In this document: piece by piece, positions 1-64,000 of the stretch
Layout: each line of letters opens with the position of its first letter
How positions within the stretch are numbered: the stretch's first letter is position 1
Assembly: GCA_963739885.1 (NCBI GenBank)
Contig: CAVUCC010000001.1
Location: forward strand, 206,516 to 270,515
Source of the DNA: an uncultured Chloroflexia bacterium
GTDB taxonomy: Bacteria; Chloroflexota; Limnocylindria; Limnocylindrales; CSP1-4
DNA length: 64,000 nucleotides
Direction of reading: 5' to 3'
Notes under the pieces: model-generated
What the model was told of the DNA's origin: nothing
The model's database searches: none
The model's input: only the letters and a program-made list of their open reading frames with translations
Program-made: the position numbers and the translations under genes

Positions 1-864
1 GACGGCGTCGCGGAGACGCTTCGGCTGTGGCCGATCGCGGTGATCGCGGTCGGAGCCGCGATCCTGCTTCGCAGGACGCGACTCGGTATTGCCGGCGGCA
101 TGGTCGCCGCGGCCATGCCCGGGCTGATGCTCGGCGGCCTGGTCGTCGCGGCGCCCGACGTCAGGCCGGACTGCCATGTCGTGGAGCCGTCGAACTACAC
201 GACCCGCACCGGCACCTTCGCATCACCTGCCCGGGTCAGCATCGAGCTGTCATGCGGGAAGGTCGATGTCGGCGTCGCGCCGGGCAACGGCTGGCAGATC
301 CAGACGGGCGACACGGGCGTCGCCGAGCCCCGGATCGACGCCACCGGCGACCAGCTCTCGCTGCGCTCGGCGAACCGCTCACGGCCATTCGGGATCGGTT
401 CGGGCGACCGGTGGCTCGTGTCCCTGCCCGATGCCCAGCCGCTCGACCTGTCAGCGGTGATCAACGCGGGTACCGGCCGGTTCGCGTTGGCCGGGGCGCA
501 CCTGACAAACCTCGATCTCGATGTCAACGCGGGCACCACGCAGGTCGACCTGACCGGGGCGACGGTGGACGGGCTTTCGATGCACGTCAACGCCGCGGAG
601 GCCACGGTCCACCTGTCCGACGGCAGCGACCTCGAGGCCGATGTCCACGCCAACGCCGGCAAGGTCACGCTATGCGCGCCGACCGCGCTCGGTCTTCGCG
701 TGCACCAGGAGGTCGTGCTCGGCTCGACCCGGCTCGTGGGCCTGGTCCGGGACGGCGACGCCTGGCAGAGCCCCGATTACGCGTCCTCAACCCACCACGC
801 GGACGTGACCCTGGCGGTCAACGTTGGTAGCGTGGACATCAATCCCGAGGGAGGCTGCAAGTGA
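1..864 (+). CDS. DUF4097/LiaF-like putative adhesin-domain membrane protein (5' partial, frame open to window start)
   Basis: 274-aa ORF with an N-terminal TM helix then a repetitive beta-rich region (DLTGATVDG...DVTLAVNVGSVDI) typical of the DUF4097/LiaF C-terminal domain. No in-frame stop upstream to position 1. GTGA overlap with the following PspC gene. Confidence 0.55.
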   Translation, partial: DGVAETLRLWPIAVIAVGAAILLRRTRLGIAGGMVAAAMPGLMLGGLVVAAPDVRPDCHVVEPSNYTTRTGTFASPARVSIELSCGKVDVGVAPGNGWQIQTGDTGVAEPRIDATGDQLSLRSANRSRPFGIGSGDRWLVSLPDAQPLDLSAVINAGTGRFALAGAHLTNLDLDVNAGTTQVDLTGATVDGLSMHVNAAEATVHLSDGSDLEADVHANAGKVTLCAPTALGLRVHQEVVLGSTRLVGLVRDGDAWQSPDYASSTHHADVTLAVNVGSVDINPEGGCK

Positions 865-1457
865 ACCCCCGTCGTCTGTATCGATGCCGCCATGACCGGA
901 TGCTCGCCGGTGTCGCCGGCGGCATGGCCGAGTACCTCGAGGTCGACCCGACGGTCGTCCGGATCCTGTGGATCCTGTCGGCGTTCCTCGGCGGCTTCAC
1001 GATCCTGATCTACATCCTGCTCGCGTTCATCATGCCGCTCGAGCCGTTGCCGATGCCGGGCGCGCCCGGGTTCGGCCCGATACCGGGCCCGGCGACCGGA
1101 ACGGCGGCCGACGGCATGCCGGCAACCGGTGCCCCCGCCGAGGGTGAGGGCAGCACCGGGGCCACGACGACGGCCCGGGACGCGACCTCAGCGGCATCCG
1201 GCGCCGGCTGGACGACGCCCCAGGGCTGGCAGCCCGGCGGCTGGGCGGCTCATCGTCACCAGACGACGTCCGGCCAGCCGGGCACCGGACGCGCCGGGCT
1301 CGTGATCGGCGTCCTGCTGATCGCGTTCGGTGCGATCACCCTGTTCGGCGCCATGGTCCCCGCCTGGGCGGCGGCGGGCCTCGGTCCGGCATTCGTGCTG
1401 GCCCTCGGCATCGCCCTCGTCGTGGCATCCACCCGGCGTCCCGCGGCAGCGCGGTAG
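861..1457 (+). CDS. PspC-domain membrane protein
   Basis: N-terminal RLYRCRHDRMLAGVAGGMAEYLEVDPTVVRILWILSAFLGG matches the PspC domain signature. A Pro/Gly/Thr-rich linker and C-terminal TM helices follow. Confidence 0.75.
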   Translation: MNPRRLYRCRHDRMLAGVAGGMAEYLEVDPTVVRILWILSAFLGGFTILIYILLAFIMPLEPLPMPGAPGFGPIPGPATGTAADGMPATGAPAEGEGSTGATTTARDATSAASGAGWTTPQGWQPGGWAAHRHQTTSGQPGTGRAGLVIGVLLIAFGAITLFGAMVPAWAAAGLGPAFVLALGIALVVASTRRPAAAR

Positions 1458-1468
1458 CCGGCGCCACC

Positions 1469-2920
1469 GTGACCGGCGTACCGCTCCTCGTTCTCGGCCT
1501 GCTCCTGACCCTGAGCGCTCTGCTGGGCGCCCAGGTGACGGCGCGGCCCCGGGGAGCGGTCGCTGCGTTCCTGCTGTCTCCGCTCAACCCGACCGCCTGG
1601 CGGGCCACGGGCGCGATCATCCTCGGCTTCTGGGTCGAGCTGATCGCGGTCGCCGTGCTGTCCGCGATCTTCTCCACCGGGGCGTCCCTGCTGGTGGTGG
1701 GGGTTGGGTTCGTGCTGCTCGGGGCCGGCATCGAGGTCAGCCGGCTTGTGGCACGGATCGAGCGCCGCCGCGCAGCGCGCGTGGACCCGCGGCCGCTGAC
1801 GGCCCACCCCTACCGGCCGTACGGCTCCGGCCTGCGCGATCTGCTGTTCGCGGTCTTCCTCGACGTCGACCGCTGGCGCGACGTGATCTACGTGTTCGTC
1901 GCGTTCCCCCTCGCGATCCTCGAGCTCGCCCTCGCACTCTCGCTCTGGGCAGGCGCCCTTTGGCTGCTCTCGCTCCCGCTGTGGCTGGTCACATCGGGCC
2001 TCCCCTTCGCCACCGGCGGCACGTCGGCGACCGAGGCGACCGTGGCCGTCGCGGGTGGACTGTTCGGGCTCGCGCTCGCGATGGTGGCCGCGTCCGTGTC
2101 GCAAGGCCTGATGGCGCTCCACCGGGCGGTCGTCGAGGGCCTGCTGTGCGTGACCGAGCAGCGGCGCCTCCAGCAACGGGTCGAGACCCTCGAGGGCAGC
2201 CGCAAGGCCGTCCTCGATGTCGAAGCCAGCGAGCTTCGGCGGATCGAACGCGACCTCCACGACGGCGCCCAGCAACGGCTCGTCCTGCTGGCCATCGACC
2301 TGGGCCTGGCCGCAGAGCGACTCGAGACCGATCCGGCATCCGCCCGCACCCTGGTGCTCGACGCCCAGGATCAGGCACGGCAGACCCTCGCCGATCTCCG
2401 CAACCTGGTGCGTGGGATCGCCCCGGCGATCCTGCTGGATCGTGGCCTGGTGCCGGCCCTGGGCGCGGTCGCGGGACGAAGCCCGGTCTCGACCGTGGTG
2501 CTGAGCTCGATGGCGGGCGGCGAGCGGCTGCCCGATGCGGTGGAGCGGGCCGCGTACTTCGTGGTCGCCGAAGCCCTCGCCAACGTGGCCAAGCACGCAC
2601 AGGCGAGCCGCTGCGAGATTCGCTGCCGTCGGGACCCCGGGCGGCTGGTGGTCGAGGTCTGGGACGACGGCGTGGGTGGCGCGACCCTGGCCCCGAGCGG
2701 CGGCCTCGCCGGGCTGGCGGGCCGGGTGGAGGCGCTCGATGGTCGCCTCGAGGTCGACAGCCCGCCCGGTGGACCGACGACCGTGCGCGCCGAGATCCCG
2801 GTGGGCACGTCCCCGGCCGCCGAGGTCGGGGCCGCACATCCCGTCCTCACGGAGGGCGCCATTCCCGGCTGGCTGCCACCCGACGGCGGATCCTGGCTCG
2901 GGCCTCGGGAGCCGAGGTAG
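1469..2920 (+). CDS. sensor histidine kinase, HisKA_3/LiaS-NarX type, with PspC-associated membrane sensor
   Basis: N-terminal multi-TM region, then the H-box (LRRIERDLHDGAQQRLV) and HATPase_c motifs (VWDDGVGG, GGLAGLAGRVEALDG). Single 483-aa frame. Confidence 0.8.
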   Translation: MTGVPLLVLGLLLTLSALLGAQVTARPRGAVAAFLLSPLNPTAWRATGAIILGFWVELIAVAVLSAIFSTGASLLVVGVGFVLLGAGIEVSRLVARIERRRAARVDPRPLTAHPYRPYGSGLRDLLFAVFLDVDRWRDVIYVFVAFPLAILELALALSLWAGALWLLSLPLWLVTSGLPFATGGTSATEATVAVAGGLFGLALAMVAASVSQGLMALHRAVVEGLLCVTEQRRLQQRVETLEGSRKAVLDVEASELRRIERDLHDGAQQRLVLLAIDLGLAAERLETDPASARTLVLDAQDQARQTLADLRNLVRGIAPAILLDRGLVPALGAVAGRSPVSTVVLSSMAGGERLPDAVERAAYFVVAEALANVAKHAQASRCEIRCRRDPGRLVVEVWDDGVGGATLAPSGGLAGLAGRVEALDGRLEVDSPPGGPTTVRAEIPVGTSPAAEVGAAHPVLTEGAIPGWLPPDGGSWLGPREPR

Positions 2921-2921
2921 G

Positions 2922-3612
2922 TCAGGAGCCGAGGTAGGTCAGGACGGCCAGCACCCGCCGGTGGTCGTTCTCCGAATCGGGCAGCTCGAGCTTGCCGAAG
3001 ATGTTGCTGATGTGCTTCTCCGTGGCCCCCTCCGAGATACCCAGCAGGCTCGCGATCCCCATGTTGGTCCGCCCCTCGGCCATCGCGCTCAGCACCTCGC
3101 GCTCGCGCGGCGTGAGCGAGACCAGACGCATGTCGGCGCGGCGCGGGACCATCAGCTGGGCGACGACCTCCGGATCCAGCGCCGTCCCGCCCCGCGCCAC
3201 CCGGCCCAGCGCGTCCATGAACTCGCGGATGTCCGCCACGCGGTCCTTCAGCAGGTAGCCGACGCCGCCCGCGCGATCGGCCAGCAGCTCGGTCGCGTAC
3301 TGGCGCTCGACGTACTGGCTGAGCACGAGCACCGGCGTTCCCGGCACCTGCCGCCGGGCCTCGATCGCGGCGCGCAGCCCTTCGTCGCGTTGGGTGGGAG
3401 GCATCCGCACGTCGACGACCGAGACGTCCGGCCGGTGCTCCAACACGGCGGCCACCAGCGACGGGCCGTCGCCAACCTTGGCCACGACCTCGCCGCCCGA
3501 ATCCGCGATGACCCGCGCCAGACCCTCGCGGATGCAGCGCGGAATCCTCCGCGATGACGACTCGCAGCCCTTGCCCGTCCACACGCCGATCGTAGGCCAT
3601 CGGCGGCGGCAC
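2922..3612 (-). pseudogene. NarL/LuxR-family response regulator, interrupted by a +1 frameshift near 3535
   Basis: N-terminus MAYDRRVDGQGLRVVIAEDSAL is in one frame. The rest of the REC domain (IREGLARVIADSGG...DVSVVDVRMPP...) plus the LuxR HTH (LTPREREVLSAMAEGRTNMGIASLLGISEGATEKHISNIFGKL) is in another. An extra C in gcgctgCatccgcgag explains the shift. Confidence 0.75.
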
Positions 3613-3671
3613 GGGACCGTCAATCGCGCGGCCATCGGTGGATCGGCCCTGGACTGGCCTACGATGACCCG

Positions 3672-4145
3672 GTGACCCACGAGTACGTGATCGGCCTGGC
3701 TGGGGTGGTCCCGGGGAACGTGGCAGACCGCGCAGGCGGCGCCCAGCTCCCCATGCCGACCGCGCTCGCCTGGGCCGCGGACCGGGTTCTGGCTGTCGGG
3801 TCGGACGCCGCGGTGCGCGCGATCTCGCGCGGCGACTCGATCTTCCTCGACCTCGATGGATGCGCCGTGACGCCGCTCCCCGTGGACTCGGTTCGGGCCG
3901 GGCGGCTGGTGGAGCTGACCGGCGCCGTCGCGGGTGCGGACGACCTCCTCGAGGCGCTCATCGGTGCCGGGCTGCTCGGGCCTGGCGAGGGGCTCGAGCC
4001 GGGCTCGGCCGCCGATCTCGCCTTCTGGGCACCCGCCCGGGCTGGTGCGGGCGGGTCGTGGCATCTGATCGCCGTCGTCCGGAGCGGCGCATTCGGCGAG
4101 GGCGACGAGCACCATGGCCCGTTCTCCGACGCCGTCCTGGGCTGA
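3672..4145 (+). CDS. hypothetical 157-aa protein resembling only the N- and C-terminal beta-sandwich segments of an amidohydrolase
   Basis: DRVLAVGSDAAVRAISRGDSIFLDLDGCAVTPLPVDS resembles the amidohydrolase N-terminus, and AADLAFWAP...HLIAVVRSGAF resembles the C-terminal ADLVVxD...VxVxG motif. The TIM-barrel core is absent. It is divergent from the response regulator and convergent with gntK. Confidence 0.3.
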   Translation: MTHEYVIGLAGVVPGNVADRAGGAQLPMPTALAWAADRVLAVGSDAAVRAISRGDSIFLDLDGCAVTPLPVDSVRAGRLVELTGAVAGADDLLEALIGAGLLGPGEGLEPGSAADLAFWAPARAGAGGSWHLIAVVRSGAFGEGDEHHGPFSDAVLG

Positions 4146-4161
4146 CGGACGGCGCCGGGCG

Positions 4162-4647
4162 CTACCGGACCCGCAACGCAGCCTGGATCGCCTCGACCGT
4201 CGCGCCGACGCTCCCGGTCGAGTCGACCGAGATCGCGTTCGCGGGCGGCTCCAGGTCCTGGATCTGGCTGTCCAGCAGCGAGGCCGGCATGAAATGCCCG
4301 GGTCGATAGCGCATCCGTTCCTCGAGGGTCGCGTGGTCCACCTCGAGCATGACCACGGCGACAGCGTCGAACCCGGCCAGCAGCACGGCCCGGTAGGACG
4401 CCTTGAGCGCCGAGCAGGCGAGCACGACCGGATGCGTGCCTCCACTCGCGGTCAACGCGGCGCGCACCGCATCGTGCACCCTCCGCAGCCACGGCCAGCG
4501 GTCCGCGTCATGCAGCGGCGTCCCGCTCCGCATCCGCGCGACGTTGGCCGGAGCGTGGTAGTCGTCGGCCTCGATGAACTCCGCCCCCAGGGCCCGGGCC
4601 AGCCGTTGACCGACGGCAGTCTTGCCCGATCCGGACACGCCCATCAC
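4162..4647 (-). CDS. gntK: gluconokinase (thermoresistant GntK/shikimate-kinase family)
   Basis: VILVMGVSGSGKTAVGQRLARALGAEFIEADDYHAPANVARMRSGTPLHDADRWPWL is a P-loop gluconate-kinase signature. The start codon is uncertain (ATG 4644 or GTG 4647). Confidence 0.75.
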   Translation of the reverse strand: MMGVSGSGKTAVGQRLARALGAEFIEADDYHAPANVARMRSGTPLHDADRWPWLRRVHDAVRAALTASGGTHPVVLACSALKASYRAVLLAGFDAVAVVMLEVDHATLEERMRYRPGHFMPASLLDSQIQDLEPPANAISVDSTGSVGATVEAIQAALRVR

Positions 4648-4694
4648 GAGGATGACCTTGCCCTTTGCCCGCGGCTCGGTGCGGGAAACGGCGC

Positions 4695-5816
4695 TCAACC
4701 TCCGGTCCGGTAGGGCGACGATCGCGCTCCCGGTCGCGACCAGGCCCGAAACGCGTGCAACGCGAGCACGACGCCGGCCACCGGCACCGCTCCCAGCACG
4801 AGGACGCGGCCGAACGGCCCGGCGACGGGCTCGTCGAACGCGACCAGACCCAGGTAGGCCAGGTACGCGACGTAGAACCCGAGCAACAGCGCGCCCTCGC
4901 GCCGGTCCACGACGAGGCCCGTGTACAGGATCGGCAGGCACGCCGCTGCCGCCGCCACCATCAGCGGCAGGTCGACCGCGAGCAGGTCGGACGACACGGC
5001 GAGCGGCGCGGGCGCGACCGAGGGCCGTCGCTCCGAGGACCATCAGGATGTTGAAGATGCAGCTGCCGACCACGTTGCCGACGGCGATATCGCGGTGACC
5101 GCGGGTGCCGGCCAGGATCGAGGTCGCGATCTCGGGCAGCGAGGTGCCGACGGCGACGATCGTCAGCCCGACGACCACCTCCGGAATGCCCAGCGAGGCG
5201 GCCATCGCGGTCGCGCCGGTCAACGATCCAGTCGGCGCCGACGAGGAGGAGCACGAGCCCGGCACCGCAGCGAGGGCCAGGTTGCCGAGGCGGGCGCGAG
5301 CGCACCCATTGCCCCTGAACCGTATTCGGCCGCGAACTCGGCCCGCACGCGAACGGTTTCACGGCGGCTCGACCGGGCGAGGAGCGCCAGGTAGACGATG
5401 ATCCCCGCGAACAGGATCGCGCCCTCAAGACGGTCGATATGACCGCTCAGCGCCATCAGCCACAGCGCGATCGAGGCGGCGATCATCAGCGGCACCTCGC
5501 GCCGCACGACCCGCAGGCCGGCCACGACGGGGGCGACGAGGGCCGCCAGCCCGAGCACCAGCAGGATGTTCGCGATGTTGCTGCCGACGACGTTGCCCAG
5601 CGCGATGTCCGGCTGGCCGGCGAGCGCGGACGAGATCCCGACAGCGAGCTCGGGCGCGCTCGTTCCAAACGCGACGACGGTCAGGCCGACCACGAGGGGG
5701 CTGATGCCGAGCGCGGTCGCGAGGCGGCTGGCGCCTCGGACCAGGAGCTCCGCGCCGGCGACCAGGGCCGCGAGGCCGATGACGAACCGGACCAGCGTGA
5801 GCGCGTCCACGGCCCA
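4695..5816 (-). pseudogene. CaCA-family Na+/Ca2+ antiporter (YrbG-like), split over three reading frames
   Basis: Alpha-1 repeat (GLTVVAFGTSAPELAVGISSALAGQPDIALGNVVGSNIANILLVLG) lies in frame a (5220-5810). Alpha-2 repeat (GLTIVAVGTSLPEIATSILAGTRGHRDIAVGNVVGSCIFNILMVLG) lies in frame b (~5000-5265). The terminal TMs (LLLGFYVAYLAYLGLVAF) lie in frame c (4695-4997). Two frameshifts, near 5245 and 5000. Confidence 0.7.
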
Positions 5817-5910
5817 TCCTACCGGCGGTCGTGACCGTCGATGGCGACCCGCCCCGTGGCGGGGGCACGGCCCGGGCGGCAACGCCGGGCTCGCGGGCTC
5901 CCGCTGCGGG

Positions 5911-6366
5911 TCAGCCGAACCAGAGCTCCACGTCGGGAACCGGCTGGCGATCGAGCGGCGCGATCGAGCGGCGCCGGACGACGTCGGGCCAGGGTGGCAG
6001 CGTCACCGTGCCATCGATCTCGAGCCAACGGATCGCGAGGGCGACCGCGGCCGGGTCACGTGCCAGCCGCTGGACCACGAGCCGGAACGACGATTCGGCT
6101 CCATCCTCGGTCTGCAGCAGCCCACGGGCAGACCGGACCAGCGCGGCGGTCGTCCGGGCGTCGACGAGCGAGGCGCGGATGGCCTCCACTCCGTGAGCGA
6201 AGGTCGCCGACCGCCAGAGCGGCGGCGGCTCGTCGTCCCGCGCGATGAGCGAGCGCAGCGCGGTCGCCAGTCGCTGGGCCTCCTGGGCGTGATCGGCCGG
6301 GTCGGAGACCCGGTGGCCATGGATGACATCGACACGATCGAGCGTGGCAACGGCGGTCGTCTCCAT
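5911..6366 (-). CDS. hypothetical protein
   Basis: 151-aa ORF with protein-like composition. No recognisable motif. Confidence 0.3.
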   Translation of the reverse strand: METTAVATLDRVDVIHGHRVSDPADHAQEAQRLATALRSLIARDDEPPPLWRSATFAHGVEAIRASLVDARTTAALVRSARGLLQTEDGAESSFRLVVQRLARDPAAVALAIRWLEIDGTVTLPPWPDVVRRRSIAPLDRQPVPDVELWFG

Positions 6367-6643
6367 GACCTCAATGATGCGGGCACCGCGTTGCGGTGGG
6401 GTTATCGGCCGGTGATCGATCCGACATGTTGTGGGCTTGAAACGTCGGTCTCGATGAGTCCGCCCGGCCCCGCCGATCGGGGGCGGGCCGGCTCTTCACT
6501 CGCGCCGCCCGGAACCCCACCATGCAACCGGTGCCCTCGCCTCGATCGTGCGCCCGACGGGCGTCGTGCTGGCGGGCCGCCGCGGGTTGCCGCGCATCCC
6601 GGGCGACGGAGGCACCGGCATCGGATCGGAGGGTGCAGACGCC

Positions 6644-7186
6644 ATGAAGGTCCTGGTTGCCTACGCGAGCCGCCACGGTGCCACGCGCGGCATCGCCGAG
6701 CGGATCGCCGACACGCTTCAAGCCGCGGGGCTCGACGCCCGCGCGAGACCGGTCGACGCCGCGTCGGACGTCGAAGACTACGACGCCTGCGTCATCGGCA
6801 GCGCAGCCTACATGTTCCACTGGCTCAAGGAGGCAGCGTCGTTCGTCCGCCGCAACCGAGCGGTGCTCAGCTCGATGCCGGTGTGGATGTTCAGCAGCGG
6901 GCCCCTGGGCACGGAGCCCGTCAACCCGAAGGGAGAGGACCAGAAGGCGGCCGCGATCCCGAGAGAGCTGCCGGAGCTGGTCCAGCTCATCGGGGCCCGC
7001 GAGTACCGGGTGTTCTTCGGTGCCTACAGCCACGATCGCAAGCCGATCGGGTTCGGTGAGCGGTTCATGTCGCTGATGCCGGCGACGCGGGATGCCCTCC
7101 CGGAAGGCGACTTCCGGGACTGGCAGGAGATTGAGGCCTGGGCGCGTGACATCGCGCGCAACCTCAGCCCCGTCACGGTCGGATGA
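6644..7186 (+). CDS. flavodoxin-family protein (HemG/WrbA-like)
   Basis: MKVLVAYASRHGATRGIAERIADTL...YDACVIGSAAYMFHW is a flavodoxin-like fold signature. Confidence 0.65.
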   Translation: MKVLVAYASRHGATRGIAERIADTLQAAGLDARARPVDAASDVEDYDACVIGSAAYMFHWLKEAASFVRRNRAVLSSMPVWMFSSGPLGTEPVNPKGEDQKAAAIPRELPELVQLIGAREYRVFFGAYSHDRKPIGFGERFMSLMPATRDALPEGDFRDWQEIEAWARDIARNLSPVTVG

Positions 7187-7665
7187 ACGTGAGCGCCGAA
7201 CCGGCGCAAGCCGGCCTCGGGCGGCGGGAGCGCATCTGGCTGGCGATCCACCGGGGTCTCGATCGCTGGCTGTCTCCGCTTGGCGTGCTCGTCTACCGCA
7301 GGACCCGGGGCGGCGTCACGCGGCCCTGGCATGTCGACGCCCTGCTGTTGACCACGCGCGGCCGGCGGTCCGGGCGACGCCGGACCGTCGTGCTGCAGTA
7401 CTTCCCGGACGGCGACGCGATGGTGGTCGCCGCGGCGAACGACGGCGGCACCACGCATCCCGGCTGGTACCACAACCTGCACGCGACGCCGGAGGCAGAG
7501 GTCGAGGTCATGGGACGCAACGTCCCGGTCCGCGCCGAGGAGCTGCGGCCGACGAGGCTCGGGCATGGTGGGATCGGATCCTCGCTCGGGATCCGGGTTA
7601 CGAGCGCTACGCGCGCGCGACGACCCGGACGTTCCCGATCGTCCGCCTGGTGCCGACCGCGGTAG
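7183..7665 (+). pseudogene. F420H2-dependent nitroreductase family (Ddn/DUF385, PNPOx-like), frameshift near 7550
   Basis: GRRSGRRRTVVLQYFPDGDAMVVAAANDGGTTHPGWYHNLHATPEAEVEV is in frame 1. The conserved C-terminus ARAWWDRILARDPGYERYARATTRTFPIVRLVP is in the overlapping frame-2 ORF. Confidence 0.7.
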
Positions 7666-7683
7666 CCGCGCTGGCACGTCGAA

Positions 7684-9805
7684 TCAGCCGGGCTCGGGGA
7701 GCGGCTCGTCGGGCTCGTCGTCGGGCTCGTCGTCGCGCTCGTCGTCGACCCCCGGCGAGCTGTCCTCCACCTCGCCGTGGAGGAGCGTGGCGAGGGCGGG
7801 CCTGGCCGTCGGGTTGGCGAAGATCGACAGGCGGTCGCCGACCTCGATCTCCAGGTCGCCCCGTGGCACGAGCACGCCGTCGTTGCGCTCGACCGCGACA
7901 AGGACGACATCCCGGGGCCAGGGCACGCCGGCCACGCGCCGTCCGGCCAGCGGCGAGCCCAGGCTGATCTCGGTCTCGACGATCACTCCGTCAGCGCGCA
8001 GGCCGCGCACCTGTCGGACGTTGCCGTGCAGAGCTGAGCGATAGGCGGCGATCGCATCGCGGACCGAGAGCACGCCCGTCAGCCGGCGGCCAGAGGTCAC
8101 CGGCGCCCAGTCGCGCCGATGATCGGACAGCGCGCCCAGCGCGTCGTCGAGGCCGTCATCGGAGGCGAGGATCGGCTCGCGGGCGATGAGCTTGCCGGGG
8201 ATGGCCTCGTCGGGAGGCGCGTCACGGAGCGCCTCGAGATCGATCAGCCCGGCCACCGACCCGTCCCGGGCGATGACCGGCGCCCCGGGAACGTGGGCGG
8301 CGATCATCTGCTCGCGCGCCGACGCGACCGTGTCATCCGGATGCACGACGACCCGTGCCTGCCGGGCCGCGTCGCCGACCGGAACCGCGGCCAGCAGCGG
8401 CAGCGCGAACCGGAACCGATGCGCCGGCGAGTCGGCGCGGGTGGCCAGCTGGCTGCTGTAGATCGATCGCTGGCCGACGATGAACGTGGCCAGCCCCACC
8501 GCGACCATGGCCGGCGCCAGCATCGACAGGTTGCCGGTCATCTCGGCCACCATCAGCATCACGGCCAGCGGCGCGTGGGCGACGCTGCCGAACAGGGCCA
8601 TCATGGCCACGATCGCGAACGGGGCGGGATCGGCGGGGATGCGCGGGCGCAACGGGCTCGAGCAGGCGCCAGATGCCCGCGCCGAGCAGGGCGCCGACGA
8701 CCATGCCCGGGCCGAAGATGCCACCCGAGCCACCGGAGCCGATCGAGAGCGACGTGGCCAGGATCTTGGCGAAGGGGAGGACGAGCACCATCCACAACGG
8801 GATCGACAGCAGCACGTTCCGATCGAGGCCCGCCTGGACGAAGCCGTAGCCGGTCCCGAGCGCGCCGGGCACCACCAGCCCGATGGCACCCACGGAGAGG
8901 CCGGCGATGGCCGGCTTGAGCGCTCGCGGGATCTGCCAGCGGTGGAACCAGTGGGTCAGGCCATAGAAGCCGGTGATGTACAGCAGGCCGACCAGGCCGC
9001 ACACGAGCCCGATCAGCGCGTACCAGCCGAGCTCGGCCGGCTCCGAGAACCCGAACCTCGCCTGCGTCCCGAAGATCGGGTTGAAGCCAACCACGGCACC
9101 GAAGATCGTGTACGCGACGATGGTGCCGATGAACGAGGGGACGAGCGCGTCCGACTCCACGTCGTCGCGGTAGAGCAGCTCGGCTCCCAGGATCGCGCCG
9201 CCCAGCGGCGCCCGGAAGATGGCCCCGATCCCGGCCGCGATGCCGACCGCAACGGCGATCCGGGAATCACGGGCGTCGAGGTCGAGGAGACGACCCAGGA
9301 AGGACCCGAACCCGGCGCTGATCTGCGCCGTGGGACCCTCGCGGCCGGCCGAGCCCCCCGATCCGATGGTGACGGCCGAGGCGACCAGCTTGATCAGCGG
9401 CACCCGGGCGCGGATCCCGCGTGGGTGGTGATGGAACGCGGCGATCGCGGCATCGGTGCCGTGGCCCTCGGCTTCCGGCGCCCAGCGGAACACGATGAAC
9501 CCCGAGATCAGGCCGCCCAGTCCCACGATGAACGGGATCGCCCACGGCCGTGCCGCGTCCCAGATCGGGGTGATGGGTCTGCCACCCTCACCGGCCGGCG
9601 ACGGCGGCGTGTAGCCGGCGAGACCGCCCAGGAAGACCTGGGTGGCGAAATCGAGGGCGGTGGTGAACAGGATGGCGCCCAGACCACCGATCACGCCGAT
9701 GATGGCGCCGAGCACGACCCACTTGCGCAGGTAGCTGGCGGACCGGATGCGGCGCCGGACGATGATCAGCGCATGGTCGATCCTGGGATGCGATCCCGGC
9801 ATCAC
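7684..9805 (-). pseudogene. ClC-family chloride channel with C-terminal CBS pair and TrkA-C domain, frameshift near 8640
   Basis: ClC motifs GSGGSAGREGP, GIFRAPLGG and GSGGIFGP lie in ORF 8333-9805. The remainder (VAMMALFGSVAHAPLAVMLMVAEMTGN plus CBS/TrkA-C) lies in ORF 7684-8889 in another frame. Confidence 0.75.
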
Positions 9806-10362
9806 GCGTACCGCTCGAAGGACCCGGCCAGGGCGCGGATCGCCCGCCCGGGCGCGCCGGGGCGCGACGCACCCGCATGCTCGGCGATCTCGTGCAGCGC
9901 AGTACGGCGGAACGCGAGGATCGCCTCGCGCACGTCGCGTCCGAGGGCCGTGACGCGAGCCCGGGTGGCACGACGATCCGTCTCGTCGGGCCTCAGGGTG
10001 ACCAGTCCGCGGCGCTCGAGCCGGCGGAGGAGCCGGCTCGTCGCGGGCAGGGTCACGCCCACCCTGGCTGCGACCTCGCCGACCCTGATGCCGTCCGGCG
10101 GCTCACCGAGGATCAGCAGCGCGCGCCATTGGGAGAACGTCAGGTCGACACCGGGCGCGGCGCGCTCGAGCGCCTGAGAGGTGAGACCGACGGCGCCGAT
10201 GACGATCCGCTCGAGGTCGGCGACAGGGTCCAGCGCGTGGTCACCGCCTCGCCGTGCGTCGCGATGCGAGGGGACGTCGCCGTCCGGAGCGGATCCACCA
10301 CCGGCGGCAGCGTCGCGTCCGTCCGGGGCAGCATGGAATGCGGGGGGTTGTCCGGGATTCAT
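9802..10362 (-). CDS. MarR-family transcriptional regulator
   Basis: Winged HTH: LTFSQWRALLILGEPPDGIRVGEVAARVGVTLPATSRLLRRLERRGLVTLRPDETDRRATRARVTALGRD. ATGA overlap with the ClC start. Confidence 0.65.
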   Translation of the reverse strand: MNPGQPPAFHAAPDGRDAAAGGGSAPDGDVPSHRDARRGGDHALDPVADLERIVIGAVGLTSQALERAAPGVDLTFSQWRALLILGEPPDGIRVGEVAARVGVTLPATSRLLRRLERRGLVTLRPDETDRRATRARVTALGRDVREAILAFRRTALHEIAEHAGASRPGAPGRAIRALAGSFERYA

Positions 10363-10464
10363 GCCACCTAGGATAGTCGACAGTTGCCAGGTGGCTATTA
10401 TCGGGCGGCTGAGTCCCCGCACGAGCCGGCGGCACGGCCGGTCGGATGCGATCGGACCAAGACG

Positions 10465-11547
10465 CTACGGCAGCGGCCGCCAGGCGCGTCCGAGCAGCAG
10501 CGAGGCCCCGAGCAGCAGCGAGGCGAGGGCGACGAACGCAACGCTCGCCTCGACCACCTCGTGCCGGGTGATGAGCGACGTGGGCAAGCTCGCGAACACC
10601 TGCTCGAGGTCGCTCGCGCTCTCGGCCGGGTAGTAGGTGCCCCCGGTCATGGCCGCGATCTGGCGCAGGGTCGCCTCGTCGATGCCCCGCCGGAAGCCGC
10701 CGGGGAGGCCGCCGCCGGTCCCACCCCCACCGCCACCGCCGTTGCCGAAGAACCCGCCATTCGGCTCGCGTCCGACGAACTGGGGGGCGCAGGCAGGATC
10801 CTGGCCGCCACCGGAGGCGGTTCCAAATCCGATCGTGTACACGCGAACCCCCCGGTCGGCGGCCTGCTGCGCGGCCGCCAGCGGATCGACACCCGAGTTG
10901 CTCGCGCCGTCGGTGAGCACGACCACGATGTCGGGCGCATACGCGCCGCTCGGGACGGGCGTGATCGCGGTTCCGCCGTCGGGCTGGCTGGGGGCCACCG
11001 AGCTGTCCACCTCGGCGATCGCGTCGAGCGACTCCAGGATGCCGCTGCCGACGGCTGTCCGGCGCCCGGTCGCCAGGCTGTGAAGCGCGTCGAGCAGCAC
11101 GTTGACGTCCGTCGTCGGAGCCTGGACGAGCTCGGCGTAGCTGCCGAAGGCGACGATCCCGATCTGCGTGCTGGACGCCTGGTGCTCGATGAACGACGCC
11201 GCGGCGGCTTCGGCCGCCTGGAGGCGGCTGGGCGGGATGTCGGTCGAGCACATGCTGCGCGACACGTCGATCGTGAGCAGCACCGTGGTGCGGTTGACGG
11301 GCACGCTGGCAATGACGACGGGCCGGCTGAAACCGACCACCAGGCTGGCGACCGCCAGCGCGAACAGGGCGAACGGGATGTGACGCCGGAGCCGTGCGCC
11401 TCCGGGCCGCGCGGCCCGGACCAGCGACAGGCTCGAGTAGCGGATGCCGCCGGGCTTGCGGCGCCGCAGACTCCACACGTAGCCGGCGACGAGCAGCGGG
11501 ACCAGCACCAGCAACAGCAGGAACGCAGGCCACAGGATGTCGATCAT
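10465..11547 (-). CDS. VWA-domain protein (BatB-like)
   Basis: N-terminal TM then DxSxS MIDAS motif (LLTIDVSRSM), VLTDGASNSG, a glycine-rich tract and a C-terminal TM. Confidence 0.75.
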   Translation of the reverse strand: MIDILWPAFLLLLVLVPLLVAGYVWSLRRRKPGGIRYSSLSLVRAARPGGARLRRHIPFALFALAVASLVVGFSRPVVIASVPVNRTTVLLTIDVSRSMCSTDIPPSRLQAAEAAAASFIEHQASSTQIGIVAFGSYAELVQAPTTDVNVLLDALHSLATGRRTAVGSGILESLDAIAEVDSSVAPSQPDGGTAITPVPSGAYAPDIVVVLTDGASNSGVDPLAAAQQAADRGVRVYTIGFGTASGGGQDPACAPQFVGREPNGGFFGNGGGGGGGTGGGLPGGFRRGIDEATLRQIAAMTGGTYYPAESASDLEQVFASLPTSLITRHEVVEASVAFVALASLLLGASLLLGRAWRPLP

Positions 11548-11578
11548 CGCGGGTTCTCCGTCGTCCGTCCCGGCCGGC

Positions 11579-12592
11579 TCACGGGAGCCGTCCCAGCCAC
11601 AGGAACGAGGTGCCGGCACCCACGACCAGCAGCAGCAGGCCGGCGCCCGCGAGGACCGAGGTCAGCTCGACAGGCTGCGGCTGGATCACCAGCCGCGGGT
11701 CGAGGTTCTCGTACACCGCATGCAGCTGGTCCGTGCTGTCGGCGGCGTAGTAGCTGCCGCCGGTAAGATCCGCGATCTGCCGGAGCAGGGCAGCATCCAG
11801 CTGCGTGTGCACCCGGAACCCGTTCAGGTCGAGATCTGCGCCAGCCTGGCTGCCGATGCCGACCGTGTCGATCCGGATGCCGGCGTCGGCGGCCGCCTGG
11901 GCGGCCCGGACCGGGTCCGGGTTCTCGTTGTTCTCGCCATCGGTCAGGAGCACGATGACCGCCGAGCCGTGGCTGCCCGGCGGCACCGGCGCCGGAGTGG
12001 GAGTCGGATCGGGCGCGGGCGAGCGGTTCGTGTAGTAGTCCACGTTGCCGCCCGACTCGGCGACCCGGATCGCGGTGAGCGACGACGTGATGCCCTGGGC
12101 GAGCGACGTCCCCTTCTCGGGGGACAGCCGGTCGATCGCGGCCAGCACGGCGGCCTGGTCGGTGGTCGGGACCTGGACCGAGAGGCCCGAGTCGCTGAAC
12201 GCGACCACGCCGATGGCGATGCCCGACGGCTGGCGCTTGACGAAGTCCGTGGCTGCCGCCTTGGCGGCGGCCATCCGCGAGGGCTGGAGGTCCGTCGCCG
12301 CCATGCTTCCGGACACGTCGAAGGCGAGCACGACCGTGCCCTGCTGGACGGGCAGGCCCAGCGTCGCCTGGGGTCGAGCCAGGGCGATCACCAGGACCAT
12401 CAGCCCCAGCAGGAACAGGCTGGCCGGGATCAGCGTCCGGCGGCCCGGACGGCGGCCGTCCGGCCGGTCCCTGTCGAGCCCGCCCAGCACACCGGCGCGG
12501 GCGCGGCGGCGGCGCCCGATCTCCGCATACAACCAGGCGCCCGCAGGGATGGCGAGCAGGAGCAGCAGCATCGGGGGCCAGATCAGCGCCAT
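11579..12592 (-). CDS. VWA-domain protein (BatA-like)
   Basis: MALIWPPMLLLLLAIP TM, then VLAFDVSGSMAATD MIDAS motif, VLLTDGENN and a C-terminal TM. The start overlaps the DUF58 stop. Confidence 0.75.
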   Translation of the reverse strand: MALIWPPMLLLLLAIPAGAWLYAEIGRRRRARAGVLGGLDRDRPDGRRPGRRTLIPASLFLLGLMVLVIALARPQATLGLPVQQGTVVLAFDVSGSMAATDLQPSRMAAAKAAATDFVKRQPSGIAIGVVAFSDSGLSVQVPTTDQAAVLAAIDRLSPEKGTSLAQGITSSLTAIRVAESGGNVDYYTNRSPAPDPTPTPAPVPPGSHGSAVIVLLTDGENNENPDPVRAAQAAADAGIRIDTVGIGSQAGADLDLNGFRVHTQLDAALLRQIADLTGGSYYAADSTDQLHAVYENLDPRLVIQPQPVELTSVLAGAGLLLLVVGAGTSFLWLGRLP

Positions 12593-12594
12593 CG

Positions 12595-13500
12595 CTACCG
12601 CCTCGCCGCCGCCGGCGCGGGTGCCCTGCGGCGACGTAGCTCGGCCATCCGCACGATGGCGCGCACCAGGTCGTCGTCGGTGGACAGGGCAAGCGCCTCG
12701 ACCCCCGACCGCGCGAACGCGCGACGCACATCCCCCTCGCGCTGCGCGGTCGCCGCGGCGAATCGCCGCCGGAATGCGCCGTCTGAGGTGTCGACGTACA
12801 GCTGCTCTCCGGTCTCGGCGTCCTGCATGATCAGCGGCCCGGCGTCTGGCAGCTCCATCTCGCGCGGATCGAGCAGCCGGACCGCGACCACCTCGTGGCG
12901 CCGGTTGAGCAGGTTGAGCGGCCGCTCCCAGCCGGGCGCGCTGATGAAGTCCGAGACCACGAACACGAGCGAGCGACGCCGGATCGACGCCCGGGCGGCA
13001 TCGAGCAGCGGCGCCAGGTCGGTGAACGGGCGCGGCCGGCAGCATCGGCTGCGCGAGCAGATCGTTGACCAGGCGCAGCACCTGCCGCCGGCCACCGCCG
13101 GCCGGGATCGTGCGCTCCACCCGGCTCCCGTACACGACCGCGCCCACGCGATTGCCACGGCGCGTCAAGAGCCGGGCCAGCGTGGCCACGAAGTCGATCA
13201 GGACGGTGCGCTTCTGACGCTCGCCGTCAACCGTGCCGAAGTCCACCGACGGGCTGAGGTCGAGCAGGAACCACGCGGTCAGGTCGCGGTCCTCGAGGTA
13301 CTCGCGGACATACGGCTCGTCAAGACGGGCGGTGACGTTCCAGTCGATGTACCGGACGTCGTCGCCGGGCTGGTACTCGCGCAGGTCCGCGAGATCCACC
13401 CCGTTGCCGTACAGCAGGCTGCGGTAGTCGCCCTGGAGCAGGCCGTCCAGCCGGCGGACGACCTGCCAGTCGAGGCGCTGGAGGATGCGCTCAGGCGCTG
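12595..13500 (-). pseudogene. DUF58-domain protein (MoxR-associated), frameshift near 13040; 5' end approximate
   Basis: N-terminal GDYRSLLYGNGVDLADLREYQPGDDVRYIDWNVTAR lies in the frame of ORF 11579-13399. The C-terminal part (SLVFVVSDFISAPGW...) lies in the frame of ORF 12595-13158. Confidence 0.7.
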
Positions 13501-14510
13501 ACGCGACCGTCGGTCGACTCCCTGAGGGGCACGACGGGTGCCGGAACTCGGGCCAGGATGGTGGTCAGGATGTCGTCGCTGGTGACGTTGTCCGAGAGGG
13601 CCTCGAACGACAGCACCAGGCGATGGCGGATGACGTCGCGGGCCATGTCGTAGACGTCCTGGGGCAGCACGTAATCCCGGCCGCGGACGAACGCCAGCGC
13701 ACGAGCGGTGAGGATCAGGTTGATCGACGCCCGGGGGCTGGCGCCGTAGGTGATGTACCGCTCGAGCTCGGGCATGCCGGCAGCCCTGGTCATGCGCGTC
13801 GACGTCGCCAACCGGACCGCGTAGTCGATCAGCGAGGGGTCCACGTAGACCCGATCCGTCTCCTGCTGGAGGCGGACGAGGTCATCGGTCGTAAGCACCT
13901 CGGCGATGCGTTCGGCCGGGCCCGTCTGGCGCTCGACGATCACGAACTCCTCGTTGCGGGTCGGGTAGCCGACCAGGACCTTGAGCATGAACCGGTCCAC
14001 CTGCGCCTCGGGCAGGGCGTAGGTGCCCTCGGTCTCGATCGGGTTCTGGGTGGCCAGGACGAGGAACGGCTCGGGCACGTGATGCGTCTCGCGGCCGATC
14101 GTGACCTGGCGCTCCTGCATCACCTCGAGCAGCGCGCTCTGGACCTTGGCCGGCGCCCGATTGATCTCGTCCGCGAGCAGGAGGTTGGTGAACACCGGAC
14201 CCAGCGACGTGTTGAACTCACCCGTCTTCTGGTTGTAGATGCGGGTGCCGATGAGGTCCGCGGGGACCAGGTCCGGCGTGAACTGGATCCGCTTGAACTC
14301 ACCACCGATCGAGGCCGCCAGCGTCTTGATCGCCATCGTCTTGGCCAGGCCCGGCACGCCCTCCACGAGGAGGTGGCCGCGCGCCAGGAGGGCCACGACC
14401 ATCCGCTCGAGCAGGTGATCCTGGCCGACGATCACCTTCTTGACCTCGTACAGGACGCGCTCCATCGGCGCGGCGCGGGCCACCGTCACGTCCTGGTCCA
14501 TCGGCATCAC
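13491..14510 (-). CDS. MoxR-family AAA+ ATPase
   Basis: Walker A (GVPGLAKT), Walker B (LLADEINRAPAKVQSALLEVMQERQVT) and the MoxR C-terminal lid are present. Confidence 0.9.
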   Translation of the reverse strand: MMPMDQDVTVARAAPMERVLYEVKKVIVGQDHLLERMVVALLARGHLLVEGVPGLAKTMAIKTLAASIGGEFKRIQFTPDLVPADLIGTRIYNQKTGEFNTSLGPVFTNLLLADEINRAPAKVQSALLEVMQERQVTIGRETHHVPEPFLVLATQNPIETEGTYALPEAQVDRFMLKVLVGYPTRNEEFVIVERQTGPAERIAEVLTTDDLVRLQQETDRVYVDPSLIDYAVRLATSTRMTRAAGMPELERYITYGASPRASINLILTARALAFVRGRDYVLPQDVYDMARDVIRHRLVLSFEALSDNVTSDDILTTILARVPAPVVPLRESTDGRVSA

Positions 14511-14517
14511 CTCCCGG

Positions 14518-15390
14518 CTAGTACTGGGGCAGGCCGGCCGCGCCGCCTGCCACGTCGATCGGTACGGCGAGGCCGATCCCGACGAACACGTCTTCCTTGG
14601 TGGGGTTGATGAGCGCGGCCACGATGCCGATCACCCTGCCGTTGGCGTCGAGCAGGGGCCCGCCCGAGTTGCCGGGGTTGACGGCGGCATCCACCTGGAT
14701 CAGGCCGCTCAGGACCTGGCCGCTGTCGGGGAGCGTGAACGAGCGATCCAGGCCGGACACGATGCCAGAGCTCATCGACCCGTACAGCCCGAACGGGTTG
14801 CCGACCACGAATGCCTGGCTACCGACGCGGACGGATCTCGGGTCGCCGAGCACAGCCGGCTGCAGGACCGACGGCGGCTGATCCGGCTGGAGCACCGCGA
14901 TGTCGGAGTCCGGCTGGCGGCTGGCGATCGAGGCGGTCGATTGCGACCCGTCGGCAAACGTGACCTCGATGCCGGTGGCGCCGTCGACCACGTGCAGGCT
15001 GGTCAGGATCTCACCCGCGTCGTCGACGACGACGCCGCTGCCGAGCGATGCGTCGCCGGAGTCGGACCCACGCTGGGCGTGAACCAGCACCAGTGATGGC
15101 TGGATCTGCTCGTAGGCGACCGCGGACAGCGGTGGGGCGGGGGTCACGGAGGCGAGCGCGCTGGCGATTGCGTCGTTGACGTCGGCCCGGTCGAGCTGCG
15201 GCGGTCCGGGCACGAGGGTGTTGTAGCCAGCGATCGCGATCAGCGCCGCGGCCAAACCCGCGACGAACAGGCCGGCGCTCCGCGCGCTCGGGCGGCGCCG
15301 GCGCCGACGGCGAACGGGTGGCCCTGGGTGCAGCTCGGCAAGGCCCCACGGCCGGGTCGGGCCATCCGGTGGGATCTGAGGATTTGGCAT
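14518..15390 (-). CDS. trypsin-like serine protease (S1C/HtrA-like, no PDZ domain), membrane anchored
   Basis: N-terminal TM, catalytic His (TSLHVV), Asp (DIAVL) and Ser (GNSGGPLLD) motifs. Start at MPNPQIP (15390). Confidence 0.75.
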   Translation of the reverse strand: MPNPQIPPDGPTRPWGLAELHPGPPVRRRRRRRPSARSAGLFVAGLAAALIAIAGYNTLVPGPPQLDRADVNDAIASALASVTPAPPLSAVAYEQIQPSLVLVHAQRGSDSGDASLGSGVVVDDAGEILTSLHVVDGATGIEVTFADGSQSTASIASRQPDSDIAVLQPDQPPSVLQPAVLGDPRSVRVGSQAFVVGNPFGLYGSMSSGIVSGLDRSFTLPDSGQVLSGLIQVDAAVNPGNSGGPLLDANGRVIGIVAALINPTKEDVFVGIGLAVPIDVAGGAAGLPQY

Positions 15391-15473
15391 GCCACCCGGC
15401 TGCCGGGTGAATGGGGAGCCGTCGATCGGGCTGCCTCCGTCCGGTCGTGGAGCGCCGGGCAAGTCTGCATGCC

Positions 15474-15488
15474 GTTCCTGAAAGGAAC
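15474..15488. promoter_or_regulatory. perfect palindrome GTTCCTGAAAGGAAC in the divergent intergenic region between the protease and the LuxR regulator; candidate operator
   Basis: A GTTCC-N5-GGAAC inverted repeat read directly from the sequence. It lies about 85 bp from the protease start and 330 bp from the regulator start. Confidence 0.35.
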
Positions 15489-15814
15489 ATGACAGCCCAT
15501 TCCAGCCGTTCGGACGCCGGTGCGGAGCCTGCACCGACCGCCCCACCGAACCTGTGCCCCTCACCGCGCCGATGGGTGTGCGGGCGACCCCCACGGCCGT
15601 GGGGGCCCCCGACCCCACGCGCGTCGCCCTGACACCTAACCTCCGTTGCCCGAATCCCCACCCGTGTTCCCGAGCTTCGGCACGAGGGTGCCCCATCGAG
15701 CCCCCTGTCGTGTCTGGTGATCGCTCCGACCCGGGGGCACCATCGACCCACACGGGACGCAGAAGCCGCCAACGAGGCCCCAGCAGGCGTCGACGGACGG
15801 CGGGAGGACAGGCA

Positions 15815-16885
15815 ATGCAGCTATCGCAGCTCACCGAGGACCTGGCACTGCTGCTGCCGATCGTGATCCTCGTCGAGGGGATCATCGGCATCGTCGCCTG
15901 GTTCTGGTACGGATCCAGGGGCGGGCGCGGTGCGCGCGTTGCAACCTGGCTGGGCCTCGTCACCCTCACCCTGTGGGTCGGCTCGGCCGCCGCGTTCGTG
16001 CTCCTCCACCTGCTGTACTTCACGTTCGGCTCGGCCGCCACCATCCTCGGCGCGATCGTCGTCACGGCGCTGATGCTGCTGATGCCGTTCGCCTGGGCCG
16101 CCGTCATTCGCCACCAGGGCACGGCGACGGCCCGGCCCGCAGGCGCGTTGAGCGCCGGATGCCGGCGATGCCCACCTCGCAAGCGTCGCGCGACCGGACC
16201 GCAGGCGGAGGCGGACCAGCTCTCGGTGCTGCTCGCCATCGTCGACTTCCCGATGCTCGGCAGCGCGTTCCGCTCGCTCATCGAGCGTGAGCCAGATCTC
16301 CGGGTCGCGGGCGAGGTCGAGACCCGCGACGACCTCGTCGCCCAGGTCAGGAGCACTCGGCCGGACGTCCTGGTCACCGAGTGCGCGCCGTTCGGGGGTC
16401 TCGGCTGCCCGACCTTCGAGACCCTGGAGCAGATCCACGACGAGTGTCCGGAGACGCGGATCATCGCCCTCGACTGCCGGTGCGCCGCGGAGCAGTTCTC
16501 CGTCGCGTTGAAGGCGGGAGCCAACGGCTACCTGACCCGCGAGGCCACCGACACCGACGTCCTGGTCGCGATCCGGAGCGTGGCCGCCGGTCACACCTAC
16601 GTCAGCCCCGCGATCGTGACCCGGATGATCGACACCTATGTGCGGCGGACGCCGGATGCCACGTTCGAGGACCCGTACGACACGTTGACCGCTCGCGAGC
16701 GCGAGATCCTGCTGCTGGCCGCGATGGGCCACACCAATCGCGACATCGCCCGATCGTTGAAGCTCTCCGACCAGACCGTCCATTCCCATCGCGCGAGCGT
16801 GATGGAGAAGCTGGGGCTCCACGACCGCGTCGAGCTGCTCCGCTACTGCGTCCGGCGCGGCATCCTCAACCCCTCGACCCTGTGA
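15815..16885 (+). CDS. membrane-anchored LuxR/NarL-family regulator with an atypical receiver domain
   Basis: Four N-terminal TM helices, then a REC-like domain in which the expected phospho-acceptor position reads DVLVTEC (Glu, not Asp), then a LuxR HTH (LTAREREILLLAAMGHTNRDIARSLKLSDQTVHSHRASVMEKLG). SD-like GGGAGGA sits upstream of the ATG. Confidence 0.7.
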   Translation: MQLSQLTEDLALLLPIVILVEGIIGIVAWFWYGSRGGRGARVATWLGLVTLTLWVGSAAAFVLLHLLYFTFGSAATILGAIVVTALMLLMPFAWAAVIRHQGTATARPAGALSAGCRRCPPRKRRATGPQAEADQLSVLLAIVDFPMLGSAFRSLIEREPDLRVAGEVETRDDLVAQVRSTRPDVLVTECAPFGGLGCPTFETLEQIHDECPETRIIALDCRCAAEQFSVALKAGANGYLTREATDTDVLVAIRSVAAGHTYVSPAIVTRMIDTYVRRTPDATFEDPYDTLTAREREILLLAAMGHTNRDIARSLKLSDQTVHSHRASVMEKLGLHDRVELLRYCVRRGILNPSTL

Positions 16886-17565
16886 ACGTGGTCGATCGCC
16901 TGCGCGCCTTCTGGGCGAGCGTTCGGCCGCGCACCCGACGGGGACGCGCGCTCGCAATCGCAGGCGTGCTCGGGGGGTCGGTGCTGATGTCGGCCGTCCT
17001 GTTCGCGGGCGCCGTGATGGCCTGGTCTCCGTATCTCGACTTCAGCCTCCATCGCGACGTGAACGCACGGTCGTGGGCCGTGCTGGACGTCTCGTTCGCG
17101 AGCTCGTCGACCTGCGCGCGGTGCCATGCGACCGAGGCACAGCGGCTGACCGGCGGAAGTCACGCCGACATCGGCTGCCAGAGCTGCCACGGCCCGCTGC
17201 AGGCACACGTGGCCGCGGGCGATCAGGCGGGCAGCGACACGGTGGCGGTGGCGGTGCCCACCGACGAGGTGTGCACGCGGTGCCACGTCGCCGCCGAGGG
17301 GCGCCCGGCCAGCCAGGCGCAGATCATCCCGACGGAGCACTACGTCGTGCAGTGCCTCCAGTGCCACGACCCACACACCGCGATCGCGGAGCGACCCCCA
17401 GTGGTCGAGCACCCGCTGGACGGCCTGCCGCCCTGCCTGACCTGCCACGGACCCGAGGGGTTCAAGGCCCGCAACGAGCGCCACCCGATCGTCCCCGACG
17501 ACGAGGGATGCCTCAACTGCCACGCGCCGGGCCGGGGCCCGGACCAGCTCACGGTGTCGCCATGA
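16882..17565 (+). CDS. membrane-anchored hexahaem c-type cytochrome
   Basis: GTG start overlapping the upstream stop (GTGA). An N-terminal TM helix is followed by six CxxCH motifs (CARCH, CQSCH, CTRCH, CLQCH, CLTCH, CLNCH) in 227 aa. Confidence 0.7.
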   Translation: MNVVDRLRAFWASVRPRTRRGRALAIAGVLGGSVLMSAVLFAGAVMAWSPYLDFSLHRDVNARSWAVLDVSFASSSTCARCHATEAQRLTGGSHADIGCQSCHGPLQAHVAAGDQAGSDTVAVAVPTDEVCTRCHVAAEGRPASQAQIIPTEHYVVQCLQCHDPHTAIAERPPVVEHPLDGLPPCLTCHGPEGFKARNERHPIVPDDEGCLNCHAPGRGPDQLTVSP

Positions 17566-18019
17566 GCGAGCGGATCGAACGCGTTGAGGAGCCGGCGGCC
17601 GACGCCGGCGTGCGCGCGACCGAGGACCCGATGATCGTCGGGCAGGCGGACGCCGCGGTCGAGTCCGAGCCGGCGGCCGACGCCGCACAGGCCCCGGAGA
17701 TCGCCGAGGTCGAGCCCGTGACCGAGCCCGTCGCGATGGCCCCGACCGAACAGCCAGCCGAAGCCGAAGCCGAAGCCGAAGCCGAAGCCGAAGCCGAAGC
17801 CGAAGCCGAAGCCGAAGCCGAGCCCGAGCCGAAGCCGAAGCCGAAGCCGAAGCCCCGGAGATGGTCGCCGAGCCGGCCCCCGCCGTCATGGCGGAGGCGA
17901 TGCCCGTCGCGGACGAGGAGCCGGACATCGCGGCCATCGGACCGGCGCCGGCCGAGGCCGTCGATCCCGCGTCCCTGGTGCCCCTCGACGAGATCGCTCC
18001 GGCGATCGTCAGCGCCTCC
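17562..18019 (+). other. acidic low-complexity ORF containing an (AE)n(PK)n repeat; reads through, after a frameshift near 17855, into the Fe-S protein
   Basis: ATGA overlap with the cytochrome stop. Begins MSERIERVEEPAADAG... and ends ...AEAEAEAEAEPEPKPKPKP. An in-frame continuation (MVAEPAPAVMAEAMPVADEEPDIAAIGPAPAEAVDP...) exists in another frame with no stop before the Tat motif. Confidence 0.4.
17758..17853. repeat. hexanucleotide tandem repeat (GCCGAA)n, about 16 units, inside a coding region
   Basis: Directly visible: gccgaagccgaagccgaa... then gagcccgagccgaagccgaagccgaag. Confidence 0.9.
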
Positions 18020-18723
18020 ATGAGCCGCCGTGCGTTCCTCGGGTTCGGGCTGATCATGGCCGGCGGTGTGGCGGGTGCGGCGGGCCTGTCCCGGCTGTTC
18101 CCGGTGTTCGACGAGTCGGCGGATGCGCCGAGCCCGATCGTCCCGACCTACGACCCCGCCGACAAGGCGTGGACGTTCGTCGTCGACACCGCCTCCTGCA
18201 TTGGCTGCGGCCTGTGCGTGGTCGCCTGCAAGGAGGAGAACCACGTCGCCGAGGAGGCCGCAGTACACCCGGACCTGGGTCGAGCGCCACGTGATCACCG
18301 CGGACGGTGACCTGTTCGTCGACTCGCCCGAGGCCGGCATGTACGGCTTCCCCGCCGAGTCGACCGCCCCGGGCGCGGCCGGCAAGGCCGTCGACGCCTC
18401 GTTCTTCGAGCCTCGCCTGTGCATGCAGTGCGAGGACTCGCCGTGCACGGCGGTGTGCCCCGTCGGCGCCACCTACCGGACCGAGGACGGCGTGATCCTG
18501 GTCGACGCTCAGCCGCTGCATCGGCTGCGGATACTGCGTGGTCGCGTGCCCCTACGGCGCGCGCTACATGACGCCCGCCGGCGGCGACAACCCCAACGAC
18601 ATGCCCGGCGTCGCCGACAAGTGCACCTGGTGCTACCACCGGATCAGCCGAGGCGCCCAGCCCGCGTGCGTCGAGGTGTGCCCGGTCGGTGCCCGCCGGT
18701 TCGGTGACGCCAGCGACCCGTAA
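18020..18723 (+). pseudogene. Tat-signal 4Fe-4S ferredoxin-type subunit (NrfC/PsrB/DmsB-like), split over three frames
   Basis: [23 protein letters not shown] twin-arginine motif. [15 protein letters not shown] is in frame 2, [17 protein letters not shown] in frame 0, and [18 protein letters not shown]...[30 protein letters not shown] in frame 1. Frameshifts near 18255 and 18510, the latter an extra C in cagCcgctgcatc. Confidence 0.7.
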
Positions 18724-18836
18724 CAGCGAGCATCGCCACGCTCGTCCGCCAGCGTGCCCCCAAGCAGCTCCATCCCGAGTACGGCACCCGGCCGCGCGTG
18801 CTCTACCTCGGCCCAGCCATCGAGGAGGCCTGAGGA

Positions 18837-20100
18837 TGCAGGCGACCGGTCTGACCCTCACGCTCGGCGGACCGTCGTCCCGATCGGACCGCGCGCCGCC
18901 GGCCGCGCGCTCGCGCGCGAGGTCGCGGCGATGTCGCTCGCGCTGCGCCTGTGGCTGGCGGGCCTGTCCGCCGTGATCGCGCGTCGGCGCGGTGGCCGCG
19001 CTGATCGCCCTGCCGCCCGGCTGGGAGGTATTCGGGACCAGCCCCAGCTTCGAGTGGGGGCTGCTGATCGTGGGCTACGTGTTCTTTGCCGTGATGACGA
19101 GCGGGCTGTGTCTCGCGTCGTCGCTGGGCACCGTGTTCGGGATCGAGCGGTTCCGGCCCCTCGAGAAGCGCGCACGCAGTGCTCGCCCTGCTCAGCCTCA
19201 CCACCGCGTTCGGGATCATCGCGCTCGACCTCCACTATCCGGTCCGGATGGTGTTCGGCGCCGTGCTCGTCCCCTCGCCCACCTCGCCCATGTGGTGGAT
19301 GGGCGTGTGTTACGGCATCTACCTGGTCGTGCTCCTGGTCGAGGTGTGGAGCATGTTCAGCCACCACCCCAGGATCCACCAGTACGCATGCACGGCGGCG
19401 ACGTGCGTGGCCGTGGTCGCGCCGTCAACGCTCGGCGCGGTGTTCGGGGTGCTCGCCGCCAAGGCGTTCTGGAACGGCCCGTTCACGGTGCTGATGATGG
19501 TCGGCGCGGCGTACCTGGCCGGGACCTCGCTGCTCGGCCTGGTGTTCTACGCCGTCTCCCGTCTGGGTCTCCAGGACCACGAGCGGGCGCGCCTGGAGGC
19601 GATCCCGTCGATCCGGCCAGCTGATCACGATCGCGCTGGTGATCGTGATGGTTCTGCTGGCCCGCCAGGTGGTCGTCGGGCTGCTGGCCGATGATCGCGG
19701 GCTGCGCGAGGCGACGTCGCCTTGGTCACGGGGCCGCTGGCGCCGCCTTCTGGCTGCGGGTCGTGGTCGGGCTCGCGCTGCCGCTGGTGCTGGTGCTGCT
19801 GCCGATGACGCGCACGCCGGCCGGCCTGTGTCGCGGCGAGCGTGCTCGTCCCTGGGCGGGGTGTTCCTGGATCGCTACCTGTTCGTGACCGCCGGTCAGA
19901 TCGTGCCTGCCACCGCCCATGCCGGCGCGGTGTCCAGCCCGTATGCCTCGTACATGCCGTCGCCGGTCGAGCTGGCGATCATCGCCGGCGCGGTCGCGTT
20001 CGTCGCCCTCGGCTACACGCTCGCCGAGCGCTACCTCGACCTGCGCCAGGAGCCCGATCACATGAACTGGGCGTGGCCGTGGCTGCCACGACCACGAGGC
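18837..20100 (+). pseudogene. NrfD/PsrC-family polytopic membrane quinol-interacting subunit, fragmented by 5 or more frameshifts; boundaries approximate
   Basis: Recognisable NrfD-like segments in alternating frames: MSLALRLWLAGLSAVIA; FEWGLLIVGYVFFAVMTSGLCLASSLGTVFGIERFRPLEKRA; LALLSLTTAFGIIALDLHYPVRMVFGAVLVP...GAAYLAGTSLLGLVFYAVSRLG; LITIALVIVMVLLARQVVVGLLADD; GPLAAAFWLRVVVGLALPLVLVLLPMTRTPAGL; LGGVFLDRYLFVTAGQIVPA. A GAGGAGG SD precedes the ATG at 18837. Confidence 0.55.
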
Positions 20101-20124
20101 CCTCGGCGAGGCGGAGGCAGAGGC

Positions 20125-20769
20125 ATGAACCGGCCGCCGTCGCCCGCTACTGGTTCCCGGCCGTCGGTCATCGCGCTGGTGGGGCGATCGCATCTCGCCG
20201 CATTCCTCCTGGTCGTCGCCGTGCCTGACCTCTCGAGCCGGCGGCGACATCTCGGCGCCGACCGCGACGCCGGCGCGCCGGCGGCGACCCCGACCCCGCT
20301 CTCGCCCATGGCCAACTCGCCGGTCGGGGATCCAGATGGCGGCCAATGCGGACTGCTCCGCCTGCCACGTCACCACCAACGGCACCGTGGGCACGAAGAA
20401 CATCCCGGTGATGGCCCACCCGCTGTGGGGCTGGCGAAACTGCACCGCCTGCCACACGACCGGCAGCCTCGTGTCCACGGCGCCTGGCCACTCCGGTCTC
20501 CACAAGGACGATTGCCTGGTGTGCCACAAGGCCCCGGACGCCGACTCGGCAGCGAGCAACCCGCCGCTCCGGCCCGAGCACATGGGCTACACCGAGCCAT
20601 GCACGTCGTGCCACGGCCAGGACCAGCACGCCCCGCTGCCCGATTCGATGAAGGGCCGGGGGACAACTGCTGGATCTGCCACAACGGCCCCGAGTTCACC
20701 TACCTGTTCAACGAGGACGGCTCGCCCAGCCCGGTGCCCCCGTCCCCAGCGGCGGCCGGCGCGGGCTGA
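20125..20769 (+). pseudogene. membrane-anchored pentahaem c-type cytochrome (NrfB/ActA-like), 2 frameshifts
   Basis: SD GGAGG plus ATG at 20125, then a TM helix (HLAAFLLVVAVP). CSACH, CTACH, CLVCH and CTSCH are in frame 2 (20336-20650). CWICH with the C-terminus is in frame 1, stop at 20769. Confidence 0.6.
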
Positions 20770-20789
20770 CGGCTGCGCGCACCGGCGCC

Positions 20790-21011
20790 GGCGCGTACCA
20801 GAAGGCGTACGGGCAGCTGCTGTCCAAGACGAGCACCGAGTGGGCGCCCTGGTACGTGATCCCGGCCGACCACAAGTGGTTCATGCGGGTCGCGGTGTCG
20901 GCCGCCATCCTGTCCGCTCTCATCGACCTCGATCCGCAGTTCCCCGAGCCCACCAGGGCCGAGCGCGAGGAGATGCTCATGACCAGGGACGAGCTGCTCG
21001 CCGAAGGCTGA
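20790..21011 (+). pseudogene. 3'-terminal fragment of a polyphosphate kinase 2 (PPK2) gene
   Basis: Frame-0 translation AYQKAYGQLLSKTSTEWAPWYVIPADHKWFMRVAVSAAILSALIDLDPQFPEP...AEG* matches the conserved PPK2 C-terminus. No N-terminal two-thirds is present. Confidence 0.6.
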
Positions 21012-21026
21012 GCCGGCGGAGGTGAG

Positions 21027-21593
21027 ATGGGCATAGGGGCAGACTCGAGAGGCGAAGCTCCCGTCGCGGCATGGGCGACCCTCGCCCTGGCGGTCGCGAT
21101 CCCGCTCGGCCTCGTGGCGCTCGCGTCGGCGCTGGGGTGGGTCAGCGACCAGGTGGTGGTCATCGGCCCCTTCGACCGCGCGTCCTTCGGCTGGGTCGTG
21201 GTCGTCTCGCTCTGGCTCTCGGCGCCCGTGGTCGCAGGGTTCGTCTGGCGACGGCTTCCACCGGCCACCAGCCTGGCCCCCGCCCTCGTCCTGTGGGTCA
21301 TCGTCGCCGGCGTGGCAACCATCCTGCTGTGGCTGGCCGTGGCGTTCCCCGATTGTCCAGGCGGTGCGAACCGCACGCCGATCGAATGGGTCACACCGTC
21401 GCTCGTTGTTGGCGTCCTGGTCGGCGCCGCCGTCGGCGTGAGCGGTCTCATCGCCGAGCGAATCGTGCGCGGCGGTCATCCATGGTGGGCCGTCATCATC
21501 GGCGCCGGCAACGCGGCGGTCATGCTCCTCGCGGCGCTCATGATCGCAGCCATGACGGTGCTCGCGGTGCCAGCGTGCCAACGGTCAGTCTGA
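21027..21593 (+). CDS. hypothetical integral membrane protein (about 5 TM)
   Basis: 188-aa ORF with multiple hydrophobic helices. No known motif. Confidence 0.45.
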   Translation: MGIGADSRGEAPVAAWATLALAVAIPLGLVALASALGWVSDQVVVIGPFDRASFGWVVVVSLWLSAPVVAGFVWRRLPPATSLAPALVLWVIVAGVATILLWLAVAFPDCPGGANRTPIEWVTPSLVVGVLVGAAVGVSGLIAERIVRGGHPWWAVIIGAGNAAVMLLAALMIAAMTVLAVPACQRSV

Positions 21594-21636
21594 AGCCAGC
21601 CCGATCGACCCCTTCGCGGCGCCGGCTCGCTGGGGC

Positions 21637-22086
21637 ATGATGGGGGCCGTCATGGACAGCACACCCGGCGCACCCCGGTACAGCCTCCTGCGCGACCTGA
21701 TCGCGCTGGTCGTGGTCGTGGTGGCGTGCCCGGCCGCCCTGTTCGGCGGCTCGATGCTGGGCTGCGTGGGTCAGGGATTCAATCCCGCCTGCGCCATGAA
21801 CGCGATCGTCATCTCGCCGATCCTGCTGCTCGCCTCCGGCCTCGTCGCCGGGCTGTTGTCGCGCGGCTGGACGGGGCTGCTGATCACCTTCGTGGCCACC
21901 GTGATCGGGATGATCACGATCCTGCTCCTGTCGTTCGGCGTGGGCGAGGCGGTCCCGGTGGACCCGATCTCCGGGGTGCTGGCGACGATCTGGTTCTACG
22001 CCCCGGTGGCGATCGGCTATGGAGCCGGGCGCCTGGTGTGGCGTCTGTTCGAAACGCGCGGGGCGGGCGGCCCGAACGGATCCTGA
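21637..22086 (+). CDS. hypothetical integral membrane protein (about 4 TM)
   Basis: 149-aa ORF with hydrophobic helices. Confidence 0.45.
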   Translation: MMGAVMDSTPGAPRYSLLRDLIALVVVVVACPAALFGGSMLGCVGQGFNPACAMNAIVISPILLLASGLVAGLLSRGWTGLLITFVATVIGMITILLLSFGVGEAVPVDPISGVLATIWFYAPVAIGYGAGRLVWRLFETRGAGGPNGS

Positions 22087-22143
22087 GCCGGAGCCGAGCG
22101 GGACGCGGGCGCAGCCGTCGGCTGGCGCTGGCTCGTCGTCAGG

Positions 22144-23358
22144 TCAGGCCACGCGCTCCTCCGGAGGCCGGAGCCGCCGGAACGAGCGGTACAGCAGCAG
22201 GTCGTAGACGATCTTGAGGCCGCCCGAGACGAGGAACGGCAGGCTGGCGAGCGCGACGGTCGCGAACATCGGGCCGGCCAGCAGCGGCGCCGTGGCGACC
22301 CCCAGCGACCGGGCGATGCCGGTCACCCCGGCCGCGGCCGATCGTTCGTCGGGCGCCACGATCGCCATCGTGTAGCTCTGGCGCGTGGGCACGTCCATCT
22401 GGCTGATCGAGAAGCGGGCGAGCAGGAACGCAACCGCGAGCGGCAGCGTCGGCATCAGCGGGACCAGCATCAGCAGCACGTTCGACGGCAGGTGGGTGAA
22501 CACCATCGTGCGCACCAGCCCGAAGCGGGCCGCGAGCCGGCCCGCCGGCGAGCGCCGAGAACCCGGCCAGCGAGGTTCGCGCCGGCCAGCACGAGCCCGA
22601 TGGTCGCCGGGTCCATGCCGAACCGCTGGTGGAACCAGAAGGCGATGAACGACTGGATGGCAAAGCCGCCGGCGAACGCGTCGAGCGCGAACAGCGCCGA
22701 GAGCCGGAGCACGACGCCCGCGCGACTGGTGCAGTCCGAGGCGGTCGCGGATCCGCGGCGTCGTGGACCGTGGCGGGCGGCCACCTCCACGCGCGCCGAC
22801 ACGCTCGAGAACAGCAGCGCGAGCAGGACAGCCGACCAACGCATAGCCGACGATCACGTATCGGTAGGCATCGGCTTCGCTCGCCCCGCCGGCGATCGCC
22901 GCCTGCGACAACGCGCCACCCGCGAGCGTGCCCACCGCGGTGGCCAGCGATCCCGCCAGCTGGTACCGGGCGAACAGGCTCGTTCGGCGGCGGTCCGGGA
23001 CCAGCTGCGAGAGCGAGGCCTGCTCGACCGCCAGGAACGGGCCGATCTCGTTGCCGCTGGGGCTGATGACGCCGAACGTCGCGGCCACCAGCAGGATCGC
23101 GAACACGGGCGTCGCGACGAACACCAGCCCGGCGACGAGCATCAGCCCCGCGCCCGCGAGCAGCACACGACGCCGGCCGACCCGATCGGCGTGGGTGGTC
23201 AGCCACAGCGAGACGCCCGCGTCACCCAGCAGCGTCAGCGCGAGCAGCAGCCCGATCTCGGCACCCGAGAGCCCGATCGCATCCAGGTACAGGACGAGCA
23301 CGACGGCCAGGAACCCGTAGCCGAACATGCGCAGGATCCGGGTCGCGAACAGCAGCAC
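22144..23358 (-). pseudogene. MFS transporter with two compensating frameshifts (near 22860 and 22560)
   Basis: N- and C-terminal halves are in one frame with a garbled middle. The true middle segment (LRLSALFALDAFAGGFAIQSFIAFWFHQRFGMDPATIGLVLAGANLAG) lies in ORF 22470-22844 in a different frame. Confidence 0.65.
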
Positions 23359-23476
23359 GATGTCGGCCCGGTCGGTGGTCCCCGGAGGGCCCGGCGATGC
23401 GGCGGTCGGCGATGCGGCGGTCGGCGATGCGGACGCGGTGTGCCGGACTCCGGTCGCCTCGATGGCCCCGACACGG

Positions 23477-24706
23477 TCAGGCGCGCCCGCGCGCGAGGTC
23501 GATCAGCCGGCCGAGCACGCGCTCCCCGTCGGCCCGCAGGCCGTTGTGCTGGTACTCGTTGGTGATCCAGGGCCGCAGCCCACGAACCGCGACAGCCGTC
23601 TCCTCCGCGAACGCCCGCTCGACGTACAGGTCGTCCACGTAGATCGTGGCCGCGACCGGGACCTCGTTGCGGGCCAGCTGATCCGCATCGTAGAGGTGCG
23701 GCCAGACGTGCTCCGCGATCAGATCCGCCGCCTCGCGATGGGGTCGGAGCAGCCCGTAATCCTCGAACATCCATGGGAACACGTGCTCCGCCGTGAACGC
23801 CTCGGTCGTGGCGATCTCGTCGGGCAGCAGCCGGTGAGCCGACCAGCGGGTCGCCACGCCGTCCGCATACGACGACTCGTGGAGCGTCGCGTACAGCGGG
23901 TTGCGGGTGAACCGGACGCCTCCCTCGACGTCGTGCAGGAAGGCGGGCGAGCCAAATGGCAGCTCGATGACGTGATGGAGCAGCTCGAACCCGGCGCTGT
24001 CACCCAGCCACAGGCCCAGCTGCCGGAAGCGGCGCACGGTGAGCCGGTCGCCCGACGGCAGGCGGACGTCCTCGTCCTCGAGCCGCCGGTGGATCTCCCG
24101 GACCCGGTTGCGGTCGTCGGGGTAGCGGTCGAAGTAGCGGCGGTTGGCCTCGATCAGGCGCCGGTACGTCGCGCCGTAGATGTCGTCCACCGGGCGGCCG
24201 ATGGGTGACAGCCCACCGGTGAGGAACGCCTCGCGCAGCCCCTCGGGCGCGATCGAGAGGTAGCTCAGGCTGGTGAAGCCACCAAAGCTCTGGCCGAGCA
24301 CGCTCCATCGCTCGACGCCCAGCTCGCGACGGATCGCCTCGGCGTCGCGCACGATCGAGTCGGCCCGGAGATGGGTGAGGTACTCGGCCTGGGCGGCGGA
24401 GTCGTCGCCCGGGATCGCCGGTCCGACCGGCGTCGAGCGGCCCGTGCCTCGCTGGTCGAGCAGGAGCACCCGGAAGTCGCGCAGGGCCCGCGCCATCCAG
24501 CCCGACGGCGGGCTGGTGGGTCGGGCGGCCTCGAAGCCCGGCCCTCCCTGGAGGAACACCAGGTACGGCCGGTCCGTGCCGTCGGGCGCGGCGACCTCGC
24601 GCGTGAACACCGTGATCGATGGCCCGTCCGGCCGGGCGTGGTCGAGCGGCAGCCGGTGCTCGCGCTCGGTGAGGATCGCCCCTGGAACCTGATACGTGAC
24701 GCTCAT
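23477..24706 (-). CDS. pip: prolyl aminopeptidase / proline iminopeptidase (S33 alpha/beta hydrolase)
   Basis: LVFLQGGPGFEA, LLLDQRGTGRS and the nucleophile elbow GQSFGG. Confidence 0.8.
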   Translation of the reverse strand: MSVTYQVPGAILTEREHRLPLDHARPDGPSITVFTREVAAPDGTDRPYLVFLQGGPGFEAARPTSPPSGWMARALRDFRVLLLDQRGTGRSTPVGPAIPGDDSAAQAEYLTHLRADSIVRDAEAIRRELGVERWSVLGQSFGGFTSLSYLSIAPEGLREAFLTGGLSPIGRPVDDIYGATYRRLIEANRRYFDRYPDDRNRVREIHRRLEDEDVRLPSGDRLTVRRFRQLGLWLGDSAGFELLHHVIELPFGSPAFLHDVEGGVRFTRNPLYATLHESSYADGVATRWSAHRLLPDEIATTEAFTAEHVFPWMFEDYGLLRPHREAADLIAEHVWPHLYDADQLARNEVPVAATIYVDDLYVERAFAEETAVAVRGLRPWITNEYQHNGLRADGERVLGRLIDLARGRA

Positions 24707-24798
24707 GTGTTGCACGATAGCGGCTCGCCGGCCGTCACTCACCGCATGTGCCGCCGGTGGCTGGTCCGGCCAGGACCGCCGCGGCCGGCGCGCCGCGC

Positions 24799-25782
24799 CT
24801 ACCAGCGCTGATGGACGAGCGGCTTGACACGAGCCTCGTACAGGGCGCGGATCCGGTCCATCGTCTCGGGCGGCAGCGGCGGCAGGTCGGCGGCGAGCGC
24901 GTTGGACCGGGCCTGCTCCGGTGTGCGGGCGCCGGGGATCGTGGTGCTGACCCCGTCATGGGCGAGGATCCAGCGCAACGCCATCTGGGCCATCGTCGCG
25001 CCCGCCGGGACGAGCGCCCTGAGCTCCTCGACCACCTCGAGGCCGGTCTGGTAGTCGACACCGGCGAACGTCTCTCCGGCATCGAACGACTCGCCGTGGC
25101 GGTTGAACGCGCGGTGGTCGTCCGCCTCGAACGCGGTGTCGCGGCGCAGCTTGCCCGTCAGCAGCCCCGAGGCCAGCGGCACCCGCACCAGGACGCCGAT
25201 GTCGTGCCGGGCCGCCTCCGCCAGGAACCGGTCTGCCGGGCGCTGGCGAAAGATGTTGAAGATGATCTGGACCGTGGCGACACCCGGGAGCTCGATCGCC
25301 TTGAGCGCCTCCTCCACCTTCTCCACGCTCACCCCGTAGGCCGCGATCGCCCCCGCCGCCACCAGCTCGTCGAGCGCCGCGAACACCTCGGGCTGGTAGT
25401 AGACCTGGGTCGGCAGACAGTGGAGCTGGATGAGGTCGAGGCGGTCGACGCCGAGGTTCTCGCGACTTCGATCGACCCAGCCGCGGAAGGCCTCGGGCGT
25501 GTAGCTCGCCATGTCCAGCGGAGCGTCGCGTCCCATCTTGGTGGCCACCAGGAACGCCTCACCCGGACGCTCCCGCAGGAACCGGCCGATCAGGCGCTCG
25601 CTGTGGCCGTCACCGTATACATCGGCGGTATCGAACAGGGTGACACCGGCATCCGCCGCCGCGTGCAGAGCGCGCAGGCTGGTGGCGTCATCGACGCTGC
25701 CCCACGACCCACCGATGGCCCACGCCCCGAATCCGATCACGCTGACGTCCCGCCCGGTCCTGCCGAGGCGCCGATGCTCCAT
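24799..25782 (-). CDS. aldo/keto reductase
   Basis: MEHRRLGRTGRDVSVIGFGAWAIGG...FDTADVYGDGHSERLIG is an AKR signature. Confidence 0.85.
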   Translation of the reverse strand: MEHRRLGRTGRDVSVIGFGAWAIGGSWGSVDDATSLRALHAAADAGVTLFDTADVYGDGHSERLIGRFLRERPGEAFLVATKMGRDAPLDMASYTPEAFRGWVDRSRENLGVDRLDLIQLHCLPTQVYYQPEVFAALDELVAAGAIAAYGVSVEKVEEALKAIELPGVATVQIIFNIFRQRPADRFLAEAARHDIGVLVRVPLASGLLTGKLRRDTAFEADDHRAFNRHGESFDAGETFAGVDYQTGLEVVEELRALVPAGATMAQMALRWILAHDGVSTTIPGARTPEQARSNALAADLPPLPPETMDRIRALYEARVKPLVHQRW

Positions 25783-25895
25783 CGCTTGGCACTCCCGTTG
25801 CCGCGGCTGCCGCCGTGTCGTCCGGACGGATCGCCGCCTACCGCCAGCCTATCCCGTGCGACGCACGTTCCGTGCCGCGGGCTGCCCTGGCACGA

Positions 25896-25925
25896 GAAGA
25901 CCCCGTCGGCTGGACGGGGCCTTCT
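25896..25925. terminator. GC-rich hairpin downstream of mmsA (minus strand)
   Basis: agaccccgtcggctggacggggcc, an inverted repeat ccccgtc/gacgggg. Confidence 0.35.
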
Positions 25926-25982
25926 CGCTTGCTGCCGGCCGTCAGCGTGGCCGGTTGGGCAGTCGGGCTGGGCTGACCTCGA

Positions 25983-27527
25983 TCAGCGGTTGCCGGGGAA
26001 CACCAGGCTCAGGGTCGCCCGCTTGCCGGGCTCGGGCCAGCGGATGGTGACCTCCTTCTGGCGAGTGAAGAAGCGAAGGCCGTCCTCGCCGCGCAACGGC
26101 AGGTCTCCGAGCGCGGACTCCTTCGCGCCGCCGAAGCTGAGATAGCCGGCCGGGACGGGGATCGGCACGTTGACGCCGACCATCGGGACCTCTGACTCGA
26201 GCTGGAACCGCCGCGCGGCGCCGCCGTCGGTGGTGAAGATCGCGGTCCCGTTGGCGTACTGGTGGGAGTTCACGAGGTTGATGGCCTCGTCGTACGTGTC
26301 CACGCGGACCACGCCCAGCACCGGACCGAAGATCTCCTGGTTGTAGATGTCCATGGTCGGCTGCACGTGATCGAACAGGGACACGCCGAGGAAGAACCCG
26401 TCGGGGTTGTCGGGATGGACGAACGGGCGACCGTCGACCACCAGCTCGGCACCCTCCTCGACCCCACGGTCGATCCACTTGATCACCGACTCGCGGTGCT
26501 CGCGGGTGTAGATCGGGCCCATGTCCACGCCGGGCTCCATCCCGTCGCCGACCTTCAGGTTTGCGATCCGCTCGAGGATCATCGGGCGCAGCTTGTCGGC
26601 CACACCGCCCACGGCCACCAGCAGAGTCTGGGCCATGCACCGCTCACCGGCCGAGCCGTAGCCGGCCGCCACGGCACTGTCGGCCGCGAGGTCGAGGTCG
26701 GTATCGGGCAGCACGACCATCATGTTCTTGGCGCTGGTGAATGCGCCGACGCGCTTGCCGCGCTTGGTGCCCTCCTCGTAGACGTACCGGCCGACCTTGG
26801 TCGAGCCGACGAACTGGATCGCCTTGACATCGGGGTGCTCGACGAGGGCGGCGACCGCCTCGCGGCCGCCGTACACGACGTTGAGGACACCCTCCGGCAA
26901 CCCCGCCTCCGCCCACAGCTCGGCCTGGAGCTGGGTTGCGCCCGGGGTGTGCGACGAGGGCTTGAGGATCATGGTGTTGCCGGCCGCGAGCGCGATCGGC
27001 AGGATCCACATCGGGACCATGACCGGAAAGTTGAACGGCGTGATGGCCGCGGTGACACCCAGCGGCTGGCGCAGCGTCACGGCGTCCACGTTGGTGGCGA
27101 CGTTGGGCGTGTTCATGCCCGCGAGGTGGACCGGCAGGCCGCACGCGTACTCGACCGTCTCGATACCGCGGGTCACGCCGGCCAGCGCATCGGGGAACGT
27201 CTTGCCGTGGTCGCGGGTCACCAGCTCCGCAAGCTCCTTGCGGTGCTTCCAGGCAAGCTCGCGGAAGGCGAAGAAGATCTGGCTGCGGGCGATGAGCGGC
27301 ATGTCACGCCAGGCGGGGAACGCGGCCTTGGCGCTGGCGACCGCACGGTCGACCTCGGGCTGGCCGCCGCGCGGGACGCGCGCGATGACCTCGCCGGTCG
27401 CCGGGTTGTAGACCGGCCCGGCGTGCTCGGGGAGAACCTCGACGGGACGATTGTCGATCCAATGGGACAGAACCGGAACGGGCGCGGTCTGGGTCGCCTG
27501 TTCCTTCGGGCGGGACTCTGTGGTCAC
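25983..27527 (-). CDS. mmsA: CoA-acylating methylmalonate-semialdehyde dehydrogenase
   Basis: 514-aa aldehyde dehydrogenase family protein with motifs FTSAKNMMVVLPD, GERCMA and YANGTAIFT characteristic of MmsA. Confidence 0.85.
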   Translation of the reverse strand: MTTESRPKEQATQTAPVPVLSHWIDNRPVEVLPEHAGPVYNPATGEVIARVPRGGQPEVDRAVASAKAAFPAWRDMPLIARSQIFFAFRELAWKHRKELAELVTRDHGKTFPDALAGVTRGIETVEYACGLPVHLAGMNTPNVATNVDAVTLRQPLGVTAAITPFNFPVMVPMWILPIALAAGNTMILKPSSHTPGATQLQAELWAEAGLPEGVLNVVYGGREAVAALVEHPDVKAIQFVGSTKVGRYVYEEGTKRGKRVGAFTSAKNMMVVLPDTDLDLAADSAVAAGYGSAGERCMAQTLLVAVGGVADKLRPMILERIANLKVGDGMEPGVDMGPIYTREHRESVIKWIDRGVEEGAELVVDGRPFVHPDNPDGFFLGVSLFDHVQPTMDIYNQEIFGPVLGVVRVDTYDEAINLVNSHQYANGTAIFTTDGGAARRFQLESEVPMVGVNVPIPVPAGYLSFGGAKESALGDLPLRGEDGLRFFTRQKEVTIRWPEPGKRATLSLVFPGNR

Positions 27528-27789
27528 CTGTTGCCTCCTGCTGCTGGCGGTGGTCAGGGCGCGGGGACGCGGCCGCGCACGGATCCGTGGGTGCTCGCGG
27601 CACGATCCATCGATGCTCGCCTGCCTCGGCCGGAGCCGGTAGGTCCGGAGGGCGTGCGCGGGACGTGCTGGACGGACTACCCGGGCCAGTCGTGACCACC
27701 GGCCCTACCCGATCGCCCGGCTCTCGCCGGAGCCTGAGGTCTTTCCAGCAGCGTCGGCGTTCGCCGCCGTCCAACGGAGGATCCGCCCA

Positions 27790-28917
27790 GTGGCCGACCT
27801 GTCCACCGTGTTCACGGGCATCCGGTTCGAGAACCCGTTCCTGCTCGCATCCGCGCCACCGACCGAGTCCGAGTCCAACATCATGCGGGCCTTCGAGGCC
27901 GGGTGGGGAGGGGTCGTCACCAAGACCATCGGCCTGCATCCCGTCGTCAACGTCGCCGGACCCAAGACCAAGTTCCTGCGCGCCGACGCTGGCGGCTCCC
28001 GGCTGTCGATGGCCAAGCGCCCCGACACGACCCTCATGGCGTCGTGGAACTGGGAGCTGATCTCCGACAAGCCGATGGACTGGTGGCTGCCGAAGCTGGC
28101 ATCGATCAAGCGCGTCTGGCCCAACCGCGTCCTCGTCGCCTCGATCATGGCCGGGTCGGGCACCGACAAGGAGCTCGACAACTGGCAGACGCTGGTCGAG
28201 GGCGTCCAGGACGCGGGCGTCGATGCGATCGAGCTCAACTTCTCGTGCCCGCACATGGACCGGATCGACATGGGCTCGAACGTAGGCAAGGACCCCGTCC
28301 TGTGCTCGGTGTCCACGCAGGCGGTCAAGGCCGTGGCAAGGGTCCCCGTATGGGTCAAGCTGACGCCGGCGACCGCGAACATCGTGGAGGAGGCCGAGGC
28401 CACGTTCCGCGGTGGTGCCGACGCCATCACCTCGTCCAACACCTTCCCGTCGCTGCCGCTGTTCGATCCGCTGACGCTCGAGCCCGAGGTCAACGTCGAC
28501 GGGATGGTCTCTGCCGGCGGGCTGGGCGGGCCGGCGATCCTGCTCCTATCACTGGCCAAGATGGCCGAGATGACGGAGGCGTTCCCGGATCGCGCCTTCT
28601 CGGGAATCGGCGGAGTCTCGACCTTCGAGCACGCGCTCAACTACTTCCTGCTGGGTTGCGGGACCGTACAGGTGGCCACGGCCGCAATGCTCGACCATGC
28701 CATCGGGCCGAACGTGATCCGCAGGCTGACCACGGGCCTGGAGGAGTTCCTCGACCGCAACGCCGATCGCGGTTGGACCTCGCTCGAGGACTTCCGCGGC
28801 ATCCGGCGCGGGCGCGTCGTCTCCCAGTCGTCGATCCGGCGCCCGGACGCGGCCGGCTACCACGGCGGCTACGAGGACGAGGCCGAGGGCTACGCGCCCG
28901 ATCCCGTCAAGGTCTGA
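27790..28917 (+). CDS. preA: dihydropyrimidine/dihydroorotate dehydrogenase-family flavoprotein (PreA-like catalytic domain, lacking the C-terminal 4Fe-4S domains)
   Basis: GTG start. FENPFLLASAPPT, NFSCPH and the DHODH-like TIM-barrel motifs (SSNTFPSLPLFD, GIGGVSTFEHALNYFLLG). No Cys-cluster tail. Confidence 0.75.
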   Translation: MADLSTVFTGIRFENPFLLASAPPTESESNIMRAFEAGWGGVVTKTIGLHPVVNVAGPKTKFLRADAGGSRLSMAKRPDTTLMASWNWELISDKPMDWWLPKLASIKRVWPNRVLVASIMAGSGTDKELDNWQTLVEGVQDAGVDAIELNFSCPHMDRIDMGSNVGKDPVLCSVSTQAVKAVARVPVWVKLTPATANIVEEAEATFRGGADAITSSNTFPSLPLFDPLTLEPEVNVDGMVSAGGLGGPAILLLSLAKMAEMTEAFPDRAFSGIGGVSTFEHALNYFLLGCGTVQVATAAMLDHAIGPNVIRRLTTGLEEFLDRNADRGWTSLEDFRGIRRGRVVSQSSIRRPDAAGYHGGYEDEAEGYAPDPVKV

Positions 28918-28948
28918 TCGCCGGGCCCCACGGGTCGGAGGAGAGCGA

Positions 28949-28977
28949 GCGGCCCCGGAGCAGGGCTCCGGGGCCGC
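28949..28977 (+). terminator. intrinsic terminator hairpin after preA, copy 1 of a repeated palindrome
   Basis: gcggccccggagc-agg-gctccggggccgc, a perfect 13-bp stem, followed by tgcgtttcgc. Confidence 0.6.
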
Positions 28978-29490
28978 TGCGTTTCGCTCGCCCGCCGTCC
29001 GGGCGGATCGCCCCGGTCTCCGCGCAGGCACACCGGCTGACCGGCAGCCGTCGTCGATCGGGCGGCGGCCGCCGGTGGTTCGAGCATCCGCTGACCTGGC
29101 ATCCGTCTCCGTCGCCAGATATGACGCCCGGGTTCAGTTCGCCGGCCGCTATGGCGCCCCGCGCGGAACGCACGAACGCGGGATCGCCGCGAACGCGGAG
29201 CCCGGACGCGGGCATTCCATCCCTGGCCCCGGCTCGCATCCGTGGAGCTATCCCGGCGAAGTCACGCGCCGTCGAGCAACGCGACGATCACCCGGAAACC
29301 TGGATGAAGCGAGCGAGCGCCAAGGGCTCGTGGCAGTCACGGAGACAGGGTGGCGCGGCCTCACGGGACGGTCCGTCGGCTGCGCGAGCGAAAGGGGCAC
29401 CGATCGCCCGCGCGACGAACGCCGTACGAGCTTTCGGTGTGGGTGGCCGGAGCCGCGCACCCCGATGGTCGAGAAGGCCCGGAGCTGTGC

Positions 29491-32400
29491 TCAGTTCCGG
29501 TGGATCGTCACCTCCCCCTGCACATCGCCCGACGCCTTGTAGATGGGCTCGTCTAGGTCTGGATCCGCGCCTGCCGCCCAGATCCTGATGATGAACCGGT
29601 CTGGCTGCGAGCCACCTCGCGTGTCGCCGTCCCTGGCATCGACGCGGAACGGGTAGTCGCCTGGTGCCCCGTCGATCGTCGCCAGCCCCTGGAACCGCGC
29701 CCAGTTCGAGTTGGTCACGACGAGCCAATCAAACCCACCCGCGGTCAGCTGGAAGCTCCCCACGTTGTAGTGGAAGGTCAGGTTGCCGCCCGGAACGGAA
29801 GACGACCCGTTCTTGTACTTGACGACGAACCCGAAGTTGGCGTGCGAGGTTCCGTCGATCCCGGGCAGCAGGTCACCTCCGTCGGAGGTGCTGCCGCCGG
29901 GCACGATCCAGCCACCGCCGGTCGCGAACCCACCACTCGGGTCGTAGACGACGACGTACCGGAAGGCTGCGCTCGCCGACTGGCCGCTTGGGTCGACCAC
30001 CTCAACCGAGGCGGTGTAGACGCCCGGTTGCGCATAGACGTGATCCCCGGTCGCGGCCGTCGTGCCCGATGCCGGGTCGATCTCGATCGACCCGGTGGAG
30101 GTCACACCGTCCCCCCAGTCGACGGTCACCACGTGGTCGTCGAGCGTCCCCGCATCCGCCACCGGTGCTTGCACGGTCGCCGTGGTGCCGACCGGCAGCG
30201 GCCCATCGGGACCGGTGGCCGGGCCCAGGACCGGACCCGGAACCCCGACGATCCACTCGCTCGCCTCGGAGGTGAGCACGACGAGCTGGATGTCGCCGTC
30301 GGGGAGCAGCGCTCGGTCGAACACGCAGGGATCGGGCGACGCCTGACCGGAGGCATCGTTGCAGTCGACGACCGCCACACCGTTGCGGAACACGACGACG
30401 GTCGACGGGTCGTCGCCCATGGGCACGGTGCTGGCATCAATGCGGAACAAGAGCTGCAGCGGGTCGGCCGCCGTCGCGGCCGGGGCAGAGATCGTGACCA
30501 CCTGGCCCAGGATGCCGTAGCCGTCCGGTGGCGGACCGCCGGTCCCGGTAGCGTCGATCGAGACCGTCCCGGCGACCGGGGTCGTGACGCCGGCGACGAC
30601 CGGGTCCGACGGGGTGGCGCCCGAGCCCGTGTCCGTAGTCATGGTCCCGCCGGCCGGCACGGAGCCCGTCGGGTTTGGCCCGCCCGGCTCGATCCTGAGC
30701 GCCACGTCGCGAGTGAAATCCGGCAGCGGGATCGTTAGCGTGCCGCCGCTGGCCGTCGCGACGAACGGCGCCTGCCACGTCCCGGCGCCATACGGATCGA
30801 ACACGCCGACCAGCCAGGTTCCGTCGCCGAAGCCCGACATCGCGATCGTCGCGCCCGAGATGACGCGACCGGCCAGGTCACCCGGTCTTGACCCCGTCCC
30901 GTAGGCATTCTGGGCGTCGCGGACCCACGCGTAGCCAACCGAGCCGTTGTCCAGCCCGAGCGCGATGACGGCGGCCGGGGCGCTGATCGTGGAGTCGTGG
31001 AGCCCGAGCGCCGCCGGGTCCTGTCCGGCGAAGAACGTCTGCAGGGCCGGGAAGACCTGCTCGTACACCGGGAATCCCGGCGCGGTGCGGTGCTCGGTCG
31101 GGTTGGAGAAGAGGTACTCACCCCACCACCACGACATCGCGCCTGAGCGGGACATCGCCGCCGCCCAGGCCGCATTGTGCAGGTGTGTCCCCTCCTCGAG
31201 ATGCTCTCGCAGGTCCTGGGAGAGGGTGGAGGTCGTGGGGTCGAAGTGGCGCTCGGGATCCGACGCCAGCCCAAACTCGCCCACGATCACCGGCTTGCCG
31301 TATGCGGCCTGCAGGTCGCCGACCTCCTGGCGGAGCCGCGTGTCCTGGGTGGCCGAGGCACCGTAGTCGTGCACCTGCACCAGGTTGATGTTGGGGTCGG
31401 TCCAGATGCCGTCGAGGGAGCTGTCGGGCGCCGCGCTGGTGGTGATCAGGTGGTGGTACGGATCGATGCTCTCGAGGTACGCGGCCATCTCCTGGTGCCA
31501 GGCGGCGATGGCGTCGCGCACGGCGGCGTTGTTGCCCGGATTGACCGCGTCGGTGCCCACGGACTGGACCTCGTTGAACAGCTCCCAGGCAAGGACGTTG
31601 CGGAACGCGCCGTAGCGGGCGACGAGGTAGCGCAGCCGCTGCTTGAACAGGCGCTTCGCCTCCGGATTGGTGAAGAAGTCGGTGGGCGTGGCCGCCGGCA
31701 CGGGGCCGCCGTGGGCAGTGCTGTAAGGGTTGTCGGCCCAGCGTCCATCCACGTAGGTGCTGAATTGGCCGTGGTCGTTGAGCACCAGCTGCACCTGGAG
31801 CCCGTGCTCGTCGGCGAGCTCGAGCGCCTGGTCGATGCGGAACGCCGAGACCTGCGAGTATTGGCCGACGCCCGTGTACAGCCCGGACCAGTGGTTGGTC
31901 GACCACTCGAGCGCGTCGCGATTGAAGTCGGTCATCCAGACCCGCGTCCAGTTCTCGCCGGCCGTCTCCATCGAGGCGAACAATGGGTCGAAGTAGTGAC
32001 CGCCGTCGGCGTCGGGATTGCCGTCCTGAAAGGCGACGTCGTTCCCCATCGGGACGTACGGCGTGCCGTCCTCGTACCGGAGCATCAGCGGGTCTGTCGG
32101 GTCCTCGCCCACCTCGCCATGTGTGCTGGGCGAGGTGGCATCGAAGCTGAGCGGGACGGAGACGACCGTCGCCACAGAGGGCGGGATCTTGTCCTCGGCG
32201 CGAAGGGTGTACGTGTACGTGCCCACCTCGTCTGGCGAGAACCGGACGCGCCAGACGCCAGGTCGCGGCGGGCTCATCGGCACCGGATCGTAGATCTCGC
32301 TGCTCCCCACCCCGGTGCCGGCCCGGACCGTGTAGTCGACCGTCCAGTAGGCCGGCACGCTGATCTGGGTACCGCTCGGAGCGGTGAACGTTGCGCTGAC

Positions 32401-34137
32401 GTCGATCCGGCGGGAATCGAAGACGTCGAGGTTGTAGTAGCGGCTCAGGTTGAACGTCTTCTCGAAGAGGCCGTACTTCTGCACGCTCGCGGCTGCTGGG
32501 ACCGAGGTGTCGATCGTGAGCGGCGTCACGTACTCGAAGTCGAACGCGGAGCCGGCGATCGGAGACGATGCGGTGAGTGTCTGGTCCCAGCAGACCGAGT
32601 CATGGAGGTACCAGTCGGTGGGGATCCCAACGACGCACGCGGTGTAGGTTGCGTCGAGGTCGAGCGGCGACAGCGACACGATCCCCGGATCGGAGTCCTG
32701 GTCGTTCGCGTCGCCGTCCGTCACGGTGAGCGAGTAGCCGTTGGTGCCGGTGACGCTGTAGGTCACGCCGTCGAGCGTGCCGCCCTGCACACGCAGCGCG
32801 GTCATCGAGAGGGTGCCGCTCGAGGGCGTCGGGCTCGGTCCCCCGCCACCGGAGGGCTGGGAGGTGATGGCGACGTCGCCGGCTTGGAGCGGGTCGCCGG
32901 GGAGGGTCTGCGCACCGAGGCAGCCGAACGGCTCGATCGTGTCGTACGCGTTGACCTCTACGGTGTCGCCGGCTCCCGCGAGGCCGCCGTCCACGAGGAA
33001 GATGGTGGCGTATCCGTAGCTGGTCCCGCCGTACGGCCAGTCGCCGCGCCCGATGAGCATCGCCGTCGAGCCCCGGATGTCGAGGCACACGACGTCGCCC
33101 GAAAGCGAGAAGCCCTGGCTCTCGCTGACCGAGAAGGTGCCGCTGACCGTGCCCGACTCATCACGCGTGGCGTCGACGTCGAGCGTCCGCGTGTACCCGG
33201 AGCCGAGGTCGGTCTGCGCACCGTCGACGACCACGTGGCCCGTGTCCGAGGTCCCGGTTCGGATCGTGATCTGGCCGTCGGCGATCGAGGTCTCGCCGGG
33301 ATCGGCGGCGCCGCAGTCGGGCGGCGCCATGTTGGTCGGACCATCGAACGCGATCGTGTCCGGGTTGCCGTCGAGGTCGCCGTCGGTCGCCCAGATCGTC
33401 ACGTACAGCGGGCCGTAGCCGACGTCGGGTGCGGCTCCGCCCAGCACGAACGAGGACCCATTGACCACGAGGCAGGTCACATCGCCGCTCGCGGAGCTCC
33501 CGAAGGGCGGGTAGATCGCGAACGTGCCCGAGATCGTCCCGCTGCCGTCGTCAACGGCGGCAAACCGGAACGATCCGAAGGAGCCCCCGAGGTTGACGTC
33601 ACCGTCGCCCACCACGCTGACCGGTGCTCCGCTCCCCGAGCCGCTCCCGATCGAGATCGAGATGTCGCCGCCGACGAGGGGCAGGACGCTGGAGCTCGGC
33701 GACCCGGCGCAGTCCGCGGGGCCGCCCGGGGTCGGTCCGTCCACTCCGATGGTGTCGGTCGTGGCCGTGAGGGCGCCGTCGGTCACGAACAGCTCGACGT
33801 ATTCCGTGCCGTAGGAGGCGTCGAATCCGCTGCCACCGATCACCGCGGTGTTGCCGCTCACCACAAGGCAGGTGACGGAACCGCTGAGCGGCGCGGGACC
33901 ACCAACGTCGAAGGTCCCCGACACGTTGCCGGCACCGTCGTCCGTCGCCGTGAACGAGAACGAGAGGTAGCCGTCGAGCATGCCTGTGCCAGGTCCGTTG
34001 GGCTCGACCTCGCCGGATCCGGTGATCGTGACGGGTGAGGCAGCCATCGCGTGCGGCGTGAGCGCCCAGGAGCCCAGCACCAGCGTGACCACGCCAAGGA
34101 GAATCCAGAGACCGCTCCACTGGGACGCCCGACGCAT
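29491..34137 (-). CDS. giant secreted multidomain protein: signal peptide, 3 copies of a novel ~130-aa repeat, DUF5060-like beta-sandwich, GH5-family TIM-barrel glycoside hydrolase, Ig-like region, PKD domain and a 4th repeat copy
   Basis: SD GGGAGG plus ATG at 34137. Signal peptide MRRASQWSGLWILLGVVTLVLGSWALTPHAMAA. GH5 catalytic motifs LAWELFNEVQ (acid/base) and PVIVGEFG (nucleophile). PKD motif VDWGDGVTSTG...HVYAQPGVYTASVEV. The repeats share ...DDG(A/S)G.(V/I)SGTF....G.V.CL.V.G... The 4.6-kb frame is uninterrupted. Confidence 0.85.
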   Translation of the reverse strand: MRRASQWSGLWILLGVVTLVLGSWALTPHAMAASPVTITGSGEVEPNGPGTGMLDGYLSFSFTATDDGAGNVSGTFDVGGPAPLSGSVTCLVVSGNTAVIGGSGFDASYGTEYVELFVTDGALTATTDTIGVDGPTPGGPADCAGSPSSSVLPLVGGDISISIGSGSGSGAPVSVVGDGDVNLGGSFGSFRFAAVDDGSGTISGTFAIYPPFGSSASGDVTCLVVNGSSFVLGGAAPDVGYGPLYVTIWATDGDLDGNPDTIAFDGPTNMAPPDCGAADPGETSIADGQITIRTGTSDTGHVVVDGAQTDLGSGYTRTLDVDATRDESGTVSGTFSVSESQGFSLSGDVVCLDIRGSTAMLIGRGDWPYGGTSYGYATIFLVDGGLAGAGDTVEVNAYDTIEPFGCLGAQTLPGDPLQAGDVAITSQPSGGGGPSPTPSSGTLSMTALRVQGGTLDGVTYSVTGTNGYSLTVTDGDANDQDSDPGIVSLSPLDLDATYTACVVGIPTDWYLHDSVCWDQTLTASSPIAGSAFDFEYVTPLTIDTSVPAAASVQKYGLFEKTFNLSRYYNLDVFDSRRIDVSATFTAPSGTQISVPAYWTVDYTVRAGTGVGSSEIYDPVPMSPPRPGVWRVRFSPDEVGTYTYTLRAEDKIPPSVATVVSVPLSFDATSPSTHGEVGEDPTDPLMLRYEDGTPYVPMGNDVAFQDGNPDADGGHYFDPLFASMETAGENWTRVWMTDFNRDALEWSTNHWSGLYTGVGQYSQVSAFRIDQALELADEHGLQVQLVLNDHGQFSTYVDGRWADNPYSTAHGGPVPAATPTDFFTNPEAKRLFKQRLRYLVARYGAFRNVLAWELFNEVQSVGTDAVNPGNNAAVRDAIAAWHQEMAAYLESIDPYHHLITTSAAPDSSLDGIWTDPNINLVQVHDYGASATQDTRLRQEVGDLQAAYGKPVIVGEFGLASDPERHFDPTTSTLSQDLREHLEEGTHLHNAAWAAAMSRSGAMSWWWGEYLFSNPTEHRTAPGFPVYEQVFPALQTFFAGQDPAALGLHDSTISAPAAVIALGLDNGSVGYAWVRDAQNAYGTGSRPGDLAGRVISGATIAMSGFGDGTWLVGVFDPYGAGTWQAPFVATASGGTLTIPLPDFTRDVALRIEPGGPNPTGSVPAGGTMTTDTGSGATPSDPVVAGVTTPVAGTVSIDATGTGGPPPDGYGILGQVVTISAPAATAADPLQLLFRIDASTVPMGDDPSTVVVFRNGVAVVDCNDASGQASPDPCVFDRALLPDGDIQLVVLTSEASEWIVGVPGPVLGPATGPDGPLPVGTTATVQAPVADAGTLDDHVVTVDWGDGVTSTGSIEIDPASGTTAATGDHVYAQPGVYTASVEVVDPSGQSASAAFRYVVVYDPSGGFATGGGWIVPGGSTSDGGDLLPGIDGTSHANFGFVVKYKNGSSSVPGGNLTFHYNVGSFQLTAGGFDWLVVTNSNWARFQGLATIDGAPGDYPFRVDARDGDTRGGSQPDRFIIRIWAAGADPDLDEPIYKASGDVQGEVTIHRN

Positions 34138-34552
34138 CGATCCCTCCCGGAGCCGGCCCGCAAGCCGGCTCGGCGAACGTCGAGGCCGGGCTCGCCATTG
34201 GCTCGACGCGGGGCGGTTGGGCGACCGTGGGACACCCCGCGCGTCGACGCTGCCTCGACGGATGCCCGTTTCTACTCGCCCGAGGACCGTCGCGTCAACC
34301 CCTCGTCCGGCCGCCGATCGCCTCGATCTTGGCTCGCGACGGCATCCCCGAACTCGATCGCCCGCCCTCAAGGCTAAATCGTGGTGGTGACCGGACGCAC
34401 CGGGAACGGAATCGGCGACGCCTCGCGGCACGGGCTCGACGCTGCCCTCTCTTCCCGCGGTGAGTTGTCGCACTCCGGGGACCCCGCGCCGAACGAGCGG
34501 CACCGCAGGCGGGCCGCTCAACCGGGCCGTGGCGCATGCGCTCGGACACGAA

Positions 34553-34582
34553 GCGGCCCCGGAGCCCTGGCTCCGGGGCCGC
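34553..34582. terminator. hairpin after dihydropyrimidinase, copy 2 of the repeated palindrome
   Basis: gcggccccggagcc-ct-ggctccggggccgc, nearly identical to the hairpin at 28949-28977. Confidence 0.55.
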
Positions 34583-34599
34583 CGTGACAGCAGCGATGA

Positions 34600-35988
34600 T
34601 CAGCGCAGGAACGCGCTGCGCTCCCGCTTGATGAACCTGCCGTCGCCCGCCTGGCCCAGCCACTGGCCGTTCTCGACCACGACTTTGCCGTGCGACATGA
34701 CCACGTCCGAGCCGCCCTGTACGACCTTGCCCTCGTAGCAGCTGTAGTCGACGTCCATGTGGTGCGTCTTGGCGCTGAGCGTGTGCTTGCGGTTCGGGTC
34801 GTACACCAGCAGGTCAGCGTCGTAGCCGACGGCAACGGCGCCCTTGTGGGTGAGGCCGAAGATCCTGGCCGCCGCGGTCGAGGTGATCTCGACGAACCGG
34901 TTGGGCGTGATCCGCCCGGCGACAACGCCGCCGTCGTGGATCAGGTCGACCCGCTCCTCGACCCCGGGGACCCCGTTCGGGATCTTGCGGAAGTCCCCCC
35001 GGCCCATCTCCTTCTGGCCGTGGAAGTCGAACGGGCAATGGTCGGTTCCAACCAGGGAGAGGTTGCCCCTGACCAGGCCCTTCCAGAGCTCCTCCTGGTG
35101 CCCGGCGCTGCGGTCCCGCATCGGCGGCGAGCACACGAACTTGGCACCCTCGAAACCGTTGCGCAGGTCGTCGAGCGACAGGAACAGGTACTGCGGGCAG
35201 GTCTCGGCGAACGCCGGCAGGCCGTCGTTCTGCGCGGCGCGGAGGACGTTGAGCGCCTCCTTCGCCGACATGTGGACGAAGTACACCGGCGCCTTGGCCG
35301 CCTGGGCAAGCCGGATCACCCGGTTGGTCGCCTCGCCCTCGAAGATGGAGTAGCGAGCCAGCCCGTGACCGATCGGGTCGGTGGTGCCCTGCTCGACGAG
35401 CTCGGCCGCGACGACATCGATCACGGGGCCGTTCTCGGCGTGCATCAGGACCATGCCGCCGTTCCTGGCGGTCTGCTTGAGCGCCTTGAAGATCGCGTCG
35501 TCGCCGCTCAGGAACACTCCCGGGTAGGCCGTGAACAGCTTGAACGTGGTGACGCCCTCGTCGACCAGCTCGTCCATCTCGGACAGCAGGTCGTCCCGCA
35601 TGTCGGACACGATCACGTGGAACGCGTAGTCGATGCAGGCCTTGCCGTCGGCCTTCTCGTGCCACGTGGCCAGACCGTCCCGGAACGACCCGCCACGCGG
35701 CTGGACCGCGAAGTCGATGATCGTCGTGGTGCCACCGAAGGCCGCAGCCCGGGTGCCGGTCTCGAAGGTGTCCTTGGCGAAGGTGCCGCCGAACGGCAGC
35801 TCCATGTGGGTGTGCGGGTCGATCCCGCCGGGGATCACCCACTTGCCGGTCGCGTCGATCGTGCGGTCGGCAGGGACGTCGAGCCTCTCGCCGATCATCG
35901 CGATCCGCTCGCCGTCGACGAGGACATCGCCCTTGGTGGTGGCGTCGGCGTTGACGATCGTTCCGCCCTTGAACAGCGTGCGCATCAT
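34600..35988 (-). CDS. hydA: dihydropyrimidinase (D-hydantoinase)
   Basis: GGIDPHTHM, a lysine-carboxylation region and VGTDHCPF motifs of the cyclic amidohydrolase family. 462 aa. Confidence 0.85.
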   Translation of the reverse strand: MMRTLFKGGTIVNADATTKGDVLVDGERIAMIGERLDVPADRTIDATGKWVIPGGIDPHTHMELPFGGTFAKDTFETGTRAAAFGGTTTIIDFAVQPRGGSFRDGLATWHEKADGKACIDYAFHVIVSDMRDDLLSEMDELVDEGVTTFKLFTAYPGVFLSGDDAIFKALKQTARNGGMVLMHAENGPVIDVVAAELVEQGTTDPIGHGLARYSIFEGEATNRVIRLAQAAKAPVYFVHMSAKEALNVLRAAQNDGLPAFAETCPQYLFLSLDDLRNGFEGAKFVCSPPMRDRSAGHQEELWKGLVRGNLSLVGTDHCPFDFHGQKEMGRGDFRKIPNGVPGVEERVDLIHDGGVVAGRITPNRFVEITSTAAARIFGLTHKGAVAVGYDADLLVYDPNRKHTLSAKTHHMDVDYSCYEGKVVQGGSDVVMSHGKVVVENGQWLGQAGDGRFIKRERSAFLR

Positions 35989-36056
35989 TCCTCCTCGGTA
36001 GCCGCCTGCAGGCGGACCGTCTCAGGGACGCGTTCGGACTCCGGACGGTGACCTGA

Positions 36057-36908
36057 TCAGGGCTTGATGAGGTCACCGTACATCTCGGGCCGGCGATCGC
36101 GGTAGAACTGCCAGGTCTGGCGGACCTTGCTGACCAGGTCCAGATCGAGATCGCGCACGATGAGCTCCTCGTCGCGGGGGGAGCCCACGGCGCCCACGAA
36201 CTGGCCCAGCGGGTCGCAGAAGTAGCTCTGGCCGTAGAAGTCGTCGTCGCCGATGTCGGCCTCGATGCCAACCCGGTTGATGGTGCCCACGAAGTAGCCG
36301 TTGGCGAGCGAGTGGGACACCTGCTCCACCCGCCACAGGTACTCCGAGAGGCCCCGGCTGGTGGCGCTCGGGATGAGCACGATCTCGGCGCCGTTGAGAC
36401 CCAGCGCCCGGGCGCCTTCCGGGAAGTGGCGGTCGTAGCAGATGTACACGCCCACCTTGCCCACCGCGGTCTGGAACACCGGGTAGCCGAGGTTGCCCGG
36501 GCGGAAGTAGAACTTCTCCCAGAACCCGGCCACGTGCGGGATGTGGGTCTTGCGGTACTTGCCCAGGTAGGTGCCGTCGGCATCGATCACGGCCGCGGTG
36601 TTGTAGTAGATGCCCGAGGTCTGGCTGTCCTCCTCGTACATCGGGACCACCAGCACCATGCCGGTCTCTTTGGCCAGCGCACACATCCGGGCGGTCGTGG
36701 GCCCGTCGGGGATCAGCTCGGTGTAGCTGTAGTAGGTCTTGTCCTGGACCTGGCAGAAGTAGGGGCCGTAGAACAGCTCCTGGAACAGCATCAGCTGGGC
36801 GCCGGCCTTGGCCGCCTCGTGCGCATAGCCCTCGTGCTTCTGGATCATCGACTCCTTGTCGCCGGTCCAGGTCGCCTGCAGGAGCGCGCCACGGACGATA
36901 CGGGGCAT
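36057..36908 (-). CDS. beta-ureidopropionase / N-carbamoyl-amidohydrolase of the nitrilase (CN-hydrolase) superfamily
   Basis: Catalytic E-K-C triad context (LMLFQELF, RKTHIP, ICYDRHFPE). SD GGAGG upstream of the ATG at 36908. Confidence 0.8.
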   Translation of the reverse strand: MPRIVRGALLQATWTGDKESMIQKHEGYAHEAAKAGAQLMLFQELFYGPYFCQVQDKTYYSYTELIPDGPTTARMCALAKETGMVLVVPMYEEDSQTSGIYYNTAAVIDADGTYLGKYRKTHIPHVAGFWEKFYFRPGNLGYPVFQTAVGKVGVYICYDRHFPEGARALGLNGAEIVLIPSATSRGLSEYLWRVEQVSHSLANGYFVGTINRVGIEADIGDDDFYGQSYFCDPLGQFVGAVGSPRDEELIVRDLDLDLVSKVRQTWQFYRDRRPEMYGDLIKP

Positions 36909-37132
36909 CGGGGACCTCCACATCGGAAAAGCCGGGGACCATGCGGCCGCCCGCCAACTGGACCATAGACTCGTCCGAGAGGCACTGGGTCGCATGAGCC
37001 GGAGGAAACGAAGGTTGGGGAATCGCGGCCCTGCTACCGGGCGCGGTCGTCCGGGCCCCGTTGGGCGTGACAGTCCCGAATGGGGTTGATCTTCGGGACG
37101 TCAGGCCCGTCTGTCGGGGGCCAGCCCGATGC

Positions 37133-37155
37133 TCTAATCTGCCAATATCTGCGAC
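37133..37155. promoter_or_regulatory. AT-rich island (ctctaatctgccaatatctg) in a high-GC divergent intergenic region upstream of the NCS1 permease; candidate promoter -10 region
   Basis: A local AT content drop visible in the sequence. It lies about 310 nt upstream of the permease start. Confidence 0.25.
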
Positions 37156-37462
37156 GCCCAGTCGCCCGAGGACGCTGAACCCGCCCATGGTGAATGCGCG
37201 CGACCGGCTGATCCCTGCCTTCGCGACTCGCCCCGACCGACGGTCGAGGGGGCCGCTTGGGAGCCCGTCCCCCTGCGCCGTCACCCGCGCCCCGATGGAC
37301 AGGTCCAGCTGATGTCCCGTTCGGTCCCCACGCTCCAGCGACCGTCCCGCAAGCCGGTAGCCCTACCGGCTGATCCTGACCGGTCGCCAGGGCGTGCCGT
37401 CCTAGGCCGTCGCCAGGCCATCGGTGCGCGGCACCGTCAGACCCCATAGCGGAGGAGGGTTC

Positions 37463-39085
37463 ATGGCAGGGGTAGCACAGGAGCAGATCGTCCGTCCGGA
37501 CGGTCGAGTCGAGCTCGATCCGGCCGTCGATGCGGCCCTGGACGCCTCGGCGCTGCACAACGAGGACCTGGCCCCGGTTCCGATCGCCAAGCGGACCTGG
37601 ACCACCTACAACTACCTGGCCCTGTGGATCGGGATGTCGCACAACATCCCCACCTGGGGCCTGGCCGCTGGCCTGGTCGCGCTCGGGATGGCCTGGTACC
37701 AGGCGATCTTCACGATCATGCTCGCCAACATCATCGTCCTTGCCCCGATGCTGCTGAACAGCCACGCCGGGACGAAGTACGGCATCCCCTACCCGGTGTT
37801 CGCCCGGGCCTCGTTCGGGGTCTACGGGGCCAACCTGGCGGCGCTGCTCCGTGCGGGCATTGCCTGCGGCTGGTTCGGGATCCAGACGTGGATCGGCGGC
37901 GAAGCCGTGTGGACGGTCATCGGGGCGATCTTTGGCGCGAACTCGTGGTGGCTCACCGCCGACAAGCTCCAGATCGGCTTCGGCAATGCGCAGCCGTGGA
38001 CGCTGTGGCTGAGCTTCGCCATCTTCTGGCTCCTCCAGATCTCGATCATCTACCGGGGCATGGACGCCGTGCGCCGGTTCGAGAACTGGGCAGCCCCGTT
38101 CGTCCTGGTCGTCGCGTTCTTCCTGCTCATCTGGATGTGGGCCCAGGCCGGCGGCCTCGGCGACCTCATCCAGGACAACGGCACCCTGGGCTGGGGCAGC
38201 AACTTCTGGCTGATCTTCTTCCCGTCGCTGATGGGCATGATCGCCTTCTGGTCGACGCTGTCTCTGAACATGCCCGACTTCACCCGGTTCGGAAGGAGCC
38301 AGCGGAGCCAGGCGATCGGCCAGACCCTCGGCCTGCCGACCACGATGACGCTGTTCCCGCTCATCGCGGTGCTCGTCACGTCGGCGACCAAGACCGTCTA
38401 CGGCGAGTACATCTGGGATCCCGTCGCCCTGGTCGGCAAGTTCAACCAGAACGGCAGCATCCTCGAGATCCTCGTCGTGATCCTGGCGCTGGTCACGCTG
38501 AGCGTCGCGACCCTCTCGGTCAACGTCGCCGCGAACACGGTCAGCCCGTCCTACGACTTCTCGAATGCCTGGCCGAAGCGGATCTCGTTCCGCACCGGCA
38601 GCATCATCACCGGCGTCCTCGGGATCCTCATCCAGCCCTGGCTGCTGTACCAGGACCCGCACGTGTACATCTTCACCTGGCTGGGCTTCTACGGCGGCGC
38701 CACCGGCGCCATCGCCGGCGTGCTCATCGCCGACTACTGGCTGATCCGTCGGACGAACCTGAATCTGGCCGACCTGTACCGACCGTCCGGCATCTACCGG
38801 TACGTGAGCGGCTGGAACTGGCGGGCGGTGGTCGCGCTGCTGGTCGGCATGTTCGTCGCGTTGGGCGGCGCCTACTCGGCGACCAACGCCGACGGCTCGG
38901 CCAGCGGCCCGTTCCCGCCCGGCGGGATCTTGGGCTTCCTGCACGTCCAGCTGCCCTGGGGCGGCTACCTGTACGACTACAGCTGGGTTCTGGGCCTGAT
39001 CGTGTCGTTCGTCCTCTACTGGGTGTTCACGCGCTTCGTGCCGCAGCGCGAAGCGACACCGACCGGCGCGGCGCAGCCGGCCTGA
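37463..39085 (+). CDS. NCS1-family nucleobase (uracil/cytosine/allantoin-type) permease
   Basis: 12-TM protein with NCS1 motifs (WIGMSHNIPTW, GNPFGLYG-like regions). Strong SD GGAGGAGGG before the ATG. Confidence 0.85.
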   Translation: MAGVAQEQIVRPDGRVELDPAVDAALDASALHNEDLAPVPIAKRTWTTYNYLALWIGMSHNIPTWGLAAGLVALGMAWYQAIFTIMLANIIVLAPMLLNSHAGTKYGIPYPVFARASFGVYGANLAALLRAGIACGWFGIQTWIGGEAVWTVIGAIFGANSWWLTADKLQIGFGNAQPWTLWLSFAIFWLLQISIIYRGMDAVRRFENWAAPFVLVVAFFLLIWMWAQAGGLGDLIQDNGTLGWGSNFWLIFFPSLMGMIAFWSTLSLNMPDFTRFGRSQRSQAIGQTLGLPTTMTLFPLIAVLVTSATKTVYGEYIWDPVALVGKFNQNGSILEILVVILALVTLSVATLSVNVAANTVSPSYDFSNAWPKRISFRTGSIITGVLGILIQPWLLYQDPHVYIFTWLGFYGGATGAIAGVLIADYWLIRRTNLNLADLYRPSGIYRYVSGWNWRAVVALLVGMFVALGGAYSATNADGSASGPFPPGGILGFLHVQLPWGGYLYDYSWVLGLIVSFVLYWVFTRFVPQREATPTGAAQPA

Positions 39086-39130
39086 GTCAACGGACCGGGC
39101 TCCGCCCGGATTTCCACGCGTCGCACGAGC

Positions 39131-39156
39131 GAGGCCCCTCCGCCCGGAGGGGCCTC
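39131..39156. terminator. bidirectional terminator-like hairpin between the convergent NCS1 permease and hypE
   Basis: gaggcccctccg-cc-cggaggggcctc, a perfect 12-bp stem. Confidence 0.5.
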
Positions 39157-39205
39157 GCCGATTGCCTGAGTCATGTCGCCACACGACCGCACAGGTCAGG
39201 GGCGA

Positions 39206-40285
39206 TCAGCAGATCCGGGGCAGCTGCTCCCCCACCAGCATGTCGACGATCCGCTCACTGCCGACGAGGGTGCGGATCGTGACCATGCCCGGATGGTCCG
39301 CCACCACCTCGCCGATCCGGGCCGCCTCGGCACCCTCGGGGAGCGCCCGCATCGCCGCCAGCACCGCCTCGGCAGACACGGCCGGCACGATCGCCACCAG
39401 CTTGCCTTCGTTGGCCACGTGGAGCGGGTCCAGGCCCAGGAACTCGCAAGCGGCGCGGACCGGCCCCGGGATCGGGATCGCCGGCTCGTCGAGCACCATG
39501 CCGACCCGCGAGGTCCCGGCGATCTCGTTGAGCGCCGACGACAGGCCGCCGCGGGTGGGGTCGCGAAGCACGTGGACGTCCGGCTCCACCGCCAGGATCG
39601 CCGAGACCAGCCCGTTGAGCGCCTGGGTGTCCGACGCGATCTCGACCTCGAACTCGAGACCCTCACGAACGCTCATGATGGCGACCCCGTGGAGCCCGAT
39701 GGGGCCCGACACGATGACCGCGTCGCCCGGCTGCGCCCGGTCCGCGGCGGGCGCGACGCCCTCGGGCACCACGCCGATGCCGGCGGTGTTGACGAACAGC
39801 CGGTCGGCCGCACCGCGTCCGACGACCTTGGTGTCCCCGGTGACGATCCGCGCGCCGGCCCGCGAGGCCGCCTCCGCCGCGGAGACCGTGATGAGCCGAA
39901 GCTCCTCGAGCGGCAGGCCCTCCTCGATCACGTAGGCAAGGCTGATCGCCAGCGGCTGCGCACCCATCATCGCGAGGTCATTGAGGGTGCCGTTGACCGC
40001 GAGCTCGCCGATGTCGCCACCCGGGAACCGGATCGGCGACACCACGAACGAGTCGGTGGTGAACGCAAGCCGGCCGGCCGGCACGTCGACTACGGCGGCA
40101 TCGTTGAGCGGACCGCCGGGCGAGGCCGTGCCGAGCGCAGGTGCCAGGACGTCGCGCATCAGGGCGTTCGACAGCTGGCCACCCGAGCCGTGGCCCAGGA
40201 TCACCCGCTGGTCCTCGGGGATGGGCGCCGGGCAGGCGATGCCCTCGGCGTCGATCGTGACCCGGGGCTCGTCTGACGTGGTCAT
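39206..40285 (-). CDS. hypE: [NiFe]-hydrogenase maturation protein HypE
   Basis: AIR-synthase-like fold with a HypE C-terminal ...PRIC motif. ATGA overlap with hypD. Confidence 0.9.
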
Positions 40286-41460
40286 CGCGCCGCCTCCTGG
40301 GGGGAGGATGCCACGGACGGGGACGAGGGCACGGGCACCAGCGGCAGGGCGCCGCTGAAGCCGCCCGTTGCGGCCAGGCCGCGGCCCGCGGCGTAGAACG
40401 CCGCGCACGTCCCCTCGGAGCTGACCATGGGCGCCCCCAGCGGCTGCTGCGGCGAGCACAGCGTCCCGTAGGCGGTGCATTCGAGCGGCGTCCGCTCGCC
40501 GGTGAGGATGGCGCCCGCGATGCAGGCCGGGTGCTCGTTGGTCCGGATGTCGCCCACCTCGAACCTGGTCTCCGCATCGAACCGCGCGTACTCGGGCCGC
40601 AACCGGTAGCCGGACATCGGGATCTCGCCCACGCCGCGCCACTTGCGGTGGCCGACCTCGAACACCTTGAGCACCTGCTGTTGCGCGGCGGGCACACCCT
40701 CGCGGGTCACCGCCCGCGTGTACTGGTTCTCGACCTCGAACCGCCCCTCCTCGAGCTGGCGGATCGCCATCAGGATGCCCTCGAGCAGGTCGAGCGGCTC
40801 GAACCCGGTGACCACGATCGGGACCCGGTACTTCGCGGCGATCGGCTCGTACTCGGTCCAGCCCATGATCGCGCAGACATGACCAGCGGCCAGGAACGAC
40901 TGGACCTGGTTGGTCGGCGAGTCGAGCAGGGCGGTCATCGCGGGTGGGACGAGGACGTGCGAGACGAGGACGCTGAAGTTGTCGATCCCGCGCCGGGCAG
41001 CCTCCGCCACGGCCATCGCGTTGGCGGGCGCGGTGGTCTCGAAGCCGACCGCGAAGAACACGACCTGGCGGTCGGGGTTGGCAAGCGCGATCTTCAGTGA
41101 ATCGAGCGGGCTGTACACGATCCGGACATCGGCGCCGCGGGCCTTGAGGGCAAGCAGGTCCGTGGTCGAGCCGGGCACGCGCAGCATGTCGCCGTAGCTG
41201 GTGAAGATGACGTCGGGCCGGGCCGCGATCGCCAGTGCCTTGTCCACCTGCTCGAGCGGCGTGACGCAGACGGGGCAGCCGGGACCGTGGATCATCCGGA
41301 CGCCCTCGGGCAGCGCCTCGTCGATCCCCTGCTTGACGATCGTGTGCGTCTGGCCGCCGCAGACCTCCATCATCGTCCACGGCCGGGTCGTGATCCGATG
41401 GATCTCGGTCAGCAATTTGCGGGCGAGCACGGGGTCGCGGTACTCGTCGAGGTACTTCAT
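40282..41460 (-). CDS. hypD: [NiFe]-hydrogenase maturation protein HypD
   Basis: [13 protein letters not shown] and FAVGFETT motifs. Confidence 0.9.
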
Positions 41461-41807
41461 GCGACCGGCTTTCCGGGCATCGACGGCGGCTGCGCCGGAT
41501 TGAAGGTGAGCGCCTCCGGTGTGTCGTCGCTCACGATCGCGGGCTGGTCCATCCCGGCACCCATCGTCATCAGCTCGGGCTCCATCACGCCCATGCTGTC
41601 GAGGATCTCGAGCGTCTTCAGCGCCTCGTCCTCGTCGACCTTCGAGATCGCGAACCCGACGTGGACGATGACGTAGTCACCGACCTCGATCTCGGGCAGG
41701 TACGCGAGGCAGGCGTCCTTGCGCACGCCACCGAAGTCGACCTTGCCCATCGCGAGCCCCGCCTCGTCGCGGATCTCGGTGACCTTGCCCGGAATGCCCA
41801 GACACAT
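41457..41807 (-). CDS. hypC: hydrogenase maturation chaperone HypC with an unusual ~30-aa Pro/Ala-rich C-terminal extension
   Basis: [10 protein letters not shown]-terminus (essential Cys2). 116 aa against the usual 75-90. Confidence 0.8.
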
Positions 41808-41811
41808 GCGA

Positions 41812-44274
41812 TCAGCCCTCCTGCCCCGCGGCCCGCGCCGCATTGAAGCCGGCGGGCAGGACCATCGTGGTCGCGCCTGCTGCCAGCCTGGCCGCGGCAA
41901 CCGCGGCCTGACCGTAGCTCACCCCGCCGTCGTTGACGGGAACCTGCCGGTTGATGAACGTCTCGAACCCGTCCCCGGCCAGCCGTCGGAGCATCGCCGA
42001 CGCCAGGCGCCGGTTCTGGAACACCCCGCCCGACAGGCAGACGATGCCCACGCCGGTGCGCGACCGGGCGTCCGCGAGCAGCTCGCGGGTCACCTCGATC
42101 ACGGTCTCCTGGAACGCTGCCGCCAGCAGGGCCACCGGCCTGTCGCTCGCGACGCCCTCGAGCAGGGCCGCCAGGGTGGGACGCGGGTCGTACACCTGCA
42201 GCCCGTCGCTGCGCCGGATCGCGAACGGAAGGGGGCCCGTCCGCCGCTCCCCGGCCGCGAGCTCGAGGTCGATGGCGGCCTGCGCCTCGTACTCGGCGAC
42301 GTCGCGGATCCCCAGCAACGCGGCTGCCGCGTCGAACAGGCGTCCCGCCGACGAGGCGATCGGTGCGTTGAGCCCGCGCGCGATCTGCTGTCGGACGAGC
42401 GCGACCTCGCGTGGATCGAGCCGCTCGAGGAGGGCCGGGGCAAGCGCCGGCAGATCGTCGCCGCTCCTGGATCCGGTCGCGCCGTCGTCGTCGAACGCCT
42501 CGGCCCCGAACAGGTAGCCCAGCGCCATCCGGTAGGGACGCCTCACCGCCAGCGCCCCGCCCGGCAGCGGCGCCCGGCCGAACCGTGCCAGCCGCGTGTA
42601 CCCGCGCAGATCGGCGAGCAGGATCTCGCCGCCCCACAACGTGCCGTCGTCGCCCATCCCCAGCCCGTCGTAGGCGACGCCCAGGAACGGTTCGGCCACC
42701 CCGTGCTCGGCCGCGCACGACGCCACGTGGGCATGGTGGTGCTGGACGGCGATCCGGCGATCGGCGGCGAACCGGTCGATCGCGTACTTGGTGGACAGGT
42801 ACTCCGGGTGGAGATCATGGACGACCACCTCAGGCTCCAGCGCCAGCAGCCGCGACAGGTGGGCGAGGCCGTCGGTGAACGCACGGTGGGTCGCCAGGTC
42901 CTCGAGATCGCCGTTGTGCGGGGCGACGTGGGCGCGAGCGCCCCGGGCGAGGGTGAACGTGTGCTTGAGCTCGGCGCCCACCGCGAGCAGCGGAACCGGC
43001 GTCGCGATCGGCAGCGGCATCGGCTCCGGGGCATAGCCGCGGGCGCGCCGCACGACCGACTCCCGGCGGGCCACCACGCGGGTGACCGAGTCGTCGTACC
43101 GGGCCCGGATCTCGCGATCGTGGGCAAGGAAGCCGTCCGCCAGGCCGCCCAGCCGGACCAGCGCGTCCTCGTCGTCGGTCGCCAGCGGCTCGTCCGTGAG
43201 GTTCCCGGAGGTGAGCACGATCGGACGCGCGACGGCCTCAAGCAGCAGGTGGTGGAGCGGCGTGTAGGGCAGGAACACGCCCAGCCGCCGGTTCCCCGCC
43301 GCGACGGACGGCGCCAGGGCGGGATGGCCATCACGCCGGGCTTCGAGCAGCACGATCGGCCGGGCGGGCCCGGTCAGCAGCACCTGCTCGAGGCGCCCGA
43401 TGCGGCATAGCGCCGCGGCCGCCTCCATGTCGCGGACCATGATCGCGAACGGCTTCGCCCAGCGGCGCTTCCGGTCACGCAGGCGGGCAACGGCGGCGTC
43501 GTCGGTGGCGTCGCAGGCGAGGTGGTAGCCGCCCAGACCCTTGATCGCGACGATCGCCCCGTCCGCCAGCGCGCCGACCACCCGCTCGAGGGCCGCCTCC
43601 TCGGCGGCGACCGGCGCCGGGGCGCCCGTGGGCCGCCAGGTCAGGCGGGGTCCACACGCGGGGCACGCAATGGGCTCGGCGTGGAACCGCCGGTCGGCGG
43701 GATTCCGGTACTCGGCTGCGCAGGCCGGGCACAGGGAGAACTGCCGCATCGTCGTCTGCTCGCGGTCGTACGGCAGCTGGTCGATGATCGTTGCCCGCGG
43801 CCCGCAGTTGGTGCAGTTGGTGAACGGATAGCGATACCGGCGGTCGGCGGGGTCGAACAGCTCCCGCAGGCAGTCGTCGCAGGTCGCGATGTCCGGCGGG
43901 AACAGCCGCTCGGTGGCGGCCGCGGCGACGCTCTCGTCGATGGCGAACGGGATCGGCAGCTCGTCGATCGGCAGCCCGTCCTCGCCCGGCGCAATCGCGG
44001 CAACGGTCACCCGGTCGACACGCGCGCGTGGCGGGGCATCGGTGCGCAGCCGACGCACGAAGACGTCGAGCGCGGCAGCCGGACCGGCGATCTCGATCTC
44101 GACCCGGCCCGCGGCATTTCTAATCCGGCCCGCGAGCGCGAGCTCGGTCGCCAGGCGCCACACGAACGGACGGAACCCGACACCCTGGACGACACCCTCG
44201 ACGATGACGGCCCGGGCGGCGTGCGCGGAGCTGGCGGCCGGGACGCACACGTCCGGGCGGACGGTTGCAGCCAT
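41812..44274 (-). CDS. hypF: carbamoyltransferase HypF
   Basis: One acylphosphatase domain, two CxxC...CxxC zinc fingers, a YrdC domain and a Kae1-like domain. 820 aa. Confidence 0.9.
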   Translation of the reverse strand: MAATVRPDVCVPAASSAHAARAVIVEGVVQGVGFRPFVWRLATELALAGRIRNAAGRVEIEIAGPAAALDVFVRRLRTDAPPRARVDRVTVAAIAPGEDGLPIDELPIPFAIDESVAAAATERLFPPDIATCDDCLRELFDPADRRYRYPFTNCTNCGPRATIIDQLPYDREQTTMRQFSLCPACAAEYRNPADRRFHAEPIACPACGPRLTWRPTGAPAPVAAEEAALERVVGALADGAIVAIKGLGGYHLACDATDDAAVARLRDRKRRWAKPFAIMVRDMEAAAALCRIGRLEQVLLTGPARPIVLLEARRDGHPALAPSVAAGNRRLGVFLPYTPLHHLLLEAVARPIVLTSGNLTDEPLATDDEDALVRLGGLADGFLAHDREIRARYDDSVTRVVARRESVVRRARGYAPEPMPLPIATPVPLLAVGAELKHTFTLARGARAHVAPHNGDLEDLATHRAFTDGLAHLSRLLALEPEVVVHDLHPEYLSTKYAIDRFAADRRIAVQHHHAHVASCAAEHGVAEPFLGVAYDGLGMGDDGTLWGGEILLADLRGYTRLARFGRAPLPGGALAVRRPYRMALGYLFGAEAFDDDGATGSRSGDDLPALAPALLERLDPREVALVRQQIARGLNAPIASSAGRLFDAAAALLGIRDVAEYEAQAAIDLELAAGERRTGPLPFAIRRSDGLQVYDPRPTLAALLEGVASDRPVALLAAAFQETVIEVTRELLADARSRTGVGIVCLSGGVFQNRRLASAMLRRLAGDGFETFINRQVPVNDGGVSYGQAAVAAARLAAGATTMVLPAGFNAARAAGQEG

Positions 44275-44444
44275 GGACCAAGCGTCTGCTGCCTGACCTC
44301 CTGCTCAACCTGCCGAACGGCCCTCATTCGACCCCCCTGACCGGACGGTCCCAGACGCCGCTTGGCCAGGCCATCCGGAGGGGGTTTCCCCGCTCGCCCA
44401 CGGCCCCGGCCTGACGAGCTCGGGGGCGGGCTCCGGGTCCGGGG

Positions 44445-45643
44445 TCAGGGACCGGGGGTCGCGGTCCCGTCCGAGCTGGTCGGGACCTCCGTAGGCGTCG
44501 CCGTCGGCTCAGCGATCGGCGCAGGGGTTGCGATCGGCGCAGGGGTTGCGGTCGGCGCAGGCGTCGGTGTCGGCGTAGGCCTGGCCGAAGGCGTTGCCGT
44601 CGGGGCGGGCGTCGGCGGTGGCGCCTCGGCGTCGGCGTGGGGGCCAACGTCGGTGCGGGCGTCGGCGCAGGCGTTGCCGTCGGGCGCGGCGCAGGCGTTG
44701 GCGCCAGGGTGGGCGCCGGCGTCGGTGTCGGTGTGGGCACCGGCTCCTCGGCCGGCAGTCCGCTTCGGACCGGCAGCAGGATGACCCAGCGGTGGTACCA
44801 CTCCGATGGGCCGTGGGACGGAGCCACGGCGCTTCGAATGGTCCCGGCCGTCAGCGGGTCGTCATACGGGCTGTCCGTCTCCCGATAGGCCTGGAAGCGA
44901 AGCCGGACCGGCCCGCGCTTGAGCTGCCGCTTGCTCAGACGCCGGTTTCTCGCGTTGTCGCGGCGGAGCGGATCCGACAGGTACACGTAACGCACGGCGA
45001 AGTGGTTCGAGACGCGGGGGTCCTCGCCGGTGACCACGTACCCGGTCATGACCTGGGCGTGCCCGCCGGCCCACCCCAGGATGCCCACCGGCATCCCGAG
45101 CCGGGCGATGGCCTTGACCGCCGCCTTGAGGGCGCGGTTCATCGTCTTGTAGGCACGATCCTGATACACCTGCTCGGCCGGGTCGGTCATCGCCGCCGCG
45201 CCCCAGCCGTAGGCGTTGAGCGCGTTTCGCCAGCCGTGCGCGTCGGACCCGGCTGACGTCGAGCGCAGCGTGTCGTTGGTGCGCTCGAACGCGAGGATCG
45301 AGGTCAGGTCTCGAGGGTTGGTGCTGCTGTTCTTGGCCCTGGTGGGCGTCCAGATGAACCCGTTGCCCCCCGTGCCATCGTAGGCGATGGTGTTGAGCAT
45401 GGTCATCGCCGACGCCGCGGTGCACGCCGTGTAGTACGGATCCTGGTACAGGAACGCGCTCGACACGTAGAGGTTGCGGCTCCAGGTCGCGGTCGCGGTC
45501 GCACCCGCGGGCACCACGCCCATCAGCACGATCGCGGCGAGGAGCGGCGCCAACAGCGCGCCAGGCCGCCTGCGAACCGCGCGCGGACCGGCTCGAAGCA
45601 GGGCACGGTCAGGGACGGCTGGCTCGATCTGTGGGCCTGTCAA
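44445..45643 (-). pseudogene. secreted papain-like (C39-like) cysteine peptidase domain protein with a Pro/Thr/Ala-rich C-terminal tail; frameshift inside the repeat near 44610
   Basis: Signal peptide, then Q-x5-C (QDPYYTACTAASAM) and downstream His (GGHAQVMTGYV). The (PTPAPT)n tail continues in ORF 44445-44801 in another frame. Confidence 0.55.
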
Positions 45644-45848
45644 GTTTCCCCCCGTGGCTGGACATCACGCAAGGGACGCAATGGGCAGCTCCAACCATCT
45701 GCCGCGGCCAGGGGTCGGTCAAGCCGTACCTTCGGCCCTGGGGGGCGGTTCCTGACGCGACGGAGAAGGTTTCGAGCGAGGGGCCCGCGACCCGACGATC
45801 GGGCACCCGGGAGCCGTTCGCCACACGGTCGCCGGTACACTTGCGGGC

Positions 45849-46854
45849 ATGGCCGGGACGAGTGCCGCCGCAGGCGGCGGAGGCGCAGCGCTCGAGGCCC
45901 AGGTCATCACCGTCGCCGGGCCGCGTCCCGCAATCTCACTCGGTGTGGTCGACGCCCACGATCACCTGATCCTCGATACGCCGGCGCTGCCGGGCCAGGC
46001 CATCGGCGACGTCGACCGGGTCGTGGAGGAGGTCCTCGACGCGCGCTCCACGGGTATCGCCTGCATCGTCGAGATGACCCCGATCGGTCTTGGACGGGAC
46101 CCGGCCGCGATGCGCCGAATTGCGGACGAGACGGGCGTCGCGATCATCGCGGCCAGCGGCTATCACCGCGATGCGCACTACCCGGCGGCCCACTGGGTCC
46201 ACGAGGCCACCGTGGAGACCCTGGCCGACCGGATCGTCGACCGACCTGACCGTGGGCATGCATCCGGCTGACTGGCTCGACCCGTCGCTGCCGCTGGACG
46301 CGGCACGGGCCGGAGCGATCAAGGGTGGCGCCTCGTACCACCGCGTCACCCGCGGCGAGCGGCGCCGGCTGGAGGCCATCGCCGGTGCCGCCGCGGCGAC
46401 CGGCGCCGCGGTCCTCGTCCACTCGGAGGTGGGCACGGCGGGCCACGAGATCGTCGACCTGCTCGAGGCGGGCGGTCTCGGGCCCGATCGGATCGCGCTT
46501 GCCCACCTCGACCGGAACCCGGACGCCGAGATCCACGCGGAGCTGGCCGATCGTGGCGTGACGCTCGAGTACGACACGATCGGCCGGACCAAGTACCACC
46601 CCGACAGCGTGGTCCTGGACCTGATCGAGGCGGTCGCCACGGCCGGGCACCTCGAGCGGATCGTCCTCGGGCTGGACCTCGGCACGCGCGACTACTTCCG
46701 CGCGTTCGACGGCGGCCCCGGGCTGCGCTATCTGATGGCGACGTTCGTGCCCAGGCTTCGCCGCCGGCTGGGGGACGAGGCGGTCGAGCGGATCCTGGTC
46801 AGCAACCCGGCCCGGCTGTACGCCCTTCGCCCCGCGGGTGAGAGCGCGTCATGA
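45849..46854 (+). pseudogene. phosphotriesterase-family (PTE/aryldialkylphosphatase-like) amidohydrolase, frameshift near 46240
   Basis: VDAHDHL (HxH metal site) and AASGYHRD are in frame 1. The rest (GASYHRVTRGE..., LVHSEVG, AHLDRNPD, LGLDLGTRD) is in frame 2. An extra C in gtcgacCgacctg explains the shift. Confidence 0.7.
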
Positions 46855-48149
46855 CCGCCGCGTACGACGTGGTCGTCATCGGCTCCGGGTCGGCCGGATC
46901 CGCGGCGGCCATCACGGCAGCACGGCACGGCGCCCGGGTCCTGCTGGTCGACCGCCTCGCGTTCATGGGCGGCACCTCGACCGCGGTGCTGGACACCTTC
47001 TACGCGTTCTACACGCCGGGCGAGCGACCGAGGCGGGTCGTCGGCGGTCTCGGCTGGGAGGTGGCGAGCGCGCTGCGCGAGGCGGGCGTCGCCTTCGAGC
47101 GCCCGAACACCTACGGCGCTGGTACGGGTGTCACCTACGATGCCGAGGCGCTCAAGGTCCTCTGGGAGCGACTGGCGACGGAGGCCCGCGTGGACCTCCT
47201 GCTGCACACCTGGGCGACCGGGGTCCGCGTGGAGCAGGGACGCCTGGCGGCCGTGCGGCTGTGGAACAAGGGCGGCGAGCGGTGGGTCGAGGCGGCCGCG
47301 TTCGTGGATGCGTCCGGCGACGCGGACGTATGCGCGTTCGCCGGGGTCCCCCACGACGCGCCCTCGAGCGCCCATCCCGTGCAGTCGCTCTCGACCCTGT
47401 TCAAGGTCGCCAACGTCGATGTCCCGCGGGCCTCGGCCGTGCCCAAGTCCGAGCTGTGGCAGCGCATGCGCGAGGCGGCGGCCAGCGGCGCCTATCACCT
47501 GCCGCGGGTGGAGGGCTCCTGGCACCGAACCCCATACGATGGCGTCGTGTTGGTCCACATGACCCGGATCCCGAACGTGGACGCGACGGATCCCGAGCAG
47601 CTCACGGCCGCCGAGCTCGAAGGCCGGCGCCAGGTGCAGGAGTACCACCGCTTCCTGCGCGACCGGGTGCCCGGGTTCGAGCGGGCGGTGATCGTGGCGA
47701 CCAGCCCGGCGATCGGCATCCGCGAGAGCCGGCGGGTGCATGGCGACTACCGGCTGACACGTGACGACGTCCTGGGCGGGCGCCGGTTCGACGACGAGAT
47801 CGCGCTGTGCGGCGCGCCGATCGAGGACCATCACGCGGGCGACGACACGGACTGGCGGTACGTGGGCGAGGGCGGCGTGTATGGGATCCCGTACCGGTCG
47901 CTGCTGCCGCAGGGCATCGAGGGCCTGCTGGTGGCCGGCCGCTGCTTCTCGGCAACCCACGATGCGCATGCGTCCGCCCGCTCGATGGCCACCTGCATGG
48001 CGATGGGCCAGGCGGCCGGGAGCGCGGCGGCGATGGCGGCGGCGACCGGCACGACGCCGAGGCAGGTCGACGCCGGCGAGCTTCGGGCACGCCTGGCGCG
48101 CGACGGCGCCCTGTTCGAACCGGTGAGCACCGAGGTGGCGGTGGCATGA
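46851..48149 (+). CDS. FAD-dependent oxidoreductase (FAD_oxidored family)
   Basis: YDVVVIGSGSAGSAAAITAARHGARVLLVD is a Rossmann dinucleotide-binding motif. 432 aa. Confidence 0.8.
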   Translation: MTAAYDVVVIGSGSAGSAAAITAARHGARVLLVDRLAFMGGTSTAVLDTFYAFYTPGERPRRVVGGLGWEVASALREAGVAFERPNTYGAGTGVTYDAEALKVLWERLATEARVDLLLHTWATGVRVEQGRLAAVRLWNKGGERWVEAAAFVDASGDADVCAFAGVPHDAPSSAHPVQSLSTLFKVANVDVPRASAVPKSELWQRMREAAASGAYHLPRVEGSWHRTPYDGVVLVHMTRIPNVDATDPEQLTAAELEGRRQVQEYHRFLRDRVPGFERAVIVATSPAIGIRESRRVHGDYRLTRDDVLGGRRFDDEIALCGAPIEDHHAGDDTDWRYVGEGGVYGIPYRSLLPQGIEGLLVAGRCFSATHDAHASARSMATCMAMGQAAGSAAAMAAATGTTPRQVDAGELRARLARDGALFEPVSTEVAVA

Positions 48150-48799
48150 CGGTCGAGGAGCTTCGGTCCGGTGGCGTCGCCCAGGCGGTGCGTCGCAGCC
48201 GGCTGATCGTGGTGCTTCGACGGGTCTCCCCGCTAGCGGCGCTGCTGGCCACCGTTGCCGAGCTGGCGGATGCCGGTGTCCGCGCGTTCGAGATCACCTT
48301 CGATGCGCCGTCAGCGGCGCCCGACCTGGCGGCCGTTCGGGATCATCTGGCCGCGCGGTCCGACGGCCCGTTCCTGGTCGGGGCGGGCACGGTCACCGAT
48401 CGCGACCAGCTCGAGGCCGCCCGCCGCGCCGGTGCCGACTTCGCGGTCGCGCCGCTGCTGGACACCGGGCTGGTGGCGGGCTCCATCGCCCGGGGCCTGC
48501 CGTTCATCCCGGGGGCATTCACGCCGACCGAGGTGGCGGCGGCGTGGGCGGCCGGGGCGACGTTCGTCAAGCTGTTCCCGGCCTCCGCCGTCGGTCCCTC
48601 GTTCGTCCGGGAGCTCCGCGGACCGATGCGCGAGGTGCCGCTGATCCCGACCGGCGGTGTGGACGGGACGAACGCGCGGGCATTCCTCGACGCCGGCGCA
48701 GCCGCGGTCGGGATCGGGAGCGCGATCGTGCGAGCGGACGCGGCCACTCGCCGCTCGATCGTGGCGGCCGTCCTGCCGGACACGAGCAAGGCGGGGTAG
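48146..48799 (+). CDS. eda: KDPG/KHG (Eda-family) aldolase
   Basis: RLIVVLRR, GVRAFEITF, GAGTV and KLFPA motifs of the 2-dehydro-3-deoxyphosphogluconate aldolase family. Confidence 0.75.
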   Translation: MTVEELRSGGVAQAVRRSRLIVVLRRVSPLAALLATVAELADAGVRAFEITFDAPSAAPDLAAVRDHLAARSDGPFLVGAGTVTDRDQLEAARRAGADFAVAPLLDTGLVAGSIARGLPFIPGAFTPTEVAAAWAAGATFVKLFPASAVGPSFVRELRGPMREVPLIPTGGVDGTNARAFLDAGAAAVGIGSAIVRADAATRRSIVAAVLPDTSKAG

Positions 48800-48804
48800 G
48801 CGGC

Positions 48805-49608
48805 ATGTCCCGGTTTGCCGGCCGAAACGTCCTGGTCACGGGCTCGACCGGCATGGCCGAGTCGGCGATCCGGGCCATCGCAGGCGAGGGCGGCTCCGTG
48901 TTCGCGGTCTCGCGGACGGAGGCGCATCTGCGCGCCCTCGCGGATGCCCTCGGATCGGTCGGGTCCAGGTTCGTCTGGCGAGTGGCGGACCTGCGTCGCG
49001 AGGCGGAGGTCGAGGCTGCATTCGACGCCTTCGACGCCGCCGTGGGCCGTCTCGACGCCGTGTACAGCGTGGCGGGCATCTCCGGACGGCGGTTCGGGGA
49101 CGGACCGCTCCACGAGGCCACGCTCGAGGGCTGGGACTCGACGCTGAGCGCCAATGCCACCAGCCAGTTCCTGGTCGCGCGGGCCGCCGTTCGGCGGATG
49201 CTGGCGCAGGCGCCGGACGCGGTGGGCAGCCGCGGCTCGCTGCTGTTGATGTCGAGCACCCTCGCCTCCCGCCCGGCGCCCGCCTTCTTCGCCACCCACG
49301 CCTATGCCGCCAGCAAGGGTGCGATCGAGGGCCTGGCCCGGGCGCTGGCGGCCTACTACGCGCCGCACGGGATCCGGGTCAACGTCATCGCGCCTGCCCT
49401 CATCGCGACGCCGATGAGCCGCCGGGCCCAGGACGATCCGGCGATCCTCGCCTACCTCGCCCAGAAGCAGCCGCTGGCAGGCGGCCCGATCGCCGCGGAG
49501 GCCGTGACCCCGACCGCGCTCCACCTACTGAGCGACGAGGCCCGGATGATCACCGGCCAGGTGGTCGCCGTCGACGGGGGCTGGAGCGTCAGCGAGCCAC
49601 GCGCGTAG
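48805..49608 (+). CDS. SDR-family oxidoreductase
   Basis: VLVTGSTGMAESAI (TGxxxGxG-like) and a YAASK catalytic motif. Confidence 0.8.
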   Translation: MSRFAGRNVLVTGSTGMAESAIRAIAGEGGSVFAVSRTEAHLRALADALGSVGSRFVWRVADLRREAEVEAAFDAFDAAVGRLDAVYSVAGISGRRFGDGPLHEATLEGWDSTLSANATSQFLVARAAVRRMLAQAPDAVGSRGSLLLMSSTLASRPAPAFFATHAYAASKGAIEGLARALAAYYAPHGIRVNVIAPALIATPMSRRAQDDPAILAYLAQKQPLAGGPIAAEAVTPTALHLLSDEARMITGQVVAVDGGWSVSEPRA

Positions 49609-49637
49609 CGCGGCGACGCCGCAGGTCCGAGGACGGC

Positions 49638-50756
49638 TCAGGCAGCCTCGATCCAGCCGCGGCCGCGGGTGACCCGGCGCACCTCGAGGTCGTCGGTGAG
49701 CTCCACCAGATGCGCCCGTCGTCCCACGGCGATCCGGCCCCGATCCGTCTCGCCCAGCAGGGCCGCCGGGTTGGCAGACGCCGCCGCCACCGCCGCCTCG
49801 AGCGACGTTCCTTCCCGGACGAGGTTGCGAACCGCCGTGTCGAGCGCGATCACCGAGCCCGCCAGGGTCGTCGTCCCGAGCAGTGTGGCGCGCCCGTCGC
49901 GCACCTCGACCTCGAGCCCGCCCACGATCGTGCGACCATCGCCCATGCCGGCCAGCGGCAGGGCGTCGCTGACCAGGAGCAGCCGGTCGGCGGGCTTGGT
50001 CCGGGTGATGATCGGCCACAGCGCCGGATGCACGTGGTTGCCGTCCGCGATCAGCTCCACGTAGGCGTCGTCATCGGTCAGCGCGGCGACCGCGAGCCCG
50101 GGGGCCCGATGGTCGACCCCGGTCATCGCGTTGAACACGTGAGTGGTGGTCAGGCCGCCGGCGGCGTAGCCGGCACGAGCCTCCTCGAGCGTCGCCGCGG
50201 AGTGGCCCATCGAGGCCGCGATCCCGCGGGCTGCCAGGCGGCGCACCAGGTCGAGCGCCCCGGGCAGCTCGGGCGCGATCGTCATCACCCGCAGCCCCTC
50301 GAGCAGCGGCTCGATGGCCGCGTCGCCCAGGTCAGCCGGCGCGCGGAGCAGGGCCGGGTCGTGCGCGCCCTTGCGGGCGGGCGCCAGGAACGGGCCCTCG
50401 AGATTGAACCCCAGCGGCTCCGCGCCGTCGGATGGGGCAACCGGGATCCAGCCGCGCACGCGATCGGCGAACCGGGGCAGGTCGGCTTCCGACAGCGAGG
50501 GGGCGGTCGGCAGGAACGACGTCACGCCCCGGCGGAGCAGCGCGCGGGCCATCCCCGACAGCGCCGCGGCGTCACCGGTGGCGGAGTGGCCGCCCCAGCC
50601 GTGGACGTGGACGTCGATGAACCCGGCAGCGATCAGTGGTCCACGGGCGGCCGTGGCATCCGGCTCGACCACCGAGATCCGGCCGTCCTCGATCTCGATC
50701 CGGCCGGGCACGACCCCGCGGGCCAGCACCAGCCGGCCGGCAATGAGCTCAGCCAC
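49638..50756 (-). CDS. nagA: N-acetylglucosamine-6-phosphate deacetylase
   Basis: GFIDVHVHGWGG and the NagA amidohydrolase fold. 372 aa. Confidence 0.8.
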   Translation of the reverse strand: MAELIAGRLVLARGVVPGRIEIEDGRISVVEPDATAARGPLIAAGFIDVHVHGWGGHSATGDAAALSGMARALLRRGVTSFLPTAPSLSEADLPRFADRVRGWIPVAPSDGAEPLGFNLEGPFLAPARKGAHDPALLRAPADLGDAAIEPLLEGLRVMTIAPELPGALDLVRRLAARGIAASMGHSAATLEEARAGYAAGGLTTTHVFNAMTGVDHRAPGLAVAALTDDDAYVELIADGNHVHPALWPIITRTKPADRLLLVSDALPLAGMGDGRTIVGGLEVEVRDGRATLLGTTTLAGSVIALDTAVRNLVREGTSLEAAVAAASANPAALLGETDRGRIAVGRRAHLVELTDDLEVRRVTRGRGWIEAA

Positions 50757-51903
50757 GGCCGGCCTCGCGGAGCGCCTGCCACATCGCGATCACATTCTCG
50801 GGCGGCACGTTGGGCTGGATGTTGTGGACCGCCGCGAACACGAAGCCCCCGCCCGGCGCGAGATCGGCCACGCGCCGGCGCACCTCGGCCCGCACCTCAT
50901 CGGGCGTCCCGGAGCCCAGCATCCGCTGTGTGTCCACGCCGCCACCCCAGAACACGAGGTCGCGACCGAACTCGCGCTTGAGCGCCGCCGTGTCCATCCC
51001 TGCCGCCGAGACTTGCACGGGGTTCAGGATATCAACGCCGATCTCGATCAGGTCTGGGATCAGGTCGCGGACGGCGCCGCACGTGTGGAAGAAGACCCTG
51101 GCATCGGTGTGCGCATGGAGGAACGCGAACAGCTCCCGGTGGAGCGGCTTGACCAGCTCGCGATACATCCGCGGTGAGAACAGGGTTCGGTCCTGGCCCC
51201 CCAGATCGTCCGCCTCGCCCACCACGTCGACGAACCCGCCAACGAGCGGCAGGGCCCGCGACCAGTACTCGAGCTTGACCTCGAGGATGCGCTCCATCAC
51301 GCGGCGAGCGAGCGCCGGGTCCCCGGCCAGGTCGAGATAGCCGTTCTCGAACCCGCGCAGCTTGAACAGGCCCTCGGTGAGACCGCCGCAGATCGAGCCC
51401 AGCTGGACCGCGCGGCCCTCCTCGGTCGCGTAGCGACGGGCCGCCTCGGCCATGCCGTCGTATCGCCCGGCGTCCGCGGCATCCGGCCAGGCGAACGCAT
51501 CCACCGCCGCCAGGTCGATGTCCCCCGCGAGCGGCGGCGCAAACGAGTCGTAGTACAGGCCGCCGTCGAGCGGCATCTGGCGGCCGACGCCCCACTCGTC
51601 GGTGTACGTCCGGTGCTCGCCGTCGTCCCGGAACTCGCGCCGGTAGGTGGTCGGGCCGCGGGGCGTCACGCCGCGGACGTCGGCGCCCAGCACGTCGAGC
51701 ACGTCGAGCTCGACGTCGGCCAGCTGCTGGGTAAGGTCGGCGACCCGAGGCTCGCGCCGGTCGAGGCCGAGCGCCGGTCGGAGCGGCTCGTACGCCCGGA
51801 TGTGGATGCCGGTGACCCGTGTGCCGCCGAGGTCCAGAGGGATCCGGTCGGGCTCGCGGTGATCGAGCGCGGCCCGGACGCGATCGCGTGAGCTCATCGA
51901 CAT
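50749..51903 (-). CDS. uroporphyrinogen decarboxylase (URO-D)-like family protein
   Basis: RIPLDLGGT N-terminal motif and URO-D/MtaA-like fold. Confidence 0.65.
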   Translation of the reverse strand: MSMSSRDRVRAALDHREPDRIPLDLGGTRVTGIHIRAYEPLRPALGLDRREPRVADLTQQLADVELDVLDVLGADVRGVTPRGPTTYRREFRDDGEHRTYTDEWGVGRQMPLDGGLYYDSFAPPLAGDIDLAAVDAFAWPDAADAGRYDGMAEAARRYATEEGRAVQLGSICGGLTEGLFKLRGFENGYLDLAGDPALARRVMERILEVKLEYWSRALPLVGGFVDVVGEADDLGGQDRTLFSPRMYRELVKPLHRELFAFLHAHTDARVFFHTCGAVRDLIPDLIEIGVDILNPVQVSAAGMDTAALKREFGRDLVFWGGGVDTQRMLGSGTPDEVRAEVRRRVADLAPGGGFVFAAVHNIQPNVPPENVIAMWQALREAGRG

Positions 51904-51967
51904 CGATGGGCCGGCGGATCCGCCCGCGGCGGCTGGTGTGCTCACCCCGGTCACGCGTCCGCCGGCA

Positions 51968-52849
51968 TCAATAGCCCACCGAGGGCATGTACGCGCCCTC
52001 GGGCTCCTGGTACAGCCCGATGGTCATCATGTTGAGCACGAAGAACACCCGCAGGCCCCGGTCGAGGCACCACCGGAACAGGTCGTTGTTCGCGAGCGGC
52101 ACCAGGAACCCCGGCGTACCGAAGTCCCGAGCCTCGCAGATCAGGGCCCGCATGTCGTCGTTGGTCTCGGCCACCGAGTGGGCGAAGTAGTTGATCTTCG
52201 TCGTATAGCCGGTGATCCGGCCCAGCCGCTCGACGACCCGAGCATCGCCGGTCTCGATCGCCTCGTGCAGCTCACCGTCCCGGGTGTGGCCGTGGATCCG
52301 GAGGCACAGGGAGTTGCAGGCGTACTCGTCATCGACCGTCGCCGGTCGCACTTCGTAGCCCGGGATCGACTGCCGGATCGGCGTCCCGTGCATCGCCGCG
52401 AACGACCCGCGGACCTCCATGCCCAGCTTGGCGTACAGGCTGAGCGACCGGTTGTGATAGGCGATCTGGAGCAGCCGGACGCCCGGTGCCCGCCGTGCGT
52501 GCGCCCGTTCGAGCACCGCGTCCATGAGCAGCCGCCCGACGTGCTGGTCCTGGACGGAAGGGTCGACGCTGATCGGCCCGACCGCCGAGATGACACCCCG
52601 CTCGTCGAGGAAGTTCGACCCGACCACCCGGCCGTCGAGCTCGGCCACGACGCTGTGGATGCGCGGGTGGTTGATCAGCCACCGGATCGGCTGGGAGGCC
52701 GCCTCGACCGTCGGGAAGTCGTGGGGGAAGCCGTGCTCGTCGGCGAGCGTGGCGAACGCCTCGTAGCAGATCCTCCCGGCCACCTGCCAGTCGCCGTCCA
52801 CCGCTTCGCGAACGACGACCCCGACCCCCTGCCGGACCAGCGTGTGCAT
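51968..52849 (-). CDS. GNAT-family N-acetyltransferase with a C-terminal extension
   Basis: GNAT motif A region (VDPSVQDQHVGRLLMDAV). Confidence 0.6.
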   Translation of the reverse strand: MHTLVRQGVGVVVREAVDGDWQVAGRICYEAFATLADEHGFPHDFPTVEAASQPIRWLINHPRIHSVVAELDGRVVGSNFLDERGVISAVGPISVDPSVQDQHVGRLLMDAVLERAHARRAPGVRLLQIAYHNRSLSLYAKLGMEVRGSFAAMHGTPIRQSIPGYEVRPATVDDEYACNSLCLRIHGHTRDGELHEAIETGDARVVERLGRITGYTTKINYFAHSVAETNDDMRALICEARDFGTPGFLVPLANNDLFRWCLDRGLRVFFVLNMMTIGLYQEPEGAYMPSVGY

Positions 52850-52858
52850 CCCTTCCTC

Positions 52859-53758
52859 CTAACCGGCCGCGACCGGAACCGGATCGCCGCCGGTGGGCGT
52901 GTAGTAGCGGCGGTACTCGGCCGGCGACACCGCGCACGACCGGTAGAAGACCTTGTAGAACTGGTGGAGATTGGTGTAGCTCACGGCGCGCGCGATCTCG
53001 GCGACCGACAGGTCCGTGCCCAGCAGCAGCCGCTTGGCCTCGGACACCCGGACCTGGGTGACGTACTCCTTGAAGCTCACCCCGGTCACATCCTTGAACA
53101 CGTGCCGGACGCGGGACGGGCTGACGTGCACGAGGTCGGCCACGTCGTCGAGCGTGATGCTTTCGCGGCAGTGGCCGTCGACGTAGGCGAGCACGGGCCG
53201 GATCTGCTCGCGGCGATCGGCCGCCGCGCGCGCTGCGTCGGATGTCGTGCGAGCGCCCGGGCGGGCGTTGGCGAGGGCGAGCGCGAGACGAAGGGTGGCG
53301 TCGACGAGATGACGCTCGGCAGGGTCATGGCGGTCCCAGGTAGCTCGCAGCCGCCCGAGCACCTGGGCGATCTCGCCGGCCAGCGGAGACGACGCGCGGA
53401 TCCTGGGCGATGCGGTCCGCTCGTCGGCCCGAAACGGGGCGAGATATCCGAGGTCCAGCTCCCGGCAGCCGGGCCCCGCGATCAGCTCCGGCCGGAACAG
53501 GACCAGCAGCAGCCGGAGCGACCGGCCTGGGTCGGCCAGGGCCACGTGGGGCTGGCTGTTGTCGATGAAGAAGATGTCGCCCGCGTCCGCTGCCAGGGCC
53601 CGCCGCCCGAACATGAACGAGCCATGGCCCTCGAGGACGAGCGCGATCTCGAAATGGTCGTGCCAGTGCATCGGATCGCGGTCCCCGCGGGCTGTGTAGT
53701 CGAGCACCGCGAGCGGAAAGCCCGGGTCCATGTCCTGCTGCCAGACGTAGACGGCCAT
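52859..53758 (-). CDS. AraC-family transcriptional regulator with an N-terminal cupin sensor domain
   Basis: Cupin HWHDHFEI, and C-terminal AraC HTH motifs (AEIARAVSYTNLHQFYKVF). Confidence 0.8.
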   Translation of the reverse strand: MAVYVWQQDMDPGFPLAVLDYTARGDRDPMHWHDHFEIALVLEGHGSFMFGRRALAADAGDIFFIDNSQPHVALADPGRSLRLLLVLFRPELIAGPGCRELDLGYLAPFRADERTASPRIRASSPLAGEIAQVLGRLRATWDRHDPAERHLVDATLRLALALANARPGARTTSDAARAAADRREQIRPVLAYVDGHCRESITLDDVADLVHVSPSRVRHVFKDVTGVSFKEYVTQVRVSEAKRLLLGTDLSVAEIARAVSYTNLHQFYKVFYRSCAVSPAEYRRYYTPTGGDPVPVAAG

Positions 53759-53942
53759 GGATCCACCCTGCCAGCCGCGCAGCCGCATCGGACAGGGCCA
53801 CATGGAGCGTTTCGGGTGCGACGTCCGGGTCGGGCAGCCGCTTCTGCCACTTCATCGACCCGGTCTGGCATTGTCCCGCCGCCGGGCCGGGACCAGCATC
53901 GAGAGGTCGAGATCTGCACGTCACGCCAGGAGCAATCCGGTC

Positions 53943-56111
53943 ATGGCCTTCCCCACCCTGTTCAGTCCCCTCCAGCTCGGCTCGATCGAGCTCCCCAATC
54001 GCATCGTCCACGTGCCCACGGACATCAGCTCCTCGCACGCCGACGGTGAGGTCAGCGAGCGCGACATCCACCATCACGGCGACATCGCCCGCGGCGGGAC
54101 CGGGTTCATCATCGTGGGCGCCACCACGCCCGACATGAAGACCGGCCGACCGACGGTGACCTGCCTGGTGGCCGACGGCGACAACTACGTCCCGGGTCTC
54201 GCCCGGCTGGCCGAGTCGATGCACCGCTACGGGGCGAAGTGCGCCGTCCAGCTCCAGCACCCCGGGCGGCAATGCGCGATCCCGCGCTACAACACCCTGG
54301 GCGCGACCGATCGCGTGCTCAAGCTGCCGTGGTCGGCGGGGCACGAGATCATCTACGAGAACGCGGAAGAGAAGGGCAAGGAGATCCGCGAGGCGTCGAT
54401 CGCCGAGATCCTGGAGCTGGTCGATCTGTTCAGCGAGGCCGCCTGGCGTGTCAAGCAGGCAGGCTTCGACGCGGTCGAGCTCCACGCGGCGCATGGCTAC
54501 CTGCTGTCCGAGTTCATGAGCCCCTACCTCAACATGCGCACCGACCGGTTCGGTGGCTCGTTCGAGAACCGGATGCGCTTCCCGCTCGCGGTCATCGACT
54601 CGATCAAGAAGAAGTGCGGCCGGAACTACCCGATCCTGGTCCGCTACTCGTTCGAGGAGTGGTGCCCGGGCGGCCGCGACATGGAGGAGGGCCTCGAGAC
54701 GGCGCGGGTCCTGGAGCGCGCCGGCGTGGCCGCCCTCGACCTGTCGCAGGGCATGCAGGAGAGCCCGGGCGCCGGGTTCGACCCGATGCAGTACCCGCAG
54801 GGCTGGGCGACGTACGCGGCCGAGGCGACCAAGAAGATCGTGAAGATCCCGGTCATCACCTCGCATTCGCTCCGCGACCCCGAGTACTGCGAGCAGATCC
54901 TGGCCGAAGGCAAGACCGATCTCGTCGGCCTCGCCCGCCAGCTCCTGGCCGATCCCTACTGGCCCGTCAAGGCCAAGTACGGCAAGGTCCGCTCGATCCG
55001 CAAGTGCATCTCGTGCCTCGGCGGCTGCTGGCAGGAATCGCTGATGGCCAAGCACGAGATCCAGTGCTCGATCAACGCAGCCTGCGGCAACCCGGCCTAT
55101 GCCGACATGCAGCGGACGACAAGGCCGGTCAAGGTCGCGGTCGTCGGCGGCGGACCCGCCGGCATGGAGGCAGCGCGGATCGCCTCGGAGCGCGGGCATC
55201 TCGTCACCCTGTACGAGAAGGCTGGTGAGCTGGGCGGCGCGATGCTCTACGTGTGCATGGTGCCGGGCAAGGAGAAGATGCGCTGGTACCTGGACTGGAT
55301 CCGCGACCAGCTGCTCGACCTCAACGTCGACATCCGCCTCAACCACGCGCCGACCGTGGACGAGCTGCGCGGTTTCGACCTCGTCCTCAACGCCACCGGC
55401 GCCCGGTCGTACGTGCCTGAGGTCGTCGGCGACACGTCAACGGTCGTGCCGTTCGAGGAGGCCATGGCCTGCCCCAAGGTGGCCTGCGAGTGCCATCCGG
55501 GCGGGCGCAAGATGCACAAGCTGGGCGCGCGCGTCCTGCTGTGGGGCGACCACTACGCCGCCACCGACACGGCCGCCTGGCTGGCCGACATCGGCAAGCA
55601 GGTCACGATCGTGACCGAGAACCGCGAGTTCGCGGCGGAGACCGAGGTCATCCACCTCTACGTGCTGCGCAAGCGGTTCGAGCAGGGCGACGCCGAGGTC
55701 CTGAGCTCCCGGCCGTACAAGCATCCCGTCAACGTGATCACCTCGACCACCGTGGCCGAGATCCGCGAGGGTTCGGTGGTGCTCCAGGGCCAGGACTTCG
55801 GCCGGACCGAGCTCGAGGTCGACGACGTGGTGACCTGCCACGTGCGGCCCGAGCTGGGATTGTTCGAGGAGCTGCGCGCGGCCGGGGTCCACGTGCTCAA
55901 CGTCGGCGACTCGGTGCGGCCCCGGAACCTGTACCACGCGGTGAGAGAGGGCTCGGCGTTCGGGTTGGCCGTTGACGAGCACCTGCTGTTCAACCCCAAC
56001 GGCGCGATCCTCGACGACCTGCCGATGGACGTCCTGGCGCAGCTCACCCGCGAGGAGGGGCCGGCCTACACGACGAAGCGGATGATGGAGCTGATCGGCG
56101 CGACGGGCTGA
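53943..56111 (+). CDS. Old-Yellow-Enzyme-type NADH:flavin oxidoreductase fused to an FAD/NAD(P)-binding domain (2,4-dienoyl-CoA reductase-like)
   Basis: OYE TIM-barrel motifs (HAAHGYLLSEF), a CxxC...C Fe-S linker (CISCLGGCW) and a Rossmann domain (VAVVGGGPAGMEAA). Confidence 0.85.
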   Translation: MAFPTLFSPLQLGSIELPNRIVHVPTDISSSHADGEVSERDIHHHGDIARGGTGFIIVGATTPDMKTGRPTVTCLVADGDNYVPGLARLAESMHRYGAKCAVQLQHPGRQCAIPRYNTLGATDRVLKLPWSAGHEIIYENAEEKGKEIREASIAEILELVDLFSEAAWRVKQAGFDAVELHAAHGYLLSEFMSPYLNMRTDRFGGSFENRMRFPLAVIDSIKKKCGRNYPILVRYSFEEWCPGGRDMEEGLETARVLERAGVAALDLSQGMQESPGAGFDPMQYPQGWATYAAEATKKIVKIPVITSHSLRDPEYCEQILAEGKTDLVGLARQLLADPYWPVKAKYGKVRSIRKCISCLGGCWQESLMAKHEIQCSINAACGNPAYADMQRTTRPVKVAVVGGGPAGMEAARIASERGHLVTLYEKAGELGGAMLYVCMVPGKEKMRWYLDWIRDQLLDLNVDIRLNHAPTVDELRGFDLVLNATGARSYVPEVVGDTSTVVPFEEAMACPKVACECHPGGRKMHKLGARVLLWGDHYAATDTAAWLADIGKQVTIVTENREFAAETEVIHLYVLRKRFEQGDAEVLSSRPYKHPVNVITSTTVAEIREGSVVLQGQDFGRTELEVDDVVTCHVRPELGLFEELRAAGVHVLNVGDSVRPRNLYHAVREGSAFGLAVDEHLLFNPNGAILDDLPMDVLAQLTREEGPAYTTKRMMELIGATG

Positions 56112-56229
56112 CCTCGGCGGGCCGATCCGCACATGGCGGGGGCCGCGGCCAGCCTGATCATCGCCACACGTGGACAACCATCCGGCTCGTGCACGACCGC
56201 GTTTCGCCGCTCCGGGTCGACCGCCCCAC

Positions 56230-56958
56230 TCAGCCGGGGCCGGCCTCAACGTCGAACCGGACGTCGAGCGCGTAGCGGTTGCCCGGATAGCGGGATTCGG
56301 TCGCCTCGATCGATCGGCCGTGCGTGTCCGCGATGATCCGGCGTTCGACGAGCAGCGGGGCGTCCCGAGCGACGCCCAGCAGCCGCACGTCTTCGGGGGT
56401 CGCCGCCTCGGCGCGGATCGTGGCGTGGCCCCGCCGCAGGTGCAGGCCGGCGCGGGCCAGCGCCTCGTGCAGGGACCCGATCTCCAGGTCGGTCGACATC
56501 ACCACGTCGGCGGTGCCATGTACCAGGATCGCCGTCTCCACGGCGATCGGGACGCCGTCGGCCAGGCGAAGCCGTTGCAGCACGACCACCGGCTCCGTCG
56601 GCCGCAGTCCGAGCGACCCTGCCTCCGCCGCCGTGGAGGGGCGGATCTCGCGGGCGAGGAGCCTGGAGCTCGGGGTCCGGCCGAGGCGCCGCATCTCGTT
56701 GGAGAAGGCCATCAGCCGTTCGGCGAACCGGTGCGCCGGCGGCGCGACGGCGAACGTGCCCCGTCCCGGGATCCGTTGGACGAGGCCGTCCTCGGCGAGC
56801 CGCTGCATCGCGTTGCGCGCGGTCATCCTGCTGACCCCGAACTCGCGGCACAGCTCCTCGTCCGAGGGCAGCCGCTCACCCGGGTGCATGGTCCCGAGGC
56901 GAGCCCGCAACGCCAGCTCGATCTGGCGGTAGTGCGGCAGCCAGGCGGTCGCGGTCAT
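56230..56958 (-). CDS. GntR-family (HutC subfamily) transcriptional regulator
   Basis: HTH (LPSDEELCREFGVSRMTARNAMQRL) and a UTRA effector domain. Confidence 0.8.
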   Translation of the reverse strand: MTATAWLPHYRQIELALRARLGTMHPGERLPSDEELCREFGVSRMTARNAMQRLAEDGLVQRIPGRGTFAVAPPAHRFAERLMAFSNEMRRLGRTPSSRLLAREIRPSTAAEAGSLGLRPTEPVVVLQRLRLADGVPIAVETAILVHGTADVVMSTDLEIGSLHEALARAGLHLRRGHATIRAEAATPEDVRLLGVARDAPLLVERRIIADTHGRSIEATESRYPGNRYALDVRFDVEAGPG

Positions 56959-57007
56959 CGGAGGGGCCTCGTGCCGGCCGTGCCCGCCGGCAGCCAGGCG
57001 GTCGCGG

Positions 57008-57985
57008 TCATCCGACCGCCCCCGATTCCTTGGGCCCGGGCGCGAAGGCCCCGGCCTCGGCGGCTCGCTCGGCACCGTGCACGGCTGCGCCGATCGCCCC
57101 GGCCCACGTTCCCAGCTCCGCCCGAACGAGGGTGACCTCGTCGATCGAGGTCGTCGTCACGCGTCGCGCGATCTCGGCCCGGATCGGCTCGAACAGCAGG
57201 TCGCCGGCCGCGGCCACGCCACCACCAAGCACGATCCGATCGGGCGACAGGACCGTGATCATGTTCGAGATCCCGATCCCCAGGTAGCGTCCCACGTCAG
57301 CCAGCCCGGCCCGGGCGCGTGCATCGCCGGCCAGCGCCGCACGAACCGCCTCCTCGGCGGTCGAGGTTCCGCAGGCGGCCGCGATCTGGTCGGCCCGCGC
57401 ATACGCCTCCACGCAGCCGCGGTTGCCGCAGCCGCACCAGGGGCCATCCGGATCGATCGTCTGGTGGCCGAGCTCCCCCGCCGTGCCGTCGTGGCCCTGG
57501 ACGACGTGCCCGTCGACCGCGATGACCCCACCGACGCCCGTGCCGAGCGTGAGACCGACCATCGACGATGCCCCGCGCGCAGCGCCCAGCCGGAGCTCGG
57601 CGAGCCCGAACGCCCGGGCGTCGTTGATCAGGAACGCGGGCACCCCGGTCGCGCCGGCCACCGGATCGGCCACGGGGTGCCCGGCCCAGGGTCCGGGCAG
57701 GTTGACCAGGAACCGGGTGGTCCCTGCCACTGGGTCGTAGAGCCCGGGCACCCCGATCCCGAGGCTCAGCACCGGGCCCCATTCATCGATCGCGACCGCT
57801 GCGACCTCGGCCAGCTGCGCCACCACCGACGCGGGCACGGATGCCGGGTCGGAGACGAGGCGCGTCGGCACCTGGCCGTGGGCGACCGTCGCCCATTCGC
57901 CGTCACCATGGTCGACCACGGCCCACTTGAGGTTGGTCGCGCCCAAGTCGAGACCCAGGTGACGGGTCGCGGTTCCCTGCATCAT
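57008..57985 (-). CDS. ROK-family sugar kinase
   Basis: LGLDLGATNLKWAV ATPase motif and ROK zinc motif HQTIDPDGPWCGCGNRGCVE. Confidence 0.85.
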   Translation of the reverse strand: MMQGTATRHLGLDLGATNLKWAVVDHGDGEWATVAHGQVPTRLVSDPASVPASVVAQLAEVAAVAIDEWGPVLSLGIGVPGLYDPVAGTTRFLVNLPGPWAGHPVADPVAGATGVPAFLINDARAFGLAELRLGAARGASSMVGLTLGTGVGGVIAVDGHVVQGHDGTAGELGHQTIDPDGPWCGCGNRGCVEAYARADQIAAACGTSTAEEAVRAALAGDARARAGLADVGRYLGIGISNMITVLSPDRIVLGGGVAAAGDLLFEPIRAEIARRVTTTSIDEVTLVRAELGTWAGAIGAAVHGAERAAEAGAFAPGPKESGAVG

Positions 57986-58023
57986 CGCAGTCAACGCCCT
58001 CCCGTCCCGACCGCGAAGGCGGC

Positions 58024-59016
58024 TCAGGCCTCCGCCGTCACCCGCGTGTAGGCGGCCGCCACCGCGACGATGATCGAGCCGAACACGATCTGGCGCCACG
58101 GCTCGGGCAGGCCGAGGATGGTCAGCAGCGCGGTGAGCACGGTCAGGATCAGGGCACCCAGGATAGTGCCGGTGAACGTGCCGCGGCCGCCCAGGATCGA
58201 GGTCCCTCCGATGACGGCGGCGGCGACCGAGGGCAGCAGCTGCGACTGGACGAGGGTCACGCTGGCCGTGTTGCCCAGGCCGGAATAGAGCAGACCTGCG
58301 ACACCGGCCAGGACGGCCGAGATGACGTACAGCACGATCAGCACCTGCCAGGATCGCGCGCCGGACAGTCGCGCCGCGACCGGATTGTCGCCGATCGCGA
58401 ACAGCAGCCGCCCGTAGCCGCTGCGCCGGAGGCCGACCAGGATCAGCGCAGCGAGCGGGACGAACACGATCAGGCTGTACGGAACCACGTCCGCGAACAG
58501 GCCGACGCCCACATCCCGCAGCTCGGACGGCACACCGGAGCCGGTCTGCACCATCTGCAGCTGCCAGACGTTGGAGAAGCCGAGCACGACCAGGCCCATG
58601 CCCAGGGTCATGATCAGCGGGTGGACGCGGAAGACGGCGACGCCGACGCCGCTGATCAGGCCCGCGACCGCGGCGACCAGCAGCGCAGCAAGGATCGCCA
58701 GCGCGACACCACCCAGGGGTCCGACGAGCGTCGCGGTGACGAAGCCGGCCATCGACGCCACGTAGCCCACCGACAGGTCGATGCCGCCCGTCAGCATGGT
58801 CAGCGTCTGGCAGCCGGCGAGGATGGCGAGGGGGATCGTGGCCCTGGCGACGACGCCGATCCAGGACGGCCTGACCGTGCCCGGCTGGCCGATCTCGACG
58901 GCGAGGACCAGGATCAGCAGCAGCCCGGTGAGCGGGATGAGCGGATAGTCGCGCAGCAGGTTTCGCCACGCGCCGGGCGCGAGGCGGCGACCGGGGGCAT
59001 CCGCGGCGGCGCTCAT
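58024..59016 (-). CDS. ABC sugar transporter permease (RbsC/AraH-like)
   Basis: Ten-TM permease. ATGA overlap with the upstream permease. Confidence 0.8.
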   Translation of the reverse strand: MSAAADAPGRRLAPGAWRNLLRDYPLIPLTGLLLILVLAVEIGQPGTVRPSWIGVVARATIPLAILAGCQTLTMLTGGIDLSVGYVASMAGFVTATLVGPLGGVALAILAALLVAAVAGLISGVGVAVFRVHPLIMTLGMGLVVLGFSNVWQLQMVQTGSGVPSELRDVGVGLFADVVPYSLIVFVPLAALILVGLRRSGYGRLLFAIGDNPVAARLSGARSWQVLIVLYVISAVLAGVAGLLYSGLGNTASVTLVQSQLLPSVAAAVIGGTSILGGRGTFTGTILGALILTVLTALLTILGLPEPWRQIVFGSIIVAVAAAYTRVTAEA

Positions 59017-60021
59017 GTCCGGCTCCGGCGGATCTGGATCCAGCTGCCCACCATCAGCACTCCGATCAGGATGAAGCCCTGCGCCACGAGGGCCATGTTG
59101 GAGTTGATTCTTCAGGAAGGTCATGTCGGTCCGGATCAGCTGCAGCACGAGGACGGCGATGATCGGGCCGAGGACGCCGCCCACGCCGCCGGCCAGGCTG
59201 ACGCCACCCAGGACGACGGCGGCGATGCTGACCAGGGTGTAGGTCGGCTCCGGGACCGGCGTGCCGATCCCGGTGCTGGCGGTCAGGGACAACCCGCCCA
59301 GAGCGGCGAACAGACCGCCGAGGACGTACGAGATGACCTTCGTCCGGCCGACGGCCACGCCGCTCCGAAACGCGGCGAGCTGCCGGCTGCCGATAGCGTA
59401 GATCGACAGCCCCAGACGCGAGCGTGAGATAGGTATCCAGACCACGCCCACCACGATCAGCATCACGACTGCCGCCTTCGGGATCAGGTCGCTGCCGACG
59501 GAGCCGATCACGAGATCCTTGAGCCACGTCGCTGCGCCGCCGCCGGGCGACGGTCGCACGAGCAGCGCGAAGCCCGACCACACGAAGAAGGTGGCCAGCG
59601 TGACGACGATGTCCGGCACGCGTGTCAGCACCACGAGCGTGCCGTTGATCGCACCCAGCACCAGGCCCAGCAGGATGACGCCGATGACGACGGCGACGCC
59701 GAACGCCTCGCTCTGGCCCTTCATCAGCTCGGCCGACACGACGCTCGTGAGGGCCATCATCGAGGCGATCGAGAGGTCGATCCCGCCGGCGATGACGATG
59801 ATCGCCTGCGCAACGGCCGCCATGGCCAGCGGCACGACCGACACGGCCAGGTTCTGGATGCCCAGCGCGCCGTAGTTGGGCTGGATGAGCTTGGTGAACA
59901 ACAGCAGCGCGGCGAAGAATGCGAGCAGCCCCAGCGTCCAGCCGTTGCGCCGGGCGAGGGCGGCCAGCGTCTCGCGGGGCCGGACGCGCAGGGCGCCGGG
60001 GATCCCGGTCGTGACGCTCAT
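59013..60021 (-). pseudogene. ABC sugar transporter permease (RbsC-like), frameshift near 59110 close to the 3' end
   Basis: The body is in the frame of ORF 58024-60303. The real C-terminus (...NSNMALVAQGFILIGVLMVGSWIQIRRSRT*) is in another frame and ends in an ATGA overlap with the next permease. Confidence 0.7.
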
Positions 60022-61554
60022 GCGCCCGTCCCCGCCACGGCCGCCGCGCCGTTCGCCGGCCCACCCTCCGGCGGCAGGTTGTGCGCCGCGCGCAGCAGAG
60101 CCGCCTCGTCGGCCGAGGCGGCGTCGAGCTCGGCGACGACCTGGCCACCGAAGATGACGATCGCACGGTCGCACACGAGCTGGATCTCCTTGAGCTCCGA
60201 GGTGTACAGCAGCACCGCGGCACCCGCTTCGGCCAGCTCGCGCAACAGGACGTAGATCTGCTGCTTGGTCCGGATGTCGATGCCACGCGTGGGGTCGAAG
60301 CACAGCATCGTCTGCACGCCGCCCGCCACCCAGCGCGCGATGGTGACCTTCTGCTGGTTGCCGCCCGACAGCCGTCGTACCTCGTTGCCGGCTCGGGCAT
60401 CGATCTGCAGCTTCTCGACCGCACCGTCGACCGTGCGGCCTTCCTCGCCCAGGTCGATCAGGCCCCAGTTGCGCAGCCGCGTGCGGAATGGCAGGGCGAC
60501 GTTCTCGCGGACCGAGCGCTGCATCAGGAGCGCCTCGGCCCGATCTGCCGGAACGTAGACCAGGCCGGCGCGAATGGCGTCGGCAGGATCACGGAACGAG
60601 ACCCGCTTGCCGTTGACGAGCAGCTGGCCGGTGGCTGGGCGGGCCGAGCCGGCGAGGATGTCGAACAGCTCGTCCTGGCCCTGATCATCGAGCGCCACGA
60701 TCCCCAGCACCTCGCCCGGATACAGGGCAAACGAGGCATCGTGAAGGCGGCGAGTCGCGGCCAGCTTGCGGGCCTCCACGCGCGGGGTCGCGTCGCGTTG
60801 CCTGGCAGCCGCGCCGCGGTCTTCCATCAGGCGTGCCGGCATCTCCTCGATCTCGCCCAGCATCAGCTCGACGATGCGCTCCTCGGAGCCGGCGGTGATG
60901 TCGACCACGCCGACGGTTGCTCCCTCGCGCAGGACCGTCGCCCGGTCGCACACGGCGGCAATCTCGATCATGCGGTGGGAGATGAAGATCACCGATCGGT
61001 CGCCGCCGCGCTGGCGACCGATCACATCGAGCACGCGCTCGGTCAGGTTGGCCGGCAGGGCGGCCGTCATCTCGTCCATCAGCAGCACGTCGGGCTCGAT
61101 GGCCAGCGCGCGGGCAAGGTCGATGATCCGCAGCGAGGCCAGCGGCAGCCGCCGCGCCAGGCTCGACAGATCGAGGTTCTCCAGGCCGAGCTCGTCGATC
61201 CAGTGGAGGAACGGGTCCAGGGGCGTGCTGGTGAGGCGCAGGTTGGCACGGATGTCGAGGTCGGGGATGAGCGACGGCTCCTGGTAGACCGAGACCAGGC
61301 CGTTGCGGCGTGCCTCGGCCGGCGAGTGCGAGGTCCGCTCGCGCCCGCGGACGACGATCCGCCCGCTGTCCGGATGCACGGCGCCGGTCAGGATCTTGAC
61401 CAGCGTGCTCTTGCCGGCGCCATTGGCGCCCAGCAGCGCGTGCACCTCGCCTGGTCGCACGGCCAGCGGACGCCGATGCGAGCGCGACGACCGCGCCGTA
61501 GGTCTTCGAGATCCCCGTCGCCTCGAGCAGGAGATCGCTACCGGTGGAAGTCAT
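60018..61554 (-). pseudogene. ABC sugar transporter ATP-binding protein with two NBDs (RbsA/MglA-like), frameshift near 61465
   Basis: N-terminus MTSTGSDLLLEATGISKTYGAVVALASA is in the frame of ORF 60685-61554. Walker A GANGAGKST and the rest are in ORF 60018-61460. An extra G in tccGctggcc explains the shift. Confidence 0.75.
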
Positions 61555-61621
61555 GGGCTCCTGGTTGCGAGCGCGGGGGACGCCGGCTCGGCCGGCGTCC
61601 CCCGCTTGATGGAGATAGGCG

Positions 61622-62815
61622 TTACGCGCCCTGGCAGGACGACGGAACCGTGTTCGGGTCGTAGTCGGTCCAGCCCGGGATGGACAGGCTGAGTGGCCAC
61701 AGCGGGTCCATGCCGGGGACGGAGATCCACGCCTTGAGCGCGGCCTGGCCGTCGGGCGTGGTGTTGTCGAGGATCTGCGGATCGAGCAGGATCGTGTTGG
61801 GGCGACCTGCGCCCGCGGTCTGCTCGACCTGCTGGCCGCTGAGCAGCTCGTAGGCCAGCTTGACGCCCGCGCCGCCGACGGAGGCCGTATTGGTCACGGC
61901 CGCGCCGACCAGGCCCGGGTAGTCGGTCGGGTTGAGCAGCTGCGCGACGAACGCGCCGATGTCGGCATCGGCAATCGGCACGAACGGCTTGTTGGCCGCC
62001 TTGATCGCGTCGACGATCTGAGCGCCCATGCCGGAGGCCCAGATGCCGTCGATCTTGTCGTACTGGCCGCTGGCGATGAAGTCGTTGGCCAGGTTGGTGG
62101 TCGTGGCCGGATCCCAACCGGTGAACACACCGTTGGCGTCAGGGACGATCTTGATATCCGGGTAGTCCTTGAGGACGTTCTTGAACCCGACGTCGCGGTC
62201 GGAGTCGGCCGGGTGGCCGGCGAGCCCGCGGGTGTACCACACGGTGCCCTTGCCGCCGATCTGGTCGAACAGCCACTTGGCGCCGAGCTCGGCGTACTTG
62301 ACCTGGTTGTTGTACAGGTTCCAGGTGTTGGGGTCGGTGACGTAGGCGTCAACCGAGACGGTCACGACGCCCGCGTCGTGTGCCTCGGCGAGTGCGGGGT
62401 TCAGCGCGTCGGGATCGTTGGGGTTGAACACGAGCGCGTTGGCGCCCGACGAGATCAGGTCTCGCAGGTCGGACAGCTGTCCGGCAGCGTCGGTGTTGCG
62501 ATGGATGACGTTCAGCCCGGAGATCTTGTCCTTGCCCAGCGCCGCAGCCTCGGCCTTCGCGGTGCAGACCTGCTCCTCACGGAAGCCGTTGCCGACGCCG
62601 CCGCCGTTCGAGTACCCGATCGAGAACGGGCCAGCCGCCGGCGCCATGCTCTCGGGCGCCATGCTCTCGGGCGCCGAGCTCGACGGCGCCATGCTCTCGG
62701 GCGCCTGCGTCGGGGCCTGGGTCGGAGCCGGGGTGGCCCCGCTGCTGCACGCCCCCACGATGATCGCCATCGTGCTGATGGCGACCAGGCCGCGGGCCTT
62801 GTCCAGATGCTTCAT
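61622..62815 (-). CDS. ABC sugar-binding periplasmic lipoprotein
   Basis: Lipobox IIVGAC, a tandem APESMAP linker, and a periplasmic-binding-protein type I fold. Confidence 0.8.
   Translation of the reverse strand: MKHLDKARGLVAISTMAIIVGACSSGATPAPTQAPTQAPESMAPSSSAPESMAPESMAPAAGPFSIGYSNGGGVGNGFREEQVCTAKAEAAALGKDKISGLNVIHRNTDAAGQLSDLRDLISSGANALVFNPNDPDALNPALAEAHDAGVVTVSVDAYVTDPNTWNLYNNQVKYAELGAKWLFDQIGGKGTVWYTRGLAGHPADSDRDVGFKNVLKDYPDIKIVPDANGVFTGWDPATTTNLANDFIASGQYDKIDGIWASGMGAQIVDAIKAANKPFVPIADADIGAFVAQLLNPTDYPGLVGAAVTNTASVGGAGVKLAYELLSGQQVEQTAGAGRPNTILLDPQILDNTTPDGQAALKAWISVPGMDPLWPLSLSIPGWTDYDPNTVPSSCQGA
62628..62712. repeat. 18-nt tandem repeat (gccatgctctcgggcgcc, 3-4 copies) in the SBP linker
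   Basis: Directly visible in the sequence. Encodes APESM repeats on the minus strand. Confidence 0.8.
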
Positions 62816-62906
62816 GTGCTGACTCTCCTCCTTGCGGCGGCCGGGCGCTCCGGGATGGAGCAGGGTCCGCCAGATCCGTGGTGGCTTGCCCAAGGCTCTC
62901 GCTTCG

Positions 62907-63701
62907 TCATCCACCTCCTCGCTGGTCGATCGCACGGGCGAGCCGCCGCGCATGCTCTCGATAGGCTTCGTCGAACAGGGCCCGCGACCGATCGGCTCCC
63001 ACCACGCTTGCGCGCGTGAGGACCGGGGGCATCGCCCCCTGCCCCACCAGGAGCTGGGCGGTCCGGACCTTGATGGCGTTGACGATGGCAACTGCACCCA
63101 CCGTCGATCCAGGGCCAACCGGCGTGTCGAGGCCCTCCACCGTCACCAGAGCGTCCGCGGCGGGCGTGCACAGGTCGATCACGAGGTCGGCCTCGTCCAT
63201 CAGCCGTGACCCCGTACCGGGATCGGGCGACGTGGCCATCGACTGGGCGACCGAGGTGACCGCGATCACGCGCAGCCCTCGGGCCTTCGCGCCCCGCGCC
63301 ATCTCGACCGGCACCGCCGTGGCACCGCTGGCCGAGAACACGATCATCACATCGTGCGGCCCGAATGCGAAGTTGGACAGGATCACGTCGGCCAGCCCGG
63401 GAGTCCGCTCGATGAACATCGCCTGCCGCTGGCCGTTCGTGCCCACGACCTGGGTGTGGAACGTCATCGACAGCTCGACGATCGGGTTGAAACCCGGATA
63501 GGAACCGTAGCGCGGGAACATCTCCTCGACCGGGATCCGGGAGTGCCCGGTGCCGAACAGGTGGACGAGACCGTCGGCCGCGATCGCATCGGCACACCAG
63601 GCGCTGGCGGTCTCGATCGCCTGGGCCTGCGTCGTCGCCACGCGCTCCAGGACCCCGATGGCCTCGGCGATCCACGGCACGGTGCCCACGGCGGACGTCA
63701 T
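62907..63701 (-). CDS. SIS-domain protein (sugar phosphate isomerase/binding)
   Basis: LFGTGHS and VMIVFSASGAT are SIS motifs. Confidence 0.65.
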   Translation of the reverse strand: MTSAVGTVPWIAEAIGVLERVATTQAQAIETASAWCADAIAADGLVHLFGTGHSRIPVEEMFPRYGSYPGFNPIVELSMTFHTQVVGTNGQRQAMFIERTPGLADVILSNFAFGPHDVMIVFSASGATAVPVEMARGAKARGLRVIAVTSVAQSMATSPDPGTGSRLMDEADLVIDLCTPAADALVTVEGLDTPVGPGSTVGAVAIVNAIKVRTAQLLVGQGAMPPVLTRASVVGADRSRALFDEAYREHARRLARAIDQRGGG

Positions 63702-64000
63702 GCGGCGTCCGCCAGCAGCGTGTCATCGATCTGGACGGCCTCCCAGCGACCACTCCCCATCGAGCGGTAGGCCGCGTCCAGCACGGCGTTCACGACGTAG
63801 CCATCGCGGAACGACTCCTGTGGAGCCCGACCCGAGCGGAACGCCTCGACCACGTTCGCCATCATCAGGTCGTGGCCGTGGACGCGGACCTCGTCGGGGA
63901 CGGGGAACAGCCATCCGGTCTCGGCGTCGGCCTTCTCGACGACGTACCCCGCCGGACGCTCCACGAACGCCTTGAGCGAGCCGACGCTGAGGTCGGTGAT
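63698..64000 (-). CDS. Gfo/Idh/MocA-family oxidoreductase, C-terminal part only (gene continues beyond the window end)
   Basis: The C-terminal domain motif context (EKADAETGWLFPV...) is typical of Gfo/Idh/MocA. Confidence 0.5.
   Translation of the reverse strand: MTDLSVGSLKAFVERPAGYVVEKADAETGWLFPVPDEVRVHGHDLMMANVVEAFRSGRAPQESFRDGYVVNAVLDAAYRSMGSGRWEAVQIDDTLLADAA

Follow-up and report, generated by a model that had tools for sequence, protein, structure and literature searches.

The 64-kb stretch of DNA analysed here (the window) carries, more than 15 kb from each end and on the + strand, a module of four structural genes encoding a hexahaem cytochrome c, an Fe-S subunit, an NrfD-like membrane subunit and a pentahaem cytochrome c, with start and stop codons overlapping between the module genes. 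When all six frames of the window are considered, 11 of its 15 CxxCH motifs fall in the two cytochrome genes. The hexahaem cytochrome (16882..17565, 227 aa) is intact, with six CxxCH motifs, six invariant distal His residues and an N-terminal TM helix. It is 100% identical in seven other contigs (L083-L089) and has 438 homologues at 56-93% identity, and its best curated matches are the DmsE/MtrA-type and GSU2203-type decahaem families. Its structure prediction was unsuccessful (pLDDT 60), which was counted against the explanation preferred below. The pentahaem cytochrome (20125..20769, 215 aa; Cytochrome_C7, 2.6e-9) contains five CxxCH motifs, split over two frames in the window (indels at 20133-20325 and 20658), and a Pro/Ala/Thr-rich linker between its TM anchor and haem domain. 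Its distal His residues are invariant in an alignment of 29 orthologues, and the intact sequences P0450 and P0452 equal the window protein residue for residue across the C-terminal two thirds. Hydropathy analysis gave both cytochromes single N-terminal TM anchors and Arg-rich N-termini, in agreement with the membrane-anchored 6-haem and 5-haem cytochromes c described in an earlier, sequence-only reading of this DNA.

The Fe-S subunit (17562..18833, ~422 aa when intact) matches Fer4_11 (6.5e-21) and PsrB (2vpw_B, 1.7e-42), and all 16 of its 16 cluster cysteines are present. The intact sequence was taken from L086; in the window, the gene has indels at 17827, 18260, 18511, 18723 and 18731. The protein consists of an acidic Pro/Ala/Glu-rich N-terminal extension with an (EA)n repeat, the sequence motif LVPLDEIAPAI, a hydrophobic segment with the twin-arginine signature SRRAFLG, and a core with four [4Fe-4S] clusters, and a hexanucleotide repeat lies at 17756-17854 of the gene. 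The acidic region had previously been taken for an ORF of its own, bringing the unit to five genes. Since its start codon overlaps the hexahaem stop codon and its GC3 is coding-like, a separate acidic gene was rejected: the region forms the 5' portion of the Fe-S gene, and the structural genes number four. Judged by its sequence, the protein is PsrB/DsrO-like and resembles PsrB, TtrB and NrfC, as the NrfC/PsrB-like assignment made earlier implied, with scores of 180 bits against DsrO (cut-off 200) and 131 bits against NrfC (cut-off 378). The twin-arginine motif lies 27-200 residues from the N-terminus, an unusual place for a Tat export signal; hence the topology of this subunit is one that we infer.

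The NrfD-like integral membrane subunit (18836..20128, 427 aa) has 10 predicted TM helices and matches PF03916 (3.4e-24), consistent with the NrfD/PsrC-like polytopic protein proposed before and, together with the Fer4_11 match, with a module of multihaem cytochromes and NrfC/NrfD-type proteins. Its best NCBIfam matches, QrcD and DsrP, are full-length and far under the cut-offs, and no sequence match to solved NrfD-like chains was detectable. The top Foldseek matches of its AF2 model (pLDDT 77) are ActC chains of alternative complex III (ACIII) (6btm_C, 8k9e_C, 6lod_C and 6f0k_C; TM ~0.70), suggesting that the subunit resembles ActC. In the window, this gene has at least 12 indels and a mosaic 3' half, and positions 19400-20090 are closest to L006.

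Altogether, ~30 small indels interrupt the Fe-S, NrfD and pentahaem genes in the window. The copy as given would encode truncated proteins. Every one of the window indels is absent from L083-L089, which derive from seven other samples and have 99.5-100% flank identity, and in the same population four contigs from short-read metagenomes carry all genes intact. Most isolated indels, among them every one in the Fe-S core and MFS genes, are +1 insertions that do not lengthen a base run, and the isolated indels coincide with two stretches where mismatches are locally frequent, one of them closest to another species. Were the three genes true pseudogenes of a decaying module, one would point to the 25 or more indels that disrupt the frame between 17.8 and 20.7 kb, to the real deletion that took most of the adjacent polyphosphate kinase 2 (PPK2) gene, and to the somewhat raised window-specific N/S (0.66, vs 0.38 in neighbouring genes). 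However, the flanks differ by ~0.3% from the intact contigs, leaving no time for ~30 indels to build up, and the PPK2 deletion is also present in contigs with an intact module. Like indels also strike the DUF58, MFS, CLC and regulator genes, only insertions occur in the Fe-S core and MFS genes, and most isolated indels extend no base run, a pattern unlike natural deletion-biased slippage. The N/S is far under the neutral value of ~2.7, and the cysteine motifs, haem motifs and GC3 signal are all kept. We regard decay as very unlikely; by comparison with independent contigs in which the genes are intact, the frameshifts are almost certainly consensus errors of the assembly and not biology. Frame-corrected genes had been called for in the sequence-only reading, and the near-identical contigs encode all genes intact, with the cysteine and haem motifs preserved.

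The module is preceded by genes for a small 3-4 TM membrane protein (+ strand, 15815..16150; hydropathy; 111 aa in relatives) and a LuxR/NarL-type regulator with an aspartate-less (pseudo) receiver (+ strand, 16165..16885; 238 aa in relatives). The small membrane protein has no Pfam or NCBIfam match and is a separate gene of 109-131 aa in 45 relatives and in L083, L084 and L086-L089. The regulator matches GerE (1.6e-18) and, weakly, Response_reg (28.7 bits, under the gathering score); it is NarL/UvrY-like along its full length, yet far under the cut-offs. The absence of the phospho-acceptor Asp, already remarked on, is a family-wide trait, with E, A or Y at this position in 29 orthologues. The two genes had been read as one membrane-tethered 4-TM LuxR regulator. 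In the window, the small membrane protein does run into the regulator through indels at 16117-16201, and such a fusion is seen only in the window and in L002; 57 relatives and contigs with 99.6% identity encode the 111-aa and 238-aa proteins as two genes. A tethered regulator was rejected as an artefact of window-only indels. The protein shares the GerE helix-turn-helix and a receiver-like domain with Asp replaced by Glu/Ala/Tyr with atypical (aspartate-less) NarL/FixJ-family response regulators, but is here always paired with the upstream small 3-4 TM protein gene and has no adjacent histidine kinase. The regulator, which would be phosphorylation-independent, and the small membrane protein probably control expression of the module. 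The adjoining regulator was counted as pointing to conditional, not housekeeping, use.

With 93% identity between the window and a Limnocylindria MAG, the sequence places its source in Limnocylindria (Ellin6529, Chloroflexota) and not among actinobacteria. Limnocylindria is an uncultured class from soil and freshwater. The module is found in ~75 species-level genomes of this class in the strict order small membrane protein, regulator, 6-haem, Fe-S, NrfD, 5-haem, and it is under purifying selection (omega 0.06-0.26); a four-gene version occurs in one Actinomycetota MAG. Hence neither the high-GC actinobacterial setting nor the rarity attributed to such modules was borne out. Outside the module, immediately downstream, is the 3' remnant of the PPK2 gene (+ strand, 20770..21011; PF03976, profile positions 179-224 only). 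Relative to L001, it has a 746-nt deletion between GCGCCGGC-type microhomologies; the remnant is a 51-aa ORF in L086-L089, and the deletion is common to the population. A truncated PPK2 gene had been recognised, correctly, and is a C-terminal fragment, but its use as a sign of insertion fails. The truncation is a deletion inside an otherwise conserved neighbourhood, the flanks are syntenic in relatives, and no tRNA genes were found across the whole window; acquisition as an inserted block was rejected.

The window contains neither a molybdopterin nor an NrfA-type gene and lacks CxxCK motifs, and neither ten annotated contexts nor the recurrent neighbours yielded a catalytic gene, so that the lack of such a partner reported for the immediate surroundings extends to these contexts. 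DsrMKJ, QrcB, ActB1, ActD-F, NrfA and molybdopterin genes were likewise absent from the ten annotated contexts and the conserved neighbours, and no subunit reached a curated equivalog cut-off. These results argue against the module being the membrane-anchor part of a canonical nrf/psr/ttr/dsr/qrc/act system with its catalytic subunit elsewhere, as does its distance from either window end. The Fe-S subunit, close to DsrO in score and similar to PsrB, TtrB and NrfC, speaks for such an anchor, which we nevertheless consider highly improbable. The module is not a canonical nrf, psr, ttr or act operon, the case that the sequence-only reading had named as its own refutation.

ACIII is a quinol:cytochrome c oxidoreductase found in Chloroflexota. 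Like ActABCDEF, the module combines an N-terminally anchored multihaem cytochrome, an Fe-S protein, a 10-TM NrfD-like subunit and a further cytochrome in parallel order. The predicted fold of its membrane subunit is closest to ActC, as compared with four ACIII structures, and both of its termini are predicted to be cytoplasmic, as in ActC. However, it has a low-complexity acidic tail of 27-200 aa instead of the molybdopterin-like ActB1 domain, and lacks a second NrfD-like subunit (ActF), ActD and the monohaem ActE. Its cytochromes are hexahaem and pentahaem, compared with pentahaem and monohaem in ACIII, and its Fe-S core is nearer PsrB/DsrO (1.7e-42) than ActB (~1e-20). A profile search with the hexahaem cytochrome did not find ActA, and the pentahaem cytochrome matched 6btm_A only at E = 0.017.

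NrfBCD and NetBCD, the latter an inner-membrane quinol dehydrogenase for Mtr (PMC8805035), likewise join a multihaem cytochrome, a Tat-type four-cluster Fe-S protein and an NrfD-family subunit for menaquinol oxidation with a separate acceptor. In contrast to the module, with 10 ActC-like TM helices and two membrane-anchored cytochromes (6 + 5 haems), NrfD and NetD have 8 TM helices, NrfB and NetB are soluble pentahaems, and the NrfA or MtrCAB partner is absent here. A NetBCD/CymA-like quinol dehydrogenase feeding insoluble Fe(III)/Mn(IV) or humics directly from the cell surface would fit the total of eleven haems, carried by two membrane-tethered cytochromes whose linkers and tails are flexible and Pro/Ala-rich, the decahaem families matched by the hexahaem protein, a monoderm host abundant in anoxic fens, and the lack of an enzymatic partner encoded nearby. 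Yet both cytochromes are small proteins, and one of 215 aa is unlikely to span the cell wall on its own; the neighbourhood has no larger cell-wall-spanning or surface cytochromes, and freshwater and oxic-soil members have the module too. Such a direct extracellular conduit is possible, though unlikely.

QrcABCD, NhcABCD and DsrMKJOP also contain a multihaem cytochrome c, an Fe-S protein (QrcC, NhcB, DsrO) and a 10-TM NrfD-like subunit (QrcD, NhcC, DsrP), and their redox sites all face outwards, as proposed for the module. The best NCBIfam matches (DsrO, QrcD and DsrP) are all under curated cut-offs, and QrcB and DsrMKJ, the partners looked for, are absent here. Whereas those systems belong to sulfate reducers, the host lineage is aerobe/denitrifier-type Chloroflexota without dissimilatory sulfate reduction, and the gene for the membrane subunit is followed by one for a second cytochrome, a pentahaem. 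The parallel of cytochrome, Fe-S and 10-TM NrfD with Qrc and Nhc (PMC8076601), the full-length though far sub-threshold QrcD and DsrP matches, and the view that NrfD-type modules are reversible would suit a Qrc-like quinone reductase. In it, menaquinone would be reduced electrogenically with electrons that the surface cytochromes take from extracytoplasmic donors, for instance Fe(II), reduced humics or a dehydrogenase that is secreted or periplasm-like. However, a donor enzyme is not encoded nearby, a QrcB-like molybdopterin-type subunit is absent, and the hosts are mostly (facultative) aerobes whose cytochrome c oxidases need a quinol-to-cytochrome c link, making this reverse direction quite unlikely.

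The best explanation, in which we place moderate confidence as a whole, is that the module is a native, vertically inherited, four-subunit respiratory unit of Limnocylindria (Ellin6529) and most likely a menaquinol dehydrogenase passing electrons via Fe-S clusters and 11 haems to a cell-surface partner. A quinone-linked route to the outer side of the membrane is a reasonable form of the electron-transfer conduit suggested from the sequence. Ellin6529 bacteria are monoderm, nearly all have cytochrome c oxidases, and their MAGs carry coxABC, cydAB and nirK (10.1101/2020.12.21.419267; 10.1101/2021.08.23.457424). We hypothesize that menaquinol docks on the outer side of the membrane to the NrfD/ActC-like subunit, which has 10 helices and no cofactor, and that electrons would pass to the Tat-type four-[4Fe-4S] protein, which its uncleaved twin-arginine segment would retain at the membrane with the acidic tail in the cytoplasm. 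From there they may proceed to the membrane-anchored hexahaem cytochrome and the linker-tethered pentahaem cytochrome, which would deliver them to a partner on the surface of the monoderm cell, candidates being a terminal oxidase, NirK, NosZ or an external acceptor. The ActC-like fold suggests a possible coupling between proton movement and the quinol step.

Within the window, whose G+C content is ~72%, an intact ORF of 227 aa that encodes a single N-terminal TM helix and carries six CxxCH motifs (the hexahaem cytochrome; 16882-17565, +) is followed on the same strand by an acidic (EA)n region running into a ferredoxin-like, four-cluster protein that bears SRRAFLG, by an NrfD-family membrane protein, and by a gene, ending at 20769, whose product has a single TM helix plus five CxxCH motifs (the pentahaem cytochrome). 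Eleven of the 15 CxxCH motifs in the six frames of the whole 64 kb lie in the two cytochrome genes, and no CxxCK motif occurs in any of the six frames of the window. The HMM searches recommended in an earlier, sequence-only reading of this DNA returned two of the families it named, Fer4_11 (6.5e-21) and PF03916 (NrfD). On the frame-stitched window protein, PF03916 scored 86.5 bits (gathering score 25.8; E = 3.4e-24) and covered positions 3-312 of the 313 in the profile; the match is precomputed for all NrfD-like orthologues. The core of multihaem cytochromes, Fe-S protein and NrfD-type subunit described in that reading is thus real, as judged by ORFs, CxxCH counts and Pfam matches.

Reading frames were analysed with a GC3 frame plot and a Viterbi segmentation based on position-specific GC. 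The coding frame switches many times within the Fe-S, NrfD and pentahaem genes, and it also switches in DUF58, MFS, CLC and cation-exchanger-like genes; the part of the window from 24 to 64 kb is nearly free of such switches. Outside the module, one-base indels at 13031, 8641, 7546/7660, 22545-22830, 23440-23447 and 4140-5814 break genes for a DUF58 protein, a CLC channel, an F420H2-dependent quinone reductase-like protein, an MFS transporter and a cation-exchanger-like protein. Wherever L083 and L086, two contigs from the same population, give coverage, these outside-module indels are found in the window only. The first 24 kb of the window is of locally poor consensus quality.

Intact versions of the module were recovered from two sources: three Logan (SRA-run) contigs from other samples, found by exact-sequence look-up of the window hexahaem protein (L083-L085), and four JGI metagenome contigs of 14-20 kb (L086-L089), reached via cluster-mates of the NrfD protein of L001, a collinear Limnocylindria MAG locus. 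L086 aligns with window positions 10861-28133 and is 100% identical in the hexahaem gene, 99.5% in an abhydrolase gene and 99.6% in the 3' part of the pentahaem gene. None of its genes is broken: they encode a 111-aa membrane protein, a 238-aa regulator, the hexahaem (227 aa), Fe-S (410-430 aa), NrfD-like (427 aa) and pentahaem (215 aa) proteins and an MFS transporter of 402 aa. All of the ~50 gap events are peculiar to the window, and where L001, L083 and L084 span a gap site they read as L086 does. Every indel in the Fe-S core and the MFS gene is a +1 insertion that lengthens no run of bases, and so are most isolated ones elsewhere; indels co-localise with raised mismatch (~9% at 18034-20284, ~5% at 22168-23456). 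Within the NrfD gene, positions 19400-20090 are closest (95%) to a locus of another species (L006), with L086 and L001 absent among the matches listed (up to 80% identity). On either side, identity to L086 is 99.5-100%, a pattern that indicates either chimerism of the consensus or a recombination tract. The window-specific N/S is 0.66 in the three broken genes and 0.38 in neighbouring genes, against a neutral expectation of ~2.7. Since the flanks differ by ~0.3%, there has been too little time for 30 natural indels. The simplest reading is that the frameshifts arose because the consensus of a long-read metagenome assembly is poor here and mixes haplotypes. True pseudogenisation of the Fe-S, NrfD and pentahaem genes, at first taken seriously, was largely rejected once near-identical intact contigs were found, and we regard it as quite improbable. 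Exact-protein look-ups in short-read assemblies thus offer a way to resolve the 'pseudogene' patterns, rich in frameshifts, that occur in long-read MAGs.

Two corollaries of the artefact reading concern genes that had been described from the window alone. As read there, an ORF at 15815-16885 (+) joins N-terminal hydrophobic segments to a GerE/receiver-like regulator, which had been taken for a membrane-tethered LuxR protein; seven window indels at 16117-16201 create this fusion, and two separate genes are present in the same population. Likewise, the acidic ORF that had been counted as a gene of its own is the 5' part of the Fe-S gene, split off by an indel in a (GAAGCC)n hexanucleotide array (17756-17854) that encodes the (EA)n of the Fe-S N-extension. 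The Fe-S protein ranges from 410 to 430 aa among the near-identical contigs L086-L089, a spread that suggests repeat-length polymorphism.

Homologues of the hexahaem cytochrome number 438 (56-93% identity), and the closest (93%) lies in locus L001, on a 1.3-Mb MAG contig. In an exhaustive search of 1.84 billion representatives the family proved small, comprising 44 clusters (50% identity) at E <= 1e-30; the short homologues of ~150 aa returned by this search have just generic cytochrome c3/c7 Pfam matches. When one genome per GTDB species was scanned, ~75 loci were recovered, almost all labelled as uncultured Chloroflexia, Chloroflexota or Candidatus Limnocylindrales, labels that stand for class Limnocylindria (Ellin6529), and the NrfD homologues named by NCBI carry the same type of label. 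The host is therefore not a high-GC actinobacterium, as the sequence-only reading had supposed. Nearly all loci share one order: a membrane protein of 109-131 aa, a LuxR-type regulator of 233-242 aa, and the hexahaem, Fe-S, NrfD-like and pentahaem genes, with start and stop codons of successive genes frequently overlapping. In one Actinomycetota MAG the four structural genes are present and the regulator is missing. All six genes are under purifying selection (omega 0.06-0.26, L086 versus L001).

The cluster is autonomous. Its flanking genes vary by clade and are non-respiratory (abhydrolase, MFS, pyrimidine catabolism, permeases), and clustering of ~1,180 neighbouring ORFs from the ~75 loci gave no recurrent respiratory partner. 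The earlier statement that no catalytic gene lies nearby holds up in this larger set, in that molybdopterin, NrfA-like, hydrogenase and oxidase genes do not recur among the relatives' neighbours. In some MAGs, two paralogous copies of the whole module lie on different contigs (L031+L046, L045+L051, L043+L061). An apparent NrfD-pentahaem fusion of 686 aa with both PF03916 and PF14522 was seen in one relative (P0158; L038 11714-13777), as was a 641-aa 'pentahaem' protein in L051/L052 (13061-14983); they may be true fusions, which would support a physical association, or else frameshift artefacts of long-read MAGs.

Directly downstream of the pentahaem gene, only the last ~80 codons of a polyphosphate kinase 2 (PPK2) gene are present (20770-21011, +), a truncation that had been read as a trace of the module's acquisition as an inserted block. 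PPK2 is intact beside the module in L001, L006 and L009, and 746 nt are missing from the window copy between short GCGCCGGC-type repeats; PPK2 has thus suffered a deletion, and the cytochrome block was not inserted. The same remnant is present in L086 (a 51-aa ORF) and in L087-L089, and L008 likewise retains just a PPK2 fragment, which makes the position after the pentahaem gene look deletion-prone in this clade. Window 6966-26830 is matched collinearly by L001, whose genes are all intact, at ~93% nucleotide identity. There is no tRNA in the window, and Rfam and tRNA scans gave nothing within or beside the module. With the neighbourhood syntenic in relatives and the PPK2 damage accounted for by deletion, the idea of an inserted block is abandoned: the module is native to Limnocylindria and intact in nature.

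Several features elsewhere in the window were recorded. A PspC-domain protein followed by a sensor histidine kinase (Sensor, HisKA_3, HATPase_c; 861-2920, +) forms an envelope-stress-type pair unrelated to the module. An ORF of 1703 aa with an N-terminal hydrophobic segment (stop-to-stop 29491-34599, -) has a c-di-GMP-II-GCG riboswitch aptamer a short way upstream (RF03170; 34175-34263, -; 68 bits, gathering score 47.9). Hydrogenase maturation genes are grouped at 39206-44304 (-), including HypD and an AIR-synthase-fold ORF consistent with HypE (both Pfam-scanned) and HypC- and HypF-like ORFs assigned by eye; no structural hydrogenase gene was recognised within the window.

The NrfD-like protein has 427-564 aa and ten hydrophobic segments. 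Sequence and profile searches of all PDB chains with this subunit gave no match. Its AlphaFold2 model (pLDDT 77, pTM 0.79) superposes on ActC, ActF and PsrC, and the top four Foldseek hits are the ActC chains of four alternative complex III structures (E 6.5e-9 to 5.6e-8, TM 0.69-0.71), so that the predicted fold is nearest to ActC, then ActF, then PsrC. Among its invariant polar residues are H113, H133, R137, E169 and D346-R347, and the last pair might correspond to the Glu394-Arg395 gate listed for ActC (PMC8076601).

The translation start of the Fe-S gene sits at the hexahaem stop codon. The protein begins with a low-complexity, acidic, Pro/Ala/Glu-rich extension of 27-200 aa, which has a coding GC3 pattern and no Pfam domain. 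Its only conserved part is the motif LVPLEE(I/L)APAI, found right before the twin-arginine motif in essentially all orthologues (L003-L077; window ~17975-18030). A conserved SRRxFLG and hydrophobic stretch follow the extension, and then a core with 16 Cys in four groups, among them CTWC...CVEVCP, which together with Fer4_11 makes it a CISM-type four-cluster protein. The nearest matches of this core are PsrB (1.7e-42) and DsrO (180 bits; cut-off 200), with ActB farther (~1e-20). We infer that the protein is probably held by an uncleaved twin-arginine signal-anchor, with the acidic tail in the cytoplasm.

The hexahaem cytochrome has an Arg-rich N-terminus, one TM helix, six CxxCH motifs and six more invariant His; the pentahaem cytochrome has one TM helix, a Pro/Ala/Thr-rich linker of ~30 residues, five CxxCH motifs and a variable Pro/Ala/Ser tail. 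The CxxCH motifs are invariant in 75 hexahaem (six) and 29 pentahaem (five) orthologues, as are extra His residues; the intact genes retain all of these motifs, and the Fe-S gene its 16 Cys. Both are predicted multihaem c-type cytochromes, and the single N-terminal TM helix after an Arg-rich segment suggests an extracytoplasmic location. The best curated likenesses of the hexahaem protein are DmsE/MtrA-type and GSU2203-type decahaems and NrfB-like domains, none of which comes near its cut-off, and profiles of both cytochromes gave just marginal, generic multihaem matches to PDB chains. An AlphaFold2 model of the hexahaem protein from 75 sequences had pLDDT 60 and pTM 0.31 and was left out of the fold search. 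The regulator combines GerE with a receiver-like domain scoring below the Response_reg cut-off (28.7 versus 30.2); in 29 orthologues the phospho-acceptor position is E (most), A or Y, so the Asp at the end of beta-3 that marks the NarL/FixJ type is absent. A four-Cys metal/redox site in this pseudo-receiver was considered and dropped, as one Cys alone is nearly invariant.

No subunit of the module reached an NCBIfam equivalog cut-off, and catalytic or partner genes were not found near it, in keeping with the earlier view that this is not a canonical nrf, psr, ttr or act-type operon. In operon logic and membrane subunit, the closest system is alternative complex III, whose ten-TM ActC type is shared by the NrfD-like protein. 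However, alternative complex III needs a molybdopterin-like ActB1 fused to or paired with the Fe-S B2, of which there is none in the module or nearby; it has ActC plus ActF, ActD and the monohaem ActE, whereas the module has one NrfD-like gene, then the pentahaem gene, where the operon ends; and the module cytochromes are not detectably ActA-like. In function, NrfBCD and NetBCD (the latter in PMC8805035) are closest, as quinol dehydrogenases without a catalytic subunit of their own, but they use an eight-TM NrfD and a soluble pentahaem cytochrome. The module also differs from NrfABCD, having no CxxCK, an NrfC score of 131 bits against a cut-off of 377.6, and no NrfD equivalog match. Qrc, Nhc and Dsr share a cytochrome, an Fe-S protein and a ten-TM membrane subunit, but their further subunits are absent here; scores against cut-offs were 113/400 (QrcC), 39.6/570 (QrcD), 180/200 (DsrO) and 38.4/350 bits (DsrP), and no QrcB or DsrMKJ is encoded among the genes neighbouring the module in annotated contexts. 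A 2021 catalogue of NrfD-containing complexes lists no module of this composition (PMC8076601), and no description of it was found in literature on multihaem cytochromes, complex III, NrfD or NrfCD quinol dehydrogenases of Limnocylindria/Ellin6529. The module is genuine and conserved, and represents an uncharacterised variant among NrfD-anchored respiratory modules.

In NrfD-anchored modules, quinol binds close to the outer face, on a membrane subunit that has no cofactor and sits next to the four-cluster protein, and cytochromes c take the electrons onward (PMC8076601). Because the parts and their order match, an electron path can be proposed: menaquinol would be oxidised at the NrfD/ActC-like subunit, and electrons would travel by way of the four [4Fe-4S] clusters to the hexahaem, from there to the tethered pentahaem cytochrome and finally to a partner. 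The data show the subunit composition, the motifs, their conservation, the autonomy of the cluster and the ActC-like predicted fold; topology, direction of flow, any proton coupling and the partner are inferred. Cytochrome c oxidases, NirK and NosZ need a link from quinol to cytochrome c, which makes a complex-III-like role an attractive possibility. The hosts are monoderm, and nearly all encode cytochrome c oxidases, many also nirK and nosZ (10.1101/2020.12.21.419267, 10.1101/2021.08.23.457424). The module could be a stripped-down, ActC-based 'complex III' of Limnocylindria/Ellin6529, an unrecognised and possibly proton-translocating menaquinol:cytochrome c oxidoreductase feeding aa3 oxidase, NirK and NosZ, in which the tethered pentahaem replaces a soluble cytochrome c; we offer this as a speculative proposal that is rather unlikely to be correct. 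Delivery to an extracellular acceptor such as Fe(III) or humics, and reverse operation as a quinone reductase, are alternatives of fairly low probability.

Soils, fens and lakes harbour Limnocylindria (Ellin6529) in abundance, and in soil they rank among the most abundant uncultured lineages. To our knowledge the class has no cultured member, and we know of no description of how its quinone pool is linked to cytochrome c oxidases, denitrification enzymes or external acceptors. The module adds a further example of respiratory complexes assembled from the same building blocks, and would be of high importance only if it proves to be the complex III of this lineage or a new proton-translocating quinol:cytochrome c oxidoreductase. 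Being class-wide, under purifying selection, in no curated family and missing from the 2021 catalogue, it is a concrete candidate for the quinone-pool link.

Follow-up and report, generated by a model that had tools for sequence, protein, structure and literature searches.

An NrfCD-type multihaem-cytochrome operon of an uncultured Chloroflexota population: frameshifts in the deposited sequence as very probable consensus errors of a locally collapsed metagenome assembly

Introduction

Electron-transfer modules of the NrfCD, DsrOP, QrcCD and PsrBC kinds combine a four-cluster ferredoxin bearing a Tat signal with an integral membrane subunit of the PF03916 family, and are flanked by multihaem c-type cytochromes. 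When genes truly decay, as in Mycobacterium leprae, they accumulate nonsense codons, their dN/dS approaches 1, substitutions greatly outnumber indels, deletions prevail over insertions, and the lesions are reproducible across isolates. Among uncultured Chloroflexota, all of the closest metagenome-assembled genome (MAG) relatives of the sequence described here are Nanopore-only Flye assemblies with one round of Medaka, deposited in the Microflora Danica catalogue, the authors of which checked for Nanopore-associated errors and noted that some MAGs of low coverage had a low coding density (PMC12313526).

The DNA analyzed here, hereafter the window, is the whole stretch of 64,000 nucleotides taken from contig CAVUCC010000001.1 (G+C content of ~71%). 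An earlier note, made from the letters of this stretch, had described a cluster of three electron-transfer genes as shattered across reading frames, and had proposed two causes, ongoing decay of the genes or an assembly that is collapsed or prone to errors at this place. Taken at face value, the deposited record would suggest that a Limnocylindria-like Chloroflexota lineage has lost a respiratory module of multihaem cytochromes, and it would inflate pseudogene counts.

Materials and methods

Three JGI contigs obtained from three samples (L024, L025 and L026) served as same-population references. An exact look-up of the hexahaem cytochrome protein yielded the Logan contigs L064, L065 and L066, the JGI contig L067 and the NCBI contig L068, and all eight contigs jointly span positions 6980-25076 of the window. 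Frame switches were located with a GC3 codon-position hidden Markov model, which misses short segments and, used alone, does not separate a gene boundary from a frameshift. Allele states were compared at the sites where L025 and L004 differ; A designates the backbone population, as represented by L025, and B the L004-like state, L004 being a MAG of a different species.

Results

The + strand of the window contains six genes at 15.8-20.8 kb, listed below together with a repeat array located inside one of them.

15815-16150, + strand: small membrane protein gene, 111 aa in relatives (tblastn match of query residues 1-108 at 94%)
16168-16885, + strand: NarL/LuxR-type response regulator, body residues 14-238 uninterrupted
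16882-17565, + strand: membrane-anchored hexahaem cytochrome c, six CxxCH motifs, intact
17562-18833, + strand: NrfC/DsrO/PsrB-type four-cluster Fe-S protein, broken at 17828, 18260, 18511 and 18723/18731
17756-17854, + strand: (GAAGCC)n array of 16.7 hexanucleotide copies, translated as Glu-Ala repeats
18836-20128, + strand: NrfD/PsrC-type integral membrane quinone-interacting subunit, 427-428 aa when intact, with ~15 indels here
20125-20769, + strand: pentahaem cytochrome c, five CxxCH motifs, disrupted by indels at 20133-20325 and by a deletion within a G run at 20658-20662

The best NCBIfam matches of the Fe-S protein were DsrO, TtrB and NrfC, and its best PDB match was 2vpw_B (Thermus PsrB). 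The NrfD subunit belongs to PF03916, with weak matches to QrcD and DsrP and no match among the PDB sequences. None of the matches to either subunit reached any NCBIfam equivalog cut-off, and neither a molybdopterin catalytic subunit nor NrfA adjoins the operon. The four-cluster twin-arginine ferredoxin and the adjoining PF03916 membrane subunit identify an NrfCD-type module, which could not be matched to any particular one of the characterised complexes (Nrf, Dsr, Qrc, Psr, Ttr or ACIII). The operon is a known kind of system, an ordinary if uncharacterised NrfCD-type module conserved in the lineage, and, judging from these families, it probably transfers electrons from quinol to periplasmic multihaem cytochromes.

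The long contigs L001 and L002 share the same gene order, with the regulator, the hexahaem, Fe-S, NrfD and pentahaem genes and a polyphosphate kinase gene (PPK2) all intact; their Fe-S, NrfD and pentahaem proteins consist of 409-421, 427-428 and 215-221 aa, respectively, and with L003 included the intact Fe-S proteins measure 409-468 aa. A scan of species-representative genomes detected the operon in ~18 MAGs of uncultured Chloroflexota from the Microflora Danica catalogue, almost all of them with intact genes and none closer to the window than 93% nucleotide identity; L015 and L019 are each frameshifted at one or two private sites. Once joined by hand across its frames, the NrfD protein of the window has hundreds of intact homologues with full coverage and up to 85% identity. 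In the MAG MFD09964.bin.2.77 the whole operon is found on two contigs (L014 and L016), reflecting either a true duplication or a bin of two strains. Further downstream, a 5.6-kb segment of the window (28915-34539) is missing from L001; it harbors an ORF of 1676 aa (29491-34521, - strand) with DUF5060, GH5 cellulase and PKD domains, in which the GC3 frame model detected no frameshift.

The Fe-S gene starts at 17562, where an ATGA overlaps the stop codon of the hexahaem gene, and its twin-arginine motif, SRRAFLGFG, lies at ~18023 behind a long acidic N-terminal extension. This low-complexity extension of 150-200 aa is in frame in all relatives (window 17562-18020; L001 8732-9190; L003 10681-11290), while the copy number of the (GAAGCC)n array varies from ~8 in L001 to 16.7 in the window and ~30 in L003. 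In L002 and L004, Leu replaces Met just before SRR, and so the extension seems to be translated. All five independent contigs entering from upstream (L064-L068) stop near the array, and L025 and L026 read through it.

Three-frame translation of positions 18020-20769 revealed the conserved pieces of the Fe-S, NrfD-like and pentahaem proteins, the last three of the operon, in successive frames. The Pfam profile Fer4_11 was matched in two frames, over its positions 4-40 and 46-99, respectively, and so was the NrfD profile, over positions 2-46 and 54-212; tblastn with intact orthologues returned consecutive matches in different frames. Aligned with the same-population contig L025, this interval contains 28 indel events, 26 of which are not multiples of 3, at the following positions.

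18260, 18511, 18723, 18731, 18836, 18873, 18925, 18929, 18981, 19172
19619, 19716, 19748, 19754, 19830, 19847
20087, 20104, 20133, 20164, 20184, 20190, 20195, 20237, 20243, 20277, 20325, 20662

The splitting of these three genes by at least nine indels, as claimed in the earlier note, is therefore real and was understated. All nine approximate positions that it gave reappear in the alignment, although the density of ~1 per 300 bp must be corrected to ~1 per 100 bp. A total of 27 events and all 217 mismatches to L025 fall within 18240-20330, and the 28th event is the G-run deletion at 20662 (20658-20662) in the pentahaem gene. One additional 1-nt deletion at 17828, upstream of 18020 and inside the (GAAGCC)n array, changes Glu-Ala (EA) repeats into KP repeats; since the Fe-S gene really starts at 17562, this indel belongs to it as well. 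Ten of the 11 single-base insertions copy neither adjoining base, and only two indel events are hosted by G runs, a profile unlike that of replication slippage. Errors of this kind, mostly insertions outside homopolymers, also depart from the classic Nanopore signature of homopolymer deletions. Programmed frameshifting, recoding or an alternative genetic code was rejected as a cause, given that the 26 frame-breaking events have no common motif and are missing from the same-population contigs.

Independent assemblies of the same population do not reproduce the disruptions. Several proteins of the window are present exactly in public collections, and outside three patches no 120-nt bin of the comparison with the same-population contigs contained a mismatch or a gap. 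On either side of the main patch, the sequence of L024, L025 and L026 is 100% identical to that of the window; over the patch these contigs differ from each other at 0-2 sites in 2630 nt, and their Fe-S, NrfD and pentahaem frames are open. L064, L065, L067 and L068, which cover upstream sequence, are 99.3-99.7% identical to the window overall, indels counted, and the upstream indels are missing from them. The hexahaem gene had been described as intact, and this holds: it is 100% identical, with 0 mismatches, to five independent contigs, its exact protein being encoded on the Logan contigs and a 192-aa internal-start form on one JGI and one NCBI contig.

These contigs bear directly on the possibility that the strain harbors real pseudogenes through active decay of its Fe-S, NrfD and pentahaem module. 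Such decay would account for the frames broken in the deposited sequence, and a real deletion does truncate the adjoining PPK2 gene; yet flank-identical contigs carry the intact genes. Further evidence against it came from the coding sequences themselves. Removal of the indels leaves 0 stops in 928 codons, and the frame-corrected genes retain every cluster Cys and every CxxCH motif; the Cys motifs are likewise complete in the intact orthologues. The dN/dS values between the window and L001 (0.083 for Fe-S, 0.208 for NrfD and 0.271 for pentahaem) equal those among intact relatives (0.095-0.126, 0.176-0.206 and 0.154-0.302, respectively). No sign of relaxed selection, looked for as nonsense codons, dN/dS tending to 1 and substitutions spread over codon positions, was thus detected in the three corrected genes.

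Compared with L001 (~93% nucleotide identity), the window displays ~35 small indels between 18260 and 20658, besides six +1 insertions in the MFS gene and a few at other places; with L003 as the outgroup, the indels polarise to its own branch. The same L003-polarised comparison gave ~90 excess window-specific substitutions in the patch. Attribution of this excess to decay was discarded, because most of these substitutions are shared with other relatives, specifically L004: 133 of 165 apparently window-unique substitutions are common to some other relative, and away from indels only ~14 are truly private, 12 of them at codon position 3. Under neutral decay the expected ratio of indels to substitutions is far lower than that observed here. 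Set against the ~14 private substitutions, the 18 private frame-breaking indels (19 events) give a ratio far above that of neutral decay; moreover, the insertions are not of the slippage type, unrelated genes (MFS, CLC, DUF58 and LuxR) bear the same lesions, and a relative, L006, combines a PPK2 deletion with an intact operon. Active gene decay, one of the two causes proposed earlier, is thus refuted by the evidence at hand, and we consider real pseudogenes extremely improbable.

The other proposed cause, an error-prone or collapsed region of the assembly, was supported by the origin of the mismatches. Along the operon, sliding identity revealed a B-like tract at 19300-20060 that is 95-99% identical to L004 and 80-86% identical to L001, the remainder being L001-like. 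The L004 allele is present at 182 of the 217 mismatches (84%), and no relative carries 22 of them. Everywhere outside the patch the window has the A allele, whereas inside it A and B alternate at intervals of a few sites (114 switches among 474 informative sites in the main patch), B alleles being dominant in its middle. The patch variants therefore derive from two known haplotypes interleaved at short range. The indels remain private to the record even with L004 as the comparison, and are confined to mixed patches apart from those at 17828 (repeat array) and 20662 (G run) and from a small number of sporadic +1 insertions. The three patches are as follows.

18240-20330: main artefact patch, differing from same-population contigs by 217 mismatches and 27 indel events, with interleaved allele sets
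22147-23421, - strand: MFS transporter gene, containing the second chimeric patch at ~22200-23280
16117-16228: small artefact patch, five indels (-1, +2, +1, +1, +1) and 7 mismatches in ~110 nt

A mosaic of A and B alleles might also originate from recombination, in which case it would be a real import from an L004-like donor and only the one-base indels would be sequencing errors due to low coverage. The long B-like tract at 19200-20060, 95-98% identical to L004, is in favor of such an import, as are indel-free divergent tracts between close relatives (for example, 25000-25499 in comparison with L001) and the PPK2 deletions, which attest to natural structural polymorphism in the neighbourhood. 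Outside the central tract, however, the alleles alternate every few sites, far more finely than in known recombination tracts; natural recombination yields tracts and creates no frameshifts, the mosaic coincides exactly with the indels in each of three separate patches, and unmixed A sequence was recovered from three samples. We therefore regard a recombinant import as unlikely. Still less credible is that the strain truly carries a fine-scale L004-like mosaic import extending over the Fe-S, NrfD, pentahaem and MFS genes, generated by error-prone recombination or repair with scattered non-templated one-base insertions; were it so, a respiratory module would have been killed within an otherwise clonal background.

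The two additional patches display the same features. In the MFS gene, six private +1 insertions (22545, 22569, 22716, 22757, 22781 and 22830) are accompanied by 68 mismatches to the same-population contigs, 60 of which correspond to the L004 allele; two further +1 insertions are located at 23440 and 23447. Five independent contigs, elsewhere 99.5-100% identical to the window, lack the small patch. Owing to this patch, the five indels of which span 16117-16191, a single long ORF (15554-16885) now comprises the LuxR-type regulator as well as the 111-aa gene. The last codons and the stop of the small membrane protein gene are lost through the indels at 16117-16161, and this gene is intact in L064, L065, L067 and L068. 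The insertion at 16191 shifts the regulator body (residues 14-238) out of frame with its native ATG at ~16168, so the regulator, previously described as intact, is not strictly so in the record: its body is unbroken, but the indels at 16117-16191 sever it from its start codon.

Isolated +1 insertions at 5019 and ~5221 (a gene at 4.7-5.3 kb), 8641 (a CLC channel) and 13031 (DUF58) break the respective genes, and those at 8641 and 13031 are missing from L064, L065, L067 and L068, of which L064, L067 and L068 are 99.5-99.7% identical to the window. The low background of indels stated previously for the rest of the window was roughly right as regards these sporadic insertions; a second dense patch of indels lies at 22545-22830 in the MFS gene. 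A hydrolase gene beside the patches is almost clean although the similarity of A and B is about equal there, which counts against the collapse explanation. A possible further frameshift is located at 61450-61622, where a short piece that reads in another frame separates two coding segments of the minus strand, no stop codon being close by.

Downstream of the operon, the truncated kinase gene retains only the following remnant.

20793-21008, + strand: PPK2 polyphosphate kinase remnant, residues 228-299 only (Pfam PPK2 profile positions 179-224 of 229)

The truncation results from a 745-bp deletion at 20792/20793, corresponding to 11953-12697 of L001. This deletion is genuine and not an artefact, since L024, L025 and L026 all have exactly the same junction. 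A separate deletion of 761 bp, which removes the same end of PPK2, distinguishes L006 (at 13976) from L002 (12041-12801), the two being 99% identical, and the operon of L006 is intact alongside it. Several other relatives also have no PPK2 gene beside the operon. Loss of PPK2 looks recurrent.

Discussion

We conclude that the frameshifts are, with high probability, consensus errors introduced in a locally collapsed metagenome assembly and not mutations of the organism. A consensus called from a pileup of two mixed haplotypes gives exactly the observed pattern, which points to two haplotypes collapsed into one consensus in which indel errors persist. The contig backbone represents population A, and at 18240-20330, ~22200-23280 and 16117-16228 the consensus would have been built from A mixed with a related population B, L004-like and belonging to another species. 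B may be a co-occurring related organism or, alternatively, a second copy in the same genome. Mixing of this kind could produce both the site-by-site A/B chimera and approximately one spurious one-base indel per 100 bp, and the mixed reads, probably generated on a platform of the long-read type, are the presumable source of the errors. The real genes of population A, encoding the NarL/LuxR-type regulator, the hexahaem cytochrome, the Tat-exported NrfC-type Fe-S protein, the NrfD-type subunit and the pentahaem cytochrome of a membrane-bound module, in that order, are intact.

The main value of this case lies in caution, its biological interest being low. Comparison of alleles with two reference haplotypes, combined with flank identity, diagnoses such an artefact without recourse to reads.

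As a module, the operon resembles NrfCD, DsrOP, QrcCD and PsrBC in its Tat-signal four-cluster ferredoxin, its PF03916 subunit and its flanking multihaem c-type cytochromes, and differs from them in the acidic 150-200-aa extension of the Fe-S protein and in having no adjoining catalytic subunit. As a set of broken genes, it recalls the pseudogene clusters of the Mycobacterium leprae type in that several adjoining genes bear multiple frameshifts each, but it has none of the nonsense codons, dN/dS of ~1, excess of substitutions, deletion bias or cross-isolate reproducibility that mark such decay. Although most of the errors are insertions outside homopolymers and not homopolymer deletions, the locus is otherwise like a strain- or species-collapsed consensus of a long-read metagenome, with private ORF-breaking one-base indels grouped in patches, perfect flanks and SNP states drawn from two haplotypes, and with isolated frameshifts both elsewhere in the contig and in the related Nanopore MAGs L015 and L019.

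Follow-up and report, generated by a model that had tools for sequence, protein, structure and literature searches.

A 5,575-nt segment (positions 28978-34552) was probably gained in the lineage of this species in the spacer between preA and hydA, a recurrent insertion hotspot, where it forms a self-contained cargo with the terminator palindrome of the spacer doubled around it. The window, that is, the whole 64-kb stretch of DNA analysed here, comes from a soil Chloroflexota bacterium (Limnocylindria-like, with a genome of 70% GC). The locus is a clear but fairly ordinary example of a gene gained at a slot of rapid genomic turnover. It offers a nucleotide-resolved case in which a large, independently regulated gene has been added with its neighbours undisturbed and both of them keeping a putative terminator.

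The insertion lies between two convergent transcription units

The features of the locus are as follows.

25983-27527, minus strand: mmsA, CoA-acylating methylmalonate-semialdehyde dehydrogenase (TIGR01722, 615 bits, above cutoff; Aldedh)
27790-28917, plus strand: preA-like dihydropyrimidine dehydrogenase subunit (PF01180; NF006183 PreA, 303 bits)
28949-28977: hairpin P, one copy of the putative palindromic terminator, 31 nt beyond the stop codon of preA
28978-29490: 3' spacer of the cargo, non-coding, 513 nt, without frame-specific GC3 signal
29491-34137, minus strand: cargo gene, secreted multidomain protein of 1,548 aa
34299-34552: spacer from hairpin H to the putative cargo promoter, non-coding, 254 nt
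34553-34582: hairpin H, the other copy of this palindrome, 17 nt beyond the stop codon of hydA
34600-35988, minus strand: hydA, dihydropyrimidinase (TIGR02033, 556 bits, above cutoff)
36057-36995, minus strand: CN-hydrolase, same strand as hydA and upstream of it (PF00795)
37424-39085, plus strand: NCS1 nucleobase:cation symporter (TIGR00800, 412 bits, above cutoff)

The cargo gene is the only gene between the two palindromes. The first-pass annotation had recognized a pathway cluster of mmsA, preA, dihydropyrimidinase, beta-ureidopropionase and an NCS1 permease. Profile matches agreed with these identities; the CN-hydrolase is probably the beta-ureidopropionase, judged from its context (its best NCBIfam match is below cutoff). 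The preA-like protein consists of the DHO_dh domain only, without the C-terminal ferredoxin domain, and its NF006183 score of 303 bits, below the cutoff of 335, covers profile positions 1-328 of 422. Its orthologues in relatives are 85-91% identical. The same annotation had placed the giant gene inside an operon, which did not hold: the strands along the cluster are mixed (-,+,[-],-,-,+, with the giant gene in brackets) and there are several separate units. mmsA is divergent from preA, whereas preA (plus strand) and hydA (minus strand), the left and right conserved flanks of the slot, converge, and the giant gene sits at their convergence point. Such a gap between convergent units is the least disruptive place for an insertion. 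Independent assemblies from other samples (L001, L084, L087, L089 and L106) have the same arrangement, which is therefore no misassembly.

Two hairpins with identical stems bracket the cargo

Hairpin P reads GCGGCCCCGGAGC-AGG-GCTCCGGGGCCGC (29 nt) and hairpin H reads GCGGCCCCGGAGC-CCTG-GCTCCGGGGCCGC (30 nt). Their 13-bp stems are identical to each other; that of P extends to 14 bp when 28948/28978 is counted. The two near-identical 29-nt hairpins described at first pass as bracketing the gene are thus present, except that the second is 30 nt long. Exact matches to the 13-mer arm in the 64-kb window are confined to the four arms of P and H, the next best match being a lone arm with one mismatch. 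Besides P and H, the window has only two perfect hairpins with a stem of at least 13 bp (39129-39158 and 61573-61605), and these are unrelated in sequence. From this census, the identity of P and H reflects neither chance nor a ubiquitous motif. Beyond the window, a scan of 241 million metagenome records returned the exact palindrome in contigs of this organism at the slot only; the 19 other exact matches came from unrelated organisms with unrelated flanks.

The folding energies of P and H are -42.6 and -40.0 kcal/mol (z about -4.3, both strands). Each is a stable, GC-rich stem-loop just past one of the two converging stop codons, as in an intrinsic terminator. The tails UGCGUUUC and UUCGUGUC contain only 4 U in 8 and fall short of a U-rich tract, and a consensus terminator scan did not flag either hairpin. 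Weak U-tracts are common in high-GC genomes. At 70% GC, they weaken the assignment to the canonical terminator class rather than the functional reading. Compared with known bidirectional intrinsic (Rho-independent) terminators, the likeness lies in a perfect GC-rich stem-loop 16-31 nt past both stops; the differences are the weak U-tracts (4/8) and the presence of two copies, each apparently now serving one flanking gene. Elsewhere in the window, the convergent genes NCS1 and hypE have a single common 13-bp hairpin, and a single hairpin between convergent genes appears to be the default layout.

With the loops and 8 insert-side nucleotides included, the inverted match between P and H (38 nt at 92%) was better than the direct match (31 nt at 90%), a result not expected from a simple direct duplication of the target. 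The insert-side 8 nt themselves are weakly inverted (TTCGTGTC and TGCGTTTC, 6/8), and the loops and flanks are too short to discriminate between direct and inverted duplication.

The non-coding flanks of the cargo (513 nt and 415 nt) showed no coding signal in a frame plot, no similarity to the slots of relatives by BLAST and no match to the cargo proteins of relatives by tblastn, and Rfam found only the riboswitch described below. By these tests, remnants of mobile elements or of an earlier cargo were ruled out. In a population variant (L109), positions 28961-29325 are deleted, starting inside hairpin P.

The slot is empty in basal relatives and variably filled in others

Using tblastn, we compared the window proteins with 42 related loci. 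The giant gene was absent beside hydA in all 42 and was present at the slot in 0 of 10 related Limnocylindria-like genomes; these relatives are MAGs, and an orthologue could conceivably be located elsewhere in their genomes. hydA and preA are convergent in L002, L005, L006, L007, L009, L010, L011 and L041. In two of these, L011 and L041, the genes are directly adjacent, with hydA-preA spacers of 77 and 84 nt and one hairpin each. The lineage-specific insertion proposed at first pass is borne out by these empty sites and by the absence from 10 of 10 relatives, and gene order including the giant gene is not conserved across the clade. Both L011 and L041 branch basally in the hydA tree.

The palindrome is orthologous to the single hairpin of relatives. 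The hairpin of L011, CGAGGAGCCCCGGAGC-GAT-GCTCCGGGGCTCCTCG, lies 16 and 26 nt from the two stop codons, matching H (17 nt) and P (31 nt). Hairpin P together with its preA-side flank aligns to this single hairpin (80% over 66 nt), and hairpin H aligns to that of L007. Orthologous hairpins occur at the slot position in L004, L007, L011 and L041, and the stem keeps its position with compensatory changes across species (GCGGCCCCGGAGC, GCGACCCCGGAGC, GCGGCCCGGGAGC and GGAGCCCCGGAGC). The reuse of a terminator module, one of the two origins suggested in the first-pass annotation, fits a hairpin that is orthologous to the single putative bidirectional terminator of relatives and equal to it in its distances to both stops.

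Other relatives carry different DNA in the slot: heliorhodopsin in L006, a lysyl-oxidase-like protein and a small secreted protein in L007, the same NAD-binding/DUF2867 cargo in L008 and L009, and tandem-repeat arrays in L002. Each cargo is unique to one genome, except that of L008/L009; cargo differs between sister genomes, and nothing similar to the insert of the window or to its flanks was found in the slots of relatives. The slot is a hypervariable, recurrent hotspot between convergent genes.

It could be argued that the giant gene is ancestral and was lost repeatedly, for example by recombination between the hairpins leaving one. We consider this very unlikely. In its favour, the cargo has native codon usage and GC, recombination between the identical 29-nt repeats would produce a site with just one hairpin (cf. 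L011 and L041), and the L109 deletion begins inside hairpin P. However, in at least five relatives the slot is neither empty nor left with remnants but holds another, unrelated cargo, these slots show no similarity to the insert or its flanks, and the single-hairpin genomes are basal. Furthermore, a search of 5.8 billion proteins returned no orthologue above 54% identity beyond the same strain.

An empty-site allele within the same species was not found by exact HydA and PreA look-ups and a palindrome scan: all same-species contigs (97.5-99.8% identical) either carry the insertion or end at the hairpin. The gain of the segment was reconstructed only from species at least 9% diverged in hydA.

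The target is duplicated around the cargo in three genomes

In L007, direct repeats of 31 and 17 nt, 100% identical and taking in the final 9 nt of hydA, flank the cargo; the palindrome is precisely what the second copy of the repeat lacks. The sister L002 has two similar hairpins in the slot, AGGGGCCCGGGGC and AGAGGCCCCGGGGC, unlike the window pair in sequence. In 760 kb of the clade we counted 58 perfect hairpins (stem at least 11 bp), and only three similar pairs occurred within a locus: at the window slot, at the same slot in L002 and as a 68-nt tandem duplicate in L037. The target is duplicated around cargo in three genomes (window, L002 and L007), over 29-30, 30-32 and 46-75 nt, respectively.

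Identical stems could also arise if preA and hydA had each possessed a terminator of its own, the stems being homogenized by gene conversion or by selection; hairpin identity would then be uninformative on the arrival of the cargo. The L002 pair, with similarity greater within than between genomes, is typical of concerted evolution, and the 13-bp stem serves as a terminator in 19 unrelated organisms, as if it were an "easy" sequence. Against such conversion or convergence, which we regard as unlikely, the identical repeats of L007 reach non-palindromic flanks and the coding end of hydA and represent a true duplication, basal relatives have only one hairpin for both genes, and the other strong hairpins of the window are wholly different in sequence.

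Duplication at the palindrome is the reading that we favour. The ancestral spacer of 77-84 nt would have contained one long GC-rich palindrome acting as a bidirectional intrinsic terminator. The duplication most likely arose by slippage or template switching at this palindrome, a route hinted at by the target duplications that flank cargo in two relatives. The terminator segment may have undergone a small tandem duplication, DNA then being captured between the copies; alternatively, a single switch-out/switch-back replication event may have re-copied the target. After the event, hairpin P would still terminate the preA transcript and probably also the cargo transcript from the opposite side, and hairpin H would terminate the hydA/CN-hydrolase transcript and insulate the cargo promoter from hydA read-through. 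The target duplications in three species at one slot, along with the tandem terminator duplicate elsewhere, offer a clue to the origin of hotspots that lack mobile elements: palindrome-driven slippage or template switching may create them.

A broader reading, which we hold to be rather unlikely, is that terminator palindromes act as landing pads in this clade, promoter-bearing units being inserted by a replication- or enzyme-based process that re-copies the palindrome (29-75 nt). If so, this would be an undescribed gene-cassette integration free of mobility genes, with three instances at the slot (window, L002 and L007), and all transcription units would retain an intact terminator after the event.

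Mobile elements and known systems

Among GC3-supported ORFs of the 64-kb window, there was no RAYT, Y1 or other transposase, IntI or other integrase, or any other recombinase. The first-pass annotation had also suggested insertion via a REP-like element. This was not upheld, with two copies of the palindrome in 64 kb, a single locus in the metagenome scan and none of these enzymes in the window. REP elements were ruled out by a mismatch search of the window and the exact-pattern scan of metagenome contigs, so that copy number was judged from these rather than from a complete genome; the palindrome is not ubiquitous, as this organism's contigs carry it only at the slot. An integron attC site was rejected: the stems are perfect, nearly all G+C and without a GTTRRRY core, and the window has no tyrosine recombinase. 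An IS200/IS605-type element or PATE was rejected as well, the empty sites of L011 and L041 keeping the orthologous hairpin and TnpA being absent from the window.

Taken as a class, a mobile palindrome or hairpin-ended element (REP/MITE-like, IS200/IS605-type PATE or attC cassette) mobilized in trans would account for near-identical palindromes around a single-gene unit and for the weak inversion of the insert-side 8 nt. It is nevertheless highly improbable. The hairpin is kept at the empty site, so that one copy or more is part of the target rather than of the element. The palindrome is confined to two copies in 64 kb, with no more from this organism in the metagenome scan; the stems have no extrahelical bases; and homologues of the cargo gene elsewhere lie in ordinary contexts, not flanked by hairpins in the manner of P and H.

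Hotspots of horizontal transfer without mobile elements have been described between conserved core genes (Oliveira, Touchon & Rocha 2017, PMC5635113). The present interval resembles them: it is bounded by conserved genes (hydA and preA), holds differing accessory genes with rapid turnover between sister genomes, and has no recognizable mobility genes, integrase and transposase included. It differs in that the slot is defined at the nucleotide level by a terminator palindrome, and the target is duplicated around cargo in three genomes, which homologous-recombination replacement in the flanks does not predict. REP elements and the insertion sequences that target them (PMC1525189; PMC3184786) are alike in being GC-rich extragenic palindromes of ~30 nt at 3' ends and in making palindromes preferred insertion targets. 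In contrast to these, the hairpins here are not repetitive as far as visible and have no IS in or beside them, no RAYT was found in the window, and the inserted DNA is no IS but a structural gene under regulation. Cas1-type integrases duplicate whole repeats, as in CRISPR repeats and casposon target duplications (PMC5137440). The analogy is a formal one, in that a palindromic unit of ~30 nt is doubled in full around new DNA; here, however, there is no Cas1, casposase or CRISPR array, and the 5.6-kb cargo has no terminal inverted repeats. The duplicated length in L007 is different (46-75 nt) and extends into hydA coding sequence, which argues against a measured, enzyme-defined stagger.

The cargo encodes a giant secreted GH5 protein

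As described at first pass, the cargo encodes a 1,548-aa secreted protein with repeats, GH5 and PKD, to which we add DUF5060. It comprises a signal peptide (MRRASQWSGLWILLGVVTLVLGSWALTPHAMA|A), three N-terminal repeats of ~130 aa, DUF5060 (PF16586, 42.4 bits), GH5 (PF00150, 43.8 bits; cutoff 23.5), PKD and a C-terminal module. The DUF5060 and GH5 catalytic core spans aa ~551-1012, the region to which the DUF5060 protein of PDB 9gmj aligns (aa 551-1012, E 6.5e-44); a literature search on the function of the 9gmj protein returned nothing usable. The motifs LFNEVQ (NE) and VIVGEFG (GEF) would provide the two catalytic glutamates, in keeping with the GH5 family. The closest full-length homologues are 52-54% identical and stand in unrelated genomic contexts.

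The predicted deviation in GC and codon usage is absent from the GC profile, GC3 and RSCU distance. By these measures the gene is indistinguishable from the host and among its most host-like genes, and nothing in its composition points to a foreign origin. It may have moved within the genome or have been acquired long ago.

The cargo has its own 5' leader with a riboswitch

The elements of the leader, from the start codon outwards, are the following.

34142-34148, minus strand: Shine-Dalgarno GGGAGGG, 4 nt upstream of the ATG at 34137, as read from the sequence
34150-34171, minus strand: 8-bp hairpin GAGCCGGC-UUGCGG-GCCGGCUC, between aptamer and Shine-Dalgarno
34175-34263, minus strand: c-di-GMP-II-GCG riboswitch aptamer (Rfam RF03170) in the cargo 5' leader
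34269-34298, minus strand: promoter-like site (TTGACG-N18-TAGAAA), 5 nt upstream of the aptamer, likewise a sequence reading

The aptamer matches RF03170 over the full model (1-85/85) with 68.1 bits (gathering 47.9; E 2e-10), and the conserved blocks CGGUCGCC and GAGCcAgUGGCGAGCCCG are present. It lies 38 nt before the start codon of the cargo, on the coding strand, and the order aptamer, hairpin, Shine-Dalgarno, ATG on the sense strand is that of a 5' leader. The 8-bp hairpin is a candidate expression platform. The strong Shine-Dalgarno noted at first pass was confirmed (GGGAGGG at 34148-34142), whereas the riboswitch had gone unnoticed there. TTGACG-N18-TAGAAA may be the cargo promoter; a consensus promoter scan of this 70% GC region gave nothing useful, and it missed the site because the last base of the -10 is A.

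The cargo is thus an autonomous unit of a promoter-like site, a riboswitch, a Shine-Dalgarno, the gene and a 3' spacer. As a self-contained unit with a riboswitch, it would have its expression set by a cyclic-dinucleotide (lifestyle or biofilm-type) signal, not by pyrimidine catabolism. Large secreted proteins are a gene type commonly controlled by c-di-GMP riboswitches. The presence of a c-di-GMP-II-GCG riboswitch before the gene for a giant secreted GH5 exoprotein in Limnocylindria, a little-studied group, suggests that these soil bacteria place an extracellular function in polysaccharide processing under cyclic-dinucleotide control.

The GCG variant RF03170 is listed with the c-di-GMP classes (PMC12452182); its ligand was not found in the literature searched. 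The full-length model match and the position in the leader of a large secreted protein agree with the c-di-GMP-II family, whereas the Limnocylindria-like Chloroflexota host and the closest gene homologues without the riboswitch set this case apart. RF03170 was found neither in the slots of relatives nor upstream of the homologues P0002, P0003 and P0005, which rules out a riboswitch travelling with the gene family. At this locus, the aptamer is borne by near-identical strains only.

An insertion at the convergence point of hydA and preA

The giant gene is the sole gene between two hairpins, P on the preA side and H on the hydA side. The features of this region are as follows.

25983–27527, minus strand, mmsA
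27790–28917, plus strand, preA-like gene
28949–28977, hairpin P, GCGGCCCCGGAGC-AGG-GCTCCGGGGCCGC, 31 nt past the preA stop codon
29491–34137, minus strand, giant gene, 1,548 aa
34553–34582, hairpin H, GCGGCCCCGGAGC-CCTG-GCTCCGGGGCCGC, 30 nt long, 17 nt past the hydA stop codon
34600–35988, minus strand, hydA
36057–36995, minus strand, CN-hydrolase gene
37424–39085, plus strand, NCS1 permease gene
about 39209–40372, minus strand, hypE

The pathway genes named in the first-pass annotation (mmsA, preA-like, hydA, CN-hydrolase and NCS1) were confirmed. Their proposed organization as one operon was not: preA converges with the CN-hydrolase/hydA unit, and the giant gene, which shares the strand of hydA, occupies the precise point where they converge. 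The same arrangement was present in five independent assemblies (L001, L084, L087, L089 and L106), which excludes misassembly at the repeat.

The PreA-like protein covers positions 1–328 of the 422-position profile, lacks the C-terminal 4Fe-4S ferredoxin domain and scored 303, under the PreA equivalog cutoff of 335. A PreT-like partner was likewise not seen in the pyrimidine cluster, so the proposed pathway may rely on another electron-transfer partner at its first step.

The slot in related genomes

A HydA scan of species-representative genomes yielded 80 loci, the closest of which came from Chloroflexota MAGs labelled Chloroflexia or Candidatus Limnocylindria (HydA identity up to 95%). When all window proteins were compared with the relatives' loci by tblastn, ten relatives shared the neighbourhood hypF-hypD...NCS1, CN-hydrolase, hydA, preA, mmsA, hydrolase, MFS, and none of the ten carried the giant gene in the slot, that is, the hydA–preA spacer. 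This absence supports a lineage-specific insertion. The content of the slot varied from genome to genome.

Slot length and content in relatives, by locus
L011, 77 nt, one long hairpin
L041, 84 nt, one long hairpin
L005, about 265 nt, non-coding
L010, about 400 nt, non-coding
L002, about 0.95 kb, nearly all tandem-repeat arrays
L006, about 1 kb, heliorhodopsin gene (11530–12366, plus strand; PF18761, E 1e-78)
L007, about 1.8 kb, lysyl-oxidase-like gene and a gene for a small secreted protein
L008 and L009, about 1.9 kb, NAD-binding/DUF2867 gene

In a tree of hydA, the genomes with a single hairpin were basal, and the cargo differed between sister genomes. In two other close relatives the surroundings were altered, and the reductive branch partner has been lost. 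L003 (11384–11765) has lost preA, mmsA and the aldo-keto reductase gene, so that hydA abuts an alpha/beta hydrolase gene, and in L004 (11640–12779) preA is reduced to a frameshifted remnant. Judged from these two loci, some members of the clade are losing their pyrimidine cluster.

The giant gene and its leader

The encoded protein consists of a classical signal peptide, three N-terminal repeats of ~130 aa, a DUF5060 plus GH5 region and a PKD-containing C-terminal module. Its core matched the solved 'DUF5060 domain-containing protein' 9gmj (E 6.5e-44), and both GH5 glutamate motifs, NE and GEF, were found. The leader contains the following elements; apart from the aptamer, they were read directly from the sequence.

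34298–34269, minus strand, promoter-like TTGACG-N18-TAGAAA, stopping 5 nt upstream of the aptamer
34263–34175, coding strand of the giant gene (minus), c-di-GMP-II-GCG riboswitch aptamer (RF03170), full-length Rfam match
34171–34150, minus strand, 8-bp hairpin downstream of the aptamer
34148–34142, minus strand, SD GGGAGGG
34137, minus strand, ATG of the giant gene

At 68.1 bits (E 2e-10), the aptamer exceeds the gathering score of 47.9 and was the sole above-threshold Rfam match in the 64-kb window. Because the leader combines a promoter-like site, a predicted riboswitch, a hairpin, an SD and the ATG, the inserted DNA is predicted to be self-contained: it would form a whole transcription unit under its own regulation, unlike a cassette that lacks a promoter. 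On the other side of the gene, the 513 nt from its stop codon to hairpin P showed no coding signal and no similarity to any sequence compared.

The full-length homologues, P0002 and P0003, share no more than 52–54% identity with the giant protein and lie in unrelated contexts without the riboswitch, which was found neither upstream of the homologues (loci L082, L083 and L110) nor in the relatives' slots. Another genome encodes P0005, a 977-aa secreted protein (L110, 6001–8934). It is 43–45% identical to the giant protein across the N-terminal repeat module and 55% across the C-terminal PKD module, but has no DUF5060-GH5 core between them, which indicates that the giant protein is modular. By this comparison, the family looks like a modular scaffold that received a catalytic core.

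The giant gene did not deviate in composition, a check that the first-pass annotation had suggested, and was fully host-like in codon usage, GC and GC3. Thus, any donor would have resembled the host in composition; otherwise, the gene was relocated inside the lineage.

The paired hairpins as copies of a putative local terminator

Both flanking palindromes were present as first described, except that the copy at 34553–34582 measures 30 nt, one more than the 29 given for it. Their 13-nt arm was confined, within the 64-kb window, to the four arms of P and H. Perfect hairpins with a stem of at least 13 bp numbered four in the window (P, H, 39129–39158 and 61573–61605), and the latter two were unrelated in sequence to P and H. 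Coincidence and a ubiquitous motif are therefore both excluded as the source of the identity of P and H. Both fold strongly on either strand (about -40 to -43 kcal/mol, z about -4.3) and, from their distances to the preA and hydA stop codons, each is positioned as the terminator of one flanking gene. The hairpin at 39129–39158, GCGAGGCCCCTCC-gccc-GGAGGGGCCTCGC, is the only one between the convergent NCS1 permease and hypE genes and offers for comparison an undisturbed one-hairpin layout.

The hairpins of L011 (CGAGGAGCCCCGGAGC-GAT-GCTCCGGGGCTCCTCG), L004 and L007 are clearly orthologous to the window palindrome. Their stem changes are compensated, and the distances to both stop codons are as in the window. 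The preA-side flank of P also aligns to L011 (80% over 66 nt). By orthology and position, then, the palindrome is probably the local terminator, now in two copies.

An exact-pattern scan of a metagenome collection for the palindrome returned 21 stretches. Two of them (L087, sample Ga0307446, and L089, sample Ga0307440) were the same organism at 99.7–99.8% identity, and L087 has both copies, 5,604 nt apart. The remaining 19 had unrelated flanks and gene content, some with classic A-tract/T-tract terminator contexts; the stem thus appears to be a strong terminator sequence of a general kind with repeated independent origins, rather than a member of a dispersed family. With four arms in 64 kb, and one locus in the organism plus 19 unrelated stretches in the scan, the suggested REP-like element can be set aside. 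The giant gene is not embedded across the ten relatives, nor is the palindrome ubiquitous in the window or among the scanned contigs of this organism. Of the first-pass reading, insertion and terminator reuse stand, whereas the operon and the REP do not.

None of the compositionally supported ORFs in the window was identified as an integrase, a transposase or a RAYT. An integron cassette was rejected, the stems being perfect, almost wholly G+C and devoid of attC hallmarks. A hairpin-ended (IS200/IS605-type) element was likewise rejected: the empty site retains one hairpin, so P and H are not both element ends. Defining features of the three classes (REP, integron cassette and IS200/IS605-type element) were looked for in the window, the scan and the relatives' slots, and were absent there.

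Origin of the duplication

The sequence common to P and H is essentially limited to the palindrome, and the loops differ; the insert-side 8 nt agree slightly better when one copy is inverted. A live alternative to duplication of one terminator is gene conversion between two older ones. Other loci bear on a duplication. In L007, the 1.7-kb cargo is flanked by direct repeats at the hydA stop region (11375–11449 and 13117–13162) that are 100% identical and consist of two blocks, one of 31 nt that takes in the final 9 nt of hydA and one of 17 nt. The palindrome lies between the blocks in the first copy; in the second they abut, with the 27–29-nt palindrome exactly missing. This is the product that would be expected from synthesis across a folded single strand. 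The slot of L002, the closest relative of the window, contains two similar hairpins (11402–11431 and 12272–12303) that differ in sequence from the window pair; between them (11436–12234) lie several tandem-repeat arrays (periods 19, 24, 28, 36 and about 79 nt) and no gene. In L037 (5141–5276), immediately beyond the 3' end of a gene on the minus strand, a 68-nt tandem duplicate carries a 12-bp-stem terminator hairpin, GAAGCCGGCCCC-tcgc-GGGGCCGGCTTC. This shows a putative terminator duplication elsewhere in the clade. Across 760 kb of the clade, similar within-locus hairpin pairs occurred only in the window slot, the L002 slot and L037.

L007, L002 and L037 point to a terminator that would be prone to duplication, and we regard slippage or template switching at the palindrome as the likeliest cause. 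A small tandem duplication of the terminator may have been filled later by captured DNA, or a single event may have switched out and back. A staggered cut of the transposase type, which would give a fixed length, is less favoured.

Gene-gain hotspots between conserved genes and free of mobile elements have been described (Oliveira et al. 2017, PMC5635113). In function, the slot is of this type and adds a duplicated, putative bidirectional terminator and a riboswitch of a known class. A more novel reading, in which the terminators of convergent genes would serve as self-duplicating landing pads in this clade, is one that we consider improbable.

Finally, a Logan contig from sample SRR8556601 (L109, 2716–2805) matches the window identically up to the middle of hairpin P and then jumps to 29326. 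The 365-nt deletion (28961–29325) removes the right arm of P and most of the 3' spacer. It may be a genuine variant in the population or an assembly artefact caused by the palindrome; if real, the slot is still unstable. In one Logan sample, L107 ends at 29209 and L084 starts at 29185, a break with a 25-nt overlap in the non-coding 3' spacer. The break points to a branch in the assembly graph, and thus possibly to strain variation at 29185–29209.

Follow-up and report, generated by a model that had tools for sequence, protein, structure and literature searches.

The gene at 29491..34137 of the 64-kb window (the whole stretch of DNA analyzed here) raises the question of what a large secreted glycoside hydrolase does with the repeated domains that surround its catalytic core. 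A sequence-only reading of this DNA had proposed a novel module of ~130 aa, present in three tandem units after the signal peptide and in a fourth, more divergent copy at the C terminus. Here, we ask whether these segments are copies of one module, whether such a module has already been catalogued, and what it might contribute to the enzyme.

Domain architecture of the hydrolase

The gene, like every feature described below, lies on the minus strand. Its open reading frame translates without interruption from an ATG at 34137 to the stop codon at 29491-29493, which is included in the gene coordinates, and encodes a secreted multidomain GH5-type glycoside hydrolase of 1548 aa. These boundaries match exactly the gene calls in a public cluster of seven variants at least 90% identical; one of them, P0286, has the same sequence as the window protein (1548 aa), and six further close variants occur in public assemblies. 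A genome scan returned only two Chloroflexia MAG loci, with 51% identity. Every motif string quoted in the sequence-only reading was found in the translation. The same reading had singled out this frame as uninterrupted unlike its neighbors, but the flanking genes (CN_hydrolase, dihydropyrimidinase, PreA-like DHO_dh, and aldehyde dehydrogenase) are all intact and equal in length to those in a second population. The gene is located within a pyrimidine-catabolism cluster, a position that offers no functional hint.

It is very likely that the protein is composed, from N to C terminus, of a signal peptide, three beta-barrel modules (A-A-B), a linker, domain X, DUF5060, a GH5-type barrel, domain Y, a PKD domain, and a post-COAP-1 domain. 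The signal peptide is predicted for residues 1 to 32 (34042..34137) from a basic n-region, a hydrophobic core, and an A-x-A site in the sequence MRRASQW...TPHAMA, followed by AS. All ten cysteines of the protein are paired within domains.

The catalytic core consists of a DUF5060 Ig-like domain (residues 552 to 646; 32200..32484) and a GH5-type (beta/alpha)8 catalytic domain (residues ~700 to 1012; 31102..32040), which both pass the Pfam gathering score (PF16586, 42.4 bits with a cut-off of 27.2; PF00150, 43.8 bits with a cut-off of 23.5). Residues 551 to 1012 align to chain residues 21 to 439 of PDB 9gmj with an E value of 6.5e-44 and with NEV and GEFG conserved. The acid/base glutamate is E856 (NEV at 31570-31572, in LFNEV) and the nucleophile is E954 (GEFG at 31276-31278, in VGEFG), and their aligned counterparts in 9gmj lie in WNEV and VGEFG, respectively; in 9gpc, a variant from the same depositors, the NEV glutamate is replaced by Gln (NQV). 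The earlier description of a DUF5060-like domain plus a GH5-like barrel with NEV/GEFG motifs is thereby borne out, including the presence of both catalytic residues. The solved protein (9gmj/9gpc, DUF5060 domain-containing protein, 568 aa) has the DUF5060 domain and GH5-type barrel in common with the window protein, while its deposited name refers to the DUF5060 domain only; as the alignment starts at chain residue 21 with DUF5060, it has no space for N-terminal repeats. Literature searches on DUF5060 and the 9gmj-series PDB codes returned no relevant paper. Pointers to the substrate consist of similarity, namely, the precomputed PF26410 (GH5_mannosidase) annotation of P0276, the near-identical representative of the cluster, and the resemblance of the core to the mannanases 4awe and 9m20, and should be taken as hints. 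Enzymes of clan GH-A, family GH5, use a retaining double-displacement mechanism, and this is the way in which the present core is predicted to break down a beta-mannan-like glycan.

Between the repeats and the core lie a Gly/Pro/Ser linker (PSGGGGPSPTPSSG; residues 428 to 441; 32815..32856), read from the sequence, and domain X (residues 442 to 550; 32488..32814; Cys pair 501/516), which has no Pfam or NCBIfam match and is conserved in P0126. The barrel is followed by a segment with no family match and boundaries set by eye (residues 1016 to 1135; 30733..31092) and by domain Y (residues 1150 to 1296; 30250..30690; Cys pair 1259/1271), which likewise has no Pfam or NCBIfam match and also follows the repeats in P0003, P0124, and P0126. 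The PKD domain expected after the core is very probably present (residues 1309 to 1395; 29953..30213): PF00801 scores 23.2 bits (cut-off, 23.5) and PF18911 21.5 bits (cut-off, 27) in this region, but the equivalent region of P0124 reaches 40.7 bits, and the homologue profile matches the ColH PKD structures with an E value of 1.4e-7.

An uncatalogued family of N-terminal repeats

The three tandem units proposed for the N terminus are real and far above chance. R1 (residues 33 to 165; 33643..34041), R2 (residues 166 to 300; 33238..33642), and R3 (residues 301 to 427; 32857..33237) are supported by BLASTP and a family HMM, and R1 additionally by an AlphaFold model. Pairwise BLASTP identities are 41% for R1-R2 (E value of 3e-25), 36% for R1-R3 (1e-13), and 40% for R2-R3 (1e-12), and the family HMM recognizes the units with E values of 4e-28 to 2e-34. 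The R1 model (pLDDT of 88.5) contains eight strands, which agrees with the beta-rich character anticipated earlier. Each unit was also said to hold a conserved Cys; the N-terminal units in fact hold two near-invariant ones each (90/143, 222/275, and 351/406), which probably form a disulfide, whereas the C-terminal domain has none. When repeats of other proteins were included in the comparison, R3 showed 45 to 57% identity to the final repeats of P0124, P0125, P0126, P0128, and P0132 but only 31 to 34% identity to R1 and R2. Because R3 is thus closer to the last repeats of other proteins than to its own neighbors, the three units represent, as judged by sequence comparison, two subtypes in the order A-A-B, and these subtypes are separately conserved across proteins. 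No further copy of either the repeat or the C-terminal module was seen elsewhere in the window.

Assignment of the repeats to an established CBM or PKD/Ig family would have contradicted their proposed novelty, but R1 to R3 found no match in Pfam, the library that carries the curated CBM and Ig/PKD families, at an E value of ≤10, and none in NCBIfam; nor did ten stand-alone family members match either library. The NF041523 (post_COAP_1) HMM did not detect R1, R2, or R3 even at an E value of ≤10. Likewise, the repeats have no PDB match by sequence, and Foldseek searches with the repeat model retrieved nothing below an E value of 0.1 from the PDB and nothing significant among viral structures (BFVD). 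Taken together, these results strongly support that the N-terminal modules constitute an uncatalogued family of extracellular domains of ~130 aa.

This family is far larger than the single protein. While a word-index search, which returned only three proteins, had suggested extreme rarity, an exhaustive profile search overturned this picture with 529 cluster representatives at an E value of ≤1e-3 (45 at ≤1e-10), all of them unnamed and metagenomic. The majority of the family are stand-alone proteins of 150 to 190 aa with N-terminal hydrophobic leaders; such a leader is present in 43 of 48 stand-alone members, and 7 carry a lipobox-like motif. Across 99 units, the positions equivalent to C90, D120, D128, and C143 of R1 are 98 to 99% conserved, and the family signature is otherwise made up mostly of Gly, Asp, Cys, and hydrophobic residues. 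Profile-search hits with matches over multiple stretches, checked on P0142, were rejected as family members. P0142 is an FG-GAP_2 (PF14312) propeller whose blades match repeat profile positions 42 to 78 (SG.V.CL.V.GN.A..GG) in 21 stretches; the likeness concerns this ~37-residue hairpin motif only, and propeller proteins lack the whole 130-aa module.

The position of the module varies: it is N-terminal in the window protein, internal in P0277, found without a glycoside hydrolase domain in P0124 and P0278, and also found alone, with two, three, or four copies among orthologues. The module is thus shuffled as a unit. P0126, P0132, P0135, P0140, and P0277 combine repeats with DUF5060 or GH5 in one protein, and at a further locus (L006) the repeats adjoin the gene for an 1844-aa DUF5060/GH5 protein; other identifiable partner domains are AbfB, NosD/beta-helix, fn3, PKD, and DUF11. 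The majority of members, however, are stand-alone or have no recognizable carbohydrate-active partner. No glycan-utilization genes were found in the genomic contexts of P0124, P0278, and P0186, and besides the DUF5060/GH5 adjacency at L006, the contexts of the relatives gave no functional clue.

The C-terminal domain and its relation to the repeats

The C-terminal domain (residues 1396 to 1548; 29494..29952) had been read as a fourth copy of the novel module. The sequence evidence assigns it instead to post-COAP-1 (NF041523), a named and widespread NCBIfam family. NF041523 matches the isolated domain over 97 of 115 model positions (E value of 7.4e-7; 29.6 bits, or 19.3 bits in the whole-protein search, both under the curated cut-off of 40 bits), and the domain is 58% identical to P0027, a post-COAP-1 domain-containing protein from Rhabdothermincola salaria, at 99% coverage (E value of 2.4e-44). 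Among its 127 homologues in the protein collection, the few with an organism name come from Chloroflexota, Phycisphaerales, Desulfobacterales, Alphaproteobacteria, and one actinobacterium. The family usually follows a PKD domain and sits at the extreme C terminus in essentially all full-length matches, terminating unrelated large proteins: GH5 enzymes, the GH2 protein P0281 (again with the PKD plus post-COAP-1 cassette), and adhesin-like proteins with cadherin, Big, or SdrD domains. A literature search on post-COAP-1 returned no relevant paper. Of the novelty proposed for all four segments, then, only that of the three repeats stands.

This leaves the question of whether repeats and C-terminal domain are related at all. 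BLAST and HMM-to-sequence searches between them found nothing, and aligning the tandem repeats directly to the C-domain profile gives a weak signal (hhalign probability of 21 to 52%; score of 26 to 31). The connection appears through the stand-alone members, which match the tandem repeats with 99.7% probability and the C-domain family with 92% probability (E value of 5.9e-7; score of 45.5 over 126 columns), compared to control scores of 15.8 for reversed profiles, at most 13.8 for shuffled columns, and at most 22.8 for shuffled blocks. Three stand-alone members are also weak matches of the post_COAP_1 HMM (P0162, 4e-4; P0215, 1.5e-3; P0183, 0.03). The AlphaFold models of the two domains, built from separate alignments with a pLDDT of ~88 each (88.2 for the C-terminal domain), have the same order of eight strands with a short helix between strands 6 and 7, and in the hhalign register each secondary-structure element of the repeat maps to its C-domain counterpart. 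Both families have in common a near-invariant Asp...Asp pair in the region from strand 6 to strand 7, at the short helix. Both models, moreover, pick up the same weak PDB matches, all small meander barrels (2fwv, 8ah9, 6s8v, and 8an6). The models strongly support predicted eight-stranded antiparallel beta-barrel or sandwich folds for both domains, and given the stand-alone intermediates and the agreement in secondary structure, we consider it likely that the repeat family is a divergent branch of a superfamily that includes post-COAP-1. The idea of a divergent fourth copy thus survives at the superfamily level, by profile-profile comparison and predicted structure. The repeats differ from the named family in their conserved Cys pair, which the latter lacks, and in occurring in tandem at N-terminal or internal positions rather than singly at the extreme C terminus.

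Possible roles of the modules

An extracellular accessory role for the modules is suggested by the leader peptide of the window protein, the within-domain pairing of cysteines, the leaders on stand-alone members, and the shuffling of the module. A link to carbohydrates is suggested by the DUF5060/GH5 fusions, the adjacency at L006, AbfB and other partners, and the GH2 protein P0281. We therefore regard the repeats and the C-terminal domain as probable accessory binding modules, a modest rather than surprising finding. That they are specifically binding or targeting domains has, in our estimation, a chance close to but not above even, and the complete explanation that joins the architecture, the superfamily link, and this role stands at even chances. 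The modules would be non-catalytic and would tether the catalytic core to a polymeric surface, most likely the polysaccharide on which it acts, with the cell envelope as the alternative; avidity might be gained from tandem copies, and the Asp pair might be a metal or ligand site. The same role is known from GH5 enzymes with appended CBMs, such as CBM3 and CBM11 on PcGH5 (PMC12099637). These resemble the present case in their non-catalytic beta modules, sometimes in tandem, their Gly/Pro/Ser linkers, and their secreted GH5 core, but the repeats match no CBM-containing Pfam model and no solved structure, by either sequence or fold. It is tempting to speculate that the repeats and post-COAP-1 found a new CBM superfamily with a barrel fold not in the PDB and a Ca2+ or sugar site at the Asp pair, targeting DUF5060/GH5 (mannan-type) and other glycoside hydrolases, although we consider this unlikely. 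Should the modules prove to bind glycans, a new CBM family would be defined, and the named but uncharacterized post-COAP-1, found at the end of many large secreted proteins from several phyla, would acquire a function; annotation of environmental CAZymes would improve, and enzyme engineering would gain a new targeting tag. As it stands, the repeat is one more uncharacterized accessory domain on a large secreted hydrolase, a common situation, and is useful for family curation.

Alternatively, the modules could be passive structural spacers with no ligand of their own, which make up a stiff stalk holding the catalytic domain away from the cell, like many fn3, PKD, or Big domains. The co-occurrence with the classic spacer domains fn3, PKD, and DUF11 and the variable copy number among orthologues are consistent with this, as is the family signature, which shows no obvious counterpart of the conserved, exposed aromatic platforms of CBMs. 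However, the strong conservation of the Asp pair and the persistence of the family as stand-alone secreted proteins point to the domain having a function of its own, and the separate conservation of subtypes A and B likewise speaks against spacers, making this explanation rather improbable.

Equally doubtful is a role in cell-surface retention or sorting, in which large secreted proteins would be fixed to the envelope of the producing cell by the PKD plus post-COAP-1 cassette, perhaps together with the repeats, the modules recognizing the cell's own wall polymers instead of the substrate. This would fit the terminal position of post-COAP-1 on otherwise unrelated large proteins and the retention of repeats, domain Y, PKD, and C-domain in the scaffold proteins P0124 and P0278, which have no glycoside hydrolase domain. 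Yet the repeats are N-terminal or internal, and the named homologues span Chloroflexota, Phycisphaerales, Desulfobacterales, and Alphaproteobacteria, lineages with differing cell envelopes, so that a single envelope receptor is unlikely.

Compared with binding or targeting of a polymer, a calycin-like function, with the barrel interior housing a small ligand of hydrophobic or cofactor-like nature as in lipocalins, avidins, nitrobindins, and YceI proteins, is very unlikely: although the family includes many small secreted proteins or lipoproteins that stand alone, and the sole fold neighbors of both models are barrels of eight consecutive antiparallel strands (Rv0813, anticalin, agroavidin, nitrobindin, TT1927b, and de novo barrels), all these matches are insignificant (E value of >0.1; TM score of 0.2 to 0.46), come with no sequence relationship, and are no evidence of membership, while the many conserved aromatic and hydrophobic residues of the C-domain family suggest a filled core and tandem arrays on glycoside hydrolases are atypical of calycins.

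The hydrolase gene and its catalytic core

The gene for the secreted GH5-type hydrolase runs on the minus strand from an ATG at window position 34137 to a stop codon at 29491-29493 and translates into 1548 amino acids; the in-frame sequence upstream of the ATG, up to 34521, is Arg rich and unlike protein. Seven variants at least 90% identical occur in public assemblies, one of them (P0286, on a 300,682-bp NCBI/ENA contig) identical to the window protein and the others differing at 3 to 9 residues. Since all seven are called at exactly 1548 amino acids, the gene is intact and maintained in several populations. Codon 18 (window 34084-34086), Thr here, is Met in five of the seven variants, which accounts for an internal start call on JGI contig L004. 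Residues 1 to 32 look like a signal peptide (RR, hydrophobic core, AMA/A), and all ten cysteines lie in pairs within domains (90/143, 222/275, 351/406, 501/516, and 1259/1271), which fits an extracellular protein.

The sequence-only reading had proposed a DUF5060 plus GH5 core with NEV/GEFG motifs, and this assignment holds. Both Pfam scores exceed their cutoffs, at 42.4 bits for DUF5060 (residues 552-646) and 43.8 bits for Cellulase/GH5 (residues 723-960), and residues 551-1012 align to PDB 9gmj (“DUF5060 domain-containing protein”; E value, 6.5e-44), with LFNEV and VGEFG of the hydrolase facing FWNEV and VGEFG. Because both motifs align and the 9gpc variant carries Gln in place of the NEV Glu, E856 and E954 are the predicted catalytic residues. 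Weaker PDB matches of the core are the beta-mannanases 4awe and 9m20, and PF26410 (“GH5_mannosidase”) is precomputed on P0276, a near-identical cluster representative, and on relatives; from these matches, a substrate of the beta-mannan type is a reasonable guess. Domains X (residues 442-550; window 32488-32814) and Y (residues 1150-1296; window 30250-30690), as well as segment 1016-1135, matched no Pfam or NCBIfam family. X and Y hold one Cys pair apiece, and Y accompanies repeats in the related proteins P0003, P0124, and P0126.

A repeat family at the N terminus

The tandem N-terminal units proposed from the sequence, R1 (residues 33-165), R2 (166-300), and R3 (301-427), are genuine: BLAST pairs R1 with R2 at 41% identity (E value, 3e-25), R1 with R3 at 36% (1e-13), and R2 with R3 at 40% (1e-12). 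With identities of 31 to 43%, the duplications are old. R1 and R2 (subtype A) cluster with the first repeats of relatives, whereas R3 (subtype B) shares 45 to 57% identity with the last repeats of P0124, P0125, P0126, P0128, and P0132, against 31 to 34% with R1 and R2 in this comparison across relatives. The order is A-A-B in the window protein, A-B in P0126 and P0001, and A-B-A-B in P0124.

At E values up to 10, the three units had no match in Pfam or NCBIfam except a chance-level one to Pfam DUF6758 (0.29); neither the repeat profile against PDB sequences (best E value, about 1) nor the repeat model against PDB by Foldseek (0.18) yielded a match. The novelty claimed for the N-terminal module is thus borne out to the extent that none of the three databases covers this family.

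A word-index search with three homologues had suggested extreme rarity, an impression overturned once 1.84 billion cluster representatives were searched exhaustively with an HMM (529 representatives at E values of ≤1e-3, 45 at ≤1e-10, and 15 at ≤1e-30). Among the matches listed, 83 proteins hold a full-length unit, with one copy in 71, two in 10, three in 1, and four in 1; 48 of these proteins are at most 230 amino acids long, 43 with a hydrophobic leader and 7 with a lipobox-like motif. Every member checked is of metagenomic or MAG origin and either has no name or is called “hypothetical protein”, and no Pfam domain was found in ten stand-alone members, small proteins of a single unit. The nearest genome loci to the window protein in a genome scan, at 51% identity, belong to two Chloroflexia MAGs. 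Across 99 units, C90, D120, D128, and C143 are conserved at 98 to 99% and G70, G74, G95, and G157 at more than 90%. P0142, with 21 matching stretches, was rejected as a member, being an FG-GAP_2 propeller that matches profile positions 42-78 only. The central hairpin SG.V.CL.V.GN.A..GG (in R1, window about 33790-33900) matches the blades of FG-GAP_2 propellers, with as many as about 20 matches in one protein, as confirmed for P0142; P0141 and P0150, which match in multiple stretches too, are putative further cases. The likeness to the blades may reflect a common ancestral hairpin or convergence.

Probable kinship between the repeats and the C-terminal domain

The C-terminal domain (residues 1396-1548) had been read as a fourth copy of the novel module. 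It is, however, an already known, named domain of uncharacterized function, since it matches NCBIfam post_COAP_1 (NF041523; E value, 7.4e-7; 29.6 bits, below the curated cutoff of 40) and is 58% identical, at 99% coverage, to P0027, which NCBI names “post-COAP-1 domain-containing protein”. We found no paper on post-COAP-1. The domain has 127 homologues, further ones lying in Chloroflexota, Phycisphaerales, Desulfobacterales, and Alphaproteobacteria. Its typical place is the extreme C terminus, straight after a PKD domain, and this cassette also closes the GH2 protein P0281 and the adhesin-like P0282 and P0283.

What stands of the fourth-copy claim is a probable distant relationship. BLAST and HMM-to-sequence searches between the repeats and the C-terminal domain returned nothing, and hhalign of the two alignments gave a co-linear, full-length match at 14 to 52% probability (score, 21 to 31). 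The tandem repeats, in turn, match weaker, mostly stand-alone members at 99.7% (E value, 3.5e-27), and these match the C-domain family at 92% (E value, 5.9e-7; score, 45.5; 126 columns), pooled units reaching 86%; null scores were 15.8 for the reversed C-domain alignment and, over 30 shuffles each, at most 13.8 with columns and at most 22.8 with blocks shuffled. The post_COAP_1 HMM weakly matches the stand-alone members P0162 (4e-4), P0215 (1.5e-3), and P0183 (0.03). At the level of sequence, direct evidence for kinship is weak and transitive evidence good.

The AlphaFold2 models of R1 (8-sequence alignment; pLDDT, 88.5; pTM, 0.82) and of the C-terminal domain (49 sequences; 88.2 and 0.84) both contain eight strands in succession and, between the sixth and the seventh, one short helix, and the hhalign register pairs every secondary-structure element of R1 with its counterpart. 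Both models have the small meander barrels 2fwv, 8ah9, 6s8v, and 8an6 as weak PDB neighbors, which together with the secondary structure agrees with a same predicted fold. Shared sequence features are an F.F strand, the L.V.GN.A hairpin, a D.G....D motif, and a terminal G.I.I strand, but the Cys pair of the repeats is missing in the C-terminal domain, where the first Cys is replaced by Trp. Repeats and C-terminal domain thus probably form two families of one superfamily, and linking the repeats to post-COAP-1 adds a small insight that is new.

Possible role and genomic surroundings

The distribution of the repeat module is that of an autonomous cassette. In the window protein it is N-terminal, in P0277 it lies internally as four units flanked by two catalytic regions, and often it stands alone; P0124 and P0278 lack a GH domain and form a scaffold of four units, Y, PKD, and C-domain. 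Its identifiable partners are carbohydrate-active or Ig-like, with DUF5060 or GH5 in P0126, P0132, P0135, P0140, and P0277 and AbfB, NosD/beta-helix, fn3, PKD, or DUF11 elsewhere; at locus L006, an 1844-amino-acid DUF5060/GH5 gene adjoins a repeat-only protein. Because the module is a cassette with such partners, we favor putative noncatalytic binding or targeting modules, a reading that, substrate side and envelope side taken together, has close to an even chance. Genomic contexts of GH-less and stand-alone members were uninformative on function, and the rival readings are that the repeats are envelope-retention devices, small-ligand barrels, or passive spacers. As binding or targeting modules, the repeats could use the Asp pair as a candidate metal or ligand site, and tandem copies would provide avidity. 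To find an uncharacterized accessory beta module attached to a large secreted glycoside hydrolase is nothing out of the ordinary.

P0124 (L003 8001-10916) and P0278 (L010 8001-10934) are paralogues, 55 to 58% identical to matching parts of the window protein, in a conserved context, with lysine biosynthesis genes (dapB, dapA, and lysA-like) to one side and a copper P-type ATPase to the other. At L005 (7789-14279), from a long-read assembly, a single giant gene seems to have been split by frameshifts into three successive, overlapping ORFs (905, 750, and 531 amino acids); the first carries repeats and DUF5060/GH5 and the second an fn3 domain, with repeats in its cluster members P0129 and P0273.

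The hydrolase gene had also been contrasted with interrupted neighbors, a contrast that fails because the flanking genes are intact. One flank has a dihydropyrimidinase (34600-35988) and a beta-ureidopropionase-like CN_hydrolase (36057-36995), the other a PreA-like DHO_dh (27790-28917) and an aldehyde dehydrogenase (25983-27527). Together they look like a reductive pyrimidine catabolism cluster, with identical gene order in a second population (L008). Nothing evident ties this cluster functionally to the glycoside hydrolase wedged inside it. Elsewhere in the window (11579-14630), a 661-amino-acid stop-to-stop ORF comes after a MoxR AAA gene. Besides a VWA domain, this ORF contains DUF58 in its first half only (profile positions 1-110 of 216), and either a fusion or a frameshift within a MoxR-DUF58-VWA operon may account for it. 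At 40282-44304, hypD and hypF for hydrogenase maturation are apparently intact.
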